Positions 1 to 64,000 of a DNA stretch of 64,000 nucleotides are shown here, in pieces. The translations under genes and the position numbers were made by a program. How positions within the stretch are numbered: position 1 is the stretch's first letter; each line of letters opens with the position of its first letter. The stretch is from Alphaproteobacteria bacterium (GTDB lineage Bacteria; Pseudomonadota; Alphaproteobacteria; Rs-D84; CACZYB01), in assembly GCA_016297965.1 (NCBI GenBank), contig JAEDDP010000001.1, positions 139,347-203,346 of the forward strand. The letters are read 5' to 3'. A model generated the notes under the pieces. The model made no database searches and was not told the origin of the DNA. It was given only the letters and a program-made list of their open reading frames with translations.

Positions 1-94
1 CTAACGACAGTCCCGTGCCATTCTTTGGCACTTTGTACGGGCCTTTACCTGTACCGATTAAGATAATATTTAATAATGAATGTAAAATTAAGAA

Positions 95-123
95 TAAAAA
101 AACCTCTCAAACGAGAGGTTTTT
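95..123. terminator. Intrinsic terminator hairpin (bidirectional) downstream of pal
   Basis: aaaaaacctctcaaacgagaggttttt: GC-containing stem, short loop, A-run upstream and T-run downstream. Confidence 0.6.
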
Positions 124-143
124 GAATTACGAATGTAAAATCA

Positions 144-638
144 TTATTTTGCAATGATTGTTACATCACGACGATTCTTTGCGTATGCTTCTTCTGTATT
201 ACCAAGAACAGCAGGTTTATCCTTACCGTATGATACAGTTGTGATACGTTTTGCAGGAATACCCTGTGCAATCAAGTATCTTTTTGCAGCATTAGCACGT
301 TTTTCACCAAGAGCTTGGTTATATTTTCTTGTTCCACGTTCATCACAGTTTCCTTCAATAATGATGTTAACCTTTGGGAACATTTTCAACCATGCTGCTT
401 GTCTTTTCAAAGTTTTTGTTGCTTCGGCTGAAAGATTTGATTTGTCGTATGCAAAGTATACTGTGTTTCCAGCACGTGCGTTAAGATCTTCTTGTGAACC
501 AGCAACCAAACCCTTTACTTCTTCGGAGATGGAAGCTTCTGCACCATCATCAACGAATTCAGTTTCAGGAGCCTTTTCAGAACATGCAGCAAGTGCAAGA
601 ACACTAACTAATGCTAAACTTTTTAATGTTTTTTTCAT
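144..638 (-). CDS. pal: Peptidoglycan-associated lipoprotein Pal (OmpA-like C-terminal domain)
   Basis: Lipobox LALAAC after signal peptide; OmpA-like peptidoglycan-binding motif NQALGEKRANAAKRYL; size 164 aa typical of Pal. Confidence 0.85.
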   Translation of the reverse strand: MKKTLKSLALVSVLALAACSEKAPETEFVDDGAEASISEEVKGLVAGSQEDLNARAGNTVYFAYDKSNLSAEATKTLKRQAAWLKMFPKVNIIIEGNCDERGTRKYNQALGEKRANAAKRYLIAQGIPAKRITTVSYGKDKPAVLGNTEEAYAKNRRDVTIIAK

Positions 639-708
639 TTTGTTTTCCTTTCTTTGTGTTTAAACAAGCTTATTATCACATATTTTTGGATAAAAGACAA
701 GTCATTTT

Positions 709-2640
709 TTAGACTAAATTTTTTATTTCGTTTTGAAGCTTTTCAATAAAATCCTTTATAGTCAAAGTTTCCTGTGCATCGCTTCCAAGACGGCGGATTG
801 TAACAGTTTTGTCGCTTACTTCCTTGTCTCCGATTACGGCGATAACGGGAACCTTTGCTGTTGAATGTTGTCTAATCTTATAACTGATTTTTTCCTTGCT
901 TGTGTCAAGAATTGTTGAAATGCCAGCAGAACGCAATTCTTTATTTAATTGTTCCGCATATTCATTTGCATTTTCGGATACTGTGGCAATAGCAACTTGA
1001 ACTGGGGCAAGCCATAGTGGAAGACGGCCAGCAAAGTTTTCAATCAATATTCCTGTGAAACGTTCAAGACTTCCGAATAATGCACGGTGAAGCATAATTG
1101 GACGATGTTTTTCACCGTCTTGACCGATATAATTCAAATCAAAACGTTCAGGAAGGTTCATATCAACCTGTAATGTACCACATTGCCAATCACGACCGAT
1201 TGCATCGCGAAGAACGAATTCCAACTTTGGACCATAGAATGCACCTTCACCAGGGAAGATTGTGTATGCATATCCGTGATGTTCAAGAGCATTTGCAAGT
1301 GATTTTTCGGTCATATCCCAAATTTCATCGGAACCAATACGTTTTTCAGGACGTGTTGAAAGTTTGATACGAATATTTGAGAATCCGAATTCCTTATAAA
1401 TTTCCATTATAAGTTTTATAACTTTTACACACTCTTCTTCCATTTGTTCCTTTGTACAGAAGATGTGGGCATCGTCTTGGGTAAATTCACGAACACGAAG
1501 AAGTCCATGAAGTGCGCCGGATGCTTCGTATCTGTTTACCTTTCCAAATTCAGCCATACGGATTGGCAAATCACGATAGCTTCGGATACCCTGTTTGAAA
1601 ATCAAAACTCCACCTGGGCAATTCATTGGTTTTACGGCGAATTCAGTATCTTCGTCCTGTACGGTTGCAGTATACATATTATGTTTATATTTATCCCAAT
1701 GTCCGGATGTTTCCCAAAGGCAACGATTCATAATTGTTGGGGTGGAAACCTCAATATAACCATTGTTTGATTGTTTGTTTCGCATATATGAAATAAGTTT
1801 TTGGAAAAGGGTCCAACCATTTGGATGCCAGAAAACAGCACCAGGGGCATAATCAGGTTCAAAGTGGAATAAATCCATTGCAACACCAATTTTTCTGTGG
1901 TCGCGTTTTTCGGCTTCTTCCTGCATCTTTATATATTCTTCAAGTGCAGATTTTGTAGTCCAAGCAGTTGCATAAATTCTTTGCAACATTTTATTTTTAA
2001 CATCACCACGCCAGTATGCACCTGCGATAGATGTTATTTTAAATGTATCAGTTCCAAGCTTTGATGTGGATGGAAGATGTGGACCACGGCATAGGTCGGT
2101 GAAATCTCCCTGTGTATAAAGGCTTACCTGTGTAATGCCATTTTTTTCCAAATCATCAATCAATTCAACCTTGTAATTTTCATTAAGTTTAAGGAAGAAT
2201 TTTTTTGCATCGGATGTTGAAAGGTCCTGTCTTGAAAATGGAAGGTTTTCACTTACGATTTTTGCCATTTCCTTTTCAATTTTTGGAAAATCTTCGGATG
2301 AAATTTTTGTTTCGCAATCAATATCATAATAGAAACCATTTTCAATGGATGGTCCGATTGCAAGCTTTGCCGTTGGAAACAATCTTTTAATTGCCTGTGC
2401 CATAATGTGTGCGGCAGAATGTCTTAAAAGAGGAAGTACTTCGGCTTCATCCTTTGCGGTGATTATTTTAATTGTACCATCGGTTTCAATTTTTGCATTT
2501 AGGTCAAGGTATTTATCATCAAGCTTTATAAACAAAGCAGATTTTGCAAGGGATGGTGATATTGAATTTGCAATATCAAAACCACTTACTCCATTTTCAA
2601 AATCTTTTTGTTTTCCATCTGGGAAAGTAATTTTAATCAT
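709..2640 (-). CDS. thrS: Threonyl-tRNA synthetase
   Basis: 643 aa; TGS/second additional domain/class II catalytic core/anticodon-binding architecture with conserved class II motifs (e.g. FRRE, GGAFYGPK-like, HRAxxGS). Confidence 0.95.
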   Translation of the reverse strand: MIKITFPDGKQKDFENGVSGFDIANSISPSLAKSALFIKLDDKYLDLNAKIETDGTIKIITAKDEAEVLPLLRHSAAHIMAQAIKRLFPTAKLAIGPSIENGFYYDIDCETKISSEDFPKIEKEMAKIVSENLPFSRQDLSTSDAKKFFLKLNENYKVELIDDLEKNGITQVSLYTQGDFTDLCRGPHLPSTSKLGTDTFKITSIAGAYWRGDVKNKMLQRIYATAWTTKSALEEYIKMQEEAEKRDHRKIGVAMDLFHFEPDYAPGAVFWHPNGWTLFQKLISYMRNKQSNNGYIEVSTPTIMNRCLWETSGHWDKYKHNMYTATVQDEDTEFAVKPMNCPGGVLIFKQGIRSYRDLPIRMAEFGKVNRYEASGALHGLLRVREFTQDDAHIFCTKEQMEEECVKVIKLIMEIYKEFGFSNIRIKLSTRPEKRIGSDEIWDMTEKSLANALEHHGYAYTIFPGEGAFYGPKLEFVLRDAIGRDWQCGTLQVDMNLPERFDLNYIGQDGEKHRPIMLHRALFGSLERFTGILIENFAGRLPLWLAPVQVAIATVSENANEYAEQLNKELRSAGISTILDTSKEKISYKIRQHSTAKVPVIAVIGDKEVSDKTVTIRRLGSDAQETLTIKDFIEKLQNEIKNLV

Positions 2641-2720
2641 TTTTTCGCCTTTTATTATTTATTGTAATATCCATATATTATAGATATTTAAAAATGAAAG
2701 GCAAGGGGAAAAGTGGGTTT

Positions 2721-4583
2721 TTATCGTACAACTATGTAAGTCATTATTGCCTTAAATATTTTGGCGGGGATTGTTCCACCATAACTTGAACTGCTCATTG
2801 GAGTGTTGTTATCGTTTCCAATCCAAATTCCGGTTATGTATTTGGGAGTATAGCCAATGAACCAAGCGTCCCTGTTATTTTGGCTTGTTCCGGTTTTTCC
2901 GTATATTGTTTCGCCGGCAATGTTGGCGTTGGCACCGGTACCGCCTTCTATTACACTTTTAAGCATAGAATTCATATAATTCGTGTATTTTTCGGAAATT
3001 ATTGTTCCAACACCGCTTCCGTGGCGGGAATATATAACCTCACCACTTGGGGTTGTGATTTCGTTTATTGTGTGTGGAATTACACCCTTTCCATTATTTG
3101 CAAATGTGGCGTAGGCGGATGTAAGGTCCATAAGTGTTGTTTCAGAGGTGCCAAGGATGATTGAATAATCATTGCTTAGTTTGTCAACAAGTCCCAATTT
3201 TTGGGCGGTTTTTATTATGTTTTTAAGTCCAATCTTTTTTGCAATTTGTACCGGAACTGTGTTTAATGATTTTTCAAGGGCGGTTTTCATTGTAACCGGT
3301 CCTAAATACTTTTCATCGTGGTTTCGTGGGGTCCAATCGCCAATGGAGGTTGGTTTGTCATCAAATATGTCCGTTGGGGTAAGTCCGGATTCAAGTCCCG
3401 CAAGATATACGAATGGTTTGAAGATTGAACCCGGTTGTCGTTTCATCTGACTTGCACGGTTGAATTGGGTTTGGCTGTAATCACTTCCACCGATAAGTCC
3501 AAGTATTTCACCGTCTGTATTCATTATTACGGTGGCAATTTGTGAAAAGTTGTATTTTTCGCCGTCATTTTCAAGGTAAGTTTTTGTAATGTTTTCGGCG
3601 GTTTTTTGGATTTTTGAATCCAATGTCGTGTGTATTATAATATCCGTTGAAATATCACCGATAAGGGAATTAAAGCTGTCCATTGTGTAGTCAATGAAAT
3701 AACGGGTTTGATTAAAGTTTGTGTCCTGTTTTTCATATTTGTAATTCATTGCAGTAATATATTCGTCTTCGGTAATATAGTTTTGTTCCCGCATAAGTTT
3801 AAGGACAACCTTCATTCGCGAAATAGAAGCATCAGGATTTTTTGCCGGATTTAGTTTTGATGGTGCGCGAAGCATTCCCGCAAGTATTGCAGATTCCGCG
3901 ATGTTTATATCGTATATTGATTTTCCAAAGATACTTTCGGCGGCAATTGCAATTCCATATTTGCCACCAACCAATGAAATGCGGTTAAGATACAAAGATA
4001 AAATCTGATTTTTTGTGAATTTATGTTCCAACCAAAGGGTTATCATAACTTCTTGAAGTTTTCGTTTGATGGATCGTTCCTTTGAAAGGAAAACATTTTT
4101 TGCAAGTTGTTGTGTGATGGAGCTTCCACCTTGGGCGGTACGGTTTGCCTTTATATTATTATATATGGCGCGAAGAAGTCCGTGAATGTCAACGCCAAAG
4201 TGTGAAAAAAACCTTTTGTCTTCGGTGGCGATGACTGCTTGCCAAACGTGTTTTGGAAGTTTTTCAACCTCTACCGTATTGCCGTACATATCATTTATTG
4301 CGGTGATTTTTTCATCGTTGCGGTCAAGTATAGTAATGCTTGGAGAACGGGTTTTGTTTGTTATGTGTTCAATATTTGGAAGGGTTAGTGCCAAATATAA
4401 AATTACGATGGAAAGGGCAATACCCGCCCAAATGCCAAGGATAAAAAGATAGTAAAACAAGGCCTTTAATATAGGATGTGATGAGTCTCCATCGTACCCC
4501 CTTATTTTTCCGCGAACCGCAGGACCACAATGGTATGCCTTGCATCCACGGGAAAGATTGTATTTAAACCTTGTCAGTTTCAT
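2721..4583 (-). CDS. Class A penicillin-binding protein (transglycosylase + transpeptidase), membrane anchored
   Basis: N-terminal TM anchor, GT51 motifs (EDKRFFSHFGVD, RAPSKLNP), transpeptidase SxxK (GSIFKP), SLN and KTG motifs. Confidence 0.85.
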   Translation of the reverse strand: MKLTRFKYNLSRGCKAYHCGPAVRGKIRGYDGDSSHPILKALFYYLFILGIWAGIALSIVILYLALTLPNIEHITNKTRSPSITILDRNDEKITAINDMYGNTVEVEKLPKHVWQAVIATEDKRFFSHFGVDIHGLLRAIYNNIKANRTAQGGSSITQQLAKNVFLSKERSIKRKLQEVMITLWLEHKFTKNQILSLYLNRISLVGGKYGIAIAAESIFGKSIYDINIAESAILAGMLRAPSKLNPAKNPDASISRMKVVLKLMREQNYITEDEYITAMNYKYEKQDTNFNQTRYFIDYTMDSFNSLIGDISTDIIIHTTLDSKIQKTAENITKTYLENDGEKYNFSQIATVIMNTDGEILGLIGGSDYSQTQFNRASQMKRQPGSIFKPFVYLAGLESGLTPTDIFDDKPTSIGDWTPRNHDEKYLGPVTMKTALEKSLNTVPVQIAKKIGLKNIIKTAQKLGLVDKLSNDYSIILGTSETTLMDLTSAYATFANNGKGVIPHTINEITTPSGEVIYSRHGSGVGTIISEKYTNYMNSMLKSVIEGGTGANANIAGETIYGKTGTSQNNRDAWFIGYTPKYITGIWIGNDNNTPMSSSSYGGTIPAKIFKAIMTYIVVR

Positions 4584-4588
4584 ATTTT

Positions 4589-5443
4589 TTATTTTACCAT
4601 CTTTTTTTGTATTTTATATGCCTGTACGGTGTTTTTTAAAAGCATTGCAATTGTCATTGGTCCAACCCCACCAGGGACAGGTGTGATAAATTTTGCCACC
4701 TTTGAAACATTATCAAAATCAACATCACCAACCCAACGATTGTTTTTTGTGTCGCGGTTCATTGCAACGTCAATTACTGTTACCCCCTTTTTTACATATT
4801 TTTTGCCAATAAATTTTGGCTTTCCAACGGCGGAAATAAGTATATCTGCATTTGCCGTAATTTCAGCCAAATTCTTTGTTTTTGAATGACAAATTGTAAC
4901 GGTGGCATCTTCGTTTAATAAAAGTTGTGCCATTGGTTTACCAACAATGTTTGAACGTCCAATAACCACCGCATTTTTTGATGCAATATTTACTTTGTAT
5001 TGTTTTAAAAGCTCAATAATACCAAGTGGTGTGCATGGGGTAAGAGCAGGTTTACCAATGGAAAGTAAGCCCTTATTATATATAGTAAAACCATCAACAT
5101 CCTTTTCCGGAGCAATGGCATTTATAACACTGAACTCGTTTATATGTGAAGGCAGTGGAAGTTGAACCAAAATTCCGTTAATATGTTTATCCTTATTCAA
5201 TTTTTTGATTTGTTTTAAAAGTTTTTCTTCTGTAATATCTTCGGGAAGGCGGATTGTTTCGGATTTTATTCCAACCTCAGATGCGTACTTTTCCTTGTTT
5301 TTCACATATATTTGTGATGCAGGATTATTTCCAACCAAAATAACCCTTAATTCAGGTTTTGTTTTAAGGTTTTGAATTTCACGTTTTAATTCCAATCTTA
5401 TTTTTTGTGCAGTCTTTTTTCCATCAATAATTTTTGCTGTCAT
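4589..5443 (-). CDS. folD: Bifunctional methylenetetrahydrofolate dehydrogenase/cyclohydrolase
   Basis: 284 aa; conserved FolD motifs ([38 protein letters not shown]). Confidence 0.95.
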
Positions 5444-5509
5444 TTGTATTTTCCCTTTAATGTTTAAAGTATATCAAATTTTATAATGTTTTAAAAGAAT
5501 TTTTTAACC

Positions 5510-5540
5510 CTTGAAAATTTTTGTTTTTAAGATTATCTAT
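5510..5540 (+). promoter_or_regulatory. Candidate heat-shock (sigma32/RpoH-type) promoter upstream of grpE
   Basis: CTTGAAA -35-like element (5510-5516), ~14 nt spacer, then gattatctat -10-like element; located 30-60 nt upstream of the grpE start. Confidence 0.3.
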
Positions 5541-5572
5541 TATTGTGTAATCAAATAGAAAGGATTTATTGA

Positions 5573-6217
5573 ATGTCAAAGAAAAATAAAAATCACGAAG
5601 ACAAAAGCAAATATTTTGAATTTGGTAAAAATGGGGAACAAAGGGTTGATGAAAATAAAGAATGCAAATGTTCCACAGAAAGTGATGCTTTGGATAATGA
5701 AAATTCTTCGGAATGTGATTGTGGTGAAGGTTGTAAGTGTGCCAAAAAGGGATGTGAAAAGGAAGTTGATTTGATAAACAACCTTAAAGCACAGGTTGAA
5801 GAATGGCAAAATAAATACCTTCGTGCGTATGCCGATGCGGAAAATTCAAAAAGACGTGCGGAAATTGATGCGAAAAATCTTGTTGATTACAAAATTTCAT
5901 CTTTTGCAAAGGATATGATACCACTTGCGGATAATCTTGCCCTTGCAATTTCTTCTATAAAGGGAAAGGTGGATGATGGGGTTTTGACCGGACTTTCATC
6001 CATACAGGATGGCTTTTTAAAGGCACTTGCCCATAATGGAATCGTAAAAATTGAAACGGTTGGAAAAGAGTTGAACCCTTTGGAACATAGGGTTGTTGCA
6101 CAGGTTGAATCCGATGAAAAACCAGAAACTATTGTTCAGGAATTTCAGGCTGGATACAAGATTGGTGATAAGGTAATACGTGAGGCAATGGTTGCAACAG
6201 CTAAACCTAAAAAATAG
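5573..6217 (+). CDS. grpE: Nucleotide exchange factor GrpE with an unusual ~60-aa Cys-rich N-terminal extension
   Basis: C-terminal 150 aa carry GrpE signature (YLRAYADAENSKRR ... coiled coil ... beta domain); N-terminus carries 9 Cys in CKC/CDCGEGCKCAKKGC arrangement. Confidence 0.85.
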   Translation: MSKKNKNHEDKSKYFEFGKNGEQRVDENKECKCSTESDALDNENSSECDCGEGCKCAKKGCEKEVDLINNLKAQVEEWQNKYLRAYADAENSKRRAEIDAKNLVDYKISSFAKDMIPLADNLALAISSIKGKVDDGVLTGLSSIQDGFLKALAHNGIVKIETVGKELNPLEHRVVAQVESDEKPETIVQEFQAGYKIGDKVIREAMVATAKPKK

Positions 6218-6566
6218 TTATGTATCCGGAAAGTTTGCCGAATTTATAGCCAAGTGTTATTTAGGATTGCTTGGCTATTTTGTTATTGCATCAAGGTACA
6301 GTGTTGGGCGTGGCCTTAGTGCCGGTGAGGTTGATATTATTGCCAAAAGGGGTAAGACGATAGTTTTTATTGAAGTTAAAAAGCGGGCGACTTTGCCACT
6401 TGCGATGGAGTCAATTTTTTCACGACAACAGGCAAGGATTTATAATTCGGCGGAGGTGTTTATCGCCAAACATCCCAAATATGCTTCCTTTGATTGTCGT
6501 TTTGATGCGATTTGTTTTAATAAATATTACTTTTTCCGGCATATAAAAAATGCCTGGGGATTTTAG
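6180..6566 (+). CDS. yraN: YraN family (UPF0102) predicted endonuclease; true start probably downstream of the listed ORF start
   Basis: GEVDIIAKRGKTIVFIEVKKR motif typical of YraN/UPF0102; ORF start overlaps the grpE end in another frame. Confidence 0.65.
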   Translation: MRQWLQQLNLKNSYVSGKFAEFIAKCYLGLLGYFVIASRYSVGRGLSAGEVDIIAKRGKTIVFIEVKKRATLPLAMESIFSRQQARIYNSAEVFIAKHPKYASFDCRFDAICFNKYYFFRHIKNAWGF

Positions 6567-6631
6567 GAATATTGTATTATTGCAAGTTATTCTCTTTTAT
6601 TATAATTTTCCAATGAATTGAGGAATATTAT

Positions 6632-7189
6632 ATGAGAACGAAATTGTTTTTACTTTTCTTTTTAGGTATGTTCGTTTTTTCATCTTTTGATGCAAAGGCA
6701 GTGTCTTTTTATTTGGGGACTGGACTTGGTGATTCAAAGGGTAGGGTTGAACATCTTCACCTTGATGATAAGCACGCCTTTGTCTTTTCCATTGGTTCAC
6801 ATTTTAATATTCCTCTTTTCCCCGTTAGGACTGAAATTGAATATTTTAATGCCAAAATGCAAAAGGATGAAATTGGTGATGCAAAGCTTATTGGATACAG
6901 TCTTAACACCTATGTCAATATTCCACTTCTTCCTATATTGGTGCCGTATGTTGGTATTGGATTGGGTACGATGAAGGAAAAGTTTAATAGTGGGGTTTTA
7001 GATTTTTCCAGACAATCAAATTGGAATTTTGTTCCGCAATATATGGTCGGTATTGATTTGGATTTGCCGACTGTACCGGTTGCCGGAAGTATGGAGTATC
7101 GGTATATTGAAAGAAAGTTTGATTTTGATGTGGCGGATTTGAAATCAAAATATCATATCTTTATGTTTAAGGCGCGGGTGAAATTTTAA
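6632..7189 (+). CDS. Small outer-membrane beta-barrel protein (OMP_b-brl / Omp25-like), paralog 1
   Basis: Signal peptide, alternating amphipathic beta-strands, C-terminal aromatic residue (KARVKF); clear paralogy with the next gene. Confidence 0.7.
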   Translation: MRTKLFLLFFLGMFVFSSFDAKAVSFYLGTGLGDSKGRVEHLHLDDKHAFVFSIGSHFNIPLFPVRTEIEYFNAKMQKDEIGDAKLIGYSLNTYVNIPLLPILVPYVGIGLGTMKEKFNSGVLDFSRQSNWNFVPQYMVGIDLDLPTVPVAGSMEYRYIERKFDFDVADLKSKYHIFMFKARVKF

Positions 7190-7290
7190 AAAATTTGGAC
7201 TTTTTACTTAAATATTGACTATATTTATTCTTTCTTTTATAATTTATTTAGGATTTAGGTCCTATATTTAAACTATAAAGGAGAATTTAT

Positions 7291-7815
7291 ATGAATAAAA
7301 AATTATTGTCCGCAAGTTTGATGATTGCATTGTTTGCAGGTTCAGTTCAGGCAGATGCTTTTTATATTGGTGCAGGTCTTGGTTCATCAAAAATTAAGAT
7401 AAAAGAAGAAGATCAATCCGGTGATAAGGATACTGCGTATACTCTTTCAACTGGTTTAAGCATTCCATTGCCATTTATTCCTGTACGTGGTGAAGTTGAA
7501 TTATCACAATTTAAATCTGATGATGTTAAATCACAGGCAGTTGCTGCAAATGCCTATGTTGGTCTTCCATTACTTCCAATCGTAAAACCATACGTTGGTT
7601 TCGGTTTGGCAGATATGAGATTGAAATCAGGTTCAGACAAGACAGATTGGAAAGTTGTTCCACAATATATGGTTGGTTTGGATGTTGATTTACCACTTAT
7701 CCCTGTGGCTGGTGGTATTGAATACAGATATATTGACACATCATTTGAAGATGGTGGTGATAAAATTGATACAAAAATTCAAACCGTTCTTGTAAAAGGT
7801 AGAATTAAATTTTAA
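7291..7815 (+). CDS. Small outer-membrane beta-barrel protein, paralog 2
   Basis: Signal peptide ending AGSVQA; shared blocks with 6632-7189 (VPQYMVG(I/L)D(L/V)DLP..PVAG..EYRYI); ends KGRIKF. Confidence 0.7.
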   Translation: MNKKLLSASLMIALFAGSVQADAFYIGAGLGSSKIKIKEEDQSGDKDTAYTLSTGLSIPLPFIPVRGEVELSQFKSDDVKSQAVAANAYVGLPLLPIVKPYVGFGLADMRLKSGSDKTDWKVVPQYMVGLDVDLPLIPVAGGIEYRYIDTSFEDGGDKIDTKIQTVLVKGRIKF

Positions 7816-7841
7816 TCAAAAATTAAAAAAATTTTGGTTGG

Positions 7842-7865
7842 AACCGTCCTGAAATATGGGCGGTT
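7842..7865. terminator. Intrinsic terminator; member of a recurring CACCGCC/GGACGGTG stem family (inverted orientation)
   Basis: aaccgtcctgaaatatgggcggtt followed by T-run. Confidence 0.5.
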
Positions 7866-7946
7866 TTTTATTGTAAAAAAATGCTTGTTATATACATTAA
7901 ATTATGGTATAATTAAAGGAGAATGTATTAGGAAAAGGAGAAAAAT

Positions 7947-8348
7947 ATGTCTATATTCAAATTCTTAACAAAAAAATCCACTGTGCTTTGTTTGGGACTT
8001 TTGGTTTTGTTTTCCGTTGTTGTGCCGGCAGATGTTTGGGCGCAAGCTTCAACTGCAAGTTTTAGTACCGGCCCATTCCAGGAGTTTTTGAAACGTGCAT
8101 CAAAATTATTTATGCAAACAAGAAATGCTTTGTTCGTTGTGGCTGCATTTGCATTTATTGCCTATGCTTGGACTGCAATTCAAAAAGGTAGTGTTGACTG
8201 GGATAAGATTTTCTATTTAATCGTTGGACTTACAATACTTGGTGTTGCAGGTTGGGTTGTTAGTTATATGGCAGACCCAAAGGGGGGTGCAAATGTTATT
8301 ATGGAAGATTATAAAGGTTTACAAAATACCCAGGGATGGGATGATTAA
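7947..8348 (+). CDS. Possible TrbC/VirB2-type T4SS pilin (orphan)
   Basis: 133 aa; long K-rich signal peptide with AxA-like cleavage (VWA-Q); mature part has two ~20-aa hydrophobic helices separated by a short polar loop, the classic VirB2 topology; no other vir genes adjacent. Confidence 0.4.
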   Translation: MSIFKFLTKKSTVLCLGLLVLFSVVVPADVWAQASTASFSTGPFQEFLKRASKLFMQTRNALFVVAAFAFIAYAWTAIQKGSVDWDKIFYLIVGLTILGVAGWVVSYMADPKGGANVIMEDYKGLQNTQGWDD

Positions 8349-8438
8349 AGAAAGTTTCTTTACTTAAAAAAAATCCTCCATATTTGATGGGGGATTTTTT
8401 GTTGGTGAAAAAGTAAATTCTGTTTGAAATAAAAAAAA

Positions 8439-8470
8439 CACCGCCCAATTGGACGGTGAATTTTGTTTTT
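8439..8470. terminator. Intrinsic terminator of the CACCGCC...GGACGGTG family
   Basis: caccgcccaattggacggtg followed by ttttgttttt; same stem as at 13279-13300. Confidence 0.5.
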
Positions 8471-8485
8471 ACCACAGTGGGTAAA

Positions 8486-8902
8486 TTATTTTGCCTCAGC
8501 CATAGGTGCAGGAGCAGGCATATCTTTCATACAGCCAGCCTTTTTACATCTGCCCTTGCCACAGTTACAATCTGGTTTGCCCATTTTTTCACATGGACAT
8601 GGTCCCTTTGGTCCTCTTTTATGGCATGGACCAACAGCAACCAAAGTTGCAAATACTGTTGCGGCAATAACGATAAGCAAAACAATAAAGCTTTTTACAC
8701 GATTACAGTTGCAACCGCAAACTGAACATTTGCAATCACATCCACAGTTGCATCCGCATTCGCATTTTTTATCAGTTGCAGGCATAGCTTCCTTTACAAC
8801 TGGTTTTGTTGTTTTTACTGATTTTACAGCCTTTACTGACTTAACAGATTTTTCTGTCTTTTTTGTAGCAGGCTTTTTTGAGGTTGTTTTTTTAGCTACC
8901 AT
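8486..8902 (-). CDS. Lysine-rich / cysteine-rich single-pass membrane protein (metallothionein-like CxC clusters)
   Basis: Strong SD (aaggagag) before ATG; N-terminal H1-like KKPATKK/KSVKAVKSVK tract; CECGCNCGCDCKCSVCGCNCN cluster; TM helix; second cluster CNCGKGRCKKAGC resembling the GrpE N-terminal module. Confidence 0.65.
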   Translation of the reverse strand: MVAKKTTSKKPATKKTEKSVKSVKAVKSVKTTKPVVKEAMPATDKKCECGCNCGCDCKCSVCGCNCNRVKSFIVLLIVIAATVFATLVAVGPCHKRGPKGPCPCEKMGKPDCNCGKGRCKKAGCMKDMPAPAPMAEAK

Positions 8903-8977
8903 AGTTCTCTCCTTTTGTTGTTTGACAATCCTTACTTTCTAAATTAAACTAAAAGTAAATCTAATTGGAGTATAACA

Positions 8978-9442
8978 TTGCAAAATAATATTTTCAATAC
9001 ATTAAAGCAAAAATATTTTACAACAGAAAAGAGGTTTTTGGGTATAGATTTTGGTACGGTGAATATTGGTGTGGCGGTTTCCGATGTGGGACGTCAAATT
9101 GCTAGTCCGTATGCGATGCTTAAAAATAAAAGTTATAAAGATTTGTTTCCGGAAATTTTACAAATTGTGAAGGAAATGGATGTTGGGGCAATTATTATTG
9201 GACTTCCCCTTCAAATGAATGGAGAGGAGGGTGAAACCGCATCAAAGGCCCGAGAGTTTGGGCGGTTGCTTGGTAAGGCGATACCGTTTGTTGATATTGC
9301 ATTTATTGATGAAAGAATGACATCGGGGATGTCCGAAAAAATGCTTATCCGTGATTTTGATTTAAGTCGGAAAAAAAGAAAGGCGATACTTGATAAGGTA
9401 TCGGCGGCGGAAATTTTGCAACGTGCGTTGGATGCATTTTAA
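8978..9442 (+). CDS. yqgF: YqgF/RuvX-like putative Holliday junction resolvase / pre-16S rRNA nuclease
   Basis: LGIDFGTVNIGVAVSD N-terminal motif and IIIGLP..MNGEEGE motif of the YqgF/RNase H-like fold. Confidence 0.85.
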   Translation: MQNNIFNTLKQKYFTTEKRFLGIDFGTVNIGVAVSDVGRQIASPYAMLKNKSYKDLFPEILQIVKEMDVGAIIIGLPLQMNGEEGETASKAREFGRLLGKAIPFVDIAFIDERMTSGMSEKMLIRDFDLSRKKRKAILDKVSAAEILQRALDAF

Positions 9443-9509
9443 CCATCAAAATAAATATAAAAAAAACCTTCCGATTGGAAGGTTAATTTTTTTTCATTTG
9501 AAACAGATA

Positions 9510-9752
9510 TTAGATATGTGCTTCAATGTACTTTACTGCATCACCAACAGTCAAAATCTTTTCAGCTTCTTCATCTGGAATTTCGCAACCGAATTCTTCT
9601 TCAAAAGCCATTACAAGTTCAACTGTATCAAGAGAATCTGCGCCAAGGTCATCAATGAAATTTGATTTTTCAGTAACCTTGTCAGCTTCTACACCAAGAT
9701 TTTCAACAACTATTTTTTTTACTTTTTCAAGAACATTTATTTGTTCAGCCAT
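9510..9752 (-). CDS. acpP: Acyl carrier protein
   Basis: 80 aa; [21 protein letters not shown] phosphopantetheine attachment motif. Confidence 0.95.
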
Positions 9753-9874
9753 TTTTTCACCTTTTCGTTTGTTAAAATAATTTTCAGTTTATAACCGAAT
9801 GAAGATAATTTACTATTTTCCCATATAAATGTCAAGAGCAAATACTGAAACAAGATTTTTGGGGTGCGAATCCG

Positions 9875-10174
9875 TTAGTTTCTGTAAAGGCTTTTTACAT
9901 CGGGTGCATAGTATAGGGCGTCAATTAACTCATCAATAGTTTCAATTTTGAATTTGTCGGTTGTTTCTGCCAAATCCTTTGAGAAGGTAGCCTCTAAATT
10001 TGCCAAGAAGTCCATCCAACTCCAATAATCCATACCAAGAGTTGAATAATTTTTATCCTTTATAGAAGCAAAGTTTTCATCAGGCAATACCTGACCGTCC
10101 TCGGTTAGGAGTTTTTGAATTTCCTGTGAGTAAAGCTTTTTTCTATTATACATTTGTTTTGTTTTATTAGTCAT
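9875..10174 (-). CDS. Hypothetical protein
   Basis: 99-aa ORF upstream of acpP on the same strand; no recognisable motif. Confidence 0.4.
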   Translation of the reverse strand: MTNKTKQMYNRKKLYSQEIQKLLTEDGQVLPDENFASIKDKNYSTLGMDYWSWMDFLANLEATFSKDLAETTDKFKIETIDELIDALYYAPDVKSLYRN

Positions 10175-10313
10175 AATACCAAATTATAGACAATATTCGT
10201 TTAATTTGTCAATAATTATTTTTTATGGCTAAAAATTTCTCCTTATCGGGTGTAAGTATCTATTGCAAAACTTATTTTTTCAAGTAAATTATATTATATA
10301 AGGAGAATTTGGT

Positions 10314-11633
10314 ATGAAATATTTGAAAAATATATTGTTTTTACTTGTTTTTATGTTTATGGGAATAAGTTCCAGTTTTGCTGAAATATATGTTGATATT
10401 GACAGTGGTAATATTGAACCAATATCAATTGCCATTATGGATTTTGATGGAAGTAATGTTTTTAATAAGGATATTGGAAAAAAAATTTCCGATGTTATTT
10501 CAAATGATTTGAAAAGAAGTGGGTTGTTTGCTCCGATTCCATCAGAGTCATTTATTGATAAAAAACAAAATGTTGCGGATTTACCAAAATTTGAAAACTG
10601 GACCGTTATAAATGCCCAGGCTTTACTTTATGGCAATATTACCTCTACGGATAATGGAAAGCTTCGTGTGGAATTTCATTTGTGGGATGTTCCCGCACAA
10701 CAAAGGATTGAAGGGCAGGCACTTATTACTGAAAAAACAAATTGGCGAAGGATTGCACATATAATTGCCGATTATGTATACAAAAGGATGACCGGAGATA
10801 AGGGATATTTTGATACAAGGGTTGTTTATGTTGCGGAAACTGGGTCAAAGCTTAATAGGACAAAACGACTTGCCATCGTGGATCAGGATGGGGCGAATCT
10901 TAAATACCTTACCGATGGAAAAATTCCAGTGACTACACCTGTATTTTCAAATAATTCACAAAAGATTGCCTATGTTACATATTTTAAACAAGTGCCAAGG
11001 GTTTATATTTTCAATATTGAAACTGGGGAACAGGAACTTTTGGGAAATTTCCCAGGGATGTCATTTGCCCCAAGGTTTTCACCGGATGATAAGTATGTTG
11101 TTATGAGTATTGCAACGGATGGAAATTCGGATATTTATGAAATGAATTTAGAAACAAAAAAGCTTAGGAAACTCACTTCACATCCAGCAATTGAAACGGC
11201 ACCGACCTATTCACCGGATGGAAAAAAGATTGCCTTTGTTTCGGATAGAAGTGGAAGACCACAAATTTATGTGATGAATCGTGATGGAAGTGGAGAGGAA
11301 CGAATCAGCTTTGGTGATGGACAATATGGTGATATTGTTTGGTCGCCACGTGGTGATTATCTTGCCTTTGTTAAAATAAAAAATAACAAATTTTATATTG
11401 GATTGATGTTTGATGATGGAAGTGGTGAACGACTTATTGCCGATGGGTATATGGTGGAATCGCCAACCTGGTCGCCAAATGGACGAAGAATTATTTTTTA
11501 TGAACAAATACCAACAAAGGATGGACAGGATAAACTTACCGTGCAAAGCGTTGATATTACAGGCTATAATCACGAAACAATGAAACTTCCGACGGATGCA
11601 TCTGACCCTGCTTGGTCGCCAATATTGCCTTAA
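10314..11633 (+). CDS. tolB: Tol-Pal system periplasmic beta-propeller protein TolB
   Basis: Signal peptide, TolB N-terminal domain, repeated SPDGK...IYxMN beta-propeller blades. Confidence 0.9.
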   Translation: MKYLKNILFLLVFMFMGISSSFAEIYVDIDSGNIEPISIAIMDFDGSNVFNKDIGKKISDVISNDLKRSGLFAPIPSESFIDKKQNVADLPKFENWTVINAQALLYGNITSTDNGKLRVEFHLWDVPAQQRIEGQALITEKTNWRRIAHIIADYVYKRMTGDKGYFDTRVVYVAETGSKLNRTKRLAIVDQDGANLKYLTDGKIPVTTPVFSNNSQKIAYVTYFKQVPRVYIFNIETGEQELLGNFPGMSFAPRFSPDDKYVVMSIATDGNSDIYEMNLETKKLRKLTSHPAIETAPTYSPDGKKIAFVSDRSGRPQIYVMNRDGSGEERISFGDGQYGDIVWSPRGDYLAFVKIKNNKFYIGLMFDDGSGERLIADGYMVESPTWSPNGRRIIFYEQIPTKDGQDKLTVQSVDITGYNHETMKLPTDASDPAWSPILP

Positions 11634-11707
11634 TGGGAGAAAATTATTGACTTAAAATATTTTTAGTCTATAATGATTCGTGTTTAATTTAAAATGGAGA
11701 AGACAAA

Positions 11708-12076
11708 ATGTTAGATGTAAATTTCAGATTCGTTGAAAACAGAAGAGAATATGCAAGAAGTATGGATAAGGTAAGAAAGTCATATATTGCTGCTCTTCGT
11801 TCTGAATATTTAAGGGCAGAAGAAAAAAAGAATAGAGAAACCCCAGAATGGTTTGCAAAGGAAATTGATAGAACACAATATAATATGTTAAAGTTTTGTC
11901 TTGCTCTTGCACTTAATAGTAAGGATATAAGGGCGCAAATTTCACTTAGAAATGTAAAAAAATATTTTGATGAAATTCAAAAAAGAGCATACGACAAATA
12001 TTCAAGACAAGAAATTGCCGATGCGATGTTTAAGGTTGTTGCACAAAATAAAACTATGTCCGACCTTATGAGATAA
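11708..12076 (+). CDS. Hypothetical protein
   Basis: 122-aa ORF with RBS; helical, charged; no recognisable motif. Confidence 0.4.
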   Translation: MLDVNFRFVENRREYARSMDKVRKSYIAALRSEYLRAEEKKNRETPEWFAKEIDRTQYNMLKFCLALALNSKDIRAQISLRNVKKYFDEIQKRAYDKYSRQEIADAMFKVVAQNKTMSDLMR

Positions 12077-12172
12077 GATTTATTTCATTATAGGAAAAAT
12101 TTAAGGTAGTCGTTTGGGCTACCTTTTTTATTGTTCCTTTAAAAAATCCCCACCGGTTGATGGGGAATATTT

Positions 12173-13192
12173 TTATTTGAACTTTATGACCTTTTTCTTT
12201 GTCATAGAATCAACTATACCACAAAGAAGTTTTAATGAACTTAGGGCATCCTTGTTTGAAATTAAGAAGTCCTTTCCTTCAAGCAAAGTTTTTGCAATGC
12301 TTTCATAATATGGGGTATGACCGAATCCGTAAACAGATTCAACATCATAGGATAAATCACAGAACGTTTCCCGTGGTTCTTCAAATTTCCAATCAAGTAT
12401 TTTGTTAAGGGCGATACCACCGATTTTTACCAATCCCTTTTCGCCAATTATTGTAATGCTTCCTTCATAATTTTCATTATAGGTAAGGACGGAAAGATTT
12501 ACATTTCCGATGATGTCATTTTTCCATTCAATTATTGCCGAACCGCAATCTTCGGTTTCAATTTTTCGTTCGCGGGTTTTTCCCATTGCATAAATGGATT
12601 TAAGTTCACTTTGCGAGAACCAATTCATTATGTCTGTATAATGTGAAGCCTGAGTTATAAAGGCGCCACCATCAATTTTTTTTGAACCGTGCCATGAGGG
12701 ATTTTTGTAATAATCATCATCACGGTACCAAAAAATGTTTGATGTCATCATATAAATTTTACCGAATGCCCCGTCATCAATAGCCTTTTTTACACATTGA
12801 ATTGTTGGGTTAAAGCGGTTTTGGTGTATAAGGAATACTTTTTTACCCTTTGAATTTGCATAATCAATAAGCTTTTTTCCGTCCTTATACGAAAGGGTGA
12901 GAGGTTTTTCAATGATTACATTTATTCCCGCCCTTAAAATCTTTTTAGCATTTTCGTAATGATAGCCATTTGGAGTACAAACACTTACACAATCAAGGTT
13001 TTCAAATTTTAACATATCGTCAAGGTTTGTGTATGGCTTCGCACCGGTTTTTTCCTGTGCCTTTTGTAAATTTGTTGGGTTAAGGTCGCATATTGCAACT
13101 ATTTCCATAGTATTATTGTTATTTTTGATTGCGTTGAAATGACAATCAGAAATTCTTCCACAACCAACAACTCCAATTCTTAGTTTTTGCAT
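12173..13192 (-). CDS. Gfo/Idh/MocA family NAD(P)-dependent oxidoreductase
   Basis: N-terminal Rossmann motif RIGVVGCGRIS, EKPL motif, 339 aa length. Confidence 0.85.
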   Translation of the reverse strand: MQKLRIGVVGCGRISDCHFNAIKNNNNTMEIVAICDLNPTNLQKAQEKTGAKPYTNLDDMLKFENLDCVSVCTPNGYHYENAKKILRAGINVIIEKPLTLSYKDGKKLIDYANSKGKKVFLIHQNRFNPTIQCVKKAIDDGAFGKIYMMTSNIFWYRDDDYYKNPSWHGSKKIDGGAFITQASHYTDIMNWFSQSELKSIYAMGKTRERKIETEDCGSAIIEWKNDIIGNVNLSVLTYNENYEGSITIIGEKGLVKIGGIALNKILDWKFEEPRETFCDLSYDVESVYGFGHTPYYESIAKTLLEGKDFLISNKDALSSLKLLCGIVDSMTKKKVIKFK

Positions 13193-13272
13193 ATTTTTAC
13201 CTCCGTAGGAATTTTCATTATACCATATAAAAAATAAAAGGCAAGTGTGGGAATTTTTAAATATTTATTCAT

Positions 13273-13312
13273 AAAAAAACACCGCCCAGTGTGGACGGTG
13301 TTAAAGTTTTTT
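13273..13312. terminator. Bidirectional intrinsic terminator (CACCGCC...GGACGGTG family) between convergent genes
   Basis: aaaaaaacaccgcccagtgtggacggtgttaaagtttttt. Confidence 0.6.
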
Positions 13313-13324
13313 ACAAAACTTGTT

Positions 13325-14776
13325 TTATGCCTTAATAACAGAAACAAGAGTTGTGGCACCTTCTGTAAAGATAGATTTTGATGTTTCTGTACCCTTACCA
13401 AATGTAAGAACAAGTTCATCACCATCTTTTGCAAGTTTAAGATCCTTTGCAATCTTTCTTGAAAGGTCATCAATTTTGTCAGAATCAGTTGATTCAACAA
13501 CAACTGGTGTTATACCCCAGCAAAGAGCAACACGTCCAGCAACCTTATCATTTGTTGTCACGGCAACGATAGGTGCATTTGGTTTGTGTTTTGCAAGGTT
13601 AATTGCAGTTGTACCACTTGTTGTATATGCGAATACAGCCTTTGCATCTGTTTTCTTTGTGATTTCAGCAGCAGCAGAAGTCATAACATCACCAAGTGTG
13701 TTTTCCTTAATTTCACTTGTGTATGCATCAACATACTTTCTGTATTCTGGATCTGCTTCTACTTGTTTGATGATAGATGACATCATCTTTACAGCATCAA
13801 CAGGGTATTTACCTTGTGCTGTTTCAGCGGACAACATAACGCAATCTGTGCATTCGTAAACTGCATTTGCAACGTCGGATGCTTCGGCACGTGTTGGGAA
13901 TGTGTTATCAATCATTGATTCCAACATATGTGTTGCAACGATAACAGGTTTTCTTTTTTCACGGCAAAGCTTTATCATTCTTTTTTGAAGTATTGGAACC
14001 ATTTGTGGTTCAACTTCTACACCAAGGTCACCACGTGCAACCATAATACCATCTGTAAGGTCAACGATTTCATCAAGGTAATCAAGAGCAGCAGTTGGTT
14101 TTTCAATCTTACATACCAAAGCGGCACGACCGTTAATAATCTTTTTTGCATAACGAACATCGTCTGGTGTTTGAACGAATGAAGCAGCAATCCAATCAAC
14201 GCCAAGGGATAGTGCGAATTCCAAATCGTCCAAATCTTTTTCTGTGAATACAGGAAGATTTACAACAGTGTTTGGAAGGTTGAAACCTTTTCTGTCGGAA
14301 ATTTTACCGCCAACGATAACCTTTGTTTTAACGCTTCCGGCAGTTTTTTCAATAACTTGAACCTTAATTTTACCATCGTTGATAAGAACGTAATCACCAA
14401 CCTTTAATGCGTCAAGAATTGCAACATTTGGAAGTTGAACACGTGTTGAATCGCCAAGTTCTTCGTTGTTATCAAAAGTAAATTCTTGACCATCTTCAAG
14501 CATTTCAAATTCGTTTTTGAATTTACCAACACGAAGCTTTGGACCTTGCATATCGGCAAGAATACCAATCTTTTTACCAAGTTCTTTTTCAATTCTTTTT
14601 ATATTATCAAATCTTTTTTTGTGGTCTTCGTGTGAACCATGAGAGAAGTTCAAACGGCATACGTTTACACCAGCTTCAATAACAGCTTTAAGGTTTTCAT
14701 ATTCCTCAGTTGAAGGACCAATAGTTGCTACGATTTTGGTAAATCTGTAATTATCATCAAGATTTTTCAAATCCAT
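13325..14776 (-). CDS. pyk: Pyruvate kinase
   Basis: 483 aa; TKIVATIGP, MVARGDLG and other conserved PK motifs. Confidence 0.95.
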   Translation of the reverse strand: MDLKNLDDNYRFTKIVATIGPSTEEYENLKAVIEAGVNVCRLNFSHGSHEDHKKRFDNIKRIEKELGKKIGILADMQGPKLRVGKFKNEFEMLEDGQEFTFDNNEELGDSTRVQLPNVAILDALKVGDYVLINDGKIKVQVIEKTAGSVKTKVIVGGKISDRKGFNLPNTVVNLPVFTEKDLDDLEFALSLGVDWIAASFVQTPDDVRYAKKIINGRAALVCKIEKPTAALDYLDEIVDLTDGIMVARGDLGVEVEPQMVPILQKRMIKLCREKRKPVIVATHMLESMIDNTFPTRAEASDVANAVYECTDCVMLSAETAQGKYPVDAVKMMSSIIKQVEADPEYRKYVDAYTSEIKENTLGDVMTSAAAEITKKTDAKAVFAYTTSGTTAINLAKHKPNAPIVAVTTNDKVAGRVALCWGITPVVVESTDSDKIDDLSRKIAKDLKLAKDGDELVLTFGKGTETSKSIFTEGATTLVSVIKA

Positions 14777-14892
14777 TTTTTACATCCTTTTCGTTTTGTT
14801 TCTTTTTTTTATTTTTTACTTGTAGTTAAGTAATTTTACGGCTAATATAATACATTATATTTTAAGTTTTACAACTTATTTTATTAACTTTT

Positions 14893-15153
14893 TTGAAAAA
14901 GGAGAAACAAATGGCAAAAACAGATGGAATTCAAGCAGAACAACTAAACAGCTTTATGGATAGAATTGAAAGATTGGAAGAAGAAATGGCAAATATCAGA
15001 AGTGATATTCGTGAAATTTATGCCGAAGCAAAAAGTGTTGGTTATGATCCAAAGATTATGAGGGTTGTTTTAAGATTAAAGAAGCTTGACGAAGCGGATA
15101 GGGTAGAACTTGACGAATTAACAGAAACCTATCGTGCAGCATTGAATGTTTAG
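14893..15153 (+). CDS. DUF2312 / GapR-like small nucleoid-associated protein (alphaproteobacterial marker)
   Basis: 86 aa coiled-coil protein with AEQLNSFMDRIERLEEE...IYAEAKSVGYDPKIMRVVLRLKK pattern recalled from GapR. Confidence 0.6.
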   Translation: MKKEKQMAKTDGIQAEQLNSFMDRIERLEEEMANIRSDIREIYAEAKSVGYDPKIMRVVLRLKKLDEADRVELDELTETYRAALNV

Positions 15154-15183
15154 TTAATTTAGTTTTATTTAATACATTTTGAA

Positions 15184-15218
15184 AATCCCCGCCTTTTTTG
15201 ACGGGGAGTTTTTTTTGT
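15184..15218 (+). terminator. Intrinsic terminator after the GapR-like gene
   Basis: aaaatccccgccttttttgacggggagtttttttt. Confidence 0.7.
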
Positions 15219-15295
15219 TGGTGTTGGATAATAAAAACTTTTCCTTGTACCATTCCGAATTTATTTCGGAAACTTTTTCTTTTACTCTCGTTCCT

Positions 15296-15500
15296 CTAAC
15301 GGATTTTGAAACAAGTTCAGGATGACGGGTGGACCGTGGGCTGGCGGACATTCGGTCCAACTTTACGGACGGATGCCTTCCGCACACACAATACATGCTC
15401 CATCACACCTGCCTGCACGCACCAGAAACTCTGGACTGCTGGCGGATGGTCTCCATCACCTATGGAGTGGGGGAGAAGCTATCACACAAAATTCTCCCAT
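15296..15500. ncRNA. Candidate structured non-coding RNA (GC-rich island, identity unresolved)
   Basis: About 55% GC vs ~36% background; multiple stems (ggaccg...cggtcc etc.); lies between two convergent terminators with no credible ORF. Confidence 0.35.
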
Positions 15501-15619
15501 ATATTTTTTGGGAAATAAAAATGAAAAATAATTTCCAATCATTCCCCAAATCAAAACACCAATCCTCCGTTTGCATAAAATAAACGTGGCTTGCTTTTTT
15601 ATTTTTCCTTCGTACTAAA

Positions 15620-15870
15620 AATTAGCTGGGGAGTTCGTAAATCATATGTTCTGAAATGCTCCTATGGATTTTAGAATACAAAATAAAGTATTCCTGTTGT
15701 ATAGCCATAGCTCCCCAACCACATAGGTTGAGGAAATAGTCGTCAACAACCGTTCAAAAGATGAACGGAACAACTCTCGGTGCTATTTTTACCGCTATAC
15801 TTCAAGAGCTTCTGACAGCTCCGTACCAAATTTCGGTACTGTTAATACACTTAGTGTATCGCAATCTATT
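15620..15870. ncRNA. Second candidate structured RNA / long nested inverted repeat
   Basis: Nested stems ggggag(...ctatgg...ccatag...)ctcccc, ccgttcaaaagatgaacgg, gtaccaaatttcggtac; non-coding context. Confidence 0.3.
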
Positions 15871-15902
15871 CTATATATTTTTTTCATAAATCAAGAATAA
15901 AA

Positions 15903-15936
15903 AAACTCCGCCTTTTAAAAAAGACGGAGTTTATAA
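15903..15936 (-). terminator. Intrinsic terminator of rpsA
   Basis: minus-strand reading: aaactccgtcttttttaaaaggcggagttttttt. Confidence 0.7.
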
Positions 15937-15951
15937 AGAATTTCAAAAAAT

Positions 15952-17664
15952 TTATTTCTTTGATTTCTTTTCTGCTTCTTTTATTGATGCACCAAGGATG
16001 TCCCCTAAAAGAGCACCAGTGTCAGTTGAGCCATATTCCTTCATTATCTTTTTCTCTTCTTCTATTTCATAAGCACGAATAGATAATGTAAGTTGCATTG
16101 TTTTGTTGTCAATTGCAGTAATTTTAGCGTCAACCTTTTCATCAACAGCGAATCTGTCTGGTCTTTGTTCTGACTTTGTCTTTGAAAGATCATTTGTTTT
16201 AATGAAACCAGGAAGTCCGTTAACATCAACTGCGATACCGTCTTCTTTGATTTCCTTTACAACACAGGTTACAATTTCACCCTTTTTTACACGATCAAGT
16301 GAAGATGCAACACGATCTTCCTTCAATTGTTTGATACCAAGAGAAATTCTTTCCTTATCAGCATCAATTTCAAGAATTTTTGTCTTGATTGTCATACCCT
16401 TTGAATAATCCTTTACGGCTTCTTCTGGGTTTTTATCCCAATCAATGTCAGATAGGTGAACCATACCGTCAAGGTCGTTTCCAAGGCTTACAAATATACC
16501 GAATTCAGTGATATTTTTGATTTCGCCTTCAATAATGTCGCCAACCTTGTGTGTTTCGGCGAATTCTTTCCATGGGTTTGGTGTGCATTGCTTTAAACCA
16601 AGTGAAATACGACGTTTTTCACGATCAATTTCAAGAATCATTACATCAACAGAATCGCCAGTTGAAATAACCTTTGATGGATGTACATTCTTCTTTGTCC
16701 ATGAAATTTCAGATACGTGTACAAGACCTTCAATACCATCATCCAAGTCAATGAATGCACCGTAATCTGTAAGGTTTGTTACTGTACCCTTGTAAATCTT
16801 GCCAACTTCAAAGTTGTCAATGTTTTCCCATGGATCTTTTTCAAGTTGTTTCATACCAAGTGATACACGACCAGATTCTCTGTCAAAGTTGATAACTTTA
16901 ACTGTAATTTTTTGACCAATTTGGAAAAGTTCGTTTGGATTTGAAACACGTTTCCATGAAATATCTGTGATATGTAAAAGACCATCAACACCACCAAGGT
17001 CAATAAATACACCATAGTCAGTAATGTTTTTGATGATACCTTCCATAATATCGCCAATTTTAATGTTTTTGATGATTTCATCACGTTTTTCAGCTCTGTC
17101 ACCTTCAAGGATTGCACGATGAGATACGATAAGATTTGATCTTAGTTTATCCATCTTTATAATCTTAAAGTCCATAGGTTTGTTCATAAGAGCGTTTACA
17201 TCCTTTACAGGATTGATGTCAAGTTGTGATGATGGCATAAATGCAGGGATTCCATTAAGATCAACAGTAAATCCACCACGTACACGGTCTGTAATTTGAC
17301 CAGTAACGATTTTGTTTTCTGCAACTTGTTTTTCAATTTCTTTCCATGTTTCTTCTTTTCTTGCCTTTTCACGGGAAGCAATAAGAAGACCATCACGACC
17401 TTCGTATCTTTCAACGTAAACATCAACGATGTCGCCAACCTTGATTTCATCGTTTCTGAATTCACGAATATCAATATGACCTTCGGATTTCAAACCAACG
17501 TTTACGATAACGAAGTCCTTTTTAATATCAACAATAGTACCCTTTGTTACATAACCTTCAAGTTTTGAAGAGTTTGTATACATAGAGTTAAATAATTCAG
17601 CAAAGTTTTCACCCGTTGAAAATAATTCTGCATCTGTATCGAAAATAGTTTTTTTAGCTTTCAT
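15952..17664 (-). CDS. rpsA: 30S ribosomal protein S1
   Basis: 570 aa; six S1 repeats; located downstream of cmk as in the conserved cmk-rpsA arrangement. Confidence 0.95.
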   Translation of the reverse strand: MKAKKTIFDTDAELFSTGENFAELFNSMYTNSSKLEGYVTKGTIVDIKKDFVIVNVGLKSEGHIDIREFRNDEIKVGDIVDVYVERYEGRDGLLIASREKARKEETWKEIEKQVAENKIVTGQITDRVRGGFTVDLNGIPAFMPSSQLDINPVKDVNALMNKPMDFKIIKMDKLRSNLIVSHRAILEGDRAEKRDEIIKNIKIGDIMEGIIKNITDYGVFIDLGGVDGLLHITDISWKRVSNPNELFQIGQKITVKVINFDRESGRVSLGMKQLEKDPWENIDNFEVGKIYKGTVTNLTDYGAFIDLDDGIEGLVHVSEISWTKKNVHPSKVISTGDSVDVMILEIDREKRRISLGLKQCTPNPWKEFAETHKVGDIIEGEIKNITEFGIFVSLGNDLDGMVHLSDIDWDKNPEEAVKDYSKGMTIKTKILEIDADKERISLGIKQLKEDRVASSLDRVKKGEIVTCVVKEIKEDGIAVDVNGLPGFIKTNDLSKTKSEQRPDRFAVDEKVDAKITAIDNKTMQLTLSIRAYEIEEEKKIMKEYGSTDTGALLGDILGASIKEAEKKSKK

Positions 17665-17871
17665 TGTAATTTTCTTTTTAGATGTTGGCCTGAACCTTAA
17701 AAAGTTCGGGACTTGTATGGTTAATATTCACGTTTAGATACAGCATACCCTGTAAATAAAGTGTCTTTTTATAAAAAAGTATGTGAATCATAGTATGAAA
17801 CAATTAAAGAGTCAAGAAAAAAGGAGGTAAAAGAAATAAAAAAATGCCCTTTTTTCAGGGCATTATGTTTT

Positions 17872-18567
17872 TTAATCAAATGTTATATGTAATCGTTCAT
17901 CAATGATTTTTTTTGCGACCTCAAACGTTTGTTCCTTACTATTTTCGGATGTGTTTATAACGATTGCGTCGTCGGCCTGTTTCATTGGGCTTGTCGCACG
18001 GGTACGGTCGGCTTCATCCCTTGCGATGATGGAGGCAAGAACCTCCTGATATGAGGCACTTTCACCTTGATCCAAATATTCCTTTAATCTTCGGCTTGCC
18101 CTTGTTTCTGGGCTTGCGGTGATAAAGAATTTTACAGGAGCATTTGGGCAAATTACGGTTCCTATGTCGCGACCTTCTATTACCGCACCCTTTGCCTTTC
18201 GTCCATCAGGAAGGTCAGGTGGATTTGTTCCAAAATCAATTTGGTATTTCCTCATAATAGTACGAATTTCGGGAATTTTTGCAACGGATGCAACATATTT
18301 ATTGGTAAGTTGAGAGCGAATCTTTGGATTTTTGGCATATTCCAAAATTTTGTGGGTATCGGATAATTTTTGGGTAAGGGCGATTGCGAATTCCAAATTT
18401 ATATCATCCATATTTTGTTCCATTTCAATCATACATAATGTAATTGCACGGTAAAGGCTTCCAGTGTCAAGGCCGGCAAAACCATAATGTTCACAAAGCT
18501 TTTTGGTTAGGGTTCCCTTTCCGGCACCTGCGGGTCCGTCAATTGCAATTATATTTGTATTAGCCAT
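17872..18567 (-). CDS. cmk: Cytidylate kinase
   Basis: IAIDGPAGAGKGT P-loop and Cmk-typical central/C-terminal motifs. Confidence 0.9.
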   Translation of the reverse strand: MANTNIIAIDGPAGAGKGTLTKKLCEHYGFAGLDTGSLYRAITLCMIEMEQNMDDINLEFAIALTQKLSDTHKILEYAKNPKIRSQLTNKYVASVAKIPEIRTIMRKYQIDFGTNPPDLPDGRKAKGAVIEGRDIGTVICPNAPVKFFITASPETRASRRLKEYLDQGESASYQEVLASIIARDEADRTRATSPMKQADDAIVINTSENSKEQTFEVAKKIIDERLHITFD

Positions 18568-18633
18568 AATATTATCTTCCTTCCATAAGTTTAAAAAAAA
18601 GACCTACATCAATAAAAATGTAGGTCCAAAATT

Positions 18634-19884
18634 TTATACGACTTTTTTGTCCTTCTTTTTATCTTGATAGATTATAATAGGACTTTTTTCTTTTTCAACA
18701 ACTTCTTTATCAACAATTACTTTTGTAATATTTTTGTTGTTTGGAATTTCAAACATTGTATCAAGAAGAAGGTTTTCAATTATTGAACGAAGTCCACGGG
18801 CGCCGGTTTTCCGCTTGATTGCCTTTTGTGCGATGGCTTCTAAACTGTCGTCTGTGAATTCAAGTTCAACATTTTCCATTTGGAAAAGAGTTTTATATTG
18901 TTTTACAAGGGCATTTTTAGGTTCAGTTAAAATTGAACATAATGCCTCCTTATTAAGGTCATCAAGGGTTACAATTATTGGCATACGACCCATCATTTCT
19001 GGAATAATACCGAATTTGATGATGTCTTCCGGTTCAATTTTACCCAAAAGTTCGGAAACACTTCGTTCTTGTTTGGATGCGATTGTTGCACCAAAACCCA
19101 TTGATGTCTTTTCGGTTCTTTTTTCAATGATTTTATCAATACCTTCAAATGCACCACCACAAATAAACAAAACGTTTGATGTATCAAACTGAATGAATTC
19201 TTGTTGTGGGTGTTTTCTTCCGCCCTGTGGTGGAACGGAAACAACGGCACCTTCAATCAATTTAAGAAGAGCTTGCTGTACGCCTTCACCACTTACATCA
19301 CGGGTAAGTGAAGGATTGTCGGATTTACGTGAAATTTTATCAATTTCATCAATGTAAACGATACCCTTTTGTGCCTTTTCAACATCGTAGTTTGTTGCTT
19401 GGAGAAGGCGAACAAGGATGTTTTCAACATCTTCACCAACGTATCCCGCCTCAGTCAATGTTGTTGCGTCGGCAATGGTGAATGGAACATCCAAAAATTT
19501 TGCCATAGTACTTGCAAGTAAGGTTTTACCACTTCCAGTTGGACCAATTAAAAGGATGTTTGATTTTTGAATGTCAACATCGTTTTGAACGGCCTTGTTA
19601 TAAAGTCTTTTGTAATGATTATGTACGGCAACGGATAAAACCTTTTTCGCACGTTGTTGTCCGATTACATAGTCATCAAGATGTTCAAGAATTTCATGTG
19701 GAGTAGGCGTTTCAGATGTGCTTTCTGTTATCGCCTTTTTTTGTTCCTCATTTATAATATTCATACAAAGTTTGATACAGGAATCACAAATGAAAACATT
19801 TGGTCCGGCGATAAGCTTTTTGGCTTCGTGTTGAGATTTTCCGCAAAAGGAACAATATTTTATATCTTTTGTTTCGTCAGTCAT
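18634..19884 (-). CDS. clpX: ATP-dependent Clp protease ATP-binding subunit ClpX
   Basis: N-terminal C4 zinc finger (CSFCGK...CDSC), Walker [13 protein letters not shown] pore loop, sensor motifs. Confidence 0.95.
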
Positions 19885-19990
19885 CTTTTATTCTTTCCTG
19901 TAATTTAAAATTGTTAACATTATATTGTATTTTAGGTGTTTTTTCAAATGAATTATTTTTGATTTATAACTAATTGAATAAACGGAATTT

Positions 19991-21763
19991 TTACTTTATT
20001 CCCAACATTTCATTTAATGATTTAAGCATATCTTCAATGGTATTTTTGTTTTTAAAGCCATCCAAGTTATACTCAGTCATCTTTCTTGCACTTGTTTCCA
20101 ATGCACCAATTACTCCTTCATAATCAAATTCGCCTTCTGCTTTAACATCAGGGGTTCCATTGTAGTTGAATGTGTAATTAACGTTTTCATTTTCAACTTT
20201 TACGAATTCGGAGCAACTGTATTCTAAACTTTCGTTGTTTAGTTGGGCGATTACATTTTTATATTTTTCAATATCTTCGCTTGCCATCAAATTCATATCC
20301 CCTATATTTGGAATGGAGATTTTGTTGTCTGGTTTGCGTTTGAATTTTGCAATTGTGTTAAGGAGTTTATCCAAGTTGTTGTGTGCGCGTGTTAAATCAT
20401 CCCCCTTTATCTTTTTAATTGATGGAAGTTTATCAAGCATAGATAGGGCATTTTGTAGGGCAGAATGTACATCCTTAGTTATTTGGGCATTATCCGCTTT
20501 ACATTCATTTGGCGCAAGGGATGCAAGCAAAGTTTTTATATCATTTTCCATTTGTGAAAGTTCGGAATTTACGTTTTTCTTTTTGTCGGATTTTTCCTTA
20601 ATTACACCATAAATACCCTTGTCTTTAAGTTCCTGAGCTGCATTTGTGCCAAGTGCAACACCAACGGTGTTATTTACGGTAAAGTCAAACAAACCCTTTA
20701 ATGCACCTTTCTTTGAAATTTCCTTTTCAAGGGCAGAGCGATTGTCCACAAGAGTGAATGTTGTGTCTTCCATATCAACCTTGAAATTACGGCCACAGGC
20801 AGTTTCACCTTCGGTTACAAAGGTGTTGGCGATAGTAACAAGTTCACGTGGATAGGTTTGTGATTTTGTGTTAAGGTTTAAATCGGCAAGCTTTCCAATT
20901 TGACCGGAATAATTCCATGAATTATCACCAATGTTTGCAAAAAGGCTTGCGATTGTGGAGGAAAGTTTCTTTTTTCCCTGATACATTGAACCGGTATCCA
21001 AAACGCCGTCGCTGTTGATTGTGGCACCGGAAAGAAAAGTTTTTTCGTCGCTGTCGGACCAATCATCAATGCTGATAGTTTTGTATTTTTCAATGATTGC
21101 ATCGCGACCGCATTTTTTATCAATTCCGCGGTCAAGTTCGGTTATCTTGGAGGCATCAAACATAGCCTTAAATGCGCCGTCGGCAGAGCTGTTTTTTTCG
21201 GCCTGAATATACATAAAGCAATCTTGGGCGGCGGAATATTTCGCCTTTGCCATATTACAATTTTTACGTTCCCTTATTTGTTGTTCGGAATATAAATCCC
21301 AAAGGTTTTCAACCAATTCCTCCTGAAATGGAGAACAAAAATTCATAAGATCCTTTCCATTGCAATTTTTGCCGGAAATTTCGGATGTGATGGACGAAAG
21401 GTTTGGAAGTTCAAAGTTGAATGAAAGTTGAACCTTTACCTTGCTTTTACATGGATAGGTTTCACAATATTTTTTTAATCCTTCGGATACGGCGATGGCG
21501 CATTTTCGTTTTGCAAGAAGGTTTGTGGATGATGGAACCGTGCCACAGATAAGGTTTGCATCATTGGAAATTGTCGTTCCGGTTGTTGTGGTTGTTTGTC
21601 CGGTATAGCGAGAATTTGATGAACTTAATGTTCCGCGTACGGATGTTTTTGACATAGTGGCGGAACGTTTTGAACGGTTTGACCTTCTTGGTGCAGACGA
21701 AACATTGGTATCAAAAAATATACCAACGATTAAAAACAAAGATGTGAACCAAGTTTTTTTCAT
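19991..21763 (-). CDS. Secreted Cys-rich protein, paralog family member (RS-rich post-signal motif)
   Basis: Signal peptide then APRRSNRSKRSA motif; shared blocks with 24961-26457 (NLW..Y...NCN.A.A...A...C, T(E/Y)(F/Y)PR(D/E)L, ...EK(E/K)I..KG.L.G). Confidence 0.7.
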   Translation of the reverse strand: MKKTWFTSLFLIVGIFFDTNVSSAPRRSNRSKRSATMSKTSVRGTLSSSNSRYTGQTTTTTGTTISNDANLICGTVPSSTNLLAKRKCAIAVSEGLKKYCETYPCKSKVKVQLSFNFELPNLSSITSEISGKNCNGKDLMNFCSPFQEELVENLWDLYSEQQIRERKNCNMAKAKYSAAQDCFMYIQAEKNSSADGAFKAMFDASKITELDRGIDKKCGRDAIIEKYKTISIDDWSDSDEKTFLSGATINSDGVLDTGSMYQGKKKLSSTIASLFANIGDNSWNYSGQIGKLADLNLNTKSQTYPRELVTIANTFVTEGETACGRNFKVDMEDTTFTLVDNRSALEKEISKKGALKGLFDFTVNNTVGVALGTNAAQELKDKGIYGVIKEKSDKKKNVNSELSQMENDIKTLLASLAPNECKADNAQITKDVHSALQNALSMLDKLPSIKKIKGDDLTRAHNNLDKLLNTIAKFKRKPDNKISIPNIGDMNLMASEDIEKYKNVIAQLNNESLEYSCSEFVKVENENVNYTFNYNGTPDVKAEGEFDYEGVIGALETSARKMTEYNLDGFKNKNTIEDMLKSLNEMLGIK

Positions 21764-21808
21764 ACCTTTAATTATACTATAATTTTTAAGTTAATAAAAG
21801 CCCTTTTT

Positions 21809-22411
21809 TTAGAAATTGTTTATTTCCTTTAACGCCATTTTTATAAGGTCGTTCATTCCAATCATTGGGTTTTTGTTTATAAGGTTCATTACAACCTCAA
21901 AACTTTGCGATCTGGTATAGCCAAGGTTGGAAAGGGCGGAAATTGCATCTTCGGCGATGGAATCGTTTTTCATTTCCCGTGAAATGCCGGCAAGTTCAAG
22001 GTTTATGTTTGTTTTTTGAACCTTGTCCTTTAATTCCTGAACTATACGTTCGGCGGTCTTTTTCCCAATGCCATTTGCCGTTGTGAATGAAACGGCATCA
22101 CCGGATAAAATAGCGGTGGAAATTTGTTGTGGGGTAAGGGCGGAAAGTATGGCAAGTCCGGCCTTTGGTCCGATACCCTGTACCAAAGTCAAAAGGTTAA
22201 AAAATTCGTGTTCGGTTTGGGTGGCAAAACCGTAAAGTGTGATACTGTCTTCACGTACTATTGTTTCAATCCAAAGTGTAAGAGGAGTGTTTAAGGTTAG
22301 TTTTGATATTGTCTTTTGTGGCACAAATACACCATAGCCAACACCGTTCACATCAAGTATTATTTGTGTTTCCGAAAGTGTGTCAACAATGCCCTTTAAT
22401 TTTGAAATCAT
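21809..22411 (-). CDS. ruvA: Holliday junction DNA helicase subunit RuvA (no adjacent ruvB)
   Basis: 200 aa; N-terminal OB domain ILDVNGVGYGVFVP, HhH motifs LVQGIGPKAG, C-terminal domain III. Confidence 0.9.
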   Translation of the reverse strand: MISKLKGIVDTLSETQIILDVNGVGYGVFVPQKTISKLTLNTPLTLWIETIVREDSITLYGFATQTEHEFFNLLTLVQGIGPKAGLAILSALTPQQISTAILSGDAVSFTTANGIGKKTAERIVQELKDKVQKTNINLELAGISREMKNDSIAEDAISALSNLGYTRSQSFEVVMNLINKNPMIGMNDLIKMALKEINNF

Positions 22412-24852
22412 TACCAGTTTATCGCCTTTATTTTTCTTACCATATCATTATAATTGAATGGTGAAATTTTGGAGTTATTGTGAATACATCTCTTTCCAAC
22501 TCCTTCAACTTGTTGCCAATCATCAAGGTTAAAATTGTTATATTGTTTTGAAATATAATCATATTCTTTTACAAGTTCTTTCATCGTTGATTTTTCGTTG
22601 GATGAAATCTTTTCATAATAAGTTTGTTCCTTAAACTTGCTATTTGGTGTAGGTGATATTGAACAACCATACCAACTTTTTGGATTTGTATCGTGAGCGC
22701 ATTTTAATTGAAGTTTTTTGAATATTTCGCAGGCTCTATCCGCTAATTTTTTTAATTCATCAAGATCAGATTTATAATTACACTCTTCTAATTGTTGTTT
22801 TGCATTTTCATACGTTATTGTTTTCCAAACAAAGCTAGTATTTGAACATTGTTTCTTTAATGCATCAAAACAAGCCTTTTGCGCTTCATCGGTATTTAAA
22901 AATACACCTTTTAGTGAAATGCCAAGTTGTGTTTGACACATATTGATTTCTTTTTGAGCATCAATTATCGCATTTAATTTTGTAATGTTTGACTTTATAT
23001 CATCAATAGTTTTTTTGAAATTATCCTTTGTCAAAGTAGGTTTGTCAGATGTATCATTACACAAAGAATTTCTTTTTTCCTTAACTTCATTACATGCATG
23101 TGTATTTAAATATTTTTTTACCTGTGAAATTGAAACTTTGTTTAAAAGTTCACTCTCTTTTTTCATTAAGTCGTTATATTCACTGTAATCAATCCAATTA
23201 TCAACTTTGTTTTTACATTCGTTTGAATAATCATAATTGTCATTACCAGCGGTTGTTGTAAGTTTTAAAGTTTCCTTTATTCCCTTAGTATCTGCATATT
23301 TTTTACATAATTCAGTTTCTATTTTGGTTTTGCAATTTTGTGGATTTTTTCCAATATCAATGGATAATTTGTTGTTGGAGTAAATCTTTTTGGCACCAAC
23401 CAAATAATTGTTGCATTCTGCCAAATCCTTTTCATTTTGTATTGTATTTAAACATTCCTTTACAACCTCATTATTTTCAAGAGTTGTTTTATTTATTGAA
23501 AAATCATTTTTTAATGTTTCTATGTCTGAATCACAGAATTTTTCGGTTCGGCTTTTTGTTGTTATGTAATAATCAAGACTTTTTGTTCCGCTTTTATTTG
23601 GAATAGGAGATACACCGCTACATTTCTCTTGTATTGCTTCCAAAAGGACCAAATTTTTTAAGCAAGTTTCAAGTTTTTCTGCGGCTTTGTCCTGTGATAA
23701 TATTTCATAGCTTTTGCAACTTTTATCTGGTTCAAACATTAACTGTATTTTTGATACGGATTTTGCCAATTTTGCAACTCCATTTTCAAAAATTACACCA
23801 TATCCAGGGTTGTTTGAACTTGCACAAAATGCCTTTGTTGTTTCGTATAAATATTTATAGCCATCAGGACTGTTGTCTTTGAACTCTTTATTTTTAAATA
23901 AGTTTCGTATGTCTGTTGTTAATTTAGAACACTGAGCAAGTTTTTCTATAATACATTCTTTTTGCGTTAATTCATCTTGTTTCTTTTTACACATTTCTAA
24001 TGAAGTAAGTTTTTTAACATCTTCATTTTTACTTATTTTTTGTATTTCAGCTTTACAATCTTCAAGAGCTTTATTTGCTTCCTGTTGTGCCTGTTTTAGT
24101 TTTTCAATATTTTCTTCGGCTGTTGTGGTTTCCGTTGCAATTTTTTTCTTAAGGGCTTCAAGTTGATCATTGGATAGGTTTTCTATGGTTGAAACATCCA
24201 ATTTTACATCCCTTTGATCTGTATTATGTTGTTTAAGGTTTGGAACCTTTTGTTTATTTAATTCTTTGTTCAAATCATCAAAATTTTTTTCGGTGATTTG
24301 TTTTGTCGTTTCTGTTGTTTTGAATAAGTCAGGAATGGAAAGAAGTCCTGCTTCCTCATTAAGTATTTTTGCCAGTGTTCCAAGTCCCGCTTTGATATCG
24401 GCCATTAGACCTGTTTTTGTTTGTGACTCTATTGTATTTATTTTTTCCCGTAATTTTTGGAATATACGAAGTTCTTCATAAAATTCCTTTATTGTCTTAA
24501 AGGTGTCATGTGATGCCGTTTCCGCAATACTTCCAGTAAGTTTTTTTGTGGCTGGTGCCGTTGGAAAACCATTAGGGCAGTCCTTGGTAATGCCTTCTTC
24601 CTTGCAAAATTTAGAGCAATCGCCAGTATATTTTGCATTTTTACAATAGTTATTTTGTAAATCTTCTACTTCTTTAAGAAATGCGTTTGCCACACTGTTA
24701 AGGTTTGTTGCTGTATCAGATGGTATTTTAATTTCAAGGTTTCGTTCAATCCTTGTGTCAGAATCAGACTTTGCACCAGAATCAGAAACCATCCCTGCGT
24801 AAAGAGTAGGGGAAAAGAAAAGACAAAGTAGTGTAGCTATCACTTTTTTCAT
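22411..24852 (-). CDS. Large secreted Cys-rich, Lys-rich coiled-coil protein (hypothetical)
   Basis: Probable start MKKVIATLLCLFF signal peptide; ~40 Cys distributed in CxxC/CK pairs; stop overlaps the ruvA start codon. Confidence 0.6.
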   Translation of the reverse strand: MKKVIATLLCLFFSPTLYAGMVSDSGAKSDSDTRIERNLEIKIPSDTATNLNSVANAFLKEVEDLQNNYCKNAKYTGDCSKFCKEEGITKDCPNGFPTAPATKKLTGSIAETASHDTFKTIKEFYEELRIFQKLREKINTIESQTKTGLMADIKAGLGTLAKILNEEAGLLSIPDLFKTTETTKQITEKNFDDLNKELNKQKVPNLKQHNTDQRDVKLDVSTIENLSNDQLEALKKKIATETTTAEENIEKLKQAQQEANKALEDCKAEIQKISKNEDVKKLTSLEMCKKKQDELTQKECIIEKLAQCSKLTTDIRNLFKNKEFKDNSPDGYKYLYETTKAFCASSNNPGYGVIFENGVAKLAKSVSKIQLMFEPDKSCKSYEILSQDKAAEKLETCLKNLVLLEAIQEKCSGVSPIPNKSGTKSLDYYITTKSRTEKFCDSDIETLKNDFSINKTTLENNEVVKECLNTIQNEKDLAECNNYLVGAKKIYSNNKLSIDIGKNPQNCKTKIETELCKKYADTKGIKETLKLTTTAGNDNYDYSNECKNKVDNWIDYSEYNDLMKKESELLNKVSISQVKKYLNTHACNEVKEKRNSLCNDTSDKPTLTKDNFKKTIDDIKSNITKLNAIIDAQKEINMCQTQLGISLKGVFLNTDEAQKACFDALKKQCSNTSFVWKTITYENAKQQLEECNYKSDLDELKKLADRACEIFKKLQLKCAHDTNPKSWYGCSISPTPNSKFKEQTYYEKISSNEKSTMKELVKEYDYISKQYNNFNLDDWQQVEGVGKRCIHNNSKISPFNYNDMVRKIKAINW

Positions 24853-24960
24853 AATGTTTATTGTATCATTTTTTTTCGTGAAGGGCAAGACCTATTTATC
24901 GTTAGTATTAAAAAAAAGCCCCCAATGAATGAGGGCAATGTTTTAAAAAGTGAAAGTTTG

Positions 24961-26457
24961 TTATTCTTCGGAAGGTTCAGTTGGGGTTGCCGGTGTATCA
25001 CCAGAACCATCAAAGCTTGTATCTCCGGTGCCGTCGCCTTCTTCACTAGAATATGAAGAGGTAGAAGGATTTTCAGGTTCTTTTTCTTCGCCACCTGTTT
25101 CACCGGAAGATTTCTTTTCTTCCCTTAATTTTTTGGCTTCTTCACGTTTATTTTTTCTTTCTGTTGCCTTTTTCTCCTTTTCTTCGGCTTTTTTTGCCTT
25201 ATCTAATTCTTTTTTAACAGATTTTACTTCTTTGTTTAAAGCTTTATAATTTTCATTTAACTGATTAACCTTTTCAACAAAGTCAGGTTCGGTGCTTTCA
25301 GGAATGGCTTCCTTTTGAGCCTTTAATTCTTCTATCTTTTTGGTTAAATCACTTTTCTTTGTTTCATCGGTAATTTCGTTAATTGAGGTTGTTAATGTTT
25401 CTATATTACCGTCAAATTTGTTAAGCATATCTTTTGCAGATTTTATATCCTTTATTTGTTTATCTGCTTCACGTTCTTCTTTGGTCTTTCCGGCCATTGT
25501 GTCATTTGCCCAATTTGTACCCTTGAATGCGCCAATTTGGTCAACAATATATTCCTTTCCACCGGCAAGAAGTCCCTTTTCGTTAATCTTTCTTTCAATT
25601 GAGCTTGTCTTGTCAACAAGGGCGATGTTTGCATCGTAAAGTTCAGTGTAGTTTTTCTCGCCACACATCATATTACCCTCTGATTTAAGGGAGTTTACAA
25701 GTTGGATTAAATCACGTGGAAATTCGGTTGTTTTAAAATCAATTTTAAGGTCAAGAAGTCGTCCATAGGCCGCAAGGTTTGACCAACCGATATTTCCAAC
25801 CTTTGAAAAGTATGAAGTTAGACTGTCCCCAGTTTCGGAGTCGGAAATTTCTTCACCATTTGAAATTCTTTTATATTGTAATTGTATTGCGGATTTTCCA
25901 CATCTGCTGTTTAAATCACCACTTGAAATGACAACTTTTTCATTTTGGCTTGTCAAAACATAACGATAGCATTCTTCAGCAGCAAGTGAGCGGGCAAGGG
26001 CGATATTACAATTTTTTGTATCATTTGCGGCATAGCTGTCGTATGAATTCCAAAGGTTGTTTACCGCTTCTTCAATGAAATTTGCACAATAAATTTCATT
26101 TACCTCAGTTGTATCGGTTGGAAGAATTATCCCCGCATAGGCTTCGGTTGCATTTTTACATTTGTTGTTTCCACAATAGTTTTTAAGAGATTTAACAACC
26201 ATTGCAGTACAGTTTCGTTTTGCACTGGCATCGGTGATTGGGGCAACCTGTGTATAATCGGTTGTTCGTACGGTTGTGTCGGCAACGGTAGCATTTACGG
26301 ATGTTGTTGTACCGCTTACCTTTACATTACCACTAAGACTGCGACGAGATGAGGCAGAACGTGCGGAAGAACTGTTCCTTCTGGAATTTCTTGCGGCGTC
26401 TGCATTTTGATTGAAAAGTACAGCCAATCCCAATAATGCAATAAGTTTTTTAGTCAT
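24961..26457 (-). CDS. Secreted Cys-rich protein, paralog family member
   Basis: Signal peptide ADA-A then ARNSRRNSSSARSASSRRS; paralogous blocks with 19991-21763 and 26472-27977; acidic/K-rich low-complexity C-terminus. Confidence 0.7.
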   Translation of the reverse strand: MTKKLIALLGLAVLFNQNADAARNSRRNSSSARSASSRRSLSGNVKVSGTTTSVNATVADTTVRTTDYTQVAPITDASAKRNCTAMVVKSLKNYCGNNKCKNATEAYAGIILPTDTTEVNEIYCANFIEEAVNNLWNSYDSYAANDTKNCNIALARSLAAEECYRYVLTSQNEKVVISSGDLNSRCGKSAIQLQYKRISNGEEISDSETGDSLTSYFSKVGNIGWSNLAAYGRLLDLKIDFKTTEFPRDLIQLVNSLKSEGNMMCGEKNYTELYDANIALVDKTSSIERKINEKGLLAGGKEYIVDQIGAFKGTNWANDTMAGKTKEEREADKQIKDIKSAKDMLNKFDGNIETLTTSINEITDETKKSDLTKKIEELKAQKEAIPESTEPDFVEKVNQLNENYKALNKEVKSVKKELDKAKKAEEKEKKATERKNKREEAKKLREEKKSSGETGGEEKEPENPSTSSYSSEEGDGTGDTSFDGSGDTPATPTEPSEE

Positions 26458-26471
26458 AATTTTTTCTCCTT

Positions 26472-27977
26472 TTAATCATCCAAAGTTGTAAATTCTGTTT
26501 GGTTTAGTTCCTTATTTTCTTCCCTTCCAAGCATCTTTTTAAGGGCAGTTTTTGAAAGGTTTACGTTTTCATTTTCCATATCGTAATCAATTGTTTTATA
26601 TTCAATGGTTGCATTTTCACCAACACCGGTTTTGCGAACCTCAATTATACGATATTGTTTTTTCTCGCTTTCCTCAGGTGTGAGAAGAAGGTATTTCCCG
26701 GTTTTAAGTTCAGATTTCTTTTCCTTTAATGTACTATCGGAAATATCACCGCTTAGTGTAAGTACGGCAATGCTTGTATCCGTATTAACATCTTCATCTT
26801 TTACACCACCAATGATACCTTCACGGGAAAGCTTATTCATACGGTTTTCACCAACGATAACAGATGCCTGGTTAAAGGTCCAGGTTTGTGCGCCCTTTAA
26901 TCCACCCTGTTCATCAATTGCCCGAGCAAGAGATGACTTTTCACGGGAAACCTGAATATCGGTTTGATGCATTGTTGCGGTATATTCGGAACCGCAGGCA
27001 GGTCCAACTTCGTTTAGGTGAGTGTTTAGAATTTGGGTTATTTTTACCTCCCAATCGTTGGATTTGTCAGTAATTTTTCCATCCAAATAATTACTTACAA
27101 CTTCAATTCCATCGGCAGGGCTTAATTTTCCGGCATTTATATATAGTCGTGGAATGTCGGTTGGGAAAATTATACCCTTTTGTTCCTCATCCCCAAAGAG
27201 TTTGGTCCATTTTGCTTGGAGACCAGCAATTCCGCAAAGGCTGTTTAACTTGCTTTCAATAGAATCAACCGCACCGGTTGCACGTCCGGCGGAAAGTACG
27301 GCCTGAAAACATTCGTTTGATGCCTCCGCCACAACACGTTTAAGTTTGCAATTTGGTGAATTTGCACCGGTTATTTGGTAATCATCGGCAATGCTTTTTG
27401 TTAAATCCTCAGTAAACATATAGCAAGCCTTATCATACTCATACGCCTGACCTTCAATATATACGGTAATGCCAGAAGTATCAAAGTTTATGAAAAGGTC
27501 GTTTGCATCATAACATTTAAGTTTACCATCTTCGCCAATGCCGTTGTTGAAATAAGATTCATCACAGGCATTTTGAATTGCATTTATAAGGGCATTTCCA
27601 CAAGCCTTTCTTTGTGAAACGGCAAAAGAATCACTCTTTTTAATACATTCATTCGTGTTTGATGCATTTATTATATAATTTGTTTCATCAACACATTCGC
27701 ATGCGGTTCCGGCGGAATTTTTTCTGGCATTTGCACCACATTTAAGGAAAGCAGTTGTTTTTTTACCGATACATGCCGGATCGCCAGGTTTTGCACACTT
27801 TATTGTCTTTATTCCGGATGTTGTATTTTTAAGTCCGGTGGAAGTTTGTGCGTTCGTTGCGGAATAAATTGAACGGGCGGATCTTCGGTTTGTACGTGCA
27901 GAATAAACATCACTACCAATTAGAAGTAATGGTAGAGCCATAATTTTTATATAAAAGTTTTTGTTCATTTTTTTCAT
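26472..27977 (-). CDS. Secreted Cys-rich protein, paralog family member
   Basis: Signal peptide then SARTNRRSARS motif; shares the ACG...SLARAIDEQGGLKG block with the other family members. Confidence 0.65.
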   Translation of the reverse strand: MKKMNKNFYIKIMALPLLLIGSDVYSARTNRRSARSIYSATNAQTSTGLKNTTSGIKTIKCAKPGDPACIGKKTTAFLKCGANARKNSAGTACECVDETNYIINASNTNECIKKSDSFAVSQRKACGNALINAIQNACDESYFNNGIGEDGKLKCYDANDLFINFDTSGITVYIEGQAYEYDKACYMFTEDLTKSIADDYQITGANSPNCKLKRVVAEASNECFQAVLSAGRATGAVDSIESKLNSLCGIAGLQAKWTKLFGDEEQKGIIFPTDIPRLYINAGKLSPADGIEVVSNYLDGKITDKSNDWEVKITQILNTHLNEVGPACGSEYTATMHQTDIQVSREKSSLARAIDEQGGLKGAQTWTFNQASVIVGENRMNKLSREGIIGGVKDEDVNTDTSIAVLTLSGDISDSTLKEKKSELKTGKYLLLTPEESEKKQYRIIEVRKTGVGENATIEYKTIDYDMENENVNLSKTALKKMLGREENKELNQTEFTTLDD

Positions 27978-28145
27978 ACTTTTATCCTGATATTTTCCAT
28001 TATACCTTTTTTTTAACCCTTAATCAATAAAATAATTATTTTTTCATTTTTTGAATAAAAGCTTGAAAAATTGTAAAAATAAGTATAAATTGTAGATAAT
28101 TTTTTTAATAATTGTGGATTTATCCATTATTTATAGGAGTTTATT

Positions 28146-28757
28146 ATGGTTGGAAAAATTTTAATGCCAAAGGCAACAGCAGTGTGGTTGATTGATAATA
28201 CCGCTTTGACTTTTGAACAAATTGCAGATTTTTGTGGTATGCATGTTCTTGAAGTGCAGGCTTTGGCTGATAGGGAACAAACTGATTATGTTGTTGGTTC
28301 AAGTCCGATTTTGAATGGAATGCTTTCAAAGGAAGATATTGAAAAGTGTGAAGCAGATCCAAATGCAAAACTTACCCTTAGCAAGAATTCAGAGGAGTTT
28401 TTGAAGAAAAGCCGTGAGGTTAAATCAAGATATACTCCTATGGCACACAGACAAAATCGTCCGGATGCAATTGCATGGATTTTGAAAAATCATCCAAATA
28501 TTTCTGATGCACAAATTTGTAAGTTGGTAAGAACAACTAAGGCAACAATTGAAGCTATTCGCGACAGAACACATAAGGCGATTGCGGATATTCAACCAAG
28601 AAATCCAGTATTACTTGGTATTTGTTCTGAATTTGATTTAACAAAAGCTATTGTTGATGCCAATAAAAAGGCTGAGGTTGCACAAAAAAGAGCCGAAGCT
28701 GTGGCAAAGAAAGTTGCCGAAAAGACGGCAGACGAAGAATTTGTTGAAGAAAAATAG
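28146..28757 (+). CDS. Conserved hypothetical protein (DUF1013-like, alphaproteobacterial; recalled as often near rpoD)
   Basis: 203 aa, helical, with a basic N-terminus and an Ala/Lys/Glu-rich C-terminus; family assignment is from memory only. Confidence 0.4.
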   Translation: MVGKILMPKATAVWLIDNTALTFEQIADFCGMHVLEVQALADREQTDYVVGSSPILNGMLSKEDIEKCEADPNAKLTLSKNSEEFLKKSREVKSRYTPMAHRQNRPDAIAWILKNHPNISDAQICKLVRTTKATIEAIRDRTHKAIADIQPRNPVLLGICSEFDLTKAIVDANKKAEVAQKRAEAVAKKVAEKTADEEFVEEK

Positions 28758-28842
28758 ACGTTTTTTGCTAAAATAAATTGACTTTTGTCATAAAAAGTTT
28801 TAGAAAGAACATTGAAATATATTTCCCGTTAACCTTTAAATT

Positions 28843-30999
28843 GTGGTGTTAATAGTGTTCTTTAAAAGAAAATCAATAGAAAATCAAAATAATGTTGCTT
28901 CCAAGGATATAGAAGTTAAAGAAGAAAAGTTGGAGGCAACTTCTTCTGTATTGTCTGAGCCAACTGATGATGTAGCATCAGATTTTTTAATTTCTGGGTT
29001 ATCAGATAATCTTAAAAAACTTATAAAAAAGGCACGGAAAAGAGGTTTTGTTTCCCGTGCAATGGTGGAGCAGGCGTCCGAACTTGATGGATTGTCGGCG
29101 GAGGAGGCAGAAGATGCCCTTATCCGTATTTCCGAAATTGGGGTGAATGTTCGTGAAGAATATGACGAAGGGGATGAACTTTCCCTTGACGATGATGAAG
29201 AATTGGATGAAGACGAAGATTTTGAAGAAGATGATGCCGATGAATTGGAATGTAAAACTTCGTCTGATGATGACAGACTTTATGGTGTAAGCAAGTTAAC
29301 AATTGAGCATAACCCTGCGATGAAGGAGTTTTTGTCTTCACATCAGGGGGATGATGACGAAATTAAATTCGTTGAAAGTAGGAGTAGTGATCCAGTAAGA
29401 AATTACCTTCGCACAATGGGTTCCATTGAACTTTTTTCACGTGCCGGTGAAATTGCAATTGCAAAGCGAATTGAAGCTGGACGAAAGCTTATGATTGAAG
29501 GACTTTGCGACAGCCCGATGACCGTTAAAAAAATTCTTGGCTGGTATAACAGCCTTGTAAAGGAAGAAATGCAACTTCGCGATATTATCAATCTTGATTT
29601 GATGTATGGTGATGTGTTTATGGATAAGGAAACCGTTGATGAGGAAGATCTTGAAGAAGAGGAAAATTCTTCTGGTGATGCCTTTGATGATTTGGATGAT
29701 GAAAACCTTGACGAAGCAGAATTGTATGAAGATAGTTCACAGGTTCCAGTTAATGCGATGGAAGAATCACTTCGTCCAACGGTTATTGAAACATTTGAAA
29801 ATATTAAAAAGATTTATGCAAAGCTTAGCCGTCTTGAAGATAAGCAAAGTGCAGATAAAACAAAGGTTGATTTGGCAACATTTAAGTCAAAGCATTCAAA
29901 ACTTTATTCCGAACTTGTTTCCTATATGGCGACAATAAAGCTTAATGACGCAAGGATTACAGAACTTCTTGATGAAATGACAGACAAGAACAGAAAGCTT
30001 TTGTCATTGGAAGGACGTCTTTTAAGACTTGCCGAAAATTCAAGAATTAAAAGGGAAGATTTCCTTGAAAAATACAATGCGACTGGTTTAACCGATGCCT
30101 GGATAAAAAAAGTTTCAAAAATTTCATCAAAGGATTGGAAACGTTTTACAACTGTGCATATTGATGAAATTAACCGTATTAAGGGTGAAATGCAGTTGAT
30201 TGAAGATGAAACTGGTCTTCCATTAAAAGAATATAAAACCGTGGTTGAAGTTGTTCGTAAGGGTGAACGGTTTGAATCCACCGCAAAGAAGGAAATGATT
30301 GAGGCGAATCTTCGTTTGGTTATTTCTATTGCAAAGAAGTATACGAATCGTGGACTTCAATTCCTTGATTTGGTTCAGGAAGGTAATATTGGTTTGATGA
30401 AGGCGGTTGATAAGTTTGAATATCGTCGTGGGTATAAATTTTCTACTTATGCAACATGGTGGATAAGACAGGCTATTACTCGTTCTATTGCAGACCAGGC
30501 AAGAACTATACGTATACCGGTACATATGATTGAAACAATTACAAAGTTGAAAAAAACATCACGTGTAATGATGCAGGATATGGGTCGTGAACCAACACCA
30601 GAAGAATTGGCAAAGAAAATTGGGATGCCAATTGATAGGGTAAGAAAGGTTTTACGTATTGCAAAGTCCCCAATTTCATTGGAAACACCGGTTGGTGATG
30701 ATGAAGATAGTTCATTCAGAGATTTCCTTGAAGATAAGAATGTGGTTAAACCTCTTGATGCGGTTGTTAACAGCAACCTTCGTGAAATTACATCACAGGT
30801 TCTTTCAACACTTACCCCAAGGGAAGAAAGAGTTTTAAGAATGCGTTTTGGTATTGGTATGAATAGCGATCATACATTGGAGGAGGTTGGTAAACAATTT
30901 TCCGTTACCCGTGAACGTATTCGTCAGATTGAGGCAAAGGCCCTTCGCAAATTAAAGCATCCGACGAGGGCAAAAAAGCTTAAAACTTTTGTTGAATAA
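28843..30999 (+). CDS. rpoD: RNA polymerase primary sigma factor RpoD (sigma-70) with a long acidic non-conserved region; start uncertain (GTG)
   Basis: Region 1.2-2.4 ([41 protein letters not shown]), region 3 and region 4.2 ([28 protein letters not shown]); large D/E-rich insert typical of alphaproteobacterial RpoD. Confidence 0.9.
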
Positions 31000-31002
31000 A
31001 TT

Positions 31003-31035
31003 AAAAGCCTCCCACCATGGAGGTTTTTTAATATT
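31003..31035 (+). terminator. Intrinsic terminator after rpoD
   Basis: aaaagcctcccaccatggaggtttttt. Confidence 0.7.
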
Positions 31036-31093
31036 TACTTGACTTTTAATACAAAAATATTATTATGTCTAAATAATTTAATTAGGAGTTAAA

Positions 31094-31333
31094 ATGAAAC
31101 AAGTAAATACAGTATCTGATTTGGCGACTTTACATAAACAACATATGCGGGAAATTTGTATGTTTATACAATCCGAAATAGAAAAGGGTGGCGATCCGGT
31201 TATGGTTGTACGAAAGGTAAGCCACAGTCTTGATATGTCATCATGTGATATTTACAGATTTAACAGGCACGAAGGTTATATTTTCAGTCAATATTTTGGA
31301 AATCATATTTCAAAGTTTAGTAAGGGTAGATAA
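31094..31333 (+). CDS. Small protein carrying one transposase-type HTH-like repeat (possibly the 5' part of the next gene)
   Basis: C-terminal KVSHSLDMSSCDIYRFNRHEGYIF matches the repeat consensus of 31336-32052; stop is 2 nt before the next start, in a different frame. Confidence 0.45.
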   Translation: MKQVNTVSDLATLHKQHMREICMFIQSEIEKGGDPVMVVRKVSHSLDMSSCDIYRFNRHEGYIFSQYFGNHISKFSKGR

Positions 31334-31335
31334 TT

Positions 31336-32052
31336 ATGAGACAAGTATACGATGAAGGTAAAAAGAAAAGCATTTGTTTAGAAGTGAAAAACTTGCAGGA
31401 TGAAGATAAATCTTCGTTGTCGGATATTTTATCGGGTATTTGTGAAAAGTATAATGTCGGAACAAATGAAGTTTATGCATGGAACAAAAAGTTTGGAATG
31501 ATTTTTGATAATAATCTTTTTTCAAAGGAAGAAAAGTTTCAAATTTGTTATATCGTTGCGGAACTTATTCTTTGTAATGTTGGTATTGCTGAGGCGGTTT
31601 CTCTCCTTGCACAAAAAAATGGTATTGAAAAGCATGCAATCTATAAATGGAATAGAGAGCTTAAACTTTTTAAAACATCAAAAAAATATACCGATGAAGA
31701 AAAGAAAAATATCTGTCGTCAGATTGCGGTGCTTGCACATGGTGCAGATAATCCCGCATTTGCAGTGCGGATGATGGCGGAAAAATATGATGTGTCTGTT
31801 AAATCAATATATACATGGAATCAAAAATACAGGATTTTTTCAACGATTGATAATGGAAGAACAACACCTTTTGGTCGTGAATTTTGTATTAAAGTCCTTA
31901 AAGAAGTGGCTGAGCTTGGCGGTAATGTTCCGGCGATAGAAGCGGTTGCAAAAAAGTATGATATTTCTTTTTCCGCGATATATGCATGGAATCGTATATA
32001 TAAGGTTTTTATGACAAGAACTTTGTTGTTATCGGATAAAAATAGCCGATAG
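31336..32052 (+). CDS. Protein composed of four tandem IS3/OrfA-like (HTH_Tnp_1-type) helix-turn-helix repeats
   Basis: Four ~55-aa repeats each ending (A)xKY(N/D)(V/I)(S/G)xxx(I/V)YxWN(K/R/Q)xYxxF, resembling the ...GVSxSTLYRWVKQY motif of IS3-family OrfA. Confidence 0.55.
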   Translation: MRQVYDEGKKKSICLEVKNLQDEDKSSLSDILSGICEKYNVGTNEVYAWNKKFGMIFDNNLFSKEEKFQICYIVAELILCNVGIAEAVSLLAQKNGIEKHAIYKWNRELKLFKTSKKYTDEEKKNICRQIAVLAHGADNPAFAVRMMAEKYDVSVKSIYTWNQKYRIFSTIDNGRTTPFGREFCIKVLKEVAELGGNVPAIEAVAKKYDISFSAIYAWNRIYKVFMTRTLLLSDKNSR

Positions 32053-32146
32053 GATTTCATTCTTTAAGTTTTTTTATTTCCTCTTGAAAAATATAACTGG
32101 TCGGTGTATATTTTCTTCTGACTTTATAATAAAAAGGAGTATTTTT

Positions 32147-33403
32147 ATGAGACGTGTTGTTATTACAGGTATGGGAATTGTAAGTCCTTTTGGCCGTGGC
32201 TTGAAATTTAATTGGGAAGAAGGACTTTTGAAATCTAAATCTGCTATACATAAAATTCAGGGATTTGACACAGAAAAGTTTACAACAAAAATTGCCGGAG
32301 AAGTCCCATTTGGTGATGGGGAAGGTCAATTCAATCCGGAAAGTGTAATTCCTTTTAAAGATATTAAAAAGATGGATAAGTTTATTCAATATGCGATGGC
32401 GGCTGCGACTGATGCTATTGAAGATGCAAATTGGAAACCAGAGTCGGATGAGGAAAAATGCCGTACCGGTGTTATGATTGGTTCCGGTATTGGTGGACTT
32501 GGTACAATATATGAAACTGCAAAGGGAATGGTTGAAAAGGATACCGCAAAGGTTTCTCCTTTCTTTATTCCTGCTTCTCTTATAAACTTGGCATCCGGTC
32601 ATGTTTCAATTAAGTATGGTTTTAAGGGACCGAATCATGCGGTTGTAACTGCATGTGCTACCGGTACTCATGCTATTGGTGATGCATCAAGACTTATTGC
32701 ATTGGGTGATGCCGATGTGATGGTTGCCGGTGGTGCCGAAGCTGCGGTTAATCCAATGGGGGTTGCAGGGTTCAGTGCAACAAAGGCATTATCACAACAC
32801 AATGATGAACCAGAAAAGGCAAGTCGTCCTTGGGATAAGGCTCGCGATGGTTTTGTTATGAGTGAAGGTTCTGGTGTTGTTGTTTTGGAAGAATACGAAC
32901 ATGCAAAGGCTCGTGGTGCACATATTTATGCCGAAGTTATTGGTTATGGTATGAGTGGTGATGCATATCATATGACTGCACCGGCAAGTGATGGTAATGG
33001 TGCAAGACGTGCAATGCAAGCAGCATTAAAATCCGCAAATATAAAACCAGAAGATGTTGATTATATAAATGCACATGGAACATCAACAATGGGTGATATG
33101 CTTGAATTTAATGCGGTGAAGGAAGTATTTTCATCGGCACTTGATAAAATTTCAATGTCATCAACAAAGTCCGCAACTGGACATTTGCTTGGGGCTGCGG
33201 GTGCGGTGGAAGCAATATTCTGTACACTTGCAATTCGTGATCAAATTGTGCCTCCTACACTTAACCTTGATAATCCAGAGGAAGGTACAGAATGTATTGA
33301 TTTGGTTCCATTTACACCAAAGAAAAGAAAGGTTGAAATTGCCCTTTCAAATTCATTTGGATTTGGTGGAACAAATGCCTGTGTTATTTTGAAAAAGATA
33401 TAG
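32147..33403 (+). CDS. fabF: 3-oxoacyl-ACP synthase II (KAS II)
   Basis: RRVVITGMG start with SD aaaggag; active-site Cys (AVVTACATGTHA), His-His motifs (HMTAP, NAHGTST), C-terminal GFGGTN. Confidence 0.95.
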   Translation: MRRVVITGMGIVSPFGRGLKFNWEEGLLKSKSAIHKIQGFDTEKFTTKIAGEVPFGDGEGQFNPESVIPFKDIKKMDKFIQYAMAAATDAIEDANWKPESDEEKCRTGVMIGSGIGGLGTIYETAKGMVEKDTAKVSPFFIPASLINLASGHVSIKYGFKGPNHAVVTACATGTHAIGDASRLIALGDADVMVAGGAEAAVNPMGVAGFSATKALSQHNDEPEKASRPWDKARDGFVMSEGSGVVVLEEYEHAKARGAHIYAEVIGYGMSGDAYHMTAPASDGNGARRAMQAALKSANIKPEDVDYINAHGTSTMGDMLEFNAVKEVFSSALDKISMSSTKSATGHLLGAAGAVEAIFCTLAIRDQIVPPTLNLDNPEEGTECIDLVPFTPKKRKVEIALSNSFGFGGTNACVILKKI

Positions 33404-33420
33404 TTAGGTATATTTCATTT

Positions 33421-33450
33421 AAAAGGCCTCCCGCTGGGAGGTTTTTTTAT
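33421..33450 (+). terminator. Intrinsic terminator after fabF
   Basis: aaaaggcctcccgctgggaggttttttt. Confidence 0.7.
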
Positions 33451-33516
33451 ATGTTTATCTTCGTTGATTTTGGGATGAAGTGTTATTATAATTGTTGTTG
33501 CATAATGTAAGAGGGC

Positions 33517-34065
33517 GTGATGGTTCAAAGGTGTAAGTGGTGCAATGTTAAAAATGAATCGTATGTGAAGTATCATGATACGGAATTTGGTGTTCCGGTT
33601 TTGGATGAACGATACATTTTTGAAATGTTTATTTTGGAAACTTTTCAGGCGGGGTTGTCGTGGGAATGCGTCCTTAATAAACGATTGGATTTTGAGGTTG
33701 CATTTGATTATTTTGATATTGATAAGATTTGTGAATATGATGAGGTGAAAATTACCAAACTCCTTAACAACCCACGACTTATCAGGAACAAACTTAAAAT
33801 GAAGGCGGTGGTTAATAATGCCAAAATTTATAGGGGGATTGTAAAATTGTTTGGTTCGTTTTATGCATATTTAAAAAGCTTTGCCGGAGATAAGGTTATT
33901 TATGAGGTTGGACCGACGACTTCACCGCTTTCGAATAAGATTTCGGCAGATTTAAAATCACGTGGAATGAAGTTTGTTGGAAGTACGACAATTTATTCAT
34001 TTTTACAGGCGATAGGTATTATTTACGCACACGATGAAAACTGTTATAAATACAGAAAAAACTAA
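33517..34065 (+). CDS. tag: DNA-3-methyladenine glycosylase I
   Basis: CxWC...YHDxE(F/W)GVP N-terminal zinc motif and FExxxLExFQAGLSW block typical of Tag. Confidence 0.85.
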   Translation: MMVQRCKWCNVKNESYVKYHDTEFGVPVLDERYIFEMFILETFQAGLSWECVLNKRLDFEVAFDYFDIDKICEYDEVKITKLLNNPRLIRNKLKMKAVVNNAKIYRGIVKLFGSFYAYLKSFAGDKVIYEVGPTTSPLSNKISADLKSRGMKFVGSTTIYSFLQAIGIIYAHDENCYKYRKN

Positions 34066-34157
34066 GTCGTTTGTTATCATAAAATATCCTTGATTATTTT
34101 CCTTTGCCTTTATATAATTCATTTTGGGTAAGGGTAATTTTTTATAAAGAGAGAAAA

Positions 34158-36893
34158 ATGTTTAAAAAGTTTTTAAGTCTTGGTACCGTTTTATTGCTTG
34201 GTGGATGTTTGACAACATCGGATACCGGTTCGCGTGTTTCGGGGTCTTCATCATCGGGTGGTTCACATTCATCCGGTGGAAGTTCGGACAGAAATCATAA
34301 TAACAGTTCAACAAAGCTTAATCGTATTTCAAAGATTGCCGATTTATCAAAGGATATTGCCGAAGAAAATAAATCCCGTGTAACAAGTGCGTTTAAAAAG
34401 TATAATGAAAATAATTCAACCGGAAAAATTTCCTTTACCACAGAAAATTTTGAATATGCGGATGACATTTTGAAAAATCAAAGTACGGTGAATAATTTGG
34501 CGGGATTGTCATCATCGTATGATACGGTACTTTCCAATTTATCAAACTGGAATTCAACGCTTTCAGGTGTATCACAAAGTTTAGCGGATGCAACACAAAA
34601 TCTTAATTCTAAAAAATCGTCGTTATCACAAAGTCAAACTGCACTTGACCAAACAAAGACAGACCTTATTGCAGAGGAGCAAAAGTTGGATGGGTATTAT
34701 GCAGAGTTGGCAAATTTGTGGAAATTAAAATCTGAATATGGTTCGAATGATTACAGTGGTCCACAGATGTCCACTTTGTTGGGAATGATAAGTCAGAAAC
34801 AACAACAAATAAATAGTTCAGAATCCACTTGTTCTTCGTATCGTAATTCAATATCTTCGTACGAGTCCACAATATCATCCCTTAACAGTGAGATAAGCTC
34901 CGTTCAACAAGATGTGAATAATTATACTTCACAAAAGGATGAAGCGACCGCAAAGGTTAATCAGTATACAAATGAAAAGGCAAGTTTGGAGGATACGATA
35001 ACCACGGAAATACAAAAATTTGATGCGAATTTTAGTGCATCAAAATACGGGGATGCCCTTTCAACCGAAATTAAAAATCGGGTGAATATATATTCCGGAT
35101 ACTATATTATGTCAACAAGACTTGCCAATGTGAAGGTGTTGCTTGATGCCTATGATGAAGGAAAATATACATCCGGTGGAACATCATATACCCGTGGAAG
35201 TTATTATGAAAACAAGGCATTGTTGAATGATTACAACAAGTATTTGCTTGGCAAAAAACGGTCGGATTTTTCAAGTGATAAGGATTATGCGGATTGGCTT
35301 TCGGCCAATGCAACATCATTTTCTGGAAACAGGGCAAGTTATACAAGTGATGCTGCATATATTACCGCGGTGCAGACGGCATATTTTAATTGGGTAAAGG
35401 TTTTGTCCGGTTTGGAAAATTATGCAAAATCTTCATATTCAGCGGATGATTATAATGCGATAATGAATGCACTTAGTTCAAAGCGGTCAAGTTTGGCGAA
35501 TGTGGTTAAAACACTTGAAGATGTGATGGTTGGCGCCCTTAAAAAACTTGATAGCACATATACAAGTGATGAACTTCCGTTGACACTTTCGCAATACATT
35601 GCATTTTTCAGAAACCAGAAAAAGATTTTATCGGCCATAAGTGGTGTTGATTATATTTATGATGTGACGGTTCATCCGGAAGGTGCAGTTTCGGCAACAT
35701 CAACCGGTGATGAAAGTTCAAAATCGGTTTTGACCTATGACTATAATTCCGCCATTTCAGATTACATTTTGAATTTTAGGGAAACTTCAAAAAGTGGTAC
35801 AAACAAAAATGACACGGTTGTAAGTTTTAAGGCGAGTGATTTTAGTGCAAGTGGTAAGGCGTACGTTGCCACATCAACAAGGACCGTTTCAAAGACAGAA
35901 GATTACTATACATTCCTTTCTGGTGTAGAGTCGTATGTGTACGGGGGTGGGGTATTGGATGCAGAAGTTGAATCACGTAGAAAGTACGCACTTTCTGTAT
36001 TTACTCGTGTTCAAAATGGCACTGCAACAGATGCGGAAAAGGCTGTTTTAAAACAATGGCTTGGTTCCAATTTTTCATCGGATATTACAAGTGTTGCCTT
36101 TTCATCCCTTACCGACAATGAAAAGTTGAAATTCAATTTGGCAATGTATATGCTTGGCAAGGAAAAGCCAGATTTCACCGTTGACAAGGCACGAATTATT
36201 ACCGATACGGTAAAGCTTGGCGGAACGGTTGCGGGACTTACATTTTCCGATTTCGGTATTTGGAGTATAAAGGGTATGAATAAGTATACCGGAGATGAGC
36301 AACTTTTGGCAAAGAATTTGGATGGAAAGTTTTCATCCGATACCTATCACGTGCAATATCCGTTTATAAGTGGTATGTCGCAATTTAAGCAGGGGTATGC
36401 TTCCGATTCAACACTTGCGGCTGGAAAATCCGTTGTATTTAAAGGAAATGCACTTGGTGTTGCGACACTTTCCGGAAATAATCAGAGTGATACCTTGGTG
36501 AAGGATTTGTCGGGTTCGGCTACACTTACCGTTGCGAATGATTTGCAAACAAAAAATGGTGTTTCATCCATTTATGGAAATTTAAGTGTGAACTTTGATA
36601 ATTACTATTCATTCAAATTTGCCGATATTGATGTGGCAAGCAAGAATGGATTTAAGTCATCCAATGTTTCAATTGAAAGTTCAAGCAAGGTTGCGAATAC
36701 CGATAAGTTCCAATTTGGAAGCTCGCCAACGCTTAGTGGTTCGGTTACCGGACAAATGTATGGTTTGGAAACGAATCGTCCAACAGAAGCGGTTGGTATG
36801 TTTGATGTGTCATCAAAAACAATTCACAATGACCCAACAAATTCAACCTATTCAAAACTTACCGTTGAAGGTGCGTTTGGTGTAAAGAAGTAA
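34158..36893 (+). CDS. Giant surface lipoprotein (candidate Slam-dependent SLP) with TbpB/fHbp-type C-terminal 8-strand barrel signature
   Basis: Lipoprotein signal MFKKFLSLGTVLLLGGC; Ser/Gly-rich linker; ~800 aa novel region with coiled-coil stretches; C-terminus GQMYGLETNRPTEAVGMF...EGAFGVKK matches the GxFYGxxAEExGGxF...xFGAK(K/R) signature of TbpB_B_D/Lipoprotein_5 domains; translationally coupled to the next gene. Confidence 0.6.
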   Translation: MFKKFLSLGTVLLLGGCLTTSDTGSRVSGSSSSGGSHSSGGSSDRNHNNSSTKLNRISKIADLSKDIAEENKSRVTSAFKKYNENNSTGKISFTTENFEYADDILKNQSTVNNLAGLSSSYDTVLSNLSNWNSTLSGVSQSLADATQNLNSKKSSLSQSQTALDQTKTDLIAEEQKLDGYYAELANLWKLKSEYGSNDYSGPQMSTLLGMISQKQQQINSSESTCSSYRNSISSYESTISSLNSEISSVQQDVNNYTSQKDEATAKVNQYTNEKASLEDTITTEIQKFDANFSASKYGDALSTEIKNRVNIYSGYYIMSTRLANVKVLLDAYDEGKYTSGGTSYTRGSYYENKALLNDYNKYLLGKKRSDFSSDKDYADWLSANATSFSGNRASYTSDAAYITAVQTAYFNWVKVLSGLENYAKSSYSADDYNAIMNALSSKRSSLANVVKTLEDVMVGALKKLDSTYTSDELPLTLSQYIAFFRNQKKILSAISGVDYIYDVTVHPEGAVSATSTGDESSKSVLTYDYNSAISDYILNFRETSKSGTNKNDTVVSFKASDFSASGKAYVATSTRTVSKTEDYYTFLSGVESYVYGGGVLDAEVESRRKYALSVFTRVQNGTATDAEKAVLKQWLGSNFSSDITSVAFSSLTDNEKLKFNLAMYMLGKEKPDFTVDKARIITDTVKLGGTVAGLTFSDFGIWSIKGMNKYTGDEQLLAKNLDGKFSSDTYHVQYPFISGMSQFKQGYASDSTLAAGKSVVFKGNALGVATLSGNNQSDTLVKDLSGSATLTVANDLQTKNGVSSIYGNLSVNFDNYYSFKFADIDVASKNGFKSSNVSIESSSKVANTDKFQFGSSPTLSGSVTGQMYGLETNRPTEAVGMFDVSSKTIHNDPTNSTYSKLTVEGAFGVKK

Positions 36894-36896
36894 GTA

Positions 36897-38381
36897 ATGT
36901 TTTTTGTTGGGGAACTTTTTCGCGTATTGTTTTATGTCCTTTTTATAGGATGTTTTTCCTTTTTGTTTGATGTGGGCGCCCGTGCATCGGTTGGTGATGT
37001 GGAGGGGGAGGAGCTTGTTTTTGACTCGTCAAAGGTTGGTGTGCCTTTGCCTGCGGAAGTGTCTGTTAAAAAAGAAGTGGTTCCGGCAAATGTAGAAAAA
37101 GCCACGGTGGATGATAATTTTTCCGTATCAAAGGAGAATGCCCTTCTTATTGCAAAGAATATGGTTGCAAGGGGGATGTTTGATGATGCCCTTGTCATCC
37201 TTAACAAAATACAATTTGATATAGAAACAGAGCGTGATTTGGAATTAGAGCGGTGGTTCCTTTTGGGGCAAATTGCAATGGCAAAATCCGATTATGACGG
37301 GGCGATTGCTTTGTTTCGGAAGATATTGGATGTTAATCCGGACCTTTCACGGGTGCGGTTGGATTTGTCCCTTGCCTATATGCAAACGGGTTCGTATATA
37401 AGGGCAAATTATAATTTTCGGCTTGCCATGGCGGGGAATTTGCCGGATACCGTGTCCGAAAATGTTTCAAAATTTCTTTATATTCTTCGCGCAAATAAAA
37501 ACTATGGCTTTTGGTTTAATTTTGGAATTGCACCGGATTCAAATATAAATAATACCAGATCCGGAACACAATGTGTAAATACAATTTTTGGTGTGCTTTG
37601 TAATGATTTACCCGGTGCGGAGGACAAGGTTGGATACAACTTTGCCTTTGGTGGTGATTATGAATTTCGGTTGTCCGAAAGGTGGCGGATAAAGTCAGAT
37701 TTGGGGATGAACATTTCAAAATATGATGAACGGGATTATGATGATTATTCGGTTTCTGCGTCGGTTGGTCCACGATATATTTTTGATGGTGGTGAACTTT
37801 ATTTGGGGCTTTCGGGGCAACGACGATATTTGGCACATACTCCGTATAGCTATTTTATTGGTGCGAAGATGTCCGGAAACTATGATATTACGCAACGGCT
37901 TTCGTTTGGGGCATCGCTTTATATTTCACCAATGAGATATGATAATGTTAAGGCGTTGGATGGGAACAACTGGGGTATTGCTTCACAATTTGCATATTCT
38001 CTTACTCCATCAAAGTATATGATTTTCAAATCTGGGTATGACAGGGAAGAAACCGATGCGCCAGCGTACAGGAATGGCAAGGTTAATTTTGGTATTGGTT
38101 TTGGGGCGGAACTTTATGGTGGTTATTCAATCTATTTGGAACCATCGGTTGTGTTTACAAATTATGATAATCCACGCCCTTATATAAAGGATAATTTTTA
38201 TCAACCGATTAAGCGAAATGATACAACGTGGAAGTATCAAATAACACTTGCAAACAAGAAAATAAATCTTTATGGATTTACTCCAACCTTTGGTTATACC
38301 TATACTTCACGGAACAGTAATGTATGGCAGGAGGAGTATTCAAAGCATTCATTTAATTTTGGTTTTTCACAACGTTTTTAA
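36897..38381 (+). CDS. Slam-like (DUF560) outer-membrane protein: N-terminal TPR domain + C-terminal beta-barrel
   Basis: 494 aa (Neisseria Slam1 is ~490 aa); signal peptide; TPR-like helical repeats (residues ~80-200); C-terminal half is alternating-strand barrel ending in aromatic F (FGFSQRF); start 3 nt after the lipoprotein stop. Confidence 0.6.
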   Translation: MFFVGELFRVLFYVLFIGCFSFLFDVGARASVGDVEGEELVFDSSKVGVPLPAEVSVKKEVVPANVEKATVDDNFSVSKENALLIAKNMVARGMFDDALVILNKIQFDIETERDLELERWFLLGQIAMAKSDYDGAIALFRKILDVNPDLSRVRLDLSLAYMQTGSYIRANYNFRLAMAGNLPDTVSENVSKFLYILRANKNYGFWFNFGIAPDSNINNTRSGTQCVNTIFGVLCNDLPGAEDKVGYNFAFGGDYEFRLSERWRIKSDLGMNISKYDERDYDDYSVSASVGPRYIFDGGELYLGLSGQRRYLAHTPYSYFIGAKMSGNYDITQRLSFGASLYISPMRYDNVKALDGNNWGIASQFAYSLTPSKYMIFKSGYDREETDAPAYRNGKVNFGIGFGAELYGGYSIYLEPSVVFTNYDNPRPYIKDNFYQPIKRNDTTWKYQITLANKKINLYGFTPTFGYTYTSRNSNVWQEEYSKHSFNFGFSQRF

Positions 38382-38499
38382 TTGACATTTATTTTTTTTG
38401 GATGATAATCACAAACTGTATTTTGTGGCGTTGAATAAACTTTTTTATAGTATATTGTTCATATTATTTTGCCGAAATTGTTGATTATAAAAAGAGGTT

Positions 38500-39897
38500 T
38501 TGATTATGAGTCAAGATAAGAATGAGTTGGCGATTACTCCTGTTAAATCGTTGATATTAAAATTTGCACTTCCATCTGTGATTGCGTTTTTGGTGAACTC
38601 GCTTTACAGTATTATTGATCAAATTTTTGTTGGTAATTATGCGGGGTATAAGGCGAATGCCGCAACATCAATTATATTTCCGGTTTTTATGTTTAGTATG
38701 GCGGTTGCGTCGTGTATATCCGAAGGTGGTGTGGCATACTTTTCATTGCAACTTGGTGCCGGTCATAAAAAGATTTCCGAAAAAATATTTGGTAATGTGT
38801 TAAGGTTGCTTATTATATTTCCAATATTCATAACTGTGTTTTCGTATATATTTTTGGATGAAATGTTGGTGTTTTTTGGTGCGACGGAGGAGATAATCCC
38901 ACTTGCAAAAGATTATGCAAAAATTATATTTTTGGGTGGACCGTTTTCCCTTTTGGGTATGGGGCTTAACTCCTTTATTCGTGCGGATGGAAGTCCACGG
39001 TATGCGATGTCATCAATGCTTGTTGGTGCGATTTTAAACCTTATCCTTGACCCAATATTTATTTCCGTATTTGGATGGGGAGTAAAGGGTGCCGCATGGG
39101 CAACAGTTATTGGTGAAACTGCGTCGTTTATCGTATCCGTACTTTATCTTCCAAAGTTCAGGGCGTTGAAGGTAAAGCTTTCAAGTTTGAAATTCAGTCT
39201 TCCTATTGTGAAAAAAATTATACTTTATGGAACATCAAATTTCTTTATTTCCGTGGCGATTACATTTGTGATTATTGTTTATAATAACAGTCTTAATAAA
39301 TACGGAAGTGAAACAATTTACGGAAGTACGATACCACTCTCTGCGTATGCATTGACGGCAAAGGTTAACCAGATATTTATGTCTTTTATGATTGGTATAG
39401 GTATAAGTTTACAACCTATTGTTGGATATAATTATGGTGCAAGAAATTATGCAAGGGTTAAGGAGACATTTATATATTGTCTTCGGATTGCTGTTGGAAT
39501 TGGGCTTTTGTTTTCAATTGTATTACAGATATTCCCACATTTCTTTGTACGGTTGTTTGGTGAAGGAAATGAGCTTTATTACAAATTTGCGGATATGTCG
39601 TTCAGGATTATTTTTTCCGCCCAGATGTTTACCGCATTTGCAATTATTATAAGTAATTTTTTCCGTGCGATTGGAAAGCCATTGTATTCCATACTTTCCG
39701 CTGGGTCACGATTTACAATATTTTTTATTCCAATAATTTACATTGTACCAAAGTTTTTGGGATTGAAGGGTGTGTTGCTTTCAACACCGATTTGTGAAGT
39801 GTTGTCGGCGGGATTTTCAATCTGGCTTATGCATGGGGAAATGAAAAAGTTAAACAGACTTATTAAAAATGAAGAAAAAAGAAAGGGAAGCTTGTAA
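38500..39897 (+). CDS. MATE family multidrug efflux transporter
   Basis: 465 aa, 12 predicted TM helices, duplicated 6-TM MatE repeat pattern. Confidence 0.8.
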   Translation: MIMSQDKNELAITPVKSLILKFALPSVIAFLVNSLYSIIDQIFVGNYAGYKANAATSIIFPVFMFSMAVASCISEGGVAYFSLQLGAGHKKISEKIFGNVLRLLIIFPIFITVFSYIFLDEMLVFFGATEEIIPLAKDYAKIIFLGGPFSLLGMGLNSFIRADGSPRYAMSSMLVGAILNLILDPIFISVFGWGVKGAAWATVIGETASFIVSVLYLPKFRALKVKLSSLKFSLPIVKKIILYGTSNFFISVAITFVIIVYNNSLNKYGSETIYGSTIPLSAYALTAKVNQIFMSFMIGIGISLQPIVGYNYGARNYARVKETFIYCLRIAVGIGLLFSIVLQIFPHFFVRLFGEGNELYYKFADMSFRIIFSAQMFTAFAIIISNFFRAIGKPLYSILSAGSRFTIFFIPIIYIVPKFLGLKGVLLSTPICEVLSAGFSIWLMHGEMKKLNRLIKNEEKRKGSL

Positions 39898-39909
39898 TGG
39901 CTTCTTTTT

Positions 39910-40956
39910 TTAATCACGTTCAAATACGGCAACCAATTCAAGGTGTGTCGTATTCGGAAATTGGTCAATAGGGGTTATCTTTTTAATTCTGTATCCACCA
40001 TTTATCAAAATTTTTGCATCGGTTGTGAATGCGACCGGATTACACGAGATGTAAACAACAGTTTTTGTGGTTGCATCACGAAGTTTTAAACATTGTGCCT
40101 TTGCCCCATCACGTGGTGGGTCAAGGACGATAAAATCAAATTCATTAAGCTTTTCCGTGGACAGTGGATGTTTGAAAAGGTCAACGGATTTTGCCATAAT
40201 GTTGAAATGGTTGGAGTGTGCAATTTTTGCAAGATGTTTTATTGCATCTTCATCACAATCATAGGCAAAAACGGTATCCGAAAAATCCCGCAAATAAAAT
40301 GAAAAAAGCCCAAGTCCGCAAAATATATCGGCGGAGGTTTTGAAATGTTTACCCCTTATCACATCAAGGACAGCATCAACAATTTTTTGTTCGCTTTCCT
40401 TTGTTGGTTGAAGGAATGTTTTTGGTGGGTATGGAATTTTTGTTCCATTGAAAATTATTATTGGTTCCGCCTGCTTATATACCTCAACATTGCCGGAAGT
40501 TATGTGTAGGATGTTGTGTTCTTCGGCAAATGTCCGTATTTTTGGTGTATCGGTTGGCATAAGCGCAATATTTTCAAAATGAATGCAAAGTCCGTTGTCG
40601 GCGGATGTGATTACAATTCCACCTTCACTTCTTTTTACAAATGATTTGAAAAGTTTTTTAAGTGGCTGGATAAGTGCATTTATTTCATCACGAAGTAGGG
40701 GGCATTTATTTATTGGAACAACATCGTTTGATTTGAATTTGTAAAATCCAGTGTTGCATCCGTAATCAACCTTTAATGTTGCCTTTCTTCGTATGCCGGA
40801 TGGAAAGGTTTGCATTGGTGCCATTTCATCGTATGGAAGGTCGCCCAAAATTTTTAAAAGTTGGTTTTGTTTTTCGGTACAATAGTTTTGTATTGTCAAT
40901 CCCTGGATTTGGCAACCACCGCATTTTTCAAAATATATACATTTATTTTCAATCAT
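39910..40956 (-). CDS. 23S rRNA (uracil-5-)-methyltransferase RumA/RlmD family (no TRAM domain)
   Basis: N-terminal 4-Cys Fe-S cluster motif CIYFEKCGGCQ, SAM-binding motif DIFCGLGLFS, catalytic C-terminus (DPPR, SCNP). Confidence 0.8.
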   Translation of the reverse strand: MIENKCIYFEKCGGCQIQGLTIQNYCTEKQNQLLKILGDLPYDEMAPMQTFPSGIRRKATLKVDYGCNTGFYKFKSNDVVPINKCPLLRDEINALIQPLKKLFKSFVKRSEGGIVITSADNGLCIHFENIALMPTDTPKIRTFAEEHNILHITSGNVEVYKQAEPIIIFNGTKIPYPPKTFLQPTKESEQKIVDAVLDVIRGKHFKTSADIFCGLGLFSFYLRDFSDTVFAYDCDEDAIKHLAKIAHSNHFNIMAKSVDLFKHPLSTEKLNEFDFIVLDPPRDGAKAQCLKLRDATTKTVVYISCNPVAFTTDAKILINGGYRIKKITPIDQFPNTTHLELVAVFERD

Positions 40957-41179
40957 AATGTTTTTATTATATGTATTTTATGGCGGTTTATCAAGTGTTA
41001 TTTGGTGTTTTAAAGGAATTTGTTCTTTTAAATAAATCTTGTTTTCTGTGGTGAAGGAATTATAATTTTATTTGTTAATATGGTTTCAAGTATTAAAGAG
41101 TTGTTGTTGGTTATCGGCTTGTTTATCTTTTTACTTCATCATATTTTCATATTATTAACTTTTTAATTATGAGGACTTA

Positions 41180-41380
41180 ATGATGAAAGGTACAGTTAAG
41201 TGGTTTAATGCCAAAAAGGGCTATGGTTTCATTCAACCAGATGATGGAACAAAGGATGTGTTTGTTCACATTACCGCGGTAAAAGCAGCGGGAATTTTTT
41301 TGAACGAAGGCACACGTCTTGAATATGAAATCGTAAGCTCTAATGGAAAGGAAGCTGCTGATAACCTTAAACAAATATAA
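41180..41380 (+). CDS. cspA: Cold shock protein (CspA family)
   Basis: GTVKWFNAKKGYGFI RNP1 motif and VFVHI RNP2 motif. Confidence 0.95.
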   Translation: MMKGTVKWFNAKKGYGFIQPDDGTKDVFVHITAVKAAGIFLNEGTRLEYEIVSSNGKEAADNLKQI

Positions 41381-41430
41381 GTTTTAAAGTTAAGGTTTGA
41401 AAAAAAAAGTCCCCAGTAATTGGGGATTTT

Positions 41431-42102
41431 TTATTGATACTTTTTGATAAATGCCTTTATCTGTTTTACATTTTCTCCGATTGGATTATTTGCATCAAGT
41501 GTAAGTATTGGTACATTGTATTTTTGCAAAAGCTTTATTCGTTCATTCATTATTTTGATGTTGTTGTTGATTGCCACTTCGTCCGTATTCCAATTGGATA
41601 GGTGTTTGTGTTGTTGTTTTTGTCGCAATGTTCGTTTGATGGCGATATTGTGGGCGGTATCGGTTTCCCAAACAACGATGGTATTTTTGAAAAAACGTTT
41701 TAAAATTTCCGGATGATTTTTATCAATATCTTGCAAAATGTAAAGTGGGGCGGTGTTTATTACTGCCTCATCAATATAAAAATTACGGGAAAGACAACGG
41801 GCACAAAGTTCGCCGGTTAGGTATTTTTTAAGATGCCGGTGAGGAGGATTAAGTTCCGGATATTTACAAAATACATCCTCAATTTGTTGAATATGTTTTG
41901 GATAGGTGAGTTCAAGAGCCTTAAAAAAGCCTCTGGCAAAGCCCTTTGACATAAATTTGTTGGAAAATTTCGCAAATGTTTTTTTTGTCAAATGTGTTTT
42001 ACCAACACCAGACACGCCAACAAATTCAATTATAAGTTCTTCTTTCTTTTTTGGATAAAGGAAATTGCCAAGGATTCTTTTAAAATTTCTGTAAATTTTC
42101 AT
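41431..42102 (-). CDS. Orphan P-loop NTPase / kinase-like protein (hypothetical)
   Basis: Walker A GVSGVGKTHLTKK; 223 aa; no further assignable motifs. Confidence 0.45.
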   Translation of the reverse strand: MKIYRNFKRILGNFLYPKKKEELIIEFVGVSGVGKTHLTKKTFAKFSNKFMSKGFARGFFKALELTYPKHIQQIEDVFCKYPELNPPHRHLKKYLTGELCARCLSRNFYIDEAVINTAPLYILQDIDKNHPEILKRFFKNTIVVWETDTAHNIAIKRTLRQKQQHKHLSNWNTDEVAINNNIKIMNERIKLLQKYNVPILTLDANNPIGENVKQIKAFIKKYQ

Positions 42103-42349
42103 TTTCTGTCCAATTTAATTATTTTGTGCTATTATTATATATGTAAATTTTGGAAAAACAAGAGTTTTACAGAATTTTAGTTTTTTTGTTAAAAGTTAAA
42201 CAAAAATATAAGACTATGGACGGCGACCGTCAATAACAAGCCAAATGATAAGAAGAAATAAAAGAATACCTAAATCGTTACACATTTATATCGTCTGTTT
42301 GTAAATAAAAAAGGTCCTTTAAAAAAGGACCCGTTTGATTTTTTGTAAT

Positions 42350-42916
42350 TTATTTTTTTGCACGTTCAATGTATGCAAGGTCATCAGTAGAAATAACGAT
42401 TGCATCGCCGGCATCAATAAATTGTGGAACCATAACACGGATTCCATTATCCAAAATAGCAGGTTTGAATGAACCAGTTGCGGTTTGACCCTTTACAACA
42501 GGTTCTGTTTCTGCGATTGTGCAAGTTGCATTTTTTGGAAGTTGAACGGATATAGCCTTTCCTTCAATAAAGCTTATGATAACCTTCATACCATCTTGAA
42601 GAAGAGGTGCGCGTTCGCCAAGTAAATCCTTTGAAATATTTATTTGGTCATAGGTTTCCTGATCCATGAAAACGAAATCATCACCTTCGGCATAAAGATA
42701 TTGATAATCCTTATCTTCCGCAGTCAATTTTTCAACGGTATCAACAGTTCTCCATCTTTGTTGTGTTTTAAGGCCTGTTTCAACATCACGCATTTCAACC
42801 TGAATGAATGCGCCACCTTTACCTGGTTGAAGGATTTGAATGCCGATAACTGTGTATTGTTTACCATTGTCAAAAATAACCCAACCTGGTCTTATTTGGT
42901 TTGCTTGTTGTTTCAT
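42350..42916 (-). CDS. efp: Elongation factor P
   Basis: 188 aa; KPGKGGAF loop bearing the modified Lys/Arg position; three OB/KOW-like domains. Confidence 0.95.
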   Translation of the reverse strand: MKQQANQIRPGWVIFDNGKQYTVIGIQILQPGKGGAFIQVEMRDVETGLKTQQRWRTVDTVEKLTAEDKDYQYLYAEGDDFVFMDQETYDQINISKDLLGERAPLLQDGMKVIISFIEGKAISVQLPKNATCTIAETEPVVKGQTATGSFKPAILDNGIRVMVPQFIDAGDAIVISTDDLAYIERAKK

Positions 42917-43429
42917 TTTATTACCTTTCTATATAATTAAAGTGTTTCAAGGATATACTATAAGGTTGCAAATTTCAACAGAAATTTAAAACTATGTTGA
43001 CTTTGTTTTTATGGATTAGTATATTTTTTTAATATCCTATTATAAAATAATAGAGTTAAAAATGAATTTTTATCAAATATTGGCTGGACTTTTTATTACA
43101 TTTATTGTCTTTTTACGTTCAATGACTGTTAAGATGGGAACAAAGAATTTTTCATCAAAGCAAATAACATTTGCAAACTATTTTTATATGGTGGTTGCAC
43201 TTTGTTTAACCATACCGTTTATGAAAGATATGCTTATTCCCGTTGGATATTCAAATTGGTGGGTTGGCATTGTTGTTTGCATTGCCAATATTGTTTAGGT
43301 AATTATGACATAAATTATTGTTTTTTCTATAAAATAAGAATTATTTTGACAAAATATATTATATTCTTGACATTTTTGTTGAAAAGTTCTATTTTTGACA
43401 ATACTTAAACTAAATGTTAGGAGTAAAAA

Positions 43430-44629
43430 ATGGAAAAAAAAGAACCTATTTTGACATCCGCTGAAAATGTAAATGCTGATGTTTCAGAAAAAGAAGTTTC
43501 ATCTTCCGCTTTTGATGAAAAGAAGGAATCTAAATTAAAAGCCAAGATAAAACAACTTAAAGCAAAAATAAAAGAAGTAAAACTTTCCGAAAAGCAAAAA
43601 AGATTTACAATTGCGGGATTGGTTTGTTTGGTTGTTATTATTTTTACTGTGTTGATTATTTCTTTGTTTACTGGGGATAAGGCAAACGTTGCAAAATTGG
43701 AACCTTCTAAACCAGCAGTGGAAAAGAAAGTTGAAACACCAAAGAAAGAAGAAAGTAAGGAATCTTTCTGGTCAAGATTGTTTTCATCAAAGAAAGAAAA
43801 TAAAAAGGTTGAAACTGTTGTTCCTTCTTTTGATATTGTTCGTATGGAAAAAGGTGAAGCAGTTATTGCCGGTCAAGCAGGCAAAGGTGCCGTTGTTCAC
43901 ATACTTGATAATGGTCGTGAAATAGGTCAAGAAAAAGCAGATGACAATGGTCAATGGGTATTTATACCAAAGAAGGCCCTTCCTGTTGGAAACAGAAAAC
44001 TTTCATTGTTTGTTGTTGATGAAAATGGTGAAAAAGTTTATGGAAAGCAATCTGCTGTACTTCATGTATCAAGAAAAGCAAATGATGAAGTTGCCGTTAT
44101 TATGGATGGTAAATCATCAAAGGTTTTAAAGGCTCCTAAAGGTCAAAATATTGGTGCTTTGCGAATTGCAAAAATTGATTATAATGAAGATGGCGCATTT
44201 AAGGTTGAAGGTTTGGCAAAGAAGAATTCTTCTGTAAATCTTTATATGAATAACAAGCTTGTTAAATCAGTAAAGGCAAATGAATTTGGTATTTGGACTG
44301 TTGATACTGAATTTAAGCTTTCAAATGAAAAGCAAGTTATTCGTGCCGATATGTTGAATGCAAAAGGTAAAGTTGTAAGACGTGTTGAATACAAGTTTAC
44401 ACCAGTTCTTTTTGAAGGTGAAAACGATATGACTGTTATCAAAAAAGGTGATTGTCTCTGGAATATTGCCCTTAAAGAATATGGTCGTGGTATTGAATAT
44501 GTTGTTATCTTTGAAGCAAATAAATCACAAATAAAAGATCCTAACAAGATTTATGTAGGTCAGGTATTTTCTATTGTTAAAAAAGGAAGCCAGACATTCA
44601 AAGATATGAAGGCAAATGCAAAAAGATAA
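43430..44629 (+). CDS. Membrane-anchored LysM domain protein
   Basis: N-terminal K-rich coiled coil, single TM helix, beta-rich repeats, C-terminal LysM (TVIKKGDCLWNIALKEYGRG...IYVGQVFSI). Confidence 0.7.
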   Translation: MEKKEPILTSAENVNADVSEKEVSSSAFDEKKESKLKAKIKQLKAKIKEVKLSEKQKRFTIAGLVCLVVIIFTVLIISLFTGDKANVAKLEPSKPAVEKKVETPKKEESKESFWSRLFSSKKENKKVETVVPSFDIVRMEKGEAVIAGQAGKGAVVHILDNGREIGQEKADDNGQWVFIPKKALPVGNRKLSLFVVDENGEKVYGKQSAVLHVSRKANDEVAVIMDGKSSKVLKAPKGQNIGALRIAKIDYNEDGAFKVEGLAKKNSSVNLYMNNKLVKSVKANEFGIWTVDTEFKLSNEKQVIRADMLNAKGKVVRRVEYKFTPVLFEGENDMTVIKKGDCLWNIALKEYGRGIEYVVIFEANKSQIKDPNKIYVGQVFSIVKKGSQTFKDMKANAKR

Positions 44630-44855
44630 ACTTTAACTTTTGAATTTGTTTTTGGTTATACTTCCCCGTGGCGCCTGTCGTGGGGAAGTTTTTTTATTGT
44701 GTCTTTCGTTTTTAAAAGTTTAAATTTTTAAACATAAATTTCCACTTTTGGTAAATATATGACAAAAATCATCTTTGAATTTTTATACTTAAAATTTGTT
44801 TGACACATTTTTGCTTTTTATATATACTTGGGTGCTATATTAAGGAGTAAAAATT

Positions 44856-46244
44856 ATGAAAAAAATTTCGTTGTTGGTCGTATCTTTATTGTTGTCTTCC
44901 CCTGTGTTTGCAGGTGATGAAGTAAGTGCAGATACAGGTGTTAAATTAAGTAATTCATGCAATATTACAAAAAATGTGAAAACAGATACTTTGAACCTTG
45001 CCGATGTGATTGAACTTTCAATGTGTAATAATCCAAATACTCGTCAGGCATGGCTTTCAACAAAGGTTGGTGAAACTGCATATAAGGCAAGCTTGGCTGG
45101 ATATTATCCACAACTTAGTGCCAATGCATCATACCAAAAATCAAAATCAAATGATTATGTTGTTGATCCCGATGGTGAAGTAAGTCGTGGAAAGGTAGCA
45201 GAGGCCGGACTTTCACTTAGTTGGCTTTTGTATGATTTTGGTAAAAGAGAAGCCGGTGTTGAAAAAACTTTTCAATCAATGAATTCTACAAAGTTTCAAT
45301 ACAATGATACTTTGCAACAGGTTGCCTATGATACAATAGTGGCATATTATGATGCTCTTTCCGCAGTGGAAGAACTTGCCGCAGTTAAGGCGAATGAAGA
45401 AGCAAGTCTTAAATCATTTGAACTTGCAAGTAAAAAGTTTGAACTTGGGATGTCATCAAAGGCAGATACATTACAGACAGAAACAACCTATGGTGAAACA
45501 CAACTTGCCACAACAAGACAGGAACAGGTTGTAAGAAATGCAAATGCAAAATTGGCAAAGATGTTGGGACTTCCTCCATCACAGGAAATAAAACTTGCCC
45601 CTTCGTTTGCAAATGCATCTGATGATGTTATTGATAAGTCAGTAGAGGAGCTTGTAAACATAGCGATGGCAAGGCGTCCTGATTTGCAGGCAAAAATGGC
45701 AAGTGTAAAGGCAAGTTATGCCGGTGTTCGTTCCGCAAGTGCAACATATTATCCAACGGTTTCCGCATTTGGTTCCAAAACATGGGATGATGTGACCGAT
45801 CCAAAGTTTAATGGTTTAAGCAGTGATAAGGATGGATATGTTGTTGGGGTAAAGGTTTCAATGCCTATATTTACCGGATTTGAAAATACTTATTCCCTTC
45901 GTAATGCAAAATATCAGTATGCCGCAGAAAAAGAGGCGTTGCAAGCATTACAACAGGATGTGGAATTGGGTGTTGTGAATGCCTATAACCAATATAAGAC
46001 AAGTGTAAAAAGTTTAAGTATTGCCAAAAAACTTTTTGAAAGTGCCGTTGAAAATGAAAAGGTTGCACTTGGTTCATATAAGGCGGGTAAGGGTGATATT
46101 ATCAGCTTGATGGAAGCACAATCAAAGCTTCTTTCTGCACGAAAGGAACTTATTTCCTCTCAGTACGGATTGTATACATCAAAGATTGCACTTCTTAAAT
46201 CCGTTGGTGAACTTAACCTACAAAATTTGGGTGCTGTAAAATAG
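44856..46244 (+). CDS. TolC-family outer-membrane efflux channel
   Basis: Signal peptide; duplicated OEP repeat structure with characteristic coiled-coil segments; 462 aa. Confidence 0.8.
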   Translation: MKKISLLVVSLLLSSPVFAGDEVSADTGVKLSNSCNITKNVKTDTLNLADVIELSMCNNPNTRQAWLSTKVGETAYKASLAGYYPQLSANASYQKSKSNDYVVDPDGEVSRGKVAEAGLSLSWLLYDFGKREAGVEKTFQSMNSTKFQYNDTLQQVAYDTIVAYYDALSAVEELAAVKANEEASLKSFELASKKFELGMSSKADTLQTETTYGETQLATTRQEQVVRNANAKLAKMLGLPPSQEIKLAPSFANASDDVIDKSVEELVNIAMARRPDLQAKMASVKASYAGVRSASATYYPTVSAFGSKTWDDVTDPKFNGLSSDKDGYVVGVKVSMPIFTGFENTYSLRNAKYQYAAEKEALQALQQDVELGVVNAYNQYKTSVKSLSIAKKLFESAVENEKVALGSYKAGKGDIISLMEAQSKLLSARKELISSQYGLYTSKIALLKSVGELNLQNLGAVK

Positions 46245-47477
46245 TTGTTATATAGAGGAGGGAGTATGATTGGTGGTTTATTAAGTAGGAAAAAGGTTAT
46301 TGTTGGTGCCTTGGTTATTGGTGCCTGTTATGTTGGGTACAGGGTGTTTTTTGGTGGTGCGAAGGAACTTTCGTTGAATGCAAACCTTTTTGAATATTCA
46401 AAGGTGTCGGTGCAAAACATTCGTTCAACCGTAAGTGCAACCGGTACAATAAACCCAGTGAATGTGGTTTCCGTTGGTGCCCAGGTATCCGGAATGATTG
46501 ATAAAATTTATGTTGATTATAATGACAAGGTTAAGACGGGGCAGTTGCTTGCTCAGGTGGATAAGGCCTTGCTTATTGAAGATATAAATTCAACCAATGC
46601 AAAGATGATGCAGACGAAGGCGAAGTATGATTTGGCGGAACTTGATAAAAACCGAACAGAACAACTTTTTAATGCTGGTTATATTGCAAAGCTTGAACTT
46701 GATCAGGCGGTGACCGATTTGGCAAGTGCAAAGGCGGACTATATCGCGGCAAAGGCGGAAAATGAAAGAAGTAAGCGAAACATAGAGTATGCCGAAATAA
46801 AATCTCCGGTTTCGGGTGTTGTTATTTCAAAGGATGTGGAGGAAGGACAAACTATTGCTTCGTCCTTTTCGGCACCAACACTTTTCACCATTGCGGAAGA
46901 TTTAACAAAAATGCAAATTGAAGCAAGTATTTCCGAGGCGGATATTGGTAATATCAAAAAGGGACAAGATGTAAGTTTTACGGTTGATGCTTTCCCTCTT
47001 GAAACATTTCATGGAACTGTGGATCAGGTGCGACTTAATCCAACAACAGAACAAAATGTTGTGATTTATAATGTGATTATAAAGATTGATAACAAGGATG
47101 GAAAGTTGCTTCCGGGGATGACCGCGTTTGTTGAAATTGACACCCTTAAAAAAGATGATGTGATGGCATTGGAAAATTATGTTTTGCAATTTAAACCAGA
47201 CAATGTTTTGCAAAGTTATGTCATTTATCCAGAAAACAGAAAATTGGAAGCAAACGAGTCCTTTGTTTATCGTTTTGATGCAAAGAAAAAGGTTGTTTAT
47301 GCAGACAAGATTGCAAAGGGAATTTCAAATGGTGTGTTTACCGAAATTTCATCACCAGAGTTAAAGGTTGGCGACAGTGTTATTGCAGATTTCCTTTATG
47401 AAGGGGATGCAAAGCCAAAGCAGGCGGAGAAGAGTTCGTCATCGTCGTCTCGTCGTCGTGGTCCACCACCAATGTAA
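46245..47477 (+). CDS. HlyD/MacA-family periplasmic adaptor (membrane fusion protein)
   Basis: N-terminal TM, coiled-coil hairpin, lipoyl/beta-barrel domains (TGTINPVNVVSVGAQVSG, IKSPVSGVV). Confidence 0.8.
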   Translation: MLYRGGSMIGGLLSRKKVIVGALVIGACYVGYRVFFGGAKELSLNANLFEYSKVSVQNIRSTVSATGTINPVNVVSVGAQVSGMIDKIYVDYNDKVKTGQLLAQVDKALLIEDINSTNAKMMQTKAKYDLAELDKNRTEQLFNAGYIAKLELDQAVTDLASAKADYIAAKAENERSKRNIEYAEIKSPVSGVVISKDVEEGQTIASSFSAPTLFTIAEDLTKMQIEASISEADIGNIKKGQDVSFTVDAFPLETFHGTVDQVRLNPTTEQNVVIYNVIIKIDNKDGKLLPGMTAFVEIDTLKKDDVMALENYVLQFKPDNVLQSYVIYPENRKLEANESFVYRFDAKKKVVYADKIAKGISNGVFTEISSPELKVGDSVIADFLYEGDAKPKQAEKSSSSSSRRRGPPPM

Positions 47478-47494
47478 TCTTTTTAGTGTGAGGT

Positions 47495-48214
47495 GTGGAT
47501 ATGACGAAGGTTTTAGAGGTTGAACATCTTTTTAAAAGTTATCCGATGGCGGAGGGGGAACCCTATCCAGTTTTAAAGGATATAAATTTTACAATAGATG
47601 AGGGCGAATTTGTTGCCATTATGGGACCATCTGGAAGTGGAAAGTCAACGTTGATGAATACACTTGGGTGTCTTGATACTCCGACAAGTGGTATATATAA
47701 AATTGGCGGTGAAGTTGTGTCGGGAATGAATGATGACCAGCTTGCCGATATACGAAGTTCAAAAATTGGTTTTGTGTTTCAAGGCTTCAACCTTTTAATG
47801 AAAAGAAGTTTGGTTGATAATGTTTCAATCCCACTTATTTATGCGGGGTATGATTTGGAAACACAACACAGGCGTGCCGCCGATATGTTAGAGCATGTAA
47901 AGCTTGGGAAATTTATTGATCGTTTACCAAGTCAAATTTCAGGTGGTATGCAACAAAGGGTTGCGATTGCGCGCGCCCTTATCAATCATCCGAAAATTAT
48001 TTTGGCGGATGAACCGACCGGAAATTTGGATACAAAAACATCCGTTGAAATTATGAATTTGTTTCAGGAATTAAATGAGGAAGGAAAGACTATTGTCCTT
48101 GTTACACACGAACCGGATATTGCCGATTTTGCAAAAAGGCTTATTTATATAGTTGATGGTGTGGTTCATTATGATGGACCGGTGAAGGATTTTAAGGGGA
48201 AAAATAATGGCTGA
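47495..48214 (+). CDS. ABC transporter ATP-binding protein (MacB/LolD-like)
   Basis: Walker A GPSGSGKST, signature LSGGMQQRVAIARAL, Walker B ILADEPTGNLD, H-loop. Confidence 0.9.
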   Translation: MDMTKVLEVEHLFKSYPMAEGEPYPVLKDINFTIDEGEFVAIMGPSGSGKSTLMNTLGCLDTPTSGIYKIGGEVVSGMNDDQLADIRSSKIGFVFQGFNLLMKRSLVDNVSIPLIYAGYDLETQHRRAADMLEHVKLGKFIDRLPSQISGGMQQRVAIARALINHPKIILADEPTGNLDTKTSVEIMNLFQELNEEGKTIVLVTHEPDIADFAKRLIYIVDGVVHYDGPVKDFKGKNNG

Positions 48215-49466
48215 GCTTCAATATAAAAATTCAGAGCAAAAAATCCATATGTCAGAGGCCGTTTTTCGTGAAGCATGGATTTCAATTAAATCAAACAAGA
48301 TGCGTTCCTTTCTTACCACACTTGGTATTATTATCGGGGTGTGTGCGGTTGTTATTATGGTTGCCGCTGGGCAGACAGTGCAAAATATGATAAATGACAG
48401 TCTTGCCGGAATGGGAAGTAATTTGTTGATGATAAGACCGGAGTTTGTGACAACATCCGGTGTTAAAAGTGGTGGGCAAACCGTTGTTCGTACAACAGAT
48501 GCGGATGTTATAAGAAAGCTTAAATATATAAAGGCGGTGTCCCCAATGGTGAATGGTTCGGCGCAGGTTGTTTACGGAAATGAAAACTATACCGGAAGTA
48601 TTGTTGCGACAACACCGGATTATTTGCAAACCGGAAATTGGGAAATTGAAAGAGGTGAAGGACTTAATGAACGGGATGTGAAATCTGCCTCGGCCTATGT
48701 TTTAATTGGAAAGACCATTGAAAGTGAGCTTTTTAAGGGTGGTGAAAGTGCGTTGGGAAAAACGATTAGGGTGAAAAATATTCCGTTTGTTGTGAAAGGT
48801 ATATTAAAGGCAAAAGGTCAAGGTATGGGTGGTATTGACAGGGATGAAACTGTGATTATGCCGATTACAACTTTCAGACGAAGAATAAAGGGAACGAATA
48901 TTCCAAACCGTGTAAATTATATTATGGCACAGGTGGATGATGAAAAACATATATCAAAGGCGAAAACGTCAATTGAAAATGCCCTTCGTGAATTTAGACG
49001 GTTAAAACCAACGGCGGATAATGATTTCCGTGTGGATGATATGACCGAAATACAGGAAACTATGCGTTCGGTTGGAACTTATCTTTCTATACTTCTTGCC
49101 TCTATTGCATCAATATCACTTATTGTTGGAAGTATTGGTATTATGAATATGATGCTTGTTTCTGTGACTGAAAGAACGAGGGAAATTGGTATTCGTAAGG
49201 CGATTGGTGCGAAAAATGTTTATATACTTACCCAATTCCTTTTGGAATCAATTTTGATTTCGTTTATTGGAAGTATGATTGGGCTTGTCCTTGGGATTGG
49301 AATTTCGCAAATTGCCGGTGCGATACTTGAAAAGGATGTTCCAATATCTTTGCTTACCGTTATGATTGCATTCAGTGTGGCGGTGGTTGTTGGTATTGTG
49401 TCGGGAATATTTCCGGCATTGAAGGCAACAAAGCTTGACCCGATAGAGGCGTTAAGGTATCAATAG
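48207..49466 (+). CDS. ABC transporter permease with MacB-type periplasmic domain and FtsX 3-TM module
   Basis: N-terminal TM, ~220-aa periplasmic domain, C-terminal FtsX-like TM bundle; 4-nt overlap with the ATPase gene. Confidence 0.85.
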   Translation: MAELQYKNSEQKIHMSEAVFREAWISIKSNKMRSFLTTLGIIIGVCAVVIMVAAGQTVQNMINDSLAGMGSNLLMIRPEFVTTSGVKSGGQTVVRTTDADVIRKLKYIKAVSPMVNGSAQVVYGNENYTGSIVATTPDYLQTGNWEIERGEGLNERDVKSASAYVLIGKTIESELFKGGESALGKTIRVKNIPFVVKGILKAKGQGMGGIDRDETVIMPITTFRRRIKGTNIPNRVNYIMAQVDDEKHISKAKTSIENALREFRRLKPTADNDFRVDDMTEIQETMRSVGTYLSILLASIASISLIVGSIGIMNMMLVSVTERTREIGIRKAIGAKNVYILTQFLLESILISFIGSMIGLVLGIGISQIAGAILEKDVPISLLTVMIAFSVAVVVGIVSGIFPALKATKLDPIEALRYQ

Positions 49467-49514
49467 AAAATGTGTTAAAAAAGAAGAAGGAGTACTTAAA
49501 CGTACTCCTTTTGA

Positions 49515-50117
49515 TTAAATGCTTTGTGCATCAATTGTGATTATGGTTTGGTCAATTGCATCCTTTATATAATTTTCACGAACTTCCGATGTGGCGGATG
49601 TTATTTCACCAAAGAAAAGATGTTTGATTGTTTTAAAACCACAAAATGCAAATATACCGGTGTCGGATGTCAACTTCATTGCGTTATACATTCCCTGTTC
49701 GTTATAGGTCTTAATTGAATTTCCGTGTGAATTTATTATTATTGCCGTTTTGTCATTTAAAAGTCCGATTATTTCACTTCCCCTTCGTTTATATGCAAAG
49801 CCATAGGAAAAGACCTTATCAAAATAGCCCTTTATTATTGCGGGAAGTCCGGTCCACCAAATAGGGTATATGAATATCATAATATCTGCGGAACGGATGA
49901 AATCTTGTTCCCTTTTTATATCGTCTGGGATTTCGTCGTTGTGGAGCATTTCCAAATCCTTTGATGAAAGGACAGGATTAAAATTTACCTCATATAAATC
50001 ACGGACAAAGACATTGTGCCCCTTATTTTTAAGTGTGAATAAAAGTTTTTCCTTTAAATCAAAATTAAAACTGGTCGGCGTTTTTGGGTGGCCGTATATA
50101 AGTAAGATGTTTGCCAT
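49515..50117 (-). CDS. Flavodoxin-like NAD(P)H dehydrogenase (quinone) family protein
   Basis: ILLIYGHP N-terminus, YPIWW motif typical of the NQO/KefF/MdaB flavodoxin_2 family. Confidence 0.75.
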   Translation of the reverse strand: MANILLIYGHPKTPTSFNFDLKEKLLFTLKNKGHNVFVRDLYEVNFNPVLSSKDLEMLHNDEIPDDIKREQDFIRSADIMIFIYPIWWTGLPAIIKGYFDKVFSYGFAYKRRGSEIIGLLNDKTAIIINSHGNSIKTYNEQGMYNAMKLTSDTGIFAFCGFKTIKHLFFGEITSATSEVRENYIKDAIDQTIITIDAQSI

Positions 50118-50245
50118 AATTTCCTCCTTTGATTGTTGTAAGGAAATGGTAGCATAAATTGGGACTTCTATCTATGAGAACAAAATCACACAACAAAAAA
50201 TCCCCCAGTTTTTGGAGGACTTTTTGTTATCTTTGCATGTTTTTT

Positions 50246-50872
50246 TTAGAATAAACCAGCAAGTGAGTTTGCAATTCTTTGTTTTATTTGTGTGCTTGCT
50301 TCCTCAGGCGTTAGATTTACCCTTTTTGCATTTACGGTAAGCATTGTTGTTTGGGCGTTGTTTTTACCTTCGGTAATCCTTATATCTGTTTGAACATTGT
50401 ATGTGATGTCCTTTGTATTTGCATCAAAATACATTGTTGCAAGTCCCGCAGCAAGTCCGGCACCAATACCTGCCAATCCGTCATTTTTGTTTGCAACGGC
50501 AAGTCCAACTCCGGTTCCGGCAATAACGGCATCATTTTGTGCGTCCATTGCACTTGATCTGTTTATTGAAATTGCCCTTACAACATTTGCTTGGAGGATA
50601 AAGTTTGCATTTGCAGGGTTGGTTGTTATCTGGTATCCCTTGTATTCAAGGGCGCGTGTGATATATCCGTTTAGGTCGTTAAAGTTTTGGTTGTCGGATG
50701 TATTTCTTACCTGTACAAAGATTTTTGTGTTTTCCGGTACGGTTGGGTTTAACCATATTGTTTTATTCATATTGGTTGTGATTTCAAGATCGCTGTTCGC
50801 CATACGGGTATAGGTTCCGGAACATCCAGAAAGTAGGGCGATTGTTGATAAAATAGTTATAAATTTTTTCAT
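50246..50872 (-). CDS. traT: TraT-like surface-exclusion / complement-resistance outer-membrane lipoprotein
   Basis: Lipobox LLSGC; block TIWLNPT...IFVQVRNTSDNQ...KGYQITTNPANANFILQANVVRA closely parallels F-plasmid TraT (TIWLEPA...FLQIKNTSDKD...[23 protein letters not shown]); glycine-zipper segment AGTGVGLAVA...GIGAGLAAGLA. Confidence 0.8.
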   Translation of the reverse strand: MKKFITILSTIALLSGCSGTYTRMANSDLEITTNMNKTIWLNPTVPENTKIFVQVRNTSDNQNFNDLNGYITRALEYKGYQITTNPANANFILQANVVRAISINRSSAMDAQNDAVIAGTGVGLAVANKNDGLAGIGAGLAAGLATMYFDANTKDITYNVQTDIRITEGKNNAQTTMLTVNAKRVNLTPEEASTQIKQRIANSLAGLF

Positions 50873-50962
50873 TTTAGGCTCCTTTGTTTAGGCTTTTTTA
50901 CTTGAACCTATTTTATATTTTTTGCTTTATAAATTCAAGTTTATATTTTATAATTTGGTGTT

Positions 50963-51469
50963 ATGAAAAAGGTTTATATAAAAATAAATGATATTTTGGT
51001 TAAAAATTGCTTAAAGGATATATTTTTGAAAAATTCTTTGGCGGTGGTTGATGATGAAAAAGATGCCGATTTCGTTTTGGGTGAAGATGGTGATGAATTC
51101 GTTGTTAACAACGATTATAAATTCCAAAAGCCATTGAATGTTTTTGATGTCATCAATTTTTTACAATCATTTGTACTTATTTCATTTTGTGGTGCCAGTT
51201 TTGATATAAATAAAAAGATTGTTGTTCGGGATGGGGCGGTTGTGCAACTTACCGATATTGAAACAAAGATTTTGTCCCGTCTTTTGGATGAAAAGGATGG
51301 TGTGGATGTTGAAGATTTGGTTTGTGGTGTGTTTGGTAAAAATACCGAATCAAATGTGAAAACATTGTCCACACATATCTATAATTTGAAAAAAAAGTTG
51401 GCATTGTTATTTAAAAAACAAAAAAATATTATTGTCGTGAATGCTAGGTATAAGCTGGATTTATCGTAA
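50963..51469 (+). CDS. Orphan OmpR/PhoB-type winged-helix DNA-binding protein lacking a recognisable receiver domain
   Basis: C-terminal trans_reg_C-like pattern (LTDIETKILSRLL...VxxLxxxVFG...VKTLSTHIYNLKKKL...RYKL); the N-terminal 80 aa lack the D-D-K receiver signature. Confidence 0.5.
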   Translation: MKKVYIKINDILVKNCLKDIFLKNSLAVVDDEKDADFVLGEDGDEFVVNNDYKFQKPLNVFDVINFLQSFVLISFCGASFDINKKIVVRDGAVVQLTDIETKILSRLLDEKDGVDVEDLVCGVFGKNTESNVKTLSTHIYNLKKKLALLFKKQKNIIVVNARYKLDLS

Positions 51470-51508
51470 TTTTTGATGTAATAGAATAAAAATGTTTGCA
51501 TTTTGTTC

Positions 51509-51537
51509 TTGACATTTTGCAAAAAATAGTGTATAGT
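51509..51537 (+). promoter_or_regulatory. Near-consensus sigma-70 promoter (TTGACA - 17 nt - TATAGT)
   Basis: ttgacattttgcaaaaaatagtgtatagt. Confidence 0.5.
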
Positions 51538-51543
51538 GCATAT

Positions 51544-51610
51544 CAACTAATGGGATAACTGTATCCTGTTTGGTTATTGTCTCTCTTTCATTTCTTGAAA
51601 GAGTTTTTTT
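51544..51610 (+). ncRNA. Candidate ~65-nt sRNA at the edge of the phage-derived island
   Basis: Starts ~7 nt after the promoter above; internal hairpin ggataactgtatcc; ends in intrinsic terminator ctctttcatttcttgaaagag + T7; no ORF. Confidence 0.35.
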
Positions 51611-51628
51611 ATATTAAAAACAGAAAGA

Positions 51629-51922
51629 ATGGAAATAAATATGGAAACAATCAATTTATCCTGGTGGATAAGTGTTGTTGAAATTCCATTATTTGTAGGG
51701 GCATTCTGGCTTCTTAAAAATAATATATCGTCTTTGGATTGTGCAGTGAAGGATGTTGAGGCAAAAACGAAAAAAGACACAATTGATTTAATTGAAAGTC
51801 TTGCGTCTTTTCGTGTGGATGTTGCTATGAATTATGCGTCCATTTCCTGTTTAAAAGATGTGGAAAATCGGCTAACGGCTCATCTGTTAAGGATTGAGGA
51901 AAAAATTTCAGGGGGAAAATAG
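51629..51922 (+). CDS. Membrane-anchored coiled-coil protein (i-spanin-like topology), part of the putative lysis cassette
   Basis: 97 aa; single N-terminal TM followed by a charged helical region; position immediately upstream of the endolysin-like gene. Confidence 0.35.
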   Translation: MEINMETINLSWWISVVEIPLFVGAFWLLKNNISSLDCAVKDVEAKTKKDTIDLIESLASFRVDVAMNYASISCLKDVENRLTAHLLRIEEKISGGK

Positions 51923-51924
51923 TA

Positions 51925-52368
51925 ATGATAGTTGAAAACAGAGAAAAATTTATTAAACAGTTAAAGTTAAGCTCTAATGTTATAAAATTTATTTTTGCAA
52001 AAAGTTTATTTTCATTGGGTGAAATGGTTTCCGAAAAATTACTTTTTGCGGTGGCATCGGTTGTGATGAACCGCTTTGTGTATGAGGCGGAAATTTCGGA
52101 TACCCAACCTGATATTATTAAAATTTTGACTTCAACTTCATTATTTCCTGAATGGAAAAATACAAAATATATGGATGGAATAGATGTTTCATCAAACAGG
52201 TTTAAAAAATGTTTTGGTGTTGGTGTTTTGGCATTGTCCGGAAAATTAAAGGATAGTGCAAGGCAATCTATTGCATTTATGAAAAAAGGAAAAAGTTCAT
52301 TGTGGGCAGATGGGCTTTTGCCATGTTTAGTTATTGATGACTATGCTTTTTATAATAATTGTGCCTAA
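51925..52368 (+). CDS. SleB/CwlJ-family (Hydrolase_2) cell-wall hydrolase, probable phage endolysin
   Basis: AVASVVMNRF...LFPEW resembles the conserved AVxxVVxNRV...FP core of the Hydrolase_2 family used by alphaproteobacterial phages and GTAs. Confidence 0.45.
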   Translation: MIVENREKFIKQLKLSSNVIKFIFAKSLFSLGEMVSEKLLFAVASVVMNRFVYEAEISDTQPDIIKILTSTSLFPEWKNTKYMDGIDVSSNRFKKCFGVGVLALSGKLKDSARQSIAFMKKGKSSLWADGLLPCLVIDDYAFYNNCA

Positions 52369-52385
52369 AAAAATAATATGGAGGT

Positions 52386-52610
52386 TTGTGTATGAATATA
52401 ATTACAGGTGGATTTTTAAGTGGTAAGAAAACTTTGATTACCGCGATTGTAAGCCTTATATCCTGTGTTGCGGCATATCTTGTTGGCGATGTGGGTTTGG
52501 TTGATTTGATTCAGGTTATCGTGCCTTTGTTTGGTGTGATTTTTATGGGACGAGAGATTTCAGAAAATCTTAAATCAGATTTGGAAAAACTTAATTCTAA
52601 AAAAAAATAG
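52386..52610 (+). CDS. Holin-like small membrane protein
   Basis: 74 aa, two TM helices and a charged C-terminal tail, adjacent to the endolysin-like gene. Confidence 0.4.
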   Translation: MCMNIITGGFLSGKKTLITAIVSLISCVAAYLVGDVGLVDLIQVIVPLFGVIFMGREISENLKSDLEKLNSKKK

Positions 52611-52732
52611 GACGGTTTTATTTGTTGGGATTTTTAAGGCTGGTATTTAAAAGACGACATTTCAAATATCTTTTGATACTTGATTTGTTTGATTGGATAA
52701 AAAATAAATTTGTTAAAAAGGGGTAATGTATT

Positions 52733-53326
52733 ATGGATAATCAAAAAGTAAAGGTAAATCTTTTGGGTGAAGAAAATGGTAATGGTACAGATGTTCTTGA
52801 TTTGGCACTTAAAACTAATGGTGCGGAAAAGGAATATAATATCATTCTTCATAACAGATTTTTGACTATTGATAAAGAGGTAAATAAAAGGTTAAGGTCT
52901 GCGGGATTTACCAATGAACAGGCACAACTTGTTTACGATTTGGCAGGTGAAATTATGATACCAAAGATTCAAGAAGTGGTTGAAGAATTTCGTGCATATC
53001 GCGAGCTTGCAAAATTGGAAAATTATTTTGGTGGTGAAGAACGTTTTGATGAAATATCAAGACAGATTTCTATGTGGGCGGAAAAAAATGTTCCACCGGA
53101 AATTTATCAATCTTTGAACTCTTCTTTTTATGGTGTGATTGCATTGTATAATATGATGACTTCCAATGAACCAAAAGTTATGGCAAAGTCTGGGGAAACA
53201 CAGGAAGTTATCACCGAGAAAAAATTGAAAGAGATGATGCAAGATCCAAAATATTGGAGAGATGGTGATAAGGATTTTATTAAAAAAGTTGATGACGGTT
53301 TTAAATTTTTATATGGTGATGAATAA
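52733..53326 (+). CDS. T7 gp9-like capsid scaffolding protein
   Basis: Acidic helical 197-aa protein; C-terminus MMQDPKYWRDGDKDFIKKVDDGF parallels the T7 gp9 C-terminus AMSDPRYRTDANYRRQVEQKVIDSNF; located upstream of the capsid gene. Confidence 0.6.
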   Translation: MDNQKVKVNLLGEENGNGTDVLDLALKTNGAEKEYNIILHNRFLTIDKEVNKRLRSAGFTNEQAQLVYDLAGEIMIPKIQEVVEEFRAYRELAKLENYFGGEERFDEISRQISMWAEKNVPPEIYQSLNSSFYGVIALYNMMTSNEPKVMAKSGETQEVITEKKLKEMMQDPKYWRDGDKDFIKKVDDGFKFLYGDE

Positions 53327-53437
53327 AATTTTTATTAAAAAAAATTGAAAAAATTTTATTTTTTTATATTTTGCTGTTGCAGTATTGCTTTTTGTGTGGT
53401 ATATTGTATCTGTCTTTTGTTTAATAAGGAGAGAGAT

Positions 53438-53902
53438 ATGTTTAAAAGTATAATTAAAAGAGCTTCTAAACCAACCGCAAAAAAGGTTGCCGTAAAATCA
53501 GAAGAAAAAAAAGTTGTTGCTAAAAAAACAACAGTTGCAAAAAAGCCAGTAGCTAAAAAAGTTGCAGTTAAAAAAACAGCAGTTGCAAAGAAACCAGTTG
53601 CTAAAAAAGTAACAGTTAAAAAAGCGACAGTTGCAAAGAAACCAGTTGCTAAAAAAGTTGCAGTTAAAAAAACAACAGTTGCAAAGAAACCAGTTGCTAA
53701 AAAAGTGACAGTTAAAAAGGCAACAGTTGCAAAGAAACCAGTTGCTAAAAAAGTAACAGTTAAGAAAGCAACAGTTGCAAAGAAACCAGTTGCTAAAAAA
53801 GTAACAGTTAAAAAAATCGTTGTAAAGAAAGCTTCTGTTAAGGTTGCATCAGTTAAAAAAGCTGTGAAACCTGTTGCAAAAAAAAAAGTAGCAAAGAAGT
53901 AG
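53438..53902 (+). CDS. Histone H1 / Hc1-like lysine-rich repeat protein
   Basis: SD aaggagag before ATG; about six tandem 16-aa repeats KKPVAKKV(T/A)VKK(A/T)TVA encoded by 48-bp DNA repeats. Confidence 0.65.
   Translation: MFKSIIKRASKPTAKKVAVKSEEKKVVAKKTTVAKKPVAKKVAVKKTAVAKKPVAKKVTVKKATVAKKPVAKKVAVKKTTVAKKPVAKKVTVKKATVAKKPVAKKVTVKKATVAKKPVAKKVTVKKIVVKKASVKVASVKKAVKPVAKKKVAKK
53515..53830 (+). repeat. 48-bp tandem coding repeats (about 6 copies) inside the H1-like gene
   Basis: gttgcaaagaaaccagttgctaaaaaagt(a/g)acagttaaaaaagc(g/a)aca recurring with a 48-bp period. Confidence 0.8.
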
Positions 53903-53910
53903 AAGTTTCT

Positions 53911-54471
53911 TTGGTAGTTTCTAATCCTAACAAGGATAAGAAAGAGGTTGGTGAAAATAAGAAAACATCCTTTTTCGGTTCTTTGTTAGGATTTTTTTAT
54001 AATCATACAAAGGGAATTATAAAAACAATTTTAATACTTTCAGTATTGGTTGCATTTACAACTTCGTTTATGAAAGAATTAGAAGTGTATGCGGATATGC
54101 GTTTTGCAATGAATCCTATTGAAATTATTTTTATTGGTTTTGTTGATGCTGTTTTTAATCTTGTAAAATACTTTATACCTTTCCTTTTTGTATGCTTGAT
54201 TATTAAATTTATTATGATTAAATCTAGGAAGTTAAAGGTTGAATACATATTTAACAGACAATTTAAAATGCAAATCTTGATTGCCTTTTTGCTTTCGTTT
54301 GCATTTGCAGTTTTGTTTTATACTGATGTGTTGGCGATTGCCACATATTCACCACAACTTGTGAAATCATCGGTTGATATTTTTATGTTGTCATTCTTTT
54401 CAATACTTTTGACATTTACATCTTTGTTTGGTTTGTTGGATGGTGTTGATACCGTGATTTCAAAGAAATAG
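53911..54471 (+). CDS. Hypothetical polytopic membrane protein (moron between scaffold and capsid genes)
   Basis: 186 aa, 4 predicted TM helices. Confidence 0.45.
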   Translation: MVVSNPNKDKKEVGENKKTSFFGSLLGFFYNHTKGIIKTILILSVLVAFTTSFMKELEVYADMRFAMNPIEIIFIGFVDAVFNLVKYFIPFLFVCLIIKFIMIKSRKLKVEYIFNRQFKMQILIAFLLSFAFAVLFYTDVLAIATYSPQLVKSSVDIFMLSFFSILLTFTSLFGLLDGVDTVISKK

Positions 54472-54583
54472 TTAAGTTCTGGATTAAATTATACTTTTGT
54501 CCGTCCCTTTTTGGGGCGGATTTTTTTTATGGGCGAAGTTAAATTTGCCCTTTTCGTTTAATTAAAATATAGGAGATTTATAT

Positions 54584-55414
54584 ATGTCAGTTTCTATTGA
54601 TAAAGTGTTTATAAAACAATTTGAAGCGGATGTTCATCTTGCTTTTCAACAAATGGGAACAAAACTTCGTTCCACAGTTAGAACAAAAAATGATGTGAAG
54701 GGAAGTTCAACTACATTCCAAAAAATTGGAAAGGGTATTGCCAGTGTGAAGGCAAGACATGGACTTGTTCCTGTTATGAATTTGGATCATACACCGGTTG
54801 AATGTGTATTGACAGATTATTATGCGGGTGATTGGGTTGATGAACTTGATGAATTAAAAACAAATGTTGATGAACGTCGTGTTGTTGCATCTGCCGGTGC
54901 GTATGCCCTTGGTCGCAAAAGTGATGAACTTATCATTGCAGAATTAAACAAGGCAACAAATTCAGTTCAGACATCATCAGCGGGTCTTACAAAATTAAAG
55001 ATTTTTGAGGCATTGGAATTTTTGAATGCAAATGATGTGCCAGATGATGGTCAAAGATTTGGTGTTGTTGGTGTTCATCAATGGAACGAACTTTTAAGTA
55101 TGGATGAATTTTCAAAGGCAAGTTATGTCGGCGATACCTATCCTTTACTTAAAGGTACAGAATCAAGAAAATGGATGGGCGTAAATTGGATTTTGCATAA
55201 TTCACTTCCATGCAGTGAAGGTGAAAGAAGTTGTTTCATTTATCATAAAAATGCGATTGGTCATGCATCTGGATGTGAAGTTAAAACAGATATTTCATGG
55301 CATGGTGAAAGGGCAGCTCACTTTATTTCAAATTGTATGAGTCAAGGAGCAACGCTTATTGATAATCAAGGAATTGTGAAAATTATGTGTGATGATGACG
55401 CGGTTATTGCCTAA
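54584..55414 (+). CDS. T7 gp10-like major capsid protein (short form)
   Basis: Pattern VFIKQFEADVHLAF...RSTVR...F......DELKTNVDERRVVASAGAYALGRKSDELIIAELN parallels T7 gp10A LFLKVFGGEVLTAF...RHMVR...DAMNHYDVRSEYTSQLGESLAMAADGAVLAEIA; follows the scaffold gene and precedes the gp11/gp12 homologs. Confidence 0.6.
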   Translation: MSVSIDKVFIKQFEADVHLAFQQMGTKLRSTVRTKNDVKGSSTTFQKIGKGIASVKARHGLVPVMNLDHTPVECVLTDYYAGDWVDELDELKTNVDERRVVASAGAYALGRKSDELIIAELNKATNSVQTSSAGLTKLKIFEALEFLNANDVPDDGQRFGVVGVHQWNELLSMDEFSKASYVGDTYPLLKGTESRKWMGVNWILHNSLPCSEGERSCFIYHKNAIGHASGCEVKTDISWHGERAAHFISNCMSQGATLIDNQGIVKIMCDDDAVIA

Positions 55415-55449
55415 AATAAAACAAAAATAAAAAAAGGAGAAAAAATATT

Positions 55450-55710
55450 ATGAGTATGAATTCAAAAAATTTGTCGGTTCTTGCCTATTCAAACGGTTTT
55501 ACATTTTGGCATTATAAAACAGAAGATGCAAAGGATGCGGTTGTTGCGGCGAATTATTTTAATGATGTTGCAAATATTTTTAATGTTGGTGATTTGATTG
55601 TGGCATCAATGGATATTGCAGGTACAATGACAACCGGAATGTTTGCGGTTACTTCAATTGCTTCTGGTGTTGTTTCAATTTCAAGTATTATTCCATCTGC
55701 AAGTGTGTAA
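55450..55710 (+). CDS. Small hypothetical virion-module protein
   Basis: 86-aa ORF with RBS between the capsid and gp11-like genes. Confidence 0.35.
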   Translation: MSMNSKNLSVLAYSNGFTFWHYKTEDAKDAVVAANYFNDVANIFNVGDLIVASMDIAGTMTTGMFAVTSIASGVVSISSIIPSASV

Positions 55711-55753
55711 ATAAAATAAATATCTTTTAATTTCAAGGTTCCATTTTTTTTGG

Positions 55754-56338
55754 GTGGAACCTTTTTTTAATGAGGAGAAAGAGATGAGTTTTTCAAGTAT
55801 AGATTTGTGTTCAAAGGCACTGAATAAAATTGGTGCGAATTCTATTGTTTCATTTGATGAGGGAACACCGGAGGCGGAAATATGTGGAAGTTTGTATTCT
55901 ACATTAAAGTATAAATTGCTTTCAATTTTTTCATGGGGGTTTGCAACATCAATTAAAAAACTTAATCAAGTTGTTGAAGAAGAGCAAAATGAGTATGGTT
56001 ATACATTTGCTTTGCCAAGTGATTTTATAAGGGCTTTGAAAATATCCTCAAATTCTCCTTATAAAATTTTGGGAAATTATTTATATTGTAATGATGAAGA
56101 GGTGGTATTGACCTATATTGCAAATGTTGGTGAGGAATATTTTTCACCACTTTTTGTATCGGCCTTTATTTATTTGATGGCGGCGGAATTGTCTGTATCA
56201 CTTCTTAACGATACATCAAAATATTCGTTGTTTTACAAATTGTTTAATTCGGAAATACGACAGGCAAAATCAATAGACAGTCAACAGGAAACACCAAAGG
56301 TTTTGGGCGATTTTCCGTTGATTTCAGCGAGAGGTTAG
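55754..56338 (+). CDS. T7 gp11-like tail tubular protein A
   Basis: ~190 aa (T7 gp11 is 196 aa); SIDLCSKALNKIGANSIVSFDEG...LLSIFSWGFA parallels T7 gp11 [20 protein letters not shown]...IQSRGWTF. Confidence 0.6.
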   Translation: MEPFFNEEKEMSFSSIDLCSKALNKIGANSIVSFDEGTPEAEICGSLYSTLKYKLLSIFSWGFATSIKKLNQVVEEEQNEYGYTFALPSDFIRALKISSNSPYKILGNYLYCNDEEVVLTYIANVGEEYFSPLFVSAFIYLMAAELSVSLLNDTSKYSLFYKLFNSEIRQAKSIDSQQETPKVLGDFPLISARG

Positions 56339-56348
56339 GTAGGTAATT

Positions 56349-58250
56349 ATGAAGCAAACTATGAGTATAAGTACTTTTAATTATGGTGAAATTTCATCTG
56401 GGCTTTTTGGTCGGGGAAATTTTGATGCATATAAAAGTGCGGCAATGAAGCTTATGAATATGGATGTTATTCCGACAGGTGGTATTGAACGACGGGATGG
56501 ACTTAGGTATGTTGATACCCTTTCATCAAGGGGAAAAATTGTTTCGTTTGAATATTCTTCGGATAAGGAGTTGATATTATTTTTTGGAAATAATGTTATT
56601 GATATTTATGAAGATGATGTGAAGGTTAAAAGCCTTGTTTCCCCATACAAAGTTGATGATTTGAAAAATATTTGTTGGTGTCAAAAGGCAAACCAGCTTT
56701 TTATCGTGCATCCGGATATTGAACCGCAAATTATAAAATATGATGCGTTGATGGATGAATGGAGTATTTTTCCGTGGGTGTATGCGACAAATGAAAAATT
56801 TGGATATTCTTGTCAACCGTTTAACAGGTTTGATGATACCGTTGGTATTTCAATTACTCCATCGGCAAAGACCGGAGAAATAACACTTAAATCCAGTGCA
56901 AAACTTTTTACCGCAAATTATGTTGGGGTAAGGTTGAATTTGGATGGTGGTGAGGTGCTTATAACCTCAATTGTATCGGATGTAAGTGCAAAGGCGACGG
57001 TAAAGTCAAATTTGACGGCTGTTACGGCGGATGCAAACTGGCAAGAACAGACTTTTTCCGCATTTCGTGGTTATCCAAAAAGTATTGCATTCCATCAAAA
57101 CAGATTGGTTATTGGTGGTTCAAAAAGTCTTCACAACAGATTGTGGCTTTCGTGTACGGGAAAGCTTTTGAATTTTGATTTGGGGACTGGGCTTGACGAT
57201 GAAGCAATAGAGTTTGATATTTTTTCGGATAAGGTTAATGAAATTGTTGGGGTATTTTCGGGACGACATTTACAGGTGTTTACATCGGATGCGGAATGGA
57301 TGGTGTCCGGTGTGCCACTTACTCCGTCAAATATTTCCGTTTCACAACAAACAAAAATTGGGTCCGTTTCGGACAGGTATATTCCACCAAAGTTGGTTGA
57401 AGGTTCAACAATATTTGTTGCAAGAAACAAGCGGGAAATTCGTGAATTTTTCTATGGTGATTTAACGGAAAATTATTCGTCGGAAGATTTGATTTTGCTT
57501 TCAAATCATCTTTTATGTTCGCCAATAGAACAAGATTACAGTATTAAAAAAAGGACGCTTTATGTTGTGCAAAATGATGGAACACTTGCTGTTTTGATTA
57601 TAAACAAGACCAACGGAATAAATGCATGGGTGCAATATCAAACGGACGGAAAATTTATTTCTGTTGCCGTGTTGGTTGATAAAGTTTATGCGATTGTTGA
57701 ACGAGATGGTACCTACTTTTTGGAAATTTTTGATGGGGATGTTTCATCGGATTGTTCATCAAAATATTGTTTTGAAAATGAGGTGGAAGAAATTGAAAAT
57801 CTTTCACGATTTAATGGAAAAGAGGTCGTTGTAAATGCGGATGGCTTTATTTATGAAATGGTTGTATCGGATGGTAAAATCAATTTGCCGAAACCTTCAA
57901 AAAATGTTGTTGTTGGTTTGTCCTTTACTCATTTGTATTGTCCTTTACCTGTGTTTATCAATTCAAGTTATTTGCCAAAGGCGGTACGATTATTAGAGTT
58001 GAACCTTCGGGTGATGGAAACTCCTCTTTTACAGGTGGATACCGGTGGCGGACTTAAAAACATAACGTTTTTGAATTTTGACAGTGGGAACAAGTTTGAT
58101 GAAAGTCTTCCTTGTTTTACCGGTGATTTAAAAATTCGTGGGTATGGATTTATACGAAATTATACAATACCACTTTTTAAAATACAGGGATGTAAACCGT
58201 ATAAATTAAAAATTTTGAATGTGTCAATGTTAATTGATGTAATAAGATGA
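56349..58250 (+). CDS. T7 gp12-like tail tubular protein B
   Basis: 633 aa; block AFHQNRLVIGGSKSLHNRLWLSCTGKLLNFD parallels T7 gp12 FFFRNRLGFLSGENIILSRTAKYFNFYP; N-terminal ISxxNxGEISxG pattern similar to gp12 SIKNLKGGISQQ. Confidence 0.6.
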   Translation: MKQTMSISTFNYGEISSGLFGRGNFDAYKSAAMKLMNMDVIPTGGIERRDGLRYVDTLSSRGKIVSFEYSSDKELILFFGNNVIDIYEDDVKVKSLVSPYKVDDLKNICWCQKANQLFIVHPDIEPQIIKYDALMDEWSIFPWVYATNEKFGYSCQPFNRFDDTVGISITPSAKTGEITLKSSAKLFTANYVGVRLNLDGGEVLITSIVSDVSAKATVKSNLTAVTADANWQEQTFSAFRGYPKSIAFHQNRLVIGGSKSLHNRLWLSCTGKLLNFDLGTGLDDEAIEFDIFSDKVNEIVGVFSGRHLQVFTSDAEWMVSGVPLTPSNISVSQQTKIGSVSDRYIPPKLVEGSTIFVARNKREIREFFYGDLTENYSSEDLILLSNHLLCSPIEQDYSIKKRTLYVVQNDGTLAVLIINKTNGINAWVQYQTDGKFISVAVLVDKVYAIVERDGTYFLEIFDGDVSSDCSSKYCFENEVEEIENLSRFNGKEVVVNADGFIYEMVVSDGKINLPKPSKNVVVGLSFTHLYCPLPVFINSSYLPKAVRLLELNLRVMETPLLQVDTGGGLKNITFLNFDSGNKFDESLPCFTGDLKIRGYGFIRNYTIPLFKIQGCKPYKLKILNVSMLIDVIR

Positions 58251-58263
58251 AAGGATTAAAAAA

Positions 58264-58683
58264 ATGGGTACAAGTGTGGCTGTGGCAAGTGTTATTGCCA
58301 AAACAGCATTGGATTACAAAGATGCAAAAGATGAAAAAAAACAACTTAAAAAAGAAAAAGAGTTGAAAGAAGCGGAAATAAAAAAGAAAAAGGAAATTTA
58401 CGAGCAGGAAAAAACAGACCTTTTGAAGGCAAAAATTGCATCAAAAAAGGCAAGTCTTGCCGCAAATGGACTTGGGACTACGGATGCTTCGTCGGCGGTG
58501 TTATTGGGAAGTATGGAAAAGGAGACCGATGAAGATATTGCAAACAATGAATATTTTTCGGATTTAAATCTTTCGGCAAATGAAATGAATTATAATTACA
58601 AGAAAAATAAAAACTTGCTTGCACGGCGAAAGATGGGACTTAATGCCATAAATTCCGCATCGGATGGGCTTAAATTGTTATAA
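58264..58683 (+). CDS. Small K/E-rich coiled-coil protein in the gp13 (internal virion protein A) position
   Basis: 139 aa (T7 gp13 is 138 aa); assignment by position and size only. Confidence 0.3.
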   Translation: MGTSVAVASVIAKTALDYKDAKDEKKQLKKEKELKEAEIKKKKEIYEQEKTDLLKAKIASKKASLAANGLGTTDASSAVLLGSMEKETDEDIANNEYFSDLNLSANEMNYNYKKNKNLLARRKMGLNAINSASDGLKLL

Positions 58684-58686
58684 AAA

Positions 58687-59286
58687 ATGAGCAGGAAATT
58701 AAGTTTTGAGAAATTTTTGATAAATTGGAATAAGGTTCAGGAGGTCAAAACTCCGGAACATCATTTGCGTATTGCAAGGTGGCTTGAAAATATTTATTCA
58801 TCCGAGACAAGGCGCGGGCTTTTGATGGCATTCCGTAGTAGTGGTAAATCAACAATTGTTGGAGTGTTTTGTGCGTGGCTTTTGTATAAAAATCCGAATA
58901 CGCGAATTTTGGTTGTGGCGGCGGATACTGTGTTGGCACGAAAGATGGTTAGGAATGTAAAGCGGATTATTGAAACGAATCCCTTGCTTTGTGATATTTG
59001 TCCGAAAAAGAAGACAGAGTGGGCGTCGGGAAGTTTTACCGTTGTTCGGGATAAGGAGCTTCGTGATCCGTCAATGCTTGCCGTTGGATTGATGTCAAAT
59101 GCCACGGGAAGCAGGGCGGATGTGATTATTTGCGACGATGTTGAGGTGCCAAAAAATTGTGATACATACCAAAAAAGAATCGATTTGAGGGAGAAATTGT
59201 TGGAATTTAACTTCATTTTGGTGCCGGATGGGATGCAAATTTTTATCGGAACTCCGCATACTTTGGATACTATTTACAAAGTTTAA
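58687..59286 (+). pseudogene. Truncated terminase large subunit (ATPase domain only, nuclease domain missing)
   Basis: Walker A SSGKST, Walker B ADVIICDDVE, coupling motif FIGTPHTLDTIY; 199 aa whereas intact TerL is ~450-600 aa; ORF ends just before the CU-rich hairpin elements and tRNA-Phe. Confidence 0.65.
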
Positions 59287-59370
59287 AGAAAAAAGTTGGG
59301 AATGAAGTGTTTGATTTTATGGGGAAAATATTCTTTGTTTGTACAAATAAAAATTTTTCACAAAAATATA

Positions 59371-59398
59371 TTGACAAATGAAATGAAATTTGTATAAT
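59371..59398 (+). promoter_or_regulatory. Consensus sigma-70 promoter (TTGACA - 16 nt - TATAAT) with A/T-rich upstream element
   Basis: ttgacaaatgaaatgaaatttgtataat. Confidence 0.5.
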
Positions 59399-59404
59399 GA
59401 AGTC

Positions 59405-59533
59405 AATTCGTTAATACGAAAAAGAAATTTGCCGAGACGACCCCTCATTTCGGCAAATCTGGTCAAAGGCCAGCAACCCCCTAAGTCATTCCCTCCTTAT
59501 TTTCTCTCTCTCCTCGACTTAGGGGATTTTTTT
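59405..59533 (+). ncRNA. Candidate ~130-nt sRNA with a CU-rich (anti-Shine-Dalgarno-like) terminator loop
   Basis: 5' hairpin ttgccgaga...ttcggcaa; terminal 10-bp stem cccctaagtc/gacttagggg enclosing loop attccctccttattttctctctctcctc; T8 run. Confidence 0.4.
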
Positions 59534-59839
59534 TATTTGTAAAATAAGTTTAAAAAAATGAATTTTTTGTTTGCTATTTTGTTTTTAAATTGGTAAAAAT
59601 ATTTTCGTTGTTTGAAAACATCAGAATCGATTCCTTTTTTAATGTAAAAGAATCGGTTTTTTGGTGGTTTTTTAATGGTGTTTTATGCTTGACAATCGTA
59701 TCTTTACAAAAGATTCTTTGAAAATGCAACTGTTTGAATTTACAGATGAATTTATATTTGTCTTTGTTAAATAAAGTTGCCAAAAAAATAAACACTTGAC
59801 TTTTTTTGTCAATGGTATTAAGAATCTTCGCATAAAGCA

Positions 59840-59943
59840 AATTTAATAGTTATGTTCTTTTAAGTTTGTTTGAAAGTTATTCCCTGTTGCGTTCCTTTTC
59901 TCTCCTTTCCTCCTTCTCTCCTCGCAACGGGGAATTTTTTTTA
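59840..59943 (+). ncRNA. Second CU-rich-loop hairpin element homologous to 59477-59533 (sRNA or terminator module)
   Basis: stem tccctgttgcg/cgcaacgggga enclosing loop ttccttttctctcctttcctccttctctcct; T8 run; weak upstream promoter-like TTGACT at 59796. Confidence 0.35.
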
Positions 59944-60000
59944 TCAAAAGTGTTAAAAAGTGCAAAAAAAATCCCCACATAAAGTGAGGATGAATTTTTA

Positions 60001-60076
60001 TGGTGGCGAGGGGCAGAATCGAACTGCCGACACAAGGATTTTCAGTCCTTTGCTCTACCAACTGAGCTACCTTGCC
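60001..60076 (-). tRNA. tRNA-Phe (anticodon GAA), CCA encoded
   Basis: minus-strand read ggcaaggtagctcagttggtagagcaaaggactgaaaatccttgtgtcggcagttcgattctgcccctcgccacca: cloverleaf with D-arm gctc/gagc, anticodon loop ctGAAaa, T-arm ggcag-ttcgatt-ctgcc, 3' CCA. Confidence 0.9.
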
Positions 60077-60207
60077 ACAAGATGTGTAAATTTATAACCT
60101 ATATTTTCACAAAACGCAACAAAAAAGTTTACTTTTTGTAATAATAGCTTGTTTTGATGACAAAATTATGGTATTATTGTACATATAGTTTTAGGAGAAA
60201 TTGGGAT

Positions 60208-62064
60208 ATGAGAAAAGTTTTTGTTTCGGTGTTGGTGCTTTCCGCTTTTGTGGCGAATATGGATTGTTATGGTGCAAGGAAAAGAAAATCATCCAAAAAT
60301 GCCAGAACGGCAAGCATTCGTGAACGTTCTGTAAAAAGGATGGTTTCGTCAACGGCGTCTTCGTATTCATTGGCAACATCATCGTACAGTTCTTCACTTC
60401 TTGAAAACCTTTCCCGATTTCAAAGTTCCGTTTTTGGTGAAAAGTTGATGTATGGAAAGTCGTATGCTCTTCAAGATATGTTTACGATTGCGACACATTC
60501 CTATTATTACAAAAATGGGTCGCAGGCGGAATTAAAGGAACAATTTTGTTTCGGTCCATATATGAAACTTACCGGTGTTGGGGCAAGCAGTTCCGCAACA
60601 TCTTCGGTGGTGGAAGCAAACGGTTCGTTGCAATGTGTTGATTTGGAAAAGGATACAATTTATTCTCTTTCATTATTGGATGCGACCGATGGGCAAATTG
60701 AAAATGCACTTCATACGTCTTCGGTGTCCGGTGTGGTAAGTGGAGACCAAAGGGTTGCCTATGTTTCGCGGTCCGGAAATCCGATTGCAACACAATATTT
60801 TAATTCCGAAAAATATATTGATGTAAGTGAGTATGCAAAGAAAATTAACGAAGCGGTTGCAATGGCGAAGTCTTCGTGTGGTTCATTTAAAAGTGATATG
60901 GATAAGTTGAAAAGTCAACTTGGGTTTGGGGTTGCACTTTCATCCGGAATTGGTGTGGCATTGTCGGGGGCAAGTACCGGTGTTGGTATTTACAATATAA
61001 AAAAGACAAATGAAGTTCAATCCACAATTAAGAAACAAGAAAATATGCAAAAGAACCTTGAAGAAATTGCAAGGTCAAGTGATACCGGTTATCAGGAGGT
61101 GAAGGATAAAAATTCAGGAAAGTTTGATGTAAGTCAAAAGGCAGAGAAAGAGATTATTGCAGATAAAAGAACTTATAAAACAAAGAATGAAATATCGAAA
61201 ATTACGGATTTAAGAAGTTTGAATGCAACTTTGGTGAATAAAGAGAGTTGTGAACATATTGAAAGTTTTAAAGAGTATTGTGATAAATTGAATAATAAAT
61301 GTAAAGATTTGCCTTCCAGTGAGAATGTTAACGATTATTTGAAAGGAATGCAAGCCTATTCCGGTGGTGATGAATATTATGAAGGATGTTTTTCTGGTTC
61401 TGATGAAAACTTAACATTTGTAGATAGTATTTATTATGAATTGAAGGATGGGGAAAAAACTGATAAAGAATGTACAGGTTCTGATAAAAGTAAGTGTACA
61501 GAAGAACCTAAAAAAAATTGTGTTGAGTTAAAGAATGATTTTAATGCTTTTGAAAACTTAACATTTGTAGATAGTATTTATTATGAATTGAAGGATGGGG
61601 AAAAAACTGATAAAGAATGTACAGGTTCTGATAAAAGTAAGTGTACAGAAGAACCTAAAAAAAATTGTGTTGAGTTAAAGAATGATTTTAATGCTTTGTC
61701 GGAAGATGCAAAAAGAAGATGGATTTTCCAAAAGGATTATAATACTTATTCAGATTTAAAGAAACAATGTGATGTTGCGAATGGTAAGGTGGATACGGTT
61801 AATAAGTCAAGCGAACAATACAAAAAGTATGTTGACAGTGTTGATTCATCAATGAAGACATCCCGTAATTTGGATATTGTACAGGCAGGATTAAGTGGTG
61901 CGTCCACAATTGCCAGTGGTGTTTCTCTTGGGTTTTCCGTTTCCGCAATTGGTACGGTTGGTGATGCGATTGATGAACTTTCAAAATGTAATGCTGCCAT
62001 TTCAAAGTTAAGAAATGTTTATGGTGAATACAAGGCGGAATTAGAGGCGGATGAGGAGGAATAA
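60208..62064 (+). CDS. Secreted/surface protein with RS-rich post-signal motif and an exact 49-aa internal duplication
   Basis: SD taggagaaa; signal peptide then GARKRKSSKNARTASIRERS; Ser-rich tract; C-terminal Gly/Ala/Ser-rich ASGVSLGFSVSAIG domain shared with the next gene. Confidence 0.65.
   Translation: MRKVFVSVLVLSAFVANMDCYGARKRKSSKNARTASIRERSVKRMVSSTASSYSLATSSYSSSLLENLSRFQSSVFGEKLMYGKSYALQDMFTIATHSYYYKNGSQAELKEQFCFGPYMKLTGVGASSSATSSVVEANGSLQCVDLEKDTIYSLSLLDATDGQIENALHTSSVSGVVSGDQRVAYVSRSGNPIATQYFNSEKYIDVSEYAKKINEAVAMAKSSCGSFKSDMDKLKSQLGFGVALSSGIGVALSGASTGVGIYNIKKTNEVQSTIKKQENMQKNLEEIARSSDTGYQEVKDKNSGKFDVSQKAEKEIIADKRTYKTKNEISKITDLRSLNATLVNKESCEHIESFKEYCDKLNNKCKDLPSSENVNDYLKGMQAYSGGDEYYEGCFSGSDENLTFVDSIYYELKDGEKTDKECTGSDKSKCTEEPKKNCVELKNDFNAFENLTFVDSIYYELKDGEKTDKECTGSDKSKCTEEPKKNCVELKNDFNALSEDAKRRWIFQKDYNTYSDLKKQCDVANGKVDTVNKSSEQYKKYVDSVDSSMKTSRNLDIVQAGLSGASTIASGVSLGFSVSAIGTVGDAIDELSKCNAAISKLRNVYGEYKAELEADEEE
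61405..61698 (+). repeat. Perfect 2 x 147-bp in-frame tandem duplication inside the 60208-62064 gene
   Basis: gaaaacttaacatttgtagatagtatttattatgaattgaaggatgggg...aatgattttaatgcttt present twice consecutively (61405-61551, 61552-61698). Confidence 0.85.
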
Positions 62065-62065
62065 A

Positions 62066-62749
62066 ATGAAACAAGTAAGTAAAATATTGTTGTGTTTGGC
62101 GGTGTCGGTTTATTCCTTTGATACAATGGCGAAGTTGTCATCAAATTCCGTTAAAAATCAGGTTGTGAATATTGAGTATGCACTTTCAAAGTGTAATTTC
62201 AGTGCGAACGTGCTTAACGAAATTAAAAGTAAGACCGTGGGCGGGGCTGTTTCGTCAGGCGTTGCGACCATTGGTTCCGGTGTGGCAACGACAACCTCTA
62301 TTATCGCGGCGGTGAAAAGTTCAAAGTATGAGTATGAGTCAACGAATAGAGACAATTCCGCTGGGACAACAAATACTACCAATACGACCACTACCGAGAA
62401 TGAAGGTGAAAATCAGAATGAAGGTGAAAATCAGAATGAAGGTGAAAATCAGAATGAAGGTGGAAAAAAGAACGGAGGTGGAAAAAAGAACGGAGGAAAA
62501 GGAAACACGACAAATAATACAAGTAGATATGATACCTCAACAGAAGACAGGCGTGATGGTGTGAAAAAACTTAATTCTTCGTTGAAAAATTTGCGGGTGG
62601 CGTCGGCGATTGCGTCGGGTGTGGCAACCGGTGCGAACCTTGTGACCGTGACATTAAGTGGGACTTCGGTTTCGCAACTTGGGAAATTGATGGATGATGC
62701 CGATGATTGTGAAGGCGCACTTAATTCAATTATTATTTCGGAAAAATAA
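62066..62749 (+). CDS. Secreted/surface protein with hexapeptide (EGENQN) repeats and a C-terminal domain shared with the upstream gene
   Basis: SD gaggagga; signal peptide; Gly/Ala/Ser-rich AVSSGVATIGSGVATT and AIASGVATGANLVTVTLSG segments; 18-bp repeats. Confidence 0.65.
   Translation: MKQVSKILLCLAVSVYSFDTMAKLSSNSVKNQVVNIEYALSKCNFSANVLNEIKSKTVGGAVSSGVATIGSGVATTTSIIAAVKSSKYEYESTNRDNSAGTTNTTNTTTTENEGENQNEGENQNEGENQNEGGKKNGGGKKNGGKGNTTNNTSRYDTSTEDRRDGVKKLNSSLKNLRVASAIASGVATGANLVTVTLSGTSVSQLGKLMDDADDCEGALNSIIISEK
62402..62497 (+). repeat. 18-bp tandem repeats (3 perfect + 2-3 diverged copies) encoding EGENQN / GGKKNG
   Basis: gaaggtgaaaatcagaat x3 then ggtggaaaaaagaacgga x2. Confidence 0.85.
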
Positions 62750-62956
62750 AAAACGAATCTTTGTTTAAATAATAATAAAAATCCGGTTTGAAAGTCAATT
62801 TCAATGCCGGTTTTTATTTTGTGCTTGGTTTGTTTTCCTATATTCATAAAAATAATTGGAAAAATTTGTATTTTTAGTTTTTATCTTCTTAACTTTTACC
62901 TTTTTTTATGGTATCATTAAGGAATGAAGTCAAATAAGGAAGTAAGGGGAGAAAAA

Positions 62957-64000
62957 ATGATTGATGGAAATTTCGGATATAAATCAGGTGATGACGATAT
63001 TCAAAATTTTATTCCAAAAATTACGGTTATGGGTGTTGGCGGTGCAGGTTGTAATGCCGTTAATAATATGATTGCCCAAGGAATTGATGGTGTTGATTTT
63101 ATTGTGGCAAATACCGATGCGCAATCCTTACTTCAATCAAAGGCACCAAAAAAAATTCAACTTGGTAAACAAACAACAAAGGGATTTGGTGCGGGTTCCC
63201 GACCAGAGGTGGGACAAAAGGCCGCCGAGGAATCATCCAGTGAAATTACAGATGCGATAAAAAATGCAAACATTTTGTTTTTGACCGCCGGAATGGGTGG
63301 TGGAACCGGAAGTGGTGCGATGCCGGTTATTGCCGAACTTGCCCGTGAAAAGGGTATTTTGACCGTTGCAATTATTACTACTCCATTTGAATTTGAAGGA
63401 AAGAAAAAAGAAAAAATTGCACGTGAGGCATTGGAAAGATTGGTTCCAAATGTGGACTCCTATATCGTTCTTCCAAACCAAAATCTTTACCGTGTTGTTG
63501 ATAAACAAATGACCTTTTTGAATGCGTTTAAGGTGTCCGATAATGTCCTTTATGAAGGGGTAAGAAATATTACTGATTTGATACGGATACCGGGGACAAT
63601 CAACCTTGATTTTGCGGATATTCGTGCGGTTATGGAAAACAGTGGTCGTACGATTATTGGTACTTCTATTCAATCCGGTGTTGATAGGGCGATAAAGGCG
63701 GTTGATGGAGTCCTTATGAACCCAATGCTTCAAGGAAATGATGTGCGTGGGGCAAGGTCGGTCCTTGTAAACATTACGGCAAATCCGGAAAACCTTTCGT
63801 TGGATGAACCGGAAACTATTATGAATAATATTCGTTCTTCTATTGATAGTGATGAAACAAATTTTTATTTGGGAACTTGTTTTGATGTGTCAATGGGGGA
63901 TGATTTAAAGGTGGCGATTATTGCGACCGGACTTAATGAGGCGAGTGCCGGTTCGTTTATTCCATCGGCACATAAATATACTTCATCTTCGTTTACAGGC
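62957..64000 (+). CDS. ftsZ: Cell division GTPase FtsZ (3'-truncated by window end)
   Basis: GVGGAGCNAVNNM, tubulin signature GGGTGSG, T7 loop NLDFADIR; ORF runs off the window; no ftsA upstream. Confidence 0.9.
   Translation, partial: MIDGNFGYKSGDDDIQNFIPKITVMGVGGAGCNAVNNMIAQGIDGVDFIVANTDAQSLLQSKAPKKIQLGKQTTKGFGAGSRPEVGQKAAEESSSEITDAIKNANILFLTAGMGGGTGSGAMPVIAELAREKGILTVAIITTPFEFEGKKKEKIAREALERLVPNVDSYIVLPNQNLYRVVDKQMTFLNAFKVSDNVLYEGVRNITDLIRIPGTINLDFADIRAVMENSGRTIIGTSIQSGVDRAIKAVDGVLMNPMLQGNDVRGARSVLVNITANPENLSLDEPETIMNNIRSSIDSDETNFYLGTCFDVSMGDDLKVAIIATGLNEASAGSFIPSAHKYTSSSFTG

Follow-up and report, generated by a model that had tools for sequence, protein, structure and literature searches.

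Does the GrpE encoded here, in an uncultured alphaproteobacterium of gut or rumen with a low GC content (about 35%), really begin with a Cys-rich, metallothionein-like segment, and is this segment shared with a separate membrane protein of 138 aa? We addressed these questions in the window—the whole stretch of 64,000 nucleotides analysed here—and in related sequences. The grpE coding sequence occupies positions 5573–6217 of the plus strand (214 aa plus stop), a call supported by the open reading frame (ORF) list, a Pfam GrpE match over aa 64–211 (136.7 bits; cut-off, 25.8) and 57 homologues retrieved with the protein.

AlphaFold2 predicted a disordered N-terminal tail (aa 1–58; 5573–5746, plus strand), with pLDDT values below 50 over aa 1–55 and a helix from aa 59. 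The canonical GrpE core of long helix, helical bundle and beta domain (5756–6214, plus strand; AlphaFold2 and Pfam) comprises helices 59–129 and 135–154 and beta strands 157–211, with pLDDT rising from 79 to above 90. Within the tail, a basic MSKKNK head and one aromatic patch, KYFEF (aa 13–17), precede the Cys-rich metallothionein-like segment (aa 29–61; 5657–5755, plus strand), which has 7 Cys, three CxC pairs and no aromatic residues. The Cys sit at positions 31, 33, 48, 50, 54, 56 and 61, and the core has none. The original prediction had counted nine; seven are present, all of them in the N-terminal tail (residues 31–61) as it had stated, and the quoted strings ECKCSTE and ECDCGEGCKCAKKGCEKE do occur. 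A six-frame regular-expression scan identified CDCGEGCKC (5714–5740, plus strand) as an instance of C-x-C-G-x-x-C-x-C. Cys61, the conserved junction Cys, closes the segment at the start of helix 59–129. Relative to a Cys background of 1.28% across the long ORFs of the window, 7 Cys in 33 residues correspond to a binomial p of 1.8e-7. The tail of the window GrpE is modest: it has 7 Cys, and a 14-residue acidic spacer separates its first CxC from the main cluster.

If the true start lay near residue 60–67, the Cys-rich stretch would be an untranslated leader, and the window genome does present AGGAA followed by TTG (Leu67) at the tail/core junction. A conserved internal start—named originally as the finding that would take the segment out of the protein—was looked for in GrpE orthologues, and none was found, because residue 67, Leu/TTG in the window genome only, is T, K, E, I or Q in the others; the next Met falls within the long helix. 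At least 45 orthologue clusters (cores 49–99% identical) keep a single open frame from the conserved MSKK to the core, with tails of 23 to 108 aa and all length changes in frame. The upstream signals are positioned at the annotated ATG: a Shine-Dalgarno-like AAGGA (5560–5564, plus strand; sequence inspection) lies 8 nt 5′ of it, and a promoter-like element (5510–5540, plus strand) combines CTTGAAAA (5510–5517) with TATCTAT (5534–5540). In an alignment of five genomes with GrpE cores 60–70% identical, both blocks are invariant and lie 30–45 nt 5′ of the ATG. They fit a sigma-70-like TTGAAA-N17-TATCTA pattern; the −35 block is identical to the sigma-32 consensus CTTGAAA as well, though at non-canonical spacing, and both sigma factors are candidates. 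Ordinary GrpEs, too, carry tails of 20–65 aa ahead of the helix, and therefore the proposed ‘60-aa extension’ is partly a tail replacement, the net lengthening being about 10–40 aa. We consider an untranslated leader extremely unlikely; the sequence evidence indicates that the tail is translated and the annotated start not mis-called.

Comparison across orthologues bore out the claim that the Cys-rich segment is lineage-specific. Clade tails contain 1–25 Cys (median 8; at least three in 35 of 45 tails), frequently with co-enriched His and in CxC, CC and CxCGxxCxC patterns, whereas roughly 70 GrpEs of other bacteria have acidic tails of 20–65 aa with 0–2 Cys, a count that excludes the L052/L013 cases and ORFs called clearly too long. 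A gut Sutterella GrpE with 6 tail Cys, encoded within a hemH-grpE-dnaK-dnaJ cluster, is an independent exception. Among the clade's orthologues, the MSKK head is found again, as is an early aromatic residue, the module has the conserved form DCGEG[VI][EK]C[PA]xxGCE, and the junction Cys is kept in 43 of 45 tails, including Cys-poor members and the basal P0044 and P0045; R or H replaces it in P0029–P0031. A neighbour-joining tree revealed nested Cys losses (P0015, P0016, P0038/41) and a sudden expansion in P0013 (25 Cys). Several members have lost all but the junction Cys, and the segment is therefore dispensable for GrpE function. Such turnover would be typical of accessory metal tails, and variability this extreme speaks against a finely adjusted regulatory switch. 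What emerges from these comparisons is a fast-evolving Cys/His-rich GrpE tail in a set of uncultured alphaproteobacteria from the gut.

The proposed likeness to metallothioneins holds at the level of composition and motif, with CxC, CC and CxCGxxCxC recurring across orthologues. The GrpE tail has in common with fungal copper-thioneins and plant-type CxCGxxCxC metallothioneins a high density of Cys, CxC pairs, the exact C-x-C-G-x-x-C-x-C, few aromatics and Lys/Asp/Glu/Asn spacers; the N. crassa and C. glabrata proteins, too, contain the motif. In local alignments with fungal sequences taken from PMC4755600, the window tail scored 61–67 against the metallothioneins of N. crassa and C. glabrata and 58 against the 138-aa protein, and richer tails (L002, P0034) reached 117–129 against C. 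glabrata MT1. Among profile models, that of the plant Ec metallothionein (Metallothio_PEC) gave the window tail 19.3 bits, under its cut-off; no curated metallothionein model exceeded its threshold for the GrpE tails, and the richest tails lacked any match. The fungal and plant-type proteins are free-standing, eukaryotic and 26–63 aa long, whereas the segments here are bacterial and fused to GrpE or placed beside a membrane helix, and the resemblance is almost certainly convergent. The bacterial metallothioneins SmtA and BmtA, which bind metals, are cytoplasmic and Cys/His-rich like the GrpE tail, but SmtA adopts a defined fold resembling a zinc finger, and the Pfam model dedicated to it matched none of the tails.

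The reading that we consider best, and hold with moderate confidence, is that of a metal-thiolate, possibly redox-sensitive tail on GrpE. The clade's normally acidic disordered tail has, on this reading, been remodelled in three parts: a basic head plus single aromatic patch (MSKK...YFEF), a hypervariable stretch rich in Cys and His whose spacing (CxC, CC, CxCGxxCxC) is of the metallothionein type, and a conserved Cys in the N-cap position of the long helix. In the reducing environment of the cytoplasm, the tail thiolates may coordinate soft metal ions—either Zn(II) or Cu(I)—and His-abundant tails may bind Ni or Co as well. Because GrpE is a parallel dimer, both tails would protrude next to each other and could jointly hold one metal cluster. 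By analogy to the His/Cys tail of the Helicobacter GroES (HspA), the primary role would likely be metal buffering or sequestration on a stress protein. A side effect or second role is probable for reasons of geometry, since it is with the tail that GrpE reaches the substrate-binding domain of DnaK: metal compaction or disulfide oxidation would alter its promotion of substrate release, and KYFEF, we infer, may be the DnaK-binding patch. If true, this would point to a so far undescribed connection of the Hsp70 chaperone cycle with metal or redox chemistry. Gene context counts against the reading, as the neighbours of grpE include no metal transporter or regulator; folD, PBP1A, UPF0102 and small outer-membrane proteins are housekeeping functions.

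HspA of Helicobacter pylori, whose C-terminal His/Cys-rich tail binds nickel (for example, PMC5116745 and PMC4671568), is in functional terms the closest analogue of a chaperone component with a metal tail. Both proteins are stress-induced housekeeping co-chaperones with a short, lineage-specific, disordered His/Cys tail unneeded for the core fold. HspA is, however, a GroES with a C-terminal, His-dominated tail, as opposed to the N-terminal, Cys-dominated GrpE tail with its CxC spacing; the two share no sequence homology, and metal binding has been demonstrated for HspA, whereas for GrpE we propose it from the sequence. The disordered tails of E. coli GrpE bind to DnaK at its substrate-binding site and stimulate substrate release; that tail (residues 1–33) is the same element, disordered, before the long helix and near the DnaK substrate-binding domain (PMC12915176). 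The E. coli tail differs in being acidic and Cys-free and in working via a hydrophobic IIM motif. In the window GrpE, KYFEF is the only hydrophobic patch, separated from the helix by the Cys-rich spacer. Vertebrate mitochondrial GRPEL2 has a Cys immediately ahead of its Hsp70-contacting helix, a place comparable to Cys61, with a disulfide reported under oxidative stress (PMC12987570). It differs in being eukaryotic and in having a single Cys, no thionein-like cluster and no involvement of metal. Precedents for Cys/Zn centres controlling or building bacterial chaperone-system components are the redox-regulated chaperone Hsp33, with a Cys4 zinc centre, and DnaJ, with its CXXCXGXG zinc-finger domain; these domains are folded and conserved with fixed Cys spacing, and are neither hypervariable and of low complexity nor located in GrpE.

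If a disordered GrpE tail tolerates almost any sequence, its Cys-rich repeats might also be free of any role: in a strongly reducing, sulfide-rich anaerobe, Cys would be cheap and harmless, and slippage-prone repeats would come and go. Such neutral low-complexity drift, a reading that extends to the 138-aa protein, fits the hypervariable length and sequence of the tails, their repeated loss, the micro-repeats in the 138-aa gene, the internal duplications in P0034 and P0095, and a gene context free of metal-related genes. It sits poorly with an about ten-fold Cys enrichment over background held across cores diverged to 50–60% identity, with Cys spacing that is ordered rather than random, with the confinement of CxCGxxCxC to two gene families in roughly 170 kb of sampled clade sequence and with its independent appearance in the 55%-GC Sutterella GrpE; moreover, Tandem Repeats Finder reported the GrpE tails of the window and L081 to be free of DNA repeats. 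In an AT-rich genome, drift would yield N/K-rich tails, the state found in the few clade members whose Cys were lost. The persistence of the enrichment across orthologues is a stronger argument than the binomial p, and we judge drift unlikely and the enrichment apparently selected. A possible but less likely alternative is a redox switch in place of a metal store, in which the Cys-rich tail, above all the junction Cys, would form intra- or inter-subunit disulfides under oxidative stress, or structural Zn might be released as by Hsp33; with the tails locked or collapsed, DnaK would retain its substrates until reducing conditions return. The junction Cys is indeed the sole Cys retained in nearly all members, including the Cys-poor and basal ones, and its pair would be adjacent in the parallel dimer, given known GrpE structures and the helix start at 59; GRPEL2 is reportedly regulated by disulfide, and for bacteria that their sample sources mark as gut anaerobes, oxygen exposure is a real stress. 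A single switch, however, needs 1–4 Cys, which leaves 8–25 Cys and the His co-enrichment unexplained; the junction Cys has given way to R or H in P0029–P0031, and CxCGxxCxC spacing is characteristic of metal-thiolate clusters. Redox switching would be compatible with metal binding.

The 138-aa, Lys- and Cys-rich single-pass membrane protein is encoded at 8486–8902 on the minus strand (ORF and sequence), with an AAGGAG ribosome-binding site upstream. Its sigma-70-like promoter candidate (8969–8997, minus strand; TTGAAA-17-TATACT with upstream TG) is a pattern match at 10 of 12 consensus positions, and an intrinsic-terminator-like hairpin and T-run (8439–8458, minus strand; 8 pairs, 6 of them G-C, then TTTTTTTTAT) lies 28 nt past the stop codon. 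The quoted Cys clusters, Lys-rich N-terminus and one hydrophobic helix were all recovered from the sequence. The Lys/Ala/Pro/Thr-rich N-terminal region (aa 1–46; 8765–8902, minus strand) includes a 9-nt KSV micro-repeat (tandem repeat 8813–8856), and relatives give sub-threshold matches to histone-H1-like Hc2 models. It is followed by the family's conserved cluster of 10 Cys, CECGCNCGCDCKCSVCGCNC (8705–8764, minus strand), which contains CxCGxxCxC; by a transmembrane helix predicted by a hydrophobic-stretch scan (aa 71–91, SFIVLLIVIAATVFATLVAVG; 8630–8692, minus strand); and by the C-terminal CNCGKGRCKKAGC cluster (8531–8569, minus strand). Seventeen of 138 residues are Cys (binomial p = 3.7e-12 against the same background). 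We found a 98%-identical homologue and, in L001 and L089, orthologues divergent to ruvX. The family is unannotated and comprises 65 representative clusters with a Lys-rich N-terminus, Cys cluster, one membrane helix and variable C-terminus, and CxCGxxCxC directly precedes the helix in 38 of the 67 family sequences listed. The gene is a real stand-alone unit, its product most simply a membrane-tethered thionein-like protein.

Whether one mobile metallothionein module was shuffled between the two proteins, as first suggested, depends on how their similarity is read. Pairwise BLASTP returned E = 0.002 over 21 aa (second value, E = 0.009), and the segment score exceeded composition-preserving shuffles at p = 0.0025–0.0125, although these controls remove the CxC periodicity common to all thioneins and therefore overstate significance. 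In a six-frame scan that covered the window plus seven related loci, roughly 170 kb of clade sequence, CxCGxxCxC occurred only in grpE and the membrane-protein gene family, in both cases in several species; a broader Cys-cluster filter added only radical-SAM/SPASM and DUF5131 ORFs. The nine-residue motif shared with GrpE, however, lies in the pre-helix cluster of the membrane protein and not in the CNCGKGRCKKAGC cluster originally matched to GrpE. The latter occurs only in the window species and the 98% relative: P0063, P0071, P0089, P0113 and P0118 lack it, in L001 the cluster aligns to a second GPCPC repeat, and orthologues carry GPCP(C) repeats at that place. The ancestral-looking GrpE form DCGEG[VI][EK]C[PA]xxGCE resembles it less than the window version does, the longest DNA word common to both genes is 11 nt, and each protein resembles fungal metallothioneins, which are impossible donors, at least as closely as it does the other (61–67 versus 58 for the GrpE tail). 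Of ‘nearly the same module’, a weak similarity and the recurrence of CxCGxxCxC in both families are left, and domain shuffling is very unlikely. CxCGxxCxC is a generic thionein motif, which makes convergence the simpler reading, and grpE and the 138-aa gene would have common chemistry, not common ancestry.

The grpE gene of the window (~35% G+C), at 5573-6217 on the plus strand, encodes a protein of 214 aa, residues 64-211 of which match the Pfam GrpE family (PF01025) of DnaK nucleotide exchange factors with 136.7 bits, as compared to a cut-off of 25.8. The NCBIfam equivalog cut-off was not reached (best model NF010738, 125.9 bits vs 137). The window protein is hence a GrpE of a divergent lineage that no lineage-specific equivalog model covers, while its Pfam-level assignment is not in doubt. 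An AlphaFold2 model, computed from an alignment of 38 sequences, contained the GrpE architecture of two helices (residues 59-129 and 135-154) and C-terminal beta strands (157-211). Model confidence (pLDDT) stayed below 50 for residues 1-55 and rose from 79 to above 90 in the core. The long helix begins at residue 59 and is N-capped by Cys61, so that the Cys-rich stretch preceding it is predicted to form a disordered N-terminal tail. While nine cysteines had originally been ascribed to this extension, we count seven (residues 31, 33, 48, 50, 54, 56 and 61), all of them before the core.

The gene is neighbored by divergent folD and UPF0102/yraN, without an adjoining hrcA, and inspection of the gene context revealed no metal transporter or regulator close to it. 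Two tandem paralogues of small outer-membrane beta-barrel proteins (OMP_b-brl; 6632-7189 and 7291-7815, plus strand) follow, and after them a lone TrbC/VirB2-pilin-like gene (7947-8348, plus strand; 24.8 bits, just under the cut-off of 27.9), with no other type IV secretion genes nearby. The beta-barrel pair and the pilin-like gene likewise follow grpE in the related genome L089.

An AAGGA sequence lies 8 nt ahead of the grpE ATG. Aligning the upstream regions of five genomes revealed two invariant blocks, CTTGAAAA and TATCTAT, located 30-45 nt before the annotated start and together constituting a promoter-like element (5510-5540, plus strand). Its -35 block equals the sigma-32 consensus CTTGAAA, but a sigma-32 reading seems less likely, as the spacing to a CYTAT-like -10 would be ~23 nt instead of 17; a sigma-70 arrangement (TTGAAA-N17-TATCTA) fits better. 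We also considered an internal start at Leu67, encoded by TTG. This codon is not conserved in the orthologues, and the next Met falls inside the helix. Since, moreover, all length differences among the tails of the orthologues are in frame and the upstream blocks are invariant, a downstream start is unsupported and a mis-annotated one unlikely: the Cys-rich segment belongs to the translated GrpE.

A homology search returned 57 GrpE homologues. About 45 cluster representatives, with cores 49-99% identical to the window GrpE, share one layout: a conserved M-S/I-K-K head, an unalignable tail of 23-108 residues and a conserved C-E-K-E-x-D-x-I-x-N-L junction. Their tails harbor between one and 25 Cys (median eight; at least three in 35 of the 45), and often they are enriched in His as well (for example CHCHNCECEHH and CEHHCHH). 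The window tail is a modest example of its kind. A subset of tails carries DCGEG[VI][EK]C[PA]xxGCE directly ahead of the helix, of which CDCGEGCKCAKKGCE in the window is a variant. In a neighbor-joining tree built on the GrpE core, the basal representatives P0044 and P0045 have the junction Cys alone. The Cys-poor P0015, P0016 and P0038/41 are nested within Cys-rich groups, implying secondary loss, and P0013, with 25 Cys, sits among relatives with four to eight, implying rapid expansion. No tandem repeats were detected in the DNA encoding the tails of the window and of the related locus L081, which argues against slippage of long repeats as the source of such expansion. A database protein, P0047 (285 aa, on an ENA contig of 1382 nt), joins the first ~65 residues of the clade's GrpE tail to a penicillin-binding-protein fragment; rather than a genuine fusion, it is probably a chimera produced by assembly or gene calling.

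Beyond this clade, the distant GrpEs from the homologue search had no Cys. Around 70 GrpEs from species-representative genomes (Rhizobiales, Bacillota, Campylobacterota and others) possess acidic tails with zero to two Cys, barring over-extended ORF calls and two exceptions. One is a rumen proteobacterium (L013) with three tail Cys; the other is an uncultured Sutterella sp. from a human gut metagenome (L052:9947-10552), whose GrpE carries six (GCCAQGECGCNEQAPCTEGCEPE). The latter gene is betaproteobacterial, resides in a hemH-grpE-dnaK-dnaJ cluster and has ~55% GC, and its tail looks like an independent origin of the same trait in a second gut lineage. The comparison therefore bears out that the Cys-rich extension is lineage-specific, being clade-wide in the ~45 clusters and absent from most of the other GrpEs compared. 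Among the matches listed, the closest relatives all stem from gut, rumen or faecal metagenomes, and a scan of the genome collection yielded at least two close relatives of the window genome. Cys-tailed GrpE is a feature of an entire clade of abundant uncultured gut and rumen alphaproteobacteria, and a possibly convergent one in Sutterella.

Metallothioneins contain about 15-30% Cys, arranged in CxC, CC or CxxC arrays, and few or no aromatic residues. Residues 29-61 of the window GrpE fall within this range, with seven Cys in 33 residues (21%), three CxC pairs and no aromatic residue; given a background of 1.28% Cys in the long ORFs of the window, this segment and its counterpart in the 138-aa protein encoded at 8486-8902 are both enriched roughly ten-fold. 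CxCGxxCxC is a classical thionein motif, occurring as CNCGSGCSC in the Neurospora crassa metallothionein and as CQCGDKCEC in Candida glabrata MT1 (PMC4755600), and when the window and seven related loci were scanned in all six frames, it turned up only in the grpE and 138-aa gene families. Metallothioneins are also free-standing small proteins; here, one segment is attached to a GrpE core of 150 aa and the other embedded in a membrane protein. The Pfam model Metallothio_PEC scored 19.3 bits against the window tail, below its threshold of 31.8. The richer GrpE tails had no match above threshold to any Pfam or NCBIfam model and, like the 138-aa family, hit no metallothionein model at all; a PDB sequence search with the GrpE tail returned nothing at E-values up to 10. 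The predicted metallothionein likeness hence holds for composition and motif—Cys density, CxC spacing and CxCGxxCxC—with no curated metallothionein model above its cut-off.

The 138-aa protein is encoded on the minus strand (8486-8902) and contains 17 Cys. A Lys-rich N-terminus is followed by a ten-Cys cluster (aa 47-66), a hydrophobic helix (aa 71-91) and a basic, Cys/Pro-rich C-terminus of 47 aa. A sigma-70-like promoter candidate and the ribosome-binding site AAGGAG precede the gene, and a strong terminator-like hairpin directly follows its stop codon. Unlike the GrpE tail DNA of the window and L081, the gene contains micro-repeats. A 159-aa ORF runs antisense to it (8463-8942, plus strand); as homologues, ribosome-binding site, promoter candidate and terminator all favor the minus-strand gene, we dismissed this ORF as an artefact of the Lys/Cys-rich strand.

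Used as the sole query, the 138-aa protein retrieved a single relative (98%) in a word-indexed homology search, and a profile of three sequences added four weak matches. An exhaustive profile search returned 65 representative clusters at E ≤ 0.001, 16 of them at ≤ 1e-10. Every listed sequence was inspected and followed the same plan: a Lys/Ala/Pro/Thr-rich N-terminus of 30-90 aa, a Cys cluster, a single hydrophobic helix and a variable C-terminus, with C-x-C-G-x-x-C-x-C directly ahead of the helix in 38 of the 67 sequences. After the helix, many members, including most of the longer ones (such as P0062, P0066-P0070, P0085 and P0095), carry a conserved domain, approximately GPRxEFxNGCLD..VKCPK..MDxDxDGCIxxxEF, in which an EF-hand-like loop is combined with three conserved Cys; in P0062, the EF-hand match was below threshold, and some members contain tandem arrays, such as CACGKDCKCGANCACGKNCKCGANCAC in P0095. 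Together with its orthologues, the window protein forms a short subfamily, recognizable by an initial MVAKKT, GPCP(C) motifs behind the helix and a terminal MPAPAP. Synteny with grpE was tried as a guide to its orthologues and abandoned, as gene order 3' of grpE is not kept beyond close relatives; the conserved anchor is ruvX instead, to which the orthologues are divergent in three genomes (the window, L001 and L089). In locus L087 (8001-9309), the gene for a distant family member, the Lys/Cys-rich membrane protein P0061, is followed after 29 nt by a DsbA-like Thioredoxin_4 gene. This neighbor is not general in the family, and translation of the gene as read in L087 does not reproduce the query exactly.

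No informative name was found among the family clusters looked up. The 138-aa protein had no Pfam or NCBIfam match above threshold and no PDB match at E-values up to 10. With respect to the histone-H1-like N-terminus originally proposed, the Lys-rich composition stands; the Hc2 models (PF07382 and NF038052) did not match the window protein, and the family members P0061 and P0062 reached 16-19 bits, short of the 40 demanded by Pfam and the 135 demanded by NCBIfam. The likeness to histone H1 is thus compositional only. The N-terminus carries 18 K/R against five D/E, suggesting that this more basic end faces the cytoplasm; the Lys-rich arm would then lie at the inner membrane face, together with the main Cys cluster. 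We propose, with low confidence, that the protein is a membrane-tethered thionein-like protein. It defines an unannotated family of small membrane proteins that combine an H1-like Lys-rich end with a thionein-type cluster.

The original prediction explained the resemblance between both proteins by domain shuffling, matching CDCGEGCKCAKKGC of GrpE to the C-terminal CNCGKGRCKKAGC of the 138-aa protein. Pairwise BLASTP indeed aligned the two over 21 residues (E = 0.002), and their scores exceeded those of composition-preserving shuffles at nominal significance. However, such shuffles are misleading in that they remove the CxC periodicity, which makes fungal metallothioneins (sequences from PMC4755600) the more appropriate control. 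By local alignment, the window GrpE tail is closer to the N. crassa protein (score of 61) and to C. glabrata MT1 (67) than to the 138-aa protein (58); the richer tails scored 117-129 against MT1 and 73-77 against the 138-aa protein. The matched C-terminal cluster, moreover, is absent from every orthologue of the 138-aa protein; in L001, a second GPCPC repeat occupies the aligned position. The longest DNA word common to both genes is 11 nt. The evidence against a module shuffled between the two is stronger than that in its favor, rendering such an event unlikely; GrpE tail and 138-aa protein share their chemistry, probably by convergence.

Taken as sequence comparison and structural model present it, the GrpE tail is translated, predicted to be disordered, rich in Cys and His with metallothionein-type spacing, and positioned directly ahead of the dimeric coiled coil. 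Whether it binds metal we judge to be an even bet. If so, its thiolates would, in the reducing cytoplasm, coordinate soft metals such as Zn or Cu(I), or Ni or Co where His is abundant, and the two tails of the dimer may share one cluster. The main role could then be metal buffering on a stress protein, and a second might be gating of the tail's access to DnaK. In Escherichia coli, the disordered GrpE tails transiently occupy the substrate-binding site of DnaK and promote substrate release (PMC12915176). A basic-aromatic patch upstream of the Cys segment, KSKYFEFGK, could be the DnaK-binding element, in which case the Cys segment would act as a metal-sensitive tether. The alternative, a redox switch built around the junction Cys, seems to us unlikely; it has a parallel in GRPEL2, for which regulation by way of a Cys close to the corresponding helix has been reported (PMC12987570). 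Neutral drift of the tail would have to be reconciled with a Cys richness that, across the orthologues compared here, appears selectively kept despite turnover of the tail sequence, and we consider it quite improbable.

An extended scheme, likewise quite improbable as a whole, would combine these elements into a metal- or redox-gated tether on GrpE. A thionein-like segment would join a DnaK-binding pseudo-substrate patch (MSKK...YFEF) to the coiled coil; upon Cu(I)/Zn loading or oxidation, the two tails of the dimer would collapse into one cluster and could not reach the substrate-binding site of DnaK, switching the Hsp70 system from foldase to holdase mode under metal or oxygen stress. Gut proteobacteria would have evolved such a tether at least twice, in the alphaproteobacterial clade and, independently, in Sutterella, and it would act with the membrane-tethered thionein of the same chemistry, which would catch incoming metal at the inner membrane face.

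GrpE is a known temperature sensor; its mitochondrial form senses oxidation as well. The GroES of Helicobacter pylori (HspA) carries a His/Cys tail described as nickel-binding, and the GrpE tail is likewise a His/Cys-rich, lineage-restricted, disordered extension on a co-chaperone; the parallel is one of analogy, not homology. Full-text literature searches brought up neither a Cys-rich nor a metal-binding GrpE; the only redox regulation covered by a 2025 review of GrpE-like factors is that of GRPEL2, and metals are not mentioned in it. The novelty would thus lie in a bona fide GrpE with a putative thionein-like tail, analogous to that of HspA, and in a previously unannotated family of small membrane proteins. 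Were the tail metallothionein-like in function, metal load or redox state would have a direct route to tune substrate release by Hsp70, since recent work has shown that it is this tail of GrpE that enters the substrate site of DnaK. GrpE would then join Helicobacter HspA as the second example of a metal-binding scaffold provided by a chaperone component.

Elsewhere in the window, a phage-like cluster on the plus strand (52733-59286) comprises four identifiable genes. These encode a T7-type scaffold protein (52733-53326), an Hc2-type, histone-H1-like Lys-rich protein whose hydrophobic N-terminus is rich in Cys (53345-53902; 41.1 bits, with the cut-off at 40), a Phage_capsid_2 major capsid protein (54584-55414; E = 9e-72) and, by a weak match, a terminase-like ATPase (58687-59286). 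The cluster may be what remains of a prophage, or else an element akin to gene transfer agents. At 19991-27977 (minus strand) and 60154-62064 (plus strand), the window encodes several large proteins that are predicted to be secreted and have no Pfam match; they carry Ser/Arg/Thr-rich regions behind the signal peptide and contain many Cys, with 29 in the product of an 825-aa ORF (22411-24888, minus strand).

What the first reader, a model, noticed from the sequence alone, without database searches (positions are those of the whole stretch)
15296..15900. GC-rich, highly structured ~600-nt non-coding island between two convergent terminators (unidentified RNA gene or genes)
Between the GapR-like terminator (15184-15218) and the rpsA terminator (15903-15936) lies a segment whose GC content (about 55% in 15296-15480) far exceeds the ~36% background. 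It contains many stems (ggaccg/cggtcc; a nested ggggag(...ctatgg...ccatag...)ctcccc stem spanning ~100 nt; ccgttcaaaagatgaacgg; gtaccaaatttcggtac) and a possible extra terminator at 15251-15292. The ORF calls inside are short, overlapping and implausible. In AT-rich genomes such islands usually mark RNA genes (tmRNA, RNase P RNA, 6S, SRP RNA or a novel sRNA), and CCUCC motifs occur here too. I could not find the tmRNA T-loop (GGTTCGANTCC) or the RNase P P4 (CCGGGC) signatures, so the identity is open.
Basis: seen in the sequence. Interest (0 to 1): 0.55.

Follow-up and report, generated by a model that had tools for sequence, protein, structure and literature searches.

The report
Orphaned structured mRNA leader, sRNA-Xcc1-like
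The flagged non-coding stretch is the leftover, gene-less 5' leader of a variable secreted-protein gene; its right half holds a real, conserved RNA switch distantly related to the known sRNA-Xcc1 family, while the GC-rich peak itself shows no sign of function.

Summary
Window 15296-15480 is 55.7% GC, the highest peak in the 64 kb. It is non-coding and lies between the gapR and rpsA terminators. It is not tmRNA, RNase P, 6S or SRP RNA.

The real RNA element lies in the AT-rich right half, on the minus strand. A promoter-like site follows the rpsA terminator. Next come a hairpin-rich 5' domain (15862-15735) and a 120-nt three-stem core (15734-15614). This core is conserved in 29 sites: 94% of cells pair and 22 of 28 pairs show compensatory changes.

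The window copy gets no Rfam hit. Its relatives score 36-50.5 bits against sRNA-Xcc1 (RF02221, cutoff 53) with the same architecture. In relatives the element sits upstream of small secreted or membrane protein genes. Twenty of 29 copies have a terminator overlapping the 3' strand of P1, and an upstream segment can pair with the 5' strand instead. That is the layout of a riboswitch-like attenuator.

In this strain the downstream Cys/Gly-rich gene is absent. What remains is a conserved UTR stretch, the GC core (15447-15329) and one unit of a 97-nt repeat that is tandem in other strains. The GC core has no homologue and no covariation, and it evolves at least as fast as its surroundings. It is probably debris of a modular UTR.

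The parts
15184..15218 (.). gapR terminator. The hairpin tccccg...cgggga is flanked by an A-run and a T-run, so it reads as an intrinsic terminator on both strands and would also end minus-strand leader transcripts.
   Evidence: Read from the sequence. It is 99% identical in conspecific contigs L089-L097, up to the point where they diverge at about 15215-15225.
15251..15328 (-). A single unit of a two-hairpin repeat (ttccgaatttatttcggaa and ggattttgaaacaagttcaggatg). In other strains and loci it is tandem in the 5' UTR of the Cys/Gly-rich gene.
   Evidence: 85-91% identical to the 97-nt unit that is present 5.3 times in L090 (4404-4916), twice in L089 and L091, and 3-4 times in L124 and L125. 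Terminator-like on the plus strand. Not dispersed elsewhere in the 64 kb.
15329..15447 (-). GC core (about 59% GC). A strain-restricted spacer in the position that other loci fill with GC-rich hairpin modules of the long 5' UTR. No evidence of a function of its own.
   Evidence: Found only in same-species contigs L001 and L006. It differs at 3.3-4.1% of sites, against 0-0.8% in the 5' domain and 0.4-0.7% in rpsA, with no compensatory pairs. No match in plasmids, phages or the Cys/Gly-rich proteins. The equivalent modules in L089 and L091 are 47-62% GC.
15448..15613 (-). Conserved 5'-UTR segment downstream of the core, including the hairpins gggagaauuuuguguga uagcuucuccc and cuccau...auggag.
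   Evidence: 85% identical over 156 nt to L126 181-330. There it lies between an Xcc1-like core (R1, 48 bits) and the Cys/Gly-rich gene P0001.
15614..15734 (-). sRNA-Xcc1-like core. Anti-P1 arm CCUCAACC (15733-15726). P1 GGUUGGGGAG (15720-15711) with CUCCCCAGCU (15633-15624). P2 CUAUGG (15710-15705) with CCAUAG (15667-15662). Internal loop CUAUACAACA. P3 GAAUAC with GUAUUC (15693-15674). UAAAAU. P4 GAGCAU (15661-15656) with AUGAUU (15645-15640).
   Evidence: Model R1 scores 111 bits. On 29 family members 94% of cells pair and 22 of 28 pairs have compensatory changes, against 33-50% paired in slid controls. G-U pairs fix the strand. Relatives hit RF02221 at 36-50.5 bits. Both the P1 form and the alternative P0 form appear in folds of the window copy.
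15735..15862 (-). 5' domain of the leader. Hairpin 0 (15859-15845), hairpin A guaccgaaauuugguac (15839-15823), hairpin B gagcu...agcuc (15821-15806), and ccguucaucuuuugaacgg followed by UUGUUG (15768-15750). The last stands where relatives have a strong T1 terminator.
   Evidence: Conserved in nine gut-clade copies. Hairpin A has compensatory changes in 4 of 6 pairs. A T1 hairpin plus U-run is present in 8 of 9. It differs at 0-0.8% of sites between strains.
15868..15894 (-). Candidate sigma-70 promoter of the leader: TTGATT (15894-15889), a 15-nt spacer, then TAGAAT (15873-15868).
   Evidence: Positions. The homologous positions in L008 and L123 read TTGATT-17 nt-TAATAT (sequences). This is an inference, and the scanner did not list it because of the 15-nt spacer.
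15903..15932 (-). rpsA intrinsic terminator.
   Evidence: 13-bp stem followed by a T-run.

Best explanation
The island is the orphaned, modular 5' leader of a gene that this strain lacks at this locus.

Layout. Transcription on the minus strand would start just after the rpsA terminator. It would run through a hairpin-rich 5' domain and then a 120-nt three-stem core that is a divergent relative of the sRNA-Xcc1 family. After that come a conserved UTR segment, a GC-rich spacer and one unit of a two-hairpin repeat. It would end at the bidirectional gapR terminator.

Context in relatives. In sister species, in conspecific strains and at paralogous loci, the same leader precedes genes for secreted cysteine-rich proteins with ephrin-receptor/TNFR-like repeats, some of which also have a glycine-rich C-terminal part. 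In more distant copies it precedes assorted small membrane, lipoprotein or exported protein genes.

Inferred mechanism for the family. The core is a switch. The 5' strand of P1 (GGUUGGGGAG, which resembles a Shine-Dalgarno sequence) can pair with an upstream arm (P0). Alternatively it can pair with the 3' strand (CUCCCC...), which closes the three-way junction. The last 3-5 nt of that 3' strand are also the start of an intrinsic terminator. P1 formation would therefore disable the terminator and switch expression on, while P0 formation would free it and switch expression off. The signal that favours P1, whether a ligand, a protein or an RNA, is unknown.

In this window. There is no terminator after the core and no gene downstream, and P4 carries a G-A mismatch at a conserved pair. 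This copy is most likely a relic, or at most the source of a non-coding transcript.

Shown and inferred. Shown: the conservation, the covariation, the strand, the gene contexts, the terminator overlap, the absence of the gene and the relation to RF02221. Inferred: transcription, the promoter, the direction of the switch, and the lack of function of the GC core.
For: Structure and strand:
- Four species already give 10 compensatory pairs out of 39.
- With 29 sites, 94% of cells pair and 22 of 28 pairs show compensatory change. No shuffle out of 500 reaches these values, and slid controls pair at 33-50%.
- Many U-G and G-U pairs would be mismatches on the other strand.

Relation to sRNA-Xcc1:
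- Eleven relatives found with model R1 hit RF02221 over its full length, at the same coordinates and with the same helices, at 36-50.5 bits.
- L034 and L052 are among them. They were fetched through rpsA, not through the sequence pattern.

Leader role:
- The element is followed on the same strand by Cys-rich secreted protein operons in L008, L013, L016, L103, L100, L050 (twice), L052, L031, L024 and L126. Elsewhere it precedes other small exported or membrane protein genes.
- Twenty of 29 copies have a hairpin plus U-run that starts inside the 3' strand of P1.
- The upstream arm is complementary to the 5' strand of P1 and changes together with it in L031, L024, L012 and L050.
- Both conformations appear in folds of the window copy.

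Orphan status:
- Conspecific contigs with an identical GapR carry a 304-425 aa Cys/Gly-rich gene next to gapR, on the same strand as rpsA. The window has 35 nt in its place.
- Window 15613-15448 matches the UTR between core and gene in L126.
- The repeat unit is tandem in the UTRs of L090, L124 and L125.
- tblastn finds no trace of the sister-species Cys-rich proteins anywhere in the 64-kb window, and none of the conspecific ones in the island itself.
Against: No transcript data are available for any copy, so the promoter, the RNA ends and the switch are all inferred.

The window copy and its closest relatives (L008, L013, L016, L103, L122, L123) lack an obvious terminator after the core. The attenuation model therefore rests on the more distant copies.

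In L122 and in the window nothing follows the element, which also fits a free-standing sRNA gene.

Published work treats sRNA-Xcc1 as a trans-acting sRNA of about 88 nt (PMC2996969; Chen et al. 2011 as cited in PMC3531072).

The alignment used for the pair counts was fitted to the model, which favours the structure (tool caveat).

No contig joins the rpsA-side leader to the Cys/Gly-rich gene in the same species, because assemblies break there.

The window copy is not detected by the Rfam model at all.
Confidence: 0.7

Rival explanations
1. The right half is a free-standing, trans-acting small RNA gene, as sRNA-Xcc1 is described in Xanthomonas. On this view the neighbouring protein genes in relatives are incidental.
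For: The family is annotated as Gene; sRNA in Rfam. A discrete band of about 100 nt was seen in Xanthomonas (PMC2996969). In the window and in L122 no gene follows the element. A leader transcript ended at its terminator could also act in trans.
Against: In 20 of 29 copies the terminator overlaps P1, and a ribosome-binding site and start codon follow within about 20-80 nt on the same strand. The literature also places it upstream of symE and upstream of an ORF6N gene. The window copy has no terminator of its own that would define a small RNA.
Confidence: 0.2
2. The GC-rich core (15329-15447) is itself a functional structured RNA or a small RNA gene that is new to the databases.
For: It is the highest GC peak in 64 kb. 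The plus-strand fold of 15296-15500 has z = -2.9. The sequence is kept in three strains.
Against: There is no homologue beyond the species. It differs at 3.3-4.1% of sites, more than the flanking conserved parts. The changes at paired sites mostly break the plus-strand fold, and none is compensatory. There is no Rfam match. The same position in other loci holds unrelated GC-rich hairpin modules.
Confidence: 0.1
3. The GC-rich part is foreign DNA: a fragment of a mobile element or a pseudogene left by horizontal transfer.
For: Its composition is far from the genome's. The locus differs in content between strains. The cargo genes of this locus are themselves about 49% GC.
Against: There is no similarity to plasmids, phages, the Cys/Gly-rich proteins or any fetched locus. 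There is no second copy in the window. All six frames look non-coding and no ORF is in the protein collection. No integrase or transposase lies nearby.
Confidence: 0.1
4. The island is a divergent housekeeping RNA (two-piece tmRNA, RNase P, 6S or SRP RNA).
For: Only the composition argument.
Against: Rfam at gathering threshold and at E up to 10 gives none of these families. ARAGORN finds no tmRNA. The segment is absent from the sister species L008 at the same locus, which an essential RNA would not be.
Confidence: 0.01
5. The 18-nt inverted repeat (15458-15475 with 15711-15728) bounds an invertible segment that switches which downstream sequence the leader drives.
For: Contigs from three samples end at 15714 and one ends at 15452, close to the two arms.
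Against: The repeat matches at 15 of 18 positions and is not significant against shuffles (19 of 300). All contigs that span the region (window, L001, L006, L002) are collinear. The 15452 end coincides with a strain polymorphism at 15449-15450. The left arm lies in a UTR segment that has the same orientation in L126. No recombinase gene is nearby.
Confidence: 0.03

Closest known systems
sRNA-Xcc1 (Rfam RF02221), the integron-cassette small RNA of Xanthomonas campestris
   Same: The architecture is the same. P1 encloses a P2-internal loop-P3 arm and a P4 hairpin. The internal loop reads AAUACAAUA in the family and AUACAACA in the window, and there is an A-rich 3' side. P1 reads GGnnGGGG with CCCCnnCC. 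Relatives of the window copy match the full Rfam model at 36-50.5 bits. Published copies also lie upstream of genes: symE in Xanthomonas integrons and an ORF6N gene in APSE phage.
   Different: The window copy is not detected by the Rfam model, even at E up to 10 on 151 nt. It is AT-rich with a longer P3, so the core is about 120 nt against 87. It is preceded by an extra conserved 5' domain of about 125 nt. It is chromosomal, between rpsA and gapR, with no integron. In its clade it is associated with Cys-rich secreted proteins. The literature calls the family a trans-acting sRNA, whereas the contexts seen here point to a cis-acting attenuator.
Transcription-terminating riboswitches and attenuator leaders (orphan riboswitch candidates)
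   Same: It has a conserved multi-stem junction with covariation and sits in 5' UTRs. The closing helix competes with an intrinsic terminator and with an upstream alternative pairing partner. A ribosome-binding site and start codon follow.
   Different: No ligand is known or suggested. The downstream genes are heterogeneous exported, membrane or hypothetical proteins rather than one pathway. The window copy has neither terminator nor gene.
Locus-bound tandem and palindromic repeat arrays in bacterial intergenic regions (REP/BIME-, RPE- or Correia-like hairpin repeats)
   Same: Short GC-richer palindromic units of the form GTCATyCyGAA-N6-TTCrGrATGAC occur head to tail with variable copy number.
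   Different: They are not dispersed. There is none elsewhere in the 64-kb window. They are confined to the 5' UTRs of one gene family, so they are not filed under those element families.

Membership tests
sRNA-Xcc1 (RF02221) | Score at or above the Rfam gathering threshold (53 bits) | tested here: not met
   The window copy gives no RF02221 hit at gathering threshold, at E<=10 on 901 nt or at E<=10 on 151 nt. Relatives reach 36-50.5 bits, all below 53.
sRNA-Xcc1 (RF02221) | Secondary structure: P1 closing a junction with a P2/internal-loop/P3 arm and a P4 hairpin | tested here: met
   Same helices in the Rfam alignment of L117 and in model R1. 94% of cells pair and 22 of 28 pairs are compensatory over 29 sequences including the window.
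sRNA-Xcc1 (RF02221) | Conserved internal-loop and junction nucleotides (AAUACAAUA; GAAUA; UUUUGAG before the 3' strand of P1) | tested here: met
   The window has CUAUACAACA, UAAAAU and UUUACGAA-CU at the corresponding places. The columns AUAyAAyAG and AACU are nearly invariant in A4 and A6.
sRNA-Xcc1 (RF02221) | Location in integron gene cassettes, transposons or plasmids | tested here: not met
   The neighbours are clpX, cmk, rpsA, gapR, pyk and a GFO/IDH oxidoreductase, with no integrase. There is no plasmid or phage match for the part of the island left of the core, window 15290-15620. The core itself was not searched against those collections.
sRNA-Xcc1 (RF02221) | Discrete transcript of about 88 nt acting in trans | not testable with these tools
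   This needs RNA data. It is known only for Xanthomonas (PMC2996969).
Riboswitch / transcription attenuator | Conserved structured domain in the 5' UTR, same strand as the downstream gene | tested here: inconclusive
   Met for most family members. Not met in the window, where no gene follows.
Riboswitch / transcription attenuator | Expression platform: terminator or RBS pairing that competes with the closing helix | tested here: inconclusive
   Twenty of 29 members have a terminator starting inside the 3' strand of P1, and the anti-P1 arm covaries. The window copy and its six nearest relatives have no clear terminator.
Riboswitch / transcription attenuator | Direct binding of a ligand or factor that shifts the fold | not testable with these tools
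   This needs in-line probing or binding assays.
Housekeeping RNAs (tmRNA, RNase P, 6S, SRP) | Match to the family covariance model or to ARAGORN | tested here: not met
Dispersed palindromic repeats / MITE | Multiple dispersed copies in the genome | tested here: not met
   No second copy of any part of 15200-15950 in the 64-kb window. The hairpin signature occurs once at zero mismatches. Only 64 kb of this genome could be checked.

The most novel reading that the evidence does not exclude
The sRNA-Xcc1 family, catalogued as a trans-acting integron sRNA, may really be a widespread cis-acting RNA switch with an unknown effector. In this reading an anti-P1 arm, the P1 junction and an overlapping terminator together gate accessory genes for exported, membrane or toxin-like proteins. 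In gut Alphaproteobacteria it would have been built into a long modular leader (an extra 5' domain with its own terminator, GC-rich hairpin modules and a variable-number 97-nt repeat). That leader would drive a dispersed, near-identical, multi-copy family of ephrin-receptor/TNFR-like Cys/Gly-rich surface proteins. The window holds a gene-less copy of it.
Probability: 0.4. Interest if true: 0.6.

Novelty: new variant of a known kind. Interest (0 to 1): 0.42.

Why it matters
For annotation, the result shows that the composition cue misleads here. The GC peak is not the functional part, and the functional RNA sits in ordinary AT-rich sequence that the Rfam model misses.

For RNA biology, it adds a divergent gut-alphaproteobacterial branch to sRNA-Xcc1. 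That branch has an extra 5' domain. The comparative evidence (gene contexts, overlapping terminators, a covarying alternative pairing) suggests that this family, treated in the literature as a trans-acting virulence-linked sRNA, works as a cis-acting attenuator. That idea can be tested directly with reporters and probing.

It also points to an uncharacterised, multi-copy, strain-variable family of Cys/Gly-rich secreted proteins in uncultured gut Alphaproteobacteria. These genes share this leader, and assemblies break at them.

The window copy itself is probably a relic, so the local finding is modest.

Tried and rejected
1. Known RNA families. Rfam at gathering threshold and at permissive E-values, plus ARAGORN, found nothing in the island.

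2. carA and nqrA-II motifs. Weak hits of 11-20 bits against a cutoff of 100 were followed up. carA is a Polynucleobacter carA leader, a single imperfect hairpin, and is unrelated.

3. Remnant of the Cys/Gly-rich gene. tblastn with 15 proteins gave nothing significant in the island.

4. Second, inverted, degenerate copy of the motif at 15452-15561 (plus strand). It was suggested by a 15.5-bit R1 hit and an 18-nt inverted repeat. It was rejected because the repeat is not significant and the segment is a conserved minus-strand UTR piece.

5. Leader peptide. The window core contains an AUG 2 nt after GGGGAG, with a 28-codon frame ending right after P1. The AUG is absent in L008, L016 and L013, and the P2 changes are compensatory at the RNA level.

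6. Small ORF after the core (15576-15460, 38 aa). It has no ribosome-binding site, is frameshifted in L006 and is not in the protein collection.

7. Integron attC or GTTRRRY core sites. These were checked by eye in the repeat unit and at P1, and there was no proper match.

8. Dispersed repeat or MITE. There is no other copy in the window.

9. Plasmid search with a GC-rich family member found nothing.

10. Literature search for a cis-regulatory reading of sRNA-Xcc1. The ranked list was uninformative. Chen et al. 2011 is not held in the library.

Full report
**Setting.** The window is AT-rich (35.6% GC). It comes from an uncultured gut alphaproteobacterium. The best rpsA matches are MAGs labelled Alphaproteobacteria from human, ruminant and termite guts, and Candidatus Enterousia lies at about 52% identity. 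The locus reads pyk (minus), gapR (plus, 14911-15153), the flagged stretch, rpsA (minus, 15952-17664), cmk and clpX.

**Observation.** 15296-15480 is 55.7% GC. In 180-nt windows this is the highest peak of the whole 64 kb, at 0.567 against a mean of 0.356 and sd of 0.055. Only about 185 nt are GC-rich, and the remainder of the 605-nt 'island' is 30-41% GC. Both flanking terminators and the extra plus-strand hairpin with T-run are present. No gene was called here on a conspecific contig. None of seven ORFs is in a 15-billion-protein collection. All six reading frames look non-coding.

**Known RNAs.** Rfam finds only a tRNA elsewhere in the window. Permissive searches of the island give only terminator-driven noise and weak carA and nqrA-II hits. 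ARAGORN finds no tmRNA.

**A conserved structured RNA in the right half.**
- nhmmer showed that 15600-15905 has homologues, while the GC part does not. The homologues lie in the sister species L008 at the same place, and in L016 and L013 elsewhere and inverted.
- Aligning four species gave 10 compensatory pairs out of 39.
- A pattern scan of metagenomes and a covariance model built from 12 copies (R1) then found 29 sites at E<1e-4.
- On that alignment 94% of cells pair and 22 of 28 pairs show compensatory change. No shuffle out of 500 reaches the observed values, and slid controls pair at 33-50%. The alignment is fitted to the model, which favours the structure.
- Frequent U-G and G-U pairs place the RNA on the window's minus strand.
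- The window leader (15610-15862, minus strand) folds at z = -4.67.

**What the element is related to.**
- GC-richer members match the Rfam family sRNA-Xcc1 (RF02221) over its full length, at the same coordinates and with the same helices, at 36-50.5 bits. The cutoff is 53.
- Two gut alphaproteobacterial copies fetched only through rpsA (L034 and L052) do the same, at 42.9 and 37.6 bits.
- The window copy itself is invisible to the Rfam model.
- sRNA-Xcc1 was described as an 88-nt sRNA of Xanthomonas (PMC2996969). It was later described as an integron-encoded trans-acting sRNA (Chen et al. 2011, cited in PMC3531072).
- It lies upstream of symE in Xanthomonas cassettes (bioRxiv 10.1101/2025.06.18.660453) and upstream of an ORF6N gene in APSE phage. 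Xylella carries seven copies.

**How the family is arranged.**
- In L008, L013, L016, L103, L100, L050 (two divergent copies), L052, L031, L024 and L126 the element is followed on the same strand by genes for signal-peptide-bearing, cysteine-rich proteins.
- Where tested, several of these proteins match ephrin-receptor-like or TNFR-like Cys repeats.
- In environmental copies it precedes small membrane proteins, lipoproteins and other hypothetical exported proteins. In L034 it precedes an SPFH/Band 7 protein.
- In 20 of 29 copies a hairpin plus U-run begins 3-5 nt inside the 3' strand of P1, and a ribosome-binding site and start codon follow.
- An arm 4-12 nt upstream of P1 is complementary to the 5' strand of P1 and changes together with it, for example CUCCUGA with GGUCAGGAGG in L031 and L024.
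- For the window copy, the minimum-energy fold of the core alone shows P1-P2-P3. The centroid, and the fold of the full leader, show the upstream hairpin instead.
- I infer a switch in which P1 formation removes the base of the terminator (on) and the upstream pairing frees it (off). The effector is unknown.
- The gut clade nearest the window lacks a clear terminator after the core. It carries an additional 5' domain instead. This domain has covarying hairpins and, in 8 of 9 copies, its own strong terminator-like hairpin (T1) just before the core.

**Why the window copy is an orphan.**
- GapR of identical sequence occurs on many contigs. On most of them a 304-425 aa Cys/Gly-rich gene lies next to gapR, on the same strand as rpsA.
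- Homology with the window stops at the gapR terminator and resumes at a repeat unit upstream of the gene. The window has 35 nt in place of about 1.1 kb.
- Window 15251-15328 is one unit of a 97-nt two-hairpin repeat. The repeat is tandem 5.3 times in L090 and 2-4 times in L089, L091, L124 and L125.
- Window 15613-15448 (minus strand) is 85% identical to the UTR that lies between an Xcc1-like core and a 92%-identical Cys/Gly-rich gene in L126, next to ychF. Another near-identical paralogue sits next to fabZ-lpxD.
- The gene family is therefore dispersed and multi-copy. That probably explains why assemblies break here, with 200-kb contigs ending inside the gene and rpsA-side contigs ending inside the leader.
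- The window copy also has a G-A mismatch at a conserved P4 pair.

**The GC core (15329-15447).**
- It occupies the place where other loci carry unrelated GC-rich hairpin modules of 47-62% GC.
- Only its first dozen bases (GGACCGTGGGC) resemble the start of those modules, judged by reading the sequences.
- It has no homologue outside the species, in plasmids or phages, or in the cargo proteins.
- Between strains it differs at 3.3-4.1% of sites. The comparable figures are 0-0.8% for the 5' domain, 1.7-3.3% for the core and 0.4-0.7% for rpsA.
- The changes give no compensatory pair, and most break the plus-strand fold.
- I conclude, with moderate confidence, that it is a fast-evolving spacer or debris of the modular UTR and not an RNA gene.

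**Verdict.** There is a real structured RNA here, but it is a leader-type element distantly related to sRNA-Xcc1, it lies outside the GC peak, and it is orphaned in this strain. The window copy is of modest interest. The family-level reading, that sRNA-Xcc1 is a cis-acting switch in front of accessory exported-protein genes, is the part worth testing.

Noticed in passing
L090 4404-4916; L089 4619-4997; L091 4389-4666; L124 363-823; L125 237-560: A 97-nt tandem repeat made of two palindromic hairpins (GTCATTCCGAA...TTCGGAATGAC and GTCATCCTGAA...TTCAGGATGAC). Copy number varies from 1 to 5.3 in the 5' UTRs of the Cys/Gly-rich genes. On the antisense strand each hairpin is followed by a T-run.
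   Followed up: partly
L089-L097 (next to gapR), L124 and L125 (next to fabZ-lpxD-ompH), L126 (next to ychF): A family of secreted Cys/Gly-rich proteins with ephrin-receptor/TNFR-like CxxCxxGxY repeats and a glycine-rich C-terminal half. Its members are multi-copy, more than 90% identical and about 49% GC in a 36% GC genome. Presence varies between strains, and 200-kb contigs end inside the gene.
   Followed up: partly
window 15714 (ends of L003, L004, L005) and 15452 (end of L002): Contigs from three independent samples stop at exactly the same base inside the 5' strand of P1. The 15452 end coincides with a 2-nt strain polymorphism. The 15714 end is unexplained and may be a branch between paralogous leaders.
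   Followed up: partly
L050 2071-2186 (minus) and 3166-3284 (plus): Two divergently oriented Xcc1-like leaders about 1 kb apart. Each has its own terminator and its own Cys-rich secreted protein gene.
   Followed up: no
L008 6127-6205: Two direct copies of a roughly 37-nt hairpin unit (aaggggtgaaggttttcatggcttcttcaccctccc) between the leader core and the first Cys-rich gene of the sister species. This is another locus-specific UTR repeat.
   Followed up: no
L120 5464-5693 (minus): A group I intron (Rfam, 66 bits) lies about 2 kb from an Xcc1-like element on an environmental contig. It is unrelated to the finding.
   Followed up: no
L050 6321-6399 and L052 6321-6398: Sub-threshold Trp-leader matches (28-34 bits, cutoff 41) downstream of rpsA in Enterousia-like MAGs.
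   Followed up: no
window 15711-15720 and family-wide: GGUUGGGGAG is almost invariant from gut to marine and soil copies and resembles a Shine-Dalgarno sequence. The true ribosome-binding sites downstream are also of the GGGAG type. The C-rich arms could therefore alternatively mask the real RBS.
   Followed up: no

Follow-up and report, generated by a model that had tools for sequence, protein, structure and literature searches.

An arginine-rich, acid-free tract directly behind the signal peptide of unrelated orphan families in gut Alphaproteobacteria: a putative electrostatic anchor or sorting tag

In a lineage of gut Alphaproteobacteria, at least three mutually unrelated protein families begin, directly behind a predicted signal peptide, with a basic, arginine/serine-rich tract whose putative role is most likely that of an electrostatic anchor or sorting tag. 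The window, that is, the whole stretch of 64,000 nucleotides that we analyzed, contains four such proteins, P1 to P4. The reading frames proposed earlier for these four, for a Cys-rich neighbor and for ruvA all hold, and the basic tract is real in P1-P4, following the predicted signal peptide rather than lying inside it by rule-based inspection:

19991-21763, minus strand: P1, predicted exported Cys-rich paralog, 590 aa
21659-21694, minus strand: P1 basic tract, residues 24-35, APRRSNRSKRSA, after a predicted site between VSS and A
21809-22411, minus strand: ruvA, inside the cluster
22411-24852, minus strand: Cys-rich protein, 813 aa, its signal peptide ordinary and not followed by a basic tract
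24961-26457, minus strand: P2, predicted exported Cys-rich paralog, 498 aa
26338-26394, minus strand: P2 basic tract, residues 22-40, ARNSRRNSSSARSASSRRS, after a predicted site between ADA and A
26472-27977, minus strand: P3, predicted exported Cys-rich paralog, 501 aa, heading the cluster
27870-27899, minus strand: P3 basic tract, residues 27-36, ARTNRRSARS, after a predicted site between VYS and A
60208-62064, plus strand: P4, 618 aa, member of a different superfamily
60274-60339, plus strand: P4 basic tract, residues 23-44, ARKRKSSKNARTASIRERSVKR
62051-62749, plus strand: P4 partner, 232 aa, its start overlapping P4, no basic tract

Signal peptides and cleavage sites were assigned by rule-based inspection. 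By these rules the four window proteins and their orthologs carry Sec-type (signal peptidase I) signal peptides, with MKK, MTKK or MRK n-regions, hydrophobic cores of 11-14 residues, a polar c-region, and predicted cleavage sites with A, S or G at -1 and A, V, S or C at -3; the tract begins +1 to +3 from the best Ala-X-Ala-type site. The P3 gene starts at the ATG at 27977, with AGGA 8-11 nt 5' of it; some gene callers start it at Met13 instead, which removes the basic n-region. A Tat signal peptide can be rejected: the Tat motif, S/T-R-R-x-F-L-K, is located in the n-region, ahead of the hydrophobic core (PMC3383694); here the n-regions have Lys or a single Arg, and the arginines follow the core and the Ala-X-Ala-type site. 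Signal peptidase II processing is likewise rejected: P1-P3 have no Cys at the cleavage site, and NMDCYGA in P4 departs from L-(A/S)-(G/A)-C, the lipobox motif that true lipoproteins of the window (144-638, 34158-36893, 50246-50872) show.

Every ortholog examined has retained the tract's position and charge but not its sequence. We found it in 27 P2, 11 P1, 10 P3 and 4 P4 orthologs or relatives. Arg accounts for 16-26% of tract residues versus 2-3% in the rest of the protein, acidic residues for 1.7% versus 15%, and the R/(R+K) ratio is 0.75 versus 0.20, in a Lys-rich genome of 35% GC. AlphaFold2 predicts the N-terminal 62 residues of P2 to be disordered (pLDDT 35-45 in the tract, above 90 in the core), and in P2 orthologs the conserved motif NVxVxGTTTxINAxVxDTT follows the tract. 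Because Arg and Ser codons in the tract are mixed, selection acts on the amino acids, and an explanation at the nucleotide level, for example by a purine-rich element in the mRNA, was rejected.

P1, P2 and P3 are true paralogs, as the original prediction had it (BLASTP E-values of 5e-34, with 27% identity over 381 aa, 6e-15 and 9e-11), with 23-27% identity among them. The shared sequence blocks that it listed are present as well; P3, the most divergent member, retains the NC, CG and G.LKG block and lacks NLW and FPRDL. Common to all three, and to two further subfamilies, is a helical domain of about 230 residues with eight conserved cysteines, located in P2 as follows:

25558-26235, minus strand: P2 core domain, residues ~75-300, helical

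The P2 cysteines concerned are C83, 95, 100, 124, 150, 163, 186 and 265. Each paralog has all eight, and so do 27 of the 29 sequences compared, the two exceptions having lost C95 and C100 together, and cysteine counts are even; these patterns argue for disulfides formed outside the cytoplasm. Along with the short cores and the conserved small residues at -1 and -3, the cysteines make an extracytoplasmic location likely for P1-P3. The two further subfamilies, found elsewhere in these genomes, were matched by hhalign (96.6%, E 6e-10; 99.9%, E 4.5e-34), so that superfamily A comprises P1, P2, P3 and at least these two.

We tentatively place P1-P3 in an orphan superfamily whose members would be exported by Sec and bonded by disulfides, and which is restricted to one lineage, a small clade of uncultured animal-gut Alphaproteobacteria. 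Only 31 matches were obtained among 1.84 billion representatives; Pfam and NCBIfam searches with the six proteins of interest, and Pfam searches with seven homologs, gave nothing above noise, and a PDB sequence-profile search gave no match at E<=1. Fold searches returned generic helical-bundle matches only, and the domain is thus uninformative on the binding partner. Tripartite alpha-pore-forming toxins (ClyA/Hbl/Nhe/Ahl) were considered and rejected, since their combination of three helical paralogs per operon with a ClyA-like fold was not found, as were the Sel1-like cysteine-rich proteins of Helicobacter, there being no Sel1 or TPR match in Pfam at E<=0.1. One source names a homolog, P0071, after a SPOR domain; Pfam finds no such domain in it at E<=0.01, and the label probably reflects its Pro/Ala-rich tail.

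The view of P1-P3 as a recently expanded family, and as an expansion for surface variation, has to be abandoned. The three genes are ancient, with orthologs in 12 of 12 species-level genomes sampled, and behave as conserved core genes of fixed synteny among rpoD, trcR, ruvA and clpX. Of 12 species-level gut MAG loci, nine are long enough to show the order P3-P2-variable protein-ruvA-P1-clpX, and all nine have it, with ruvA embedded in the cluster. The stop codon of the 813-aa protein gene overlaps the start of ruvA. One further element bears on transcription:

24918-24936, minus strand: terminator-like hairpin and T-run just 3' of the P2 stop codon, a consensus match only

This hairpin suggests that P3 and P2 may form a single transcription unit, apart from the 813-aa protein gene, ruvA and P1.

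P4, initially taken for a fourth related gene, is not detectably homologous to P1-P3 (BLASTP E-values of 0.95, 0.085 and 5.8; hhalign probability 24% over 16 columns); on BLASTP and profile-profile comparison remote homology was rejected, and only the layout of signal peptide and basic tract is shared. Its superfamily is characterized by conserved Cys224 and Cys594 and by a pair of hydrophobic segments rich in Gly, Ser and Ala, at about residues 238-262 and 556-585. The 232-aa partner contains the same two Gly-rich hydrophobic segments, and the pair is conserved in other species; a metagenome scan for P4 relatives yielded one locus only. A phage origin was rejected: viral contigs hold no relatives of either family (P1-P3 type or P4 type), and a tRNA-Phe gene lies between P4 and the neighboring podovirus remnant.

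The tract heads superfamily A, superfamily B (P4, L015:7049-9943 and L002:5031-6293) and a family C, represented by L022:17400 in a related genome, which has no HMM match to the others. Among real genes in about 0.45 Mb of lineage DNA, a scan flagged a strongly basic, acid-free early mature region only in the tract families; its other flags were one prophage ORF and several short antisense ORFs. The tract is absent from TolB, Pal, BamE, porins, small OMP barrels, TraT, Bor and lipoproteins, as well as from the 813-aa neighbor and the 232-aa P4 partner. It is this reuse on unrelated families, and the absence from housekeeping periplasmic and outer-membrane proteins, that makes the tract resemble a sorting or anchoring tag; the resemblance noted in the original prediction stands insofar as the tract is conserved, position-specific and present on at least three unrelated families. 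That prediction did not recognize the tract, and we likewise found no described equivalent.

Could the tract be devoid of specific function, a low-complexity disordered linker kept by descent, its recurrence due to chance or compositional drift? The tract is disordered and variable in sequence, as such a linker would be, and within superfamily A (P1, P2, P3 and the two extra subfamilies) it counts as a single ancestral character, since the members are homologous. However, charge and Arg preference have been maintained across paralogs of 23-27% identity and across 12 species, against a genome-wide Lys bias; acidic residues are almost completely excluded; and the tract appears independently on two unrelated families. 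We consider this explanation, already disfavored, very unlikely.

In tract-bearing proteins the first 20 mature residues have a net charge of +4 to +10 and 0-1 acidic residues, and the first ~18 lack the neutral or negative character expected for Sec export; other exported proteins of the same genomes have a neutral or acidic early mature region. The tract occupies the very position addressed by the early-mature-region charge rule (Kajava et al. 2000; positive-inside rule), the first ~18 residues past the signal peptide, where the rule, as cited in PMC3701571, expects neutral or negative charge in Gram-negatives. TolB, Pal and porins encoded in the same genome obey the rule, unlike the tract proteins. 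Strong positive charge early in the mature protein should hamper Gram-negative Sec export (Kajava et al. 2000, as cited in PMC3701571), and the tract may therefore exert its effect during export and not afterward. The prion protein likewise has a positive cluster right behind a cleavable signal peptide, affecting translocon gating: a polybasic motif adjoining the signal peptide impairs gating of Sec61 (PMC6451349). This case differs in being eukaryotic, in involving Sec61 with BiP and Sec63, and in concerning one motif in one protein rather than a tag of several families.

Following this line, the tract might slow or pause Sec export, leaving the signal peptide as a temporary tether, or might flip the N-terminal hydrophobic segment, turning it into an N-out/C-in anchor that leaves the protein cytoplasmic. 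The prion protein case and the early-mature-region charge rule (PMC3701571) point this way, as does the positive-inside rule, by which charges after a hydrophobic segment favor cytoplasmic retention of the flank (PMC9360617). We nevertheless hold an effect on translocation or topology to be improbable: a core of 11-14 residues falls short of what a stable transmembrane helix needs, conservation of Ala-X-Ala-type c-regions would have no purpose unless the site gets to the periplasmic signal peptidase, and the eight cysteines, with their paired loss and even counts, argue for non-cytoplasmic disulfides.

P2 orthologs are 45-70% identical across species, and P1 and P3 orthologs 31-58%. Variation is confined to P4, to the 813-aa protein in the middle of the cluster and to one part of P2:

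24964-25464, minus strand: P2 C-terminal tail, residues 332-498, predicted to form a long helix that gives way to an acidic, disordered end

From about residue 332, other strains of the same species have an unalignable sequence instead. The 813-aa protein evolves fast: within the species it is 89-93% identical versus 99-100% for housekeeping neighbors, its orthologs range from 484 to 1279 aa, and between species identity is 22-34% where BLAST found a match (4/9). A head-to-tail pairing of basic N-termini with acidic C-termini was also considered and discarded, acidic C-termini being common in P2 and P4 orthologs but inconsistent across families.

As a tentative explanation, we propose that the tract acts as an N-terminal, polycationic tether that binds an anionic polymer of the envelope or of the host and leaves the variable C-terminal parts exposed. 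The proteins share one plan. A signal peptide, predicted to be cleaved, comes first, then a disordered tail of 10-25 residues (more in some relatives) that is rich in arginine and free of acidic residues. A Ser/Thr/Asn-rich spacer usually follows, ahead of the helical domain of about 230 residues, which four disulfides would stabilize. The C-terminal extension varies from paralog to paralog, between species and even among strains. Our data show this plan and its conservation, the arginine bias, the reuse on unrelated families and where variability lies; cleavage, the disulfides, the final location and the binding partner are inferred. Tail and spacer also stand at the head of two unrelated families (the P4 type and the third type, from a related genome). 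After export, removal of the signal peptide would free a polycationic N-terminus able to bind a polyanion. The likeliest target would be the envelope of the cell itself, through phosphates and carboxylates of LPS or through some other anionic polymer, with host sulfated glycans or extracellular DNA as alternatives. Binding would keep the conserved domain at the surface and put the variable C-terminal parts on display. Electrostatic binding fits the data because the constraint bears on composition, not on sequence, and an anchored N-terminus with an exposed C-terminus fits because variability is concentrated away from the N-terminus. Against the tether, we identified no route across the outer membrane, and the cluster encodes no transporter. 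The conserved N-terminal domains and fixed core-genome position would also fit a periplasmic structural role.

There are precedents for such a tether. The Arg-rich segment of NHBA and the alpha-peptide of neisserial IgA protease, which are short, disordered, Arg-rich, Ser-containing segments of exported Gram-negative surface proteins like those described here, bind heparin, heparan sulfate and extracellular DNA electrostatically (PMC5472700, PMC7184908). However, NHBA is a lipoprotein with a mid-protein Arg-rich segment and a C-terminal 8-stranded beta-barrel, whereas our tract is N-terminal and non-lipidated, and the alpha-peptide is part of an autotransporter passenger. Membership in the NHBA family was rejected, with no Pfam, NCBIfam or PDB-sequence match and an all-helical predicted fold here; the likeness to polyanion-binding cationic anchors lies in composition alone (Arg-rich, acid-free, disordered).

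NHBA is also cut beside its Arg-rich segment, by NalP, lactoferrin and kallikrein (PMC5472700, PMC7184908), and our tract might similarly be a pro-region or processing site for a bacterial or host basic/dibasic protease (for example, furin/kexin-like, R-x-K/R-R), which would excise the tract or cleave inside it, so that the tract would serve maturation and have no place in the functional protein. Strings of the form R-x-(K/R)-R or R-x-x-R do occur in several tracts (RSKR in P1, RKRK in P4, RNSRR in P2). Yet dibasic pairs are missing from many orthologs (NRGRNTIRG and QRAGRTARAGR are examples), the tract loci show no linked protease, and a cut would remove only 10-20 residues beside an already processed N-terminus, to no obvious benefit. 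Of the explanations considered, we give this one the least credence.

The main rival to the tether is a dedicated sorting signal, whereby a lineage-specific machine would read the new N-terminus after Sec export and move the protein across or into the outer membrane. Short segments that start a mature protein and decide its fate after Sec export have precedents in the N-terminal 22 residues of mature CsgA (N22), which serve the curli channel, and in the charge-defined signal that follows the lipobox in surface lipoproteins of Bacteroidetes and directs their export. These are Gly/Asn-rich or negative, and depend on known machinery or on lipidation; we see neither here. A sorting signal would account for the strict location of the tract at the first mature residues in three unrelated families, for its absence from housekeeping envelope proteins and for the short conserved motif NVxVxGTTTxINA after it in P2 orthologs. 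The genome also has surface-display machinery of another kind, a Slam-type protein encoded at 36897-38381. However, no candidate transporter is linked to any tract locus; a length of about 10 to 45 residues with no sequence motif is unusual for a recognized signal; and Slam-type systems are annotated for lipoproteins and recognize their cargo through C-terminal domains. A sorting signal is possible but doubtful.

Rather speculatively, the tract could even be a new kind of N-terminal post-Sec tag, marking a lineage-specific surface proteome of unrelated orphan families that would be exported efficiently despite the charge rule and read by a dedicated machine or by an anionic outer surface, an 'electrostatic lipobox' for non-lipidated surface proteins; we think this unlikely. 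Should the tail be a tether or a sorting tag, it would represent a simple, charge-defined display of non-lipidated proteins by a diderm bacterium, and a natural counter-example to the rule that positive charges after the signal peptide block Sec export. Were it a mere linker, what remains would be an ordinary lineage-specific orphan family. The proteins define conserved yet partly hypervariable envelope components of a little-known human- and animal-gut alphaproteobacterial clade, and could be markers, antigens or handles on how uncultured organisms meet host, phage and neighbors.

Every ORF named in the original prediction is present at its proposed position. Three of them encode exported Cys-rich proteins on the minus strand (P1, P2 and P3), and P4 lies apart on the plus strand:

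26472-27977, minus strand: P3, 501 aa
24961-26457, minus strand: P2, 498 aa
22411-24852, minus strand: Cys-rich 813-aa protein
21809-22411, minus strand: ruvA, its start overlapping the stop codon of the preceding gene
19991-21763, minus strand: P1, 590 aa
60208-62064, plus strand: P4, 618 aa

A terminator-like hairpin is located 3' of P2. Public gene calls start P3 at Met13 (489-490 aa), so that the basic n-region of its signal peptide is lost; the ATG at 27977, which has AGGA upstream and results in a canonical signal peptide, is the better start.

The four proteins had been proposed as a single set of paralogs. P1, P2 and P3 are real paralogs by BLASTP (P1-P2, E 5e-34, 27% over 381 residues; P2-P3, E 6e-15; P1-P3, E 9e-11), and their alignment shows the sequence blocks first used to group them, P3 being the most divergent. 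P4 has to be removed from this set: pairwise BLASTP against P1-P3 detected no paralogy (E 0.95, 0.085 and 5.8), and profile-profile comparison of the two families reached only 24% probability over 16 columns.

The P1-P3 family has no match in Pfam, NCBIfam or PDB sequences, and a profile run against 1.84 billion representative proteins gave 31 matches only. One source labels P0071, a P2 homolog, as 'SPOR domain-containing protein'; a Pfam search detects no such domain there, and the name probably derives from its Pro/Ala-rich tail. The family is present at 12 loci in the GTDB species set. The order rpoD, trcR/P3, P2 is kept in all 12 (trcR lies at 28146-28757 in the window), and the variable Cys-rich protein, ruvA, P1 and clpX come next in 9/9 loci that reach further, with cmk added in eight. 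Given this constant gene order, the three genes are old, syntenic parts of the clade's core genome rather than the recently expanded surface-variation family once envisaged. The source organism is an uncultured alphaproteobacterium with a GC content of about 35%. Close relatives of the window proteins were recovered from gut metagenomes of animals and humans and bear no label beyond 'Alphaproteobacteria bacterium' or, in one MAG from termite gut, 'Rickettsiales bacterium'. The source organism is an ordinary diderm; envelope genes in the window comprise PBP1a, two small OMP barrels, TolB, Pal, TraT and a Slam-type protein.

A weak profile match, P0166, pointed to two additional subfamilies encoded elsewhere within the same genomes, where their genes occur singly, surrounded by housekeeping genes. 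Members of the first have about 450-500 aa and 10 cysteines, those of the second about 640-790 aa and 26-42 cysteines. Profile comparison shows homology of both subfamilies with the P1-P3 core (hhalign, core to first subfamily: 96.6%, E 6e-10, 221 columns; first to second: 99.9%, E 4.5e-34). Related genomes hold further Cys-rich orphans, free of the basic tract described below (L022:15406-17136 and L020:20274-21776; 36 Cys in 576 aa, CPAG/CPSG-type repeats), and exported orphans with many disulfides seem abundant in the clade.

Eight core cysteines (C83, 95, 100, 124, 150, 163, 186 and 265 in P2) are conserved across P1, P2 and P3 and kept in 27/29 aligned sequences. The two exceptions have lost C95 and C100 jointly, the signature of a disulfide pair. 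For P2, AlphaFold2 predicts disorder at residues 1-62 (pLDDT 35-45) and a confident helical domain spanning residues about 65-220 and 245-270, where many blocks exceed pLDDT 90; long helices at residues 326-450 lead to an acidic, disordered C-terminal end. Within the species, housekeeping neighbours share 99-100% identity, P3 about 98-100% (start-codon difference disregarded), P1 97% and the P2 domain 96-98%; the 813-aa protein falls to 89-93%, and the P2 tail is swapped outright from about residue 332 on.

All orthologs of P1, P2 and P3 carry, directly after the predicted Ala-X-Ala-type site, a tract rich in Arg alongside Ser, Asn, Thr, Gly and Ala, from which acidic or hydrophobic residues are nearly missing. 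Measured on 18 residues from the first basic residue, a choice that somewhat inflates the contrast, Arg makes up 16-26% of the tract against 2.0-2.6% of the rest of each protein, R/(R+K) is 0.75 against 0.20, and acidic residues amount to 1.7% against 15%. The signal-peptide hydrophobic cores span just 11-14 residues and small -1/-3 residues are conserved, so the N-terminus looks like a cleavable signal peptide, not a membrane anchor, and the tract is predicted to lie in the mature protein, as first suggested, rather than within the cleaved peptide. A Ser/Thr-rich stretch that looks like a spacer usually comes after it. Tract length and sequence vary freely among orthologs and its Arg and Ser codons are mixed; the conserved properties are charge and the arginine side chain. 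That the tract is a processing site is very improbable, and we think it quite unlikely that it has no specific function.

The tract is also kept by P4 orthologs down to 26% identity and by a 964-aa P4-type paralog of another species (KSKKKKKNRNRNRNR...). At L022:17400-18662, a signal peptide precedes about 45 residues of K/R/S in a protein with no HMM similarity to the other tract-bearing families. No housekeeping exported protein (TolB, Pal, BamE, OMP barrels, lipoproteins, TraT, Bor) bears a tract in about 0.45 Mb of clade DNA, nor do the 813-aa neighbour and the small P4 partner. Reuse of the tract by unrelated families lends support to the sorting or anchoring tag originally suggested. A dedicated sorting signal as such seems doubtful.

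Negative net charge across the first 18 mature residues is reported to be important for Gram-negative export (Kajava et al. 2000, as cited in PMC3701571). Retention in the cytoplasm is favoured when positive charges follow a hydrophobic segment (PMC9360617), and in eukaryotes gating of Sec61 is impaired by a polybasic motif adjoining the signal peptide of PrP (PMC6451349). Tract-bearing proteins show the opposite of the reported Gram-negative preference, with +4 to +10 at the early mature region. An action of the tract on translocation or topology is unlikely. By analogy, the tract would be akin to two known kinds of element, arginine-rich polyanion-binding segments and post-Sec N-terminal signals; the protein body bearing it is an orphan superfamily. 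Our preferred, though tentative, reading is that the tract may be a polycationic tether at the N-terminus, binding the protein to an anionic polymer. A functional precedent comes from Arg-rich segments of NHBA and of the IgA-protease alpha-peptide, with heparin, heparan sulfate and eDNA as their ligands (PMC5472700, PMC7184908). The target of the tract might be LPS or envelope of the cell itself, or else host glycans or DNA. On this reading, the spacer would be the Ser/Thr stretch, the conserved body the predicted disulfide-bonded domain, and the exposed variable end the C-terminal parts.

The P4 locus adjoins a T7-like podovirus remnant (52733-59286), which also includes a capsid assembly protein:

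50246-50872, minus strand: TraT-like lipoprotein (PF05818, E 2e-39), adjoining the remnant
53345-53902: 185-aa Lys/Ala/Val-rich remnant ORF
54584-55414: major head protein
55754-56338 and 56349-58250: tail tubular proteins
58687-59286: terminase large subunit, truncated to 199 aa
60001-60076, minus strand: tRNA-Phe (GAA), the sole RNA gene found
62051-62749: 232-aa P4 partner, overlapping the P4 end
62924-64000: ftsZ, starting at about 62924 and leaving the window

The tRNA, between remnant and P4, is probably an old integration site. The portal gene of a related strain (Head-tail_con, L020:14448-15962) is found beyond ftsZ, so that cellular genes interrupt the set of phage genes. The 185-aa ORF contains 6.5 copies of a 48-bp repeat (53507-53816); its match to histone H1-like HC2 (PF07382, 41.1 bits) barely exceeds the 40-bit cutoff and is probably due to composition.

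P4 contains a perfect 147-bp tandem duplication (61404-61697, 2.0 copies, 100% identity), which is very recent, since its 49 extra residues are absent in other strains, whose proteins mostly have 565-594 aa. Between strains P4 shows 69-87% identity, more variable than its neighbours, and 18-bp repeats in its partner (62397-62484) encode NEGE-type repeats. The order P4, partner, ftsZ is found again in L016 and L020, and in L015 and L020 the P4 ortholog has a mipZ-like gene nearby. Elsewhere, at 34158-38381, the window encodes an orphan lipoprotein of 911 aa that has no match in Pfam. Directly after it comes a surface lipoprotein assembly modifier of the Slam type (36897-38381; PF04575, E 1e-30), and the two look like a substrate-translocator pair for surface display.
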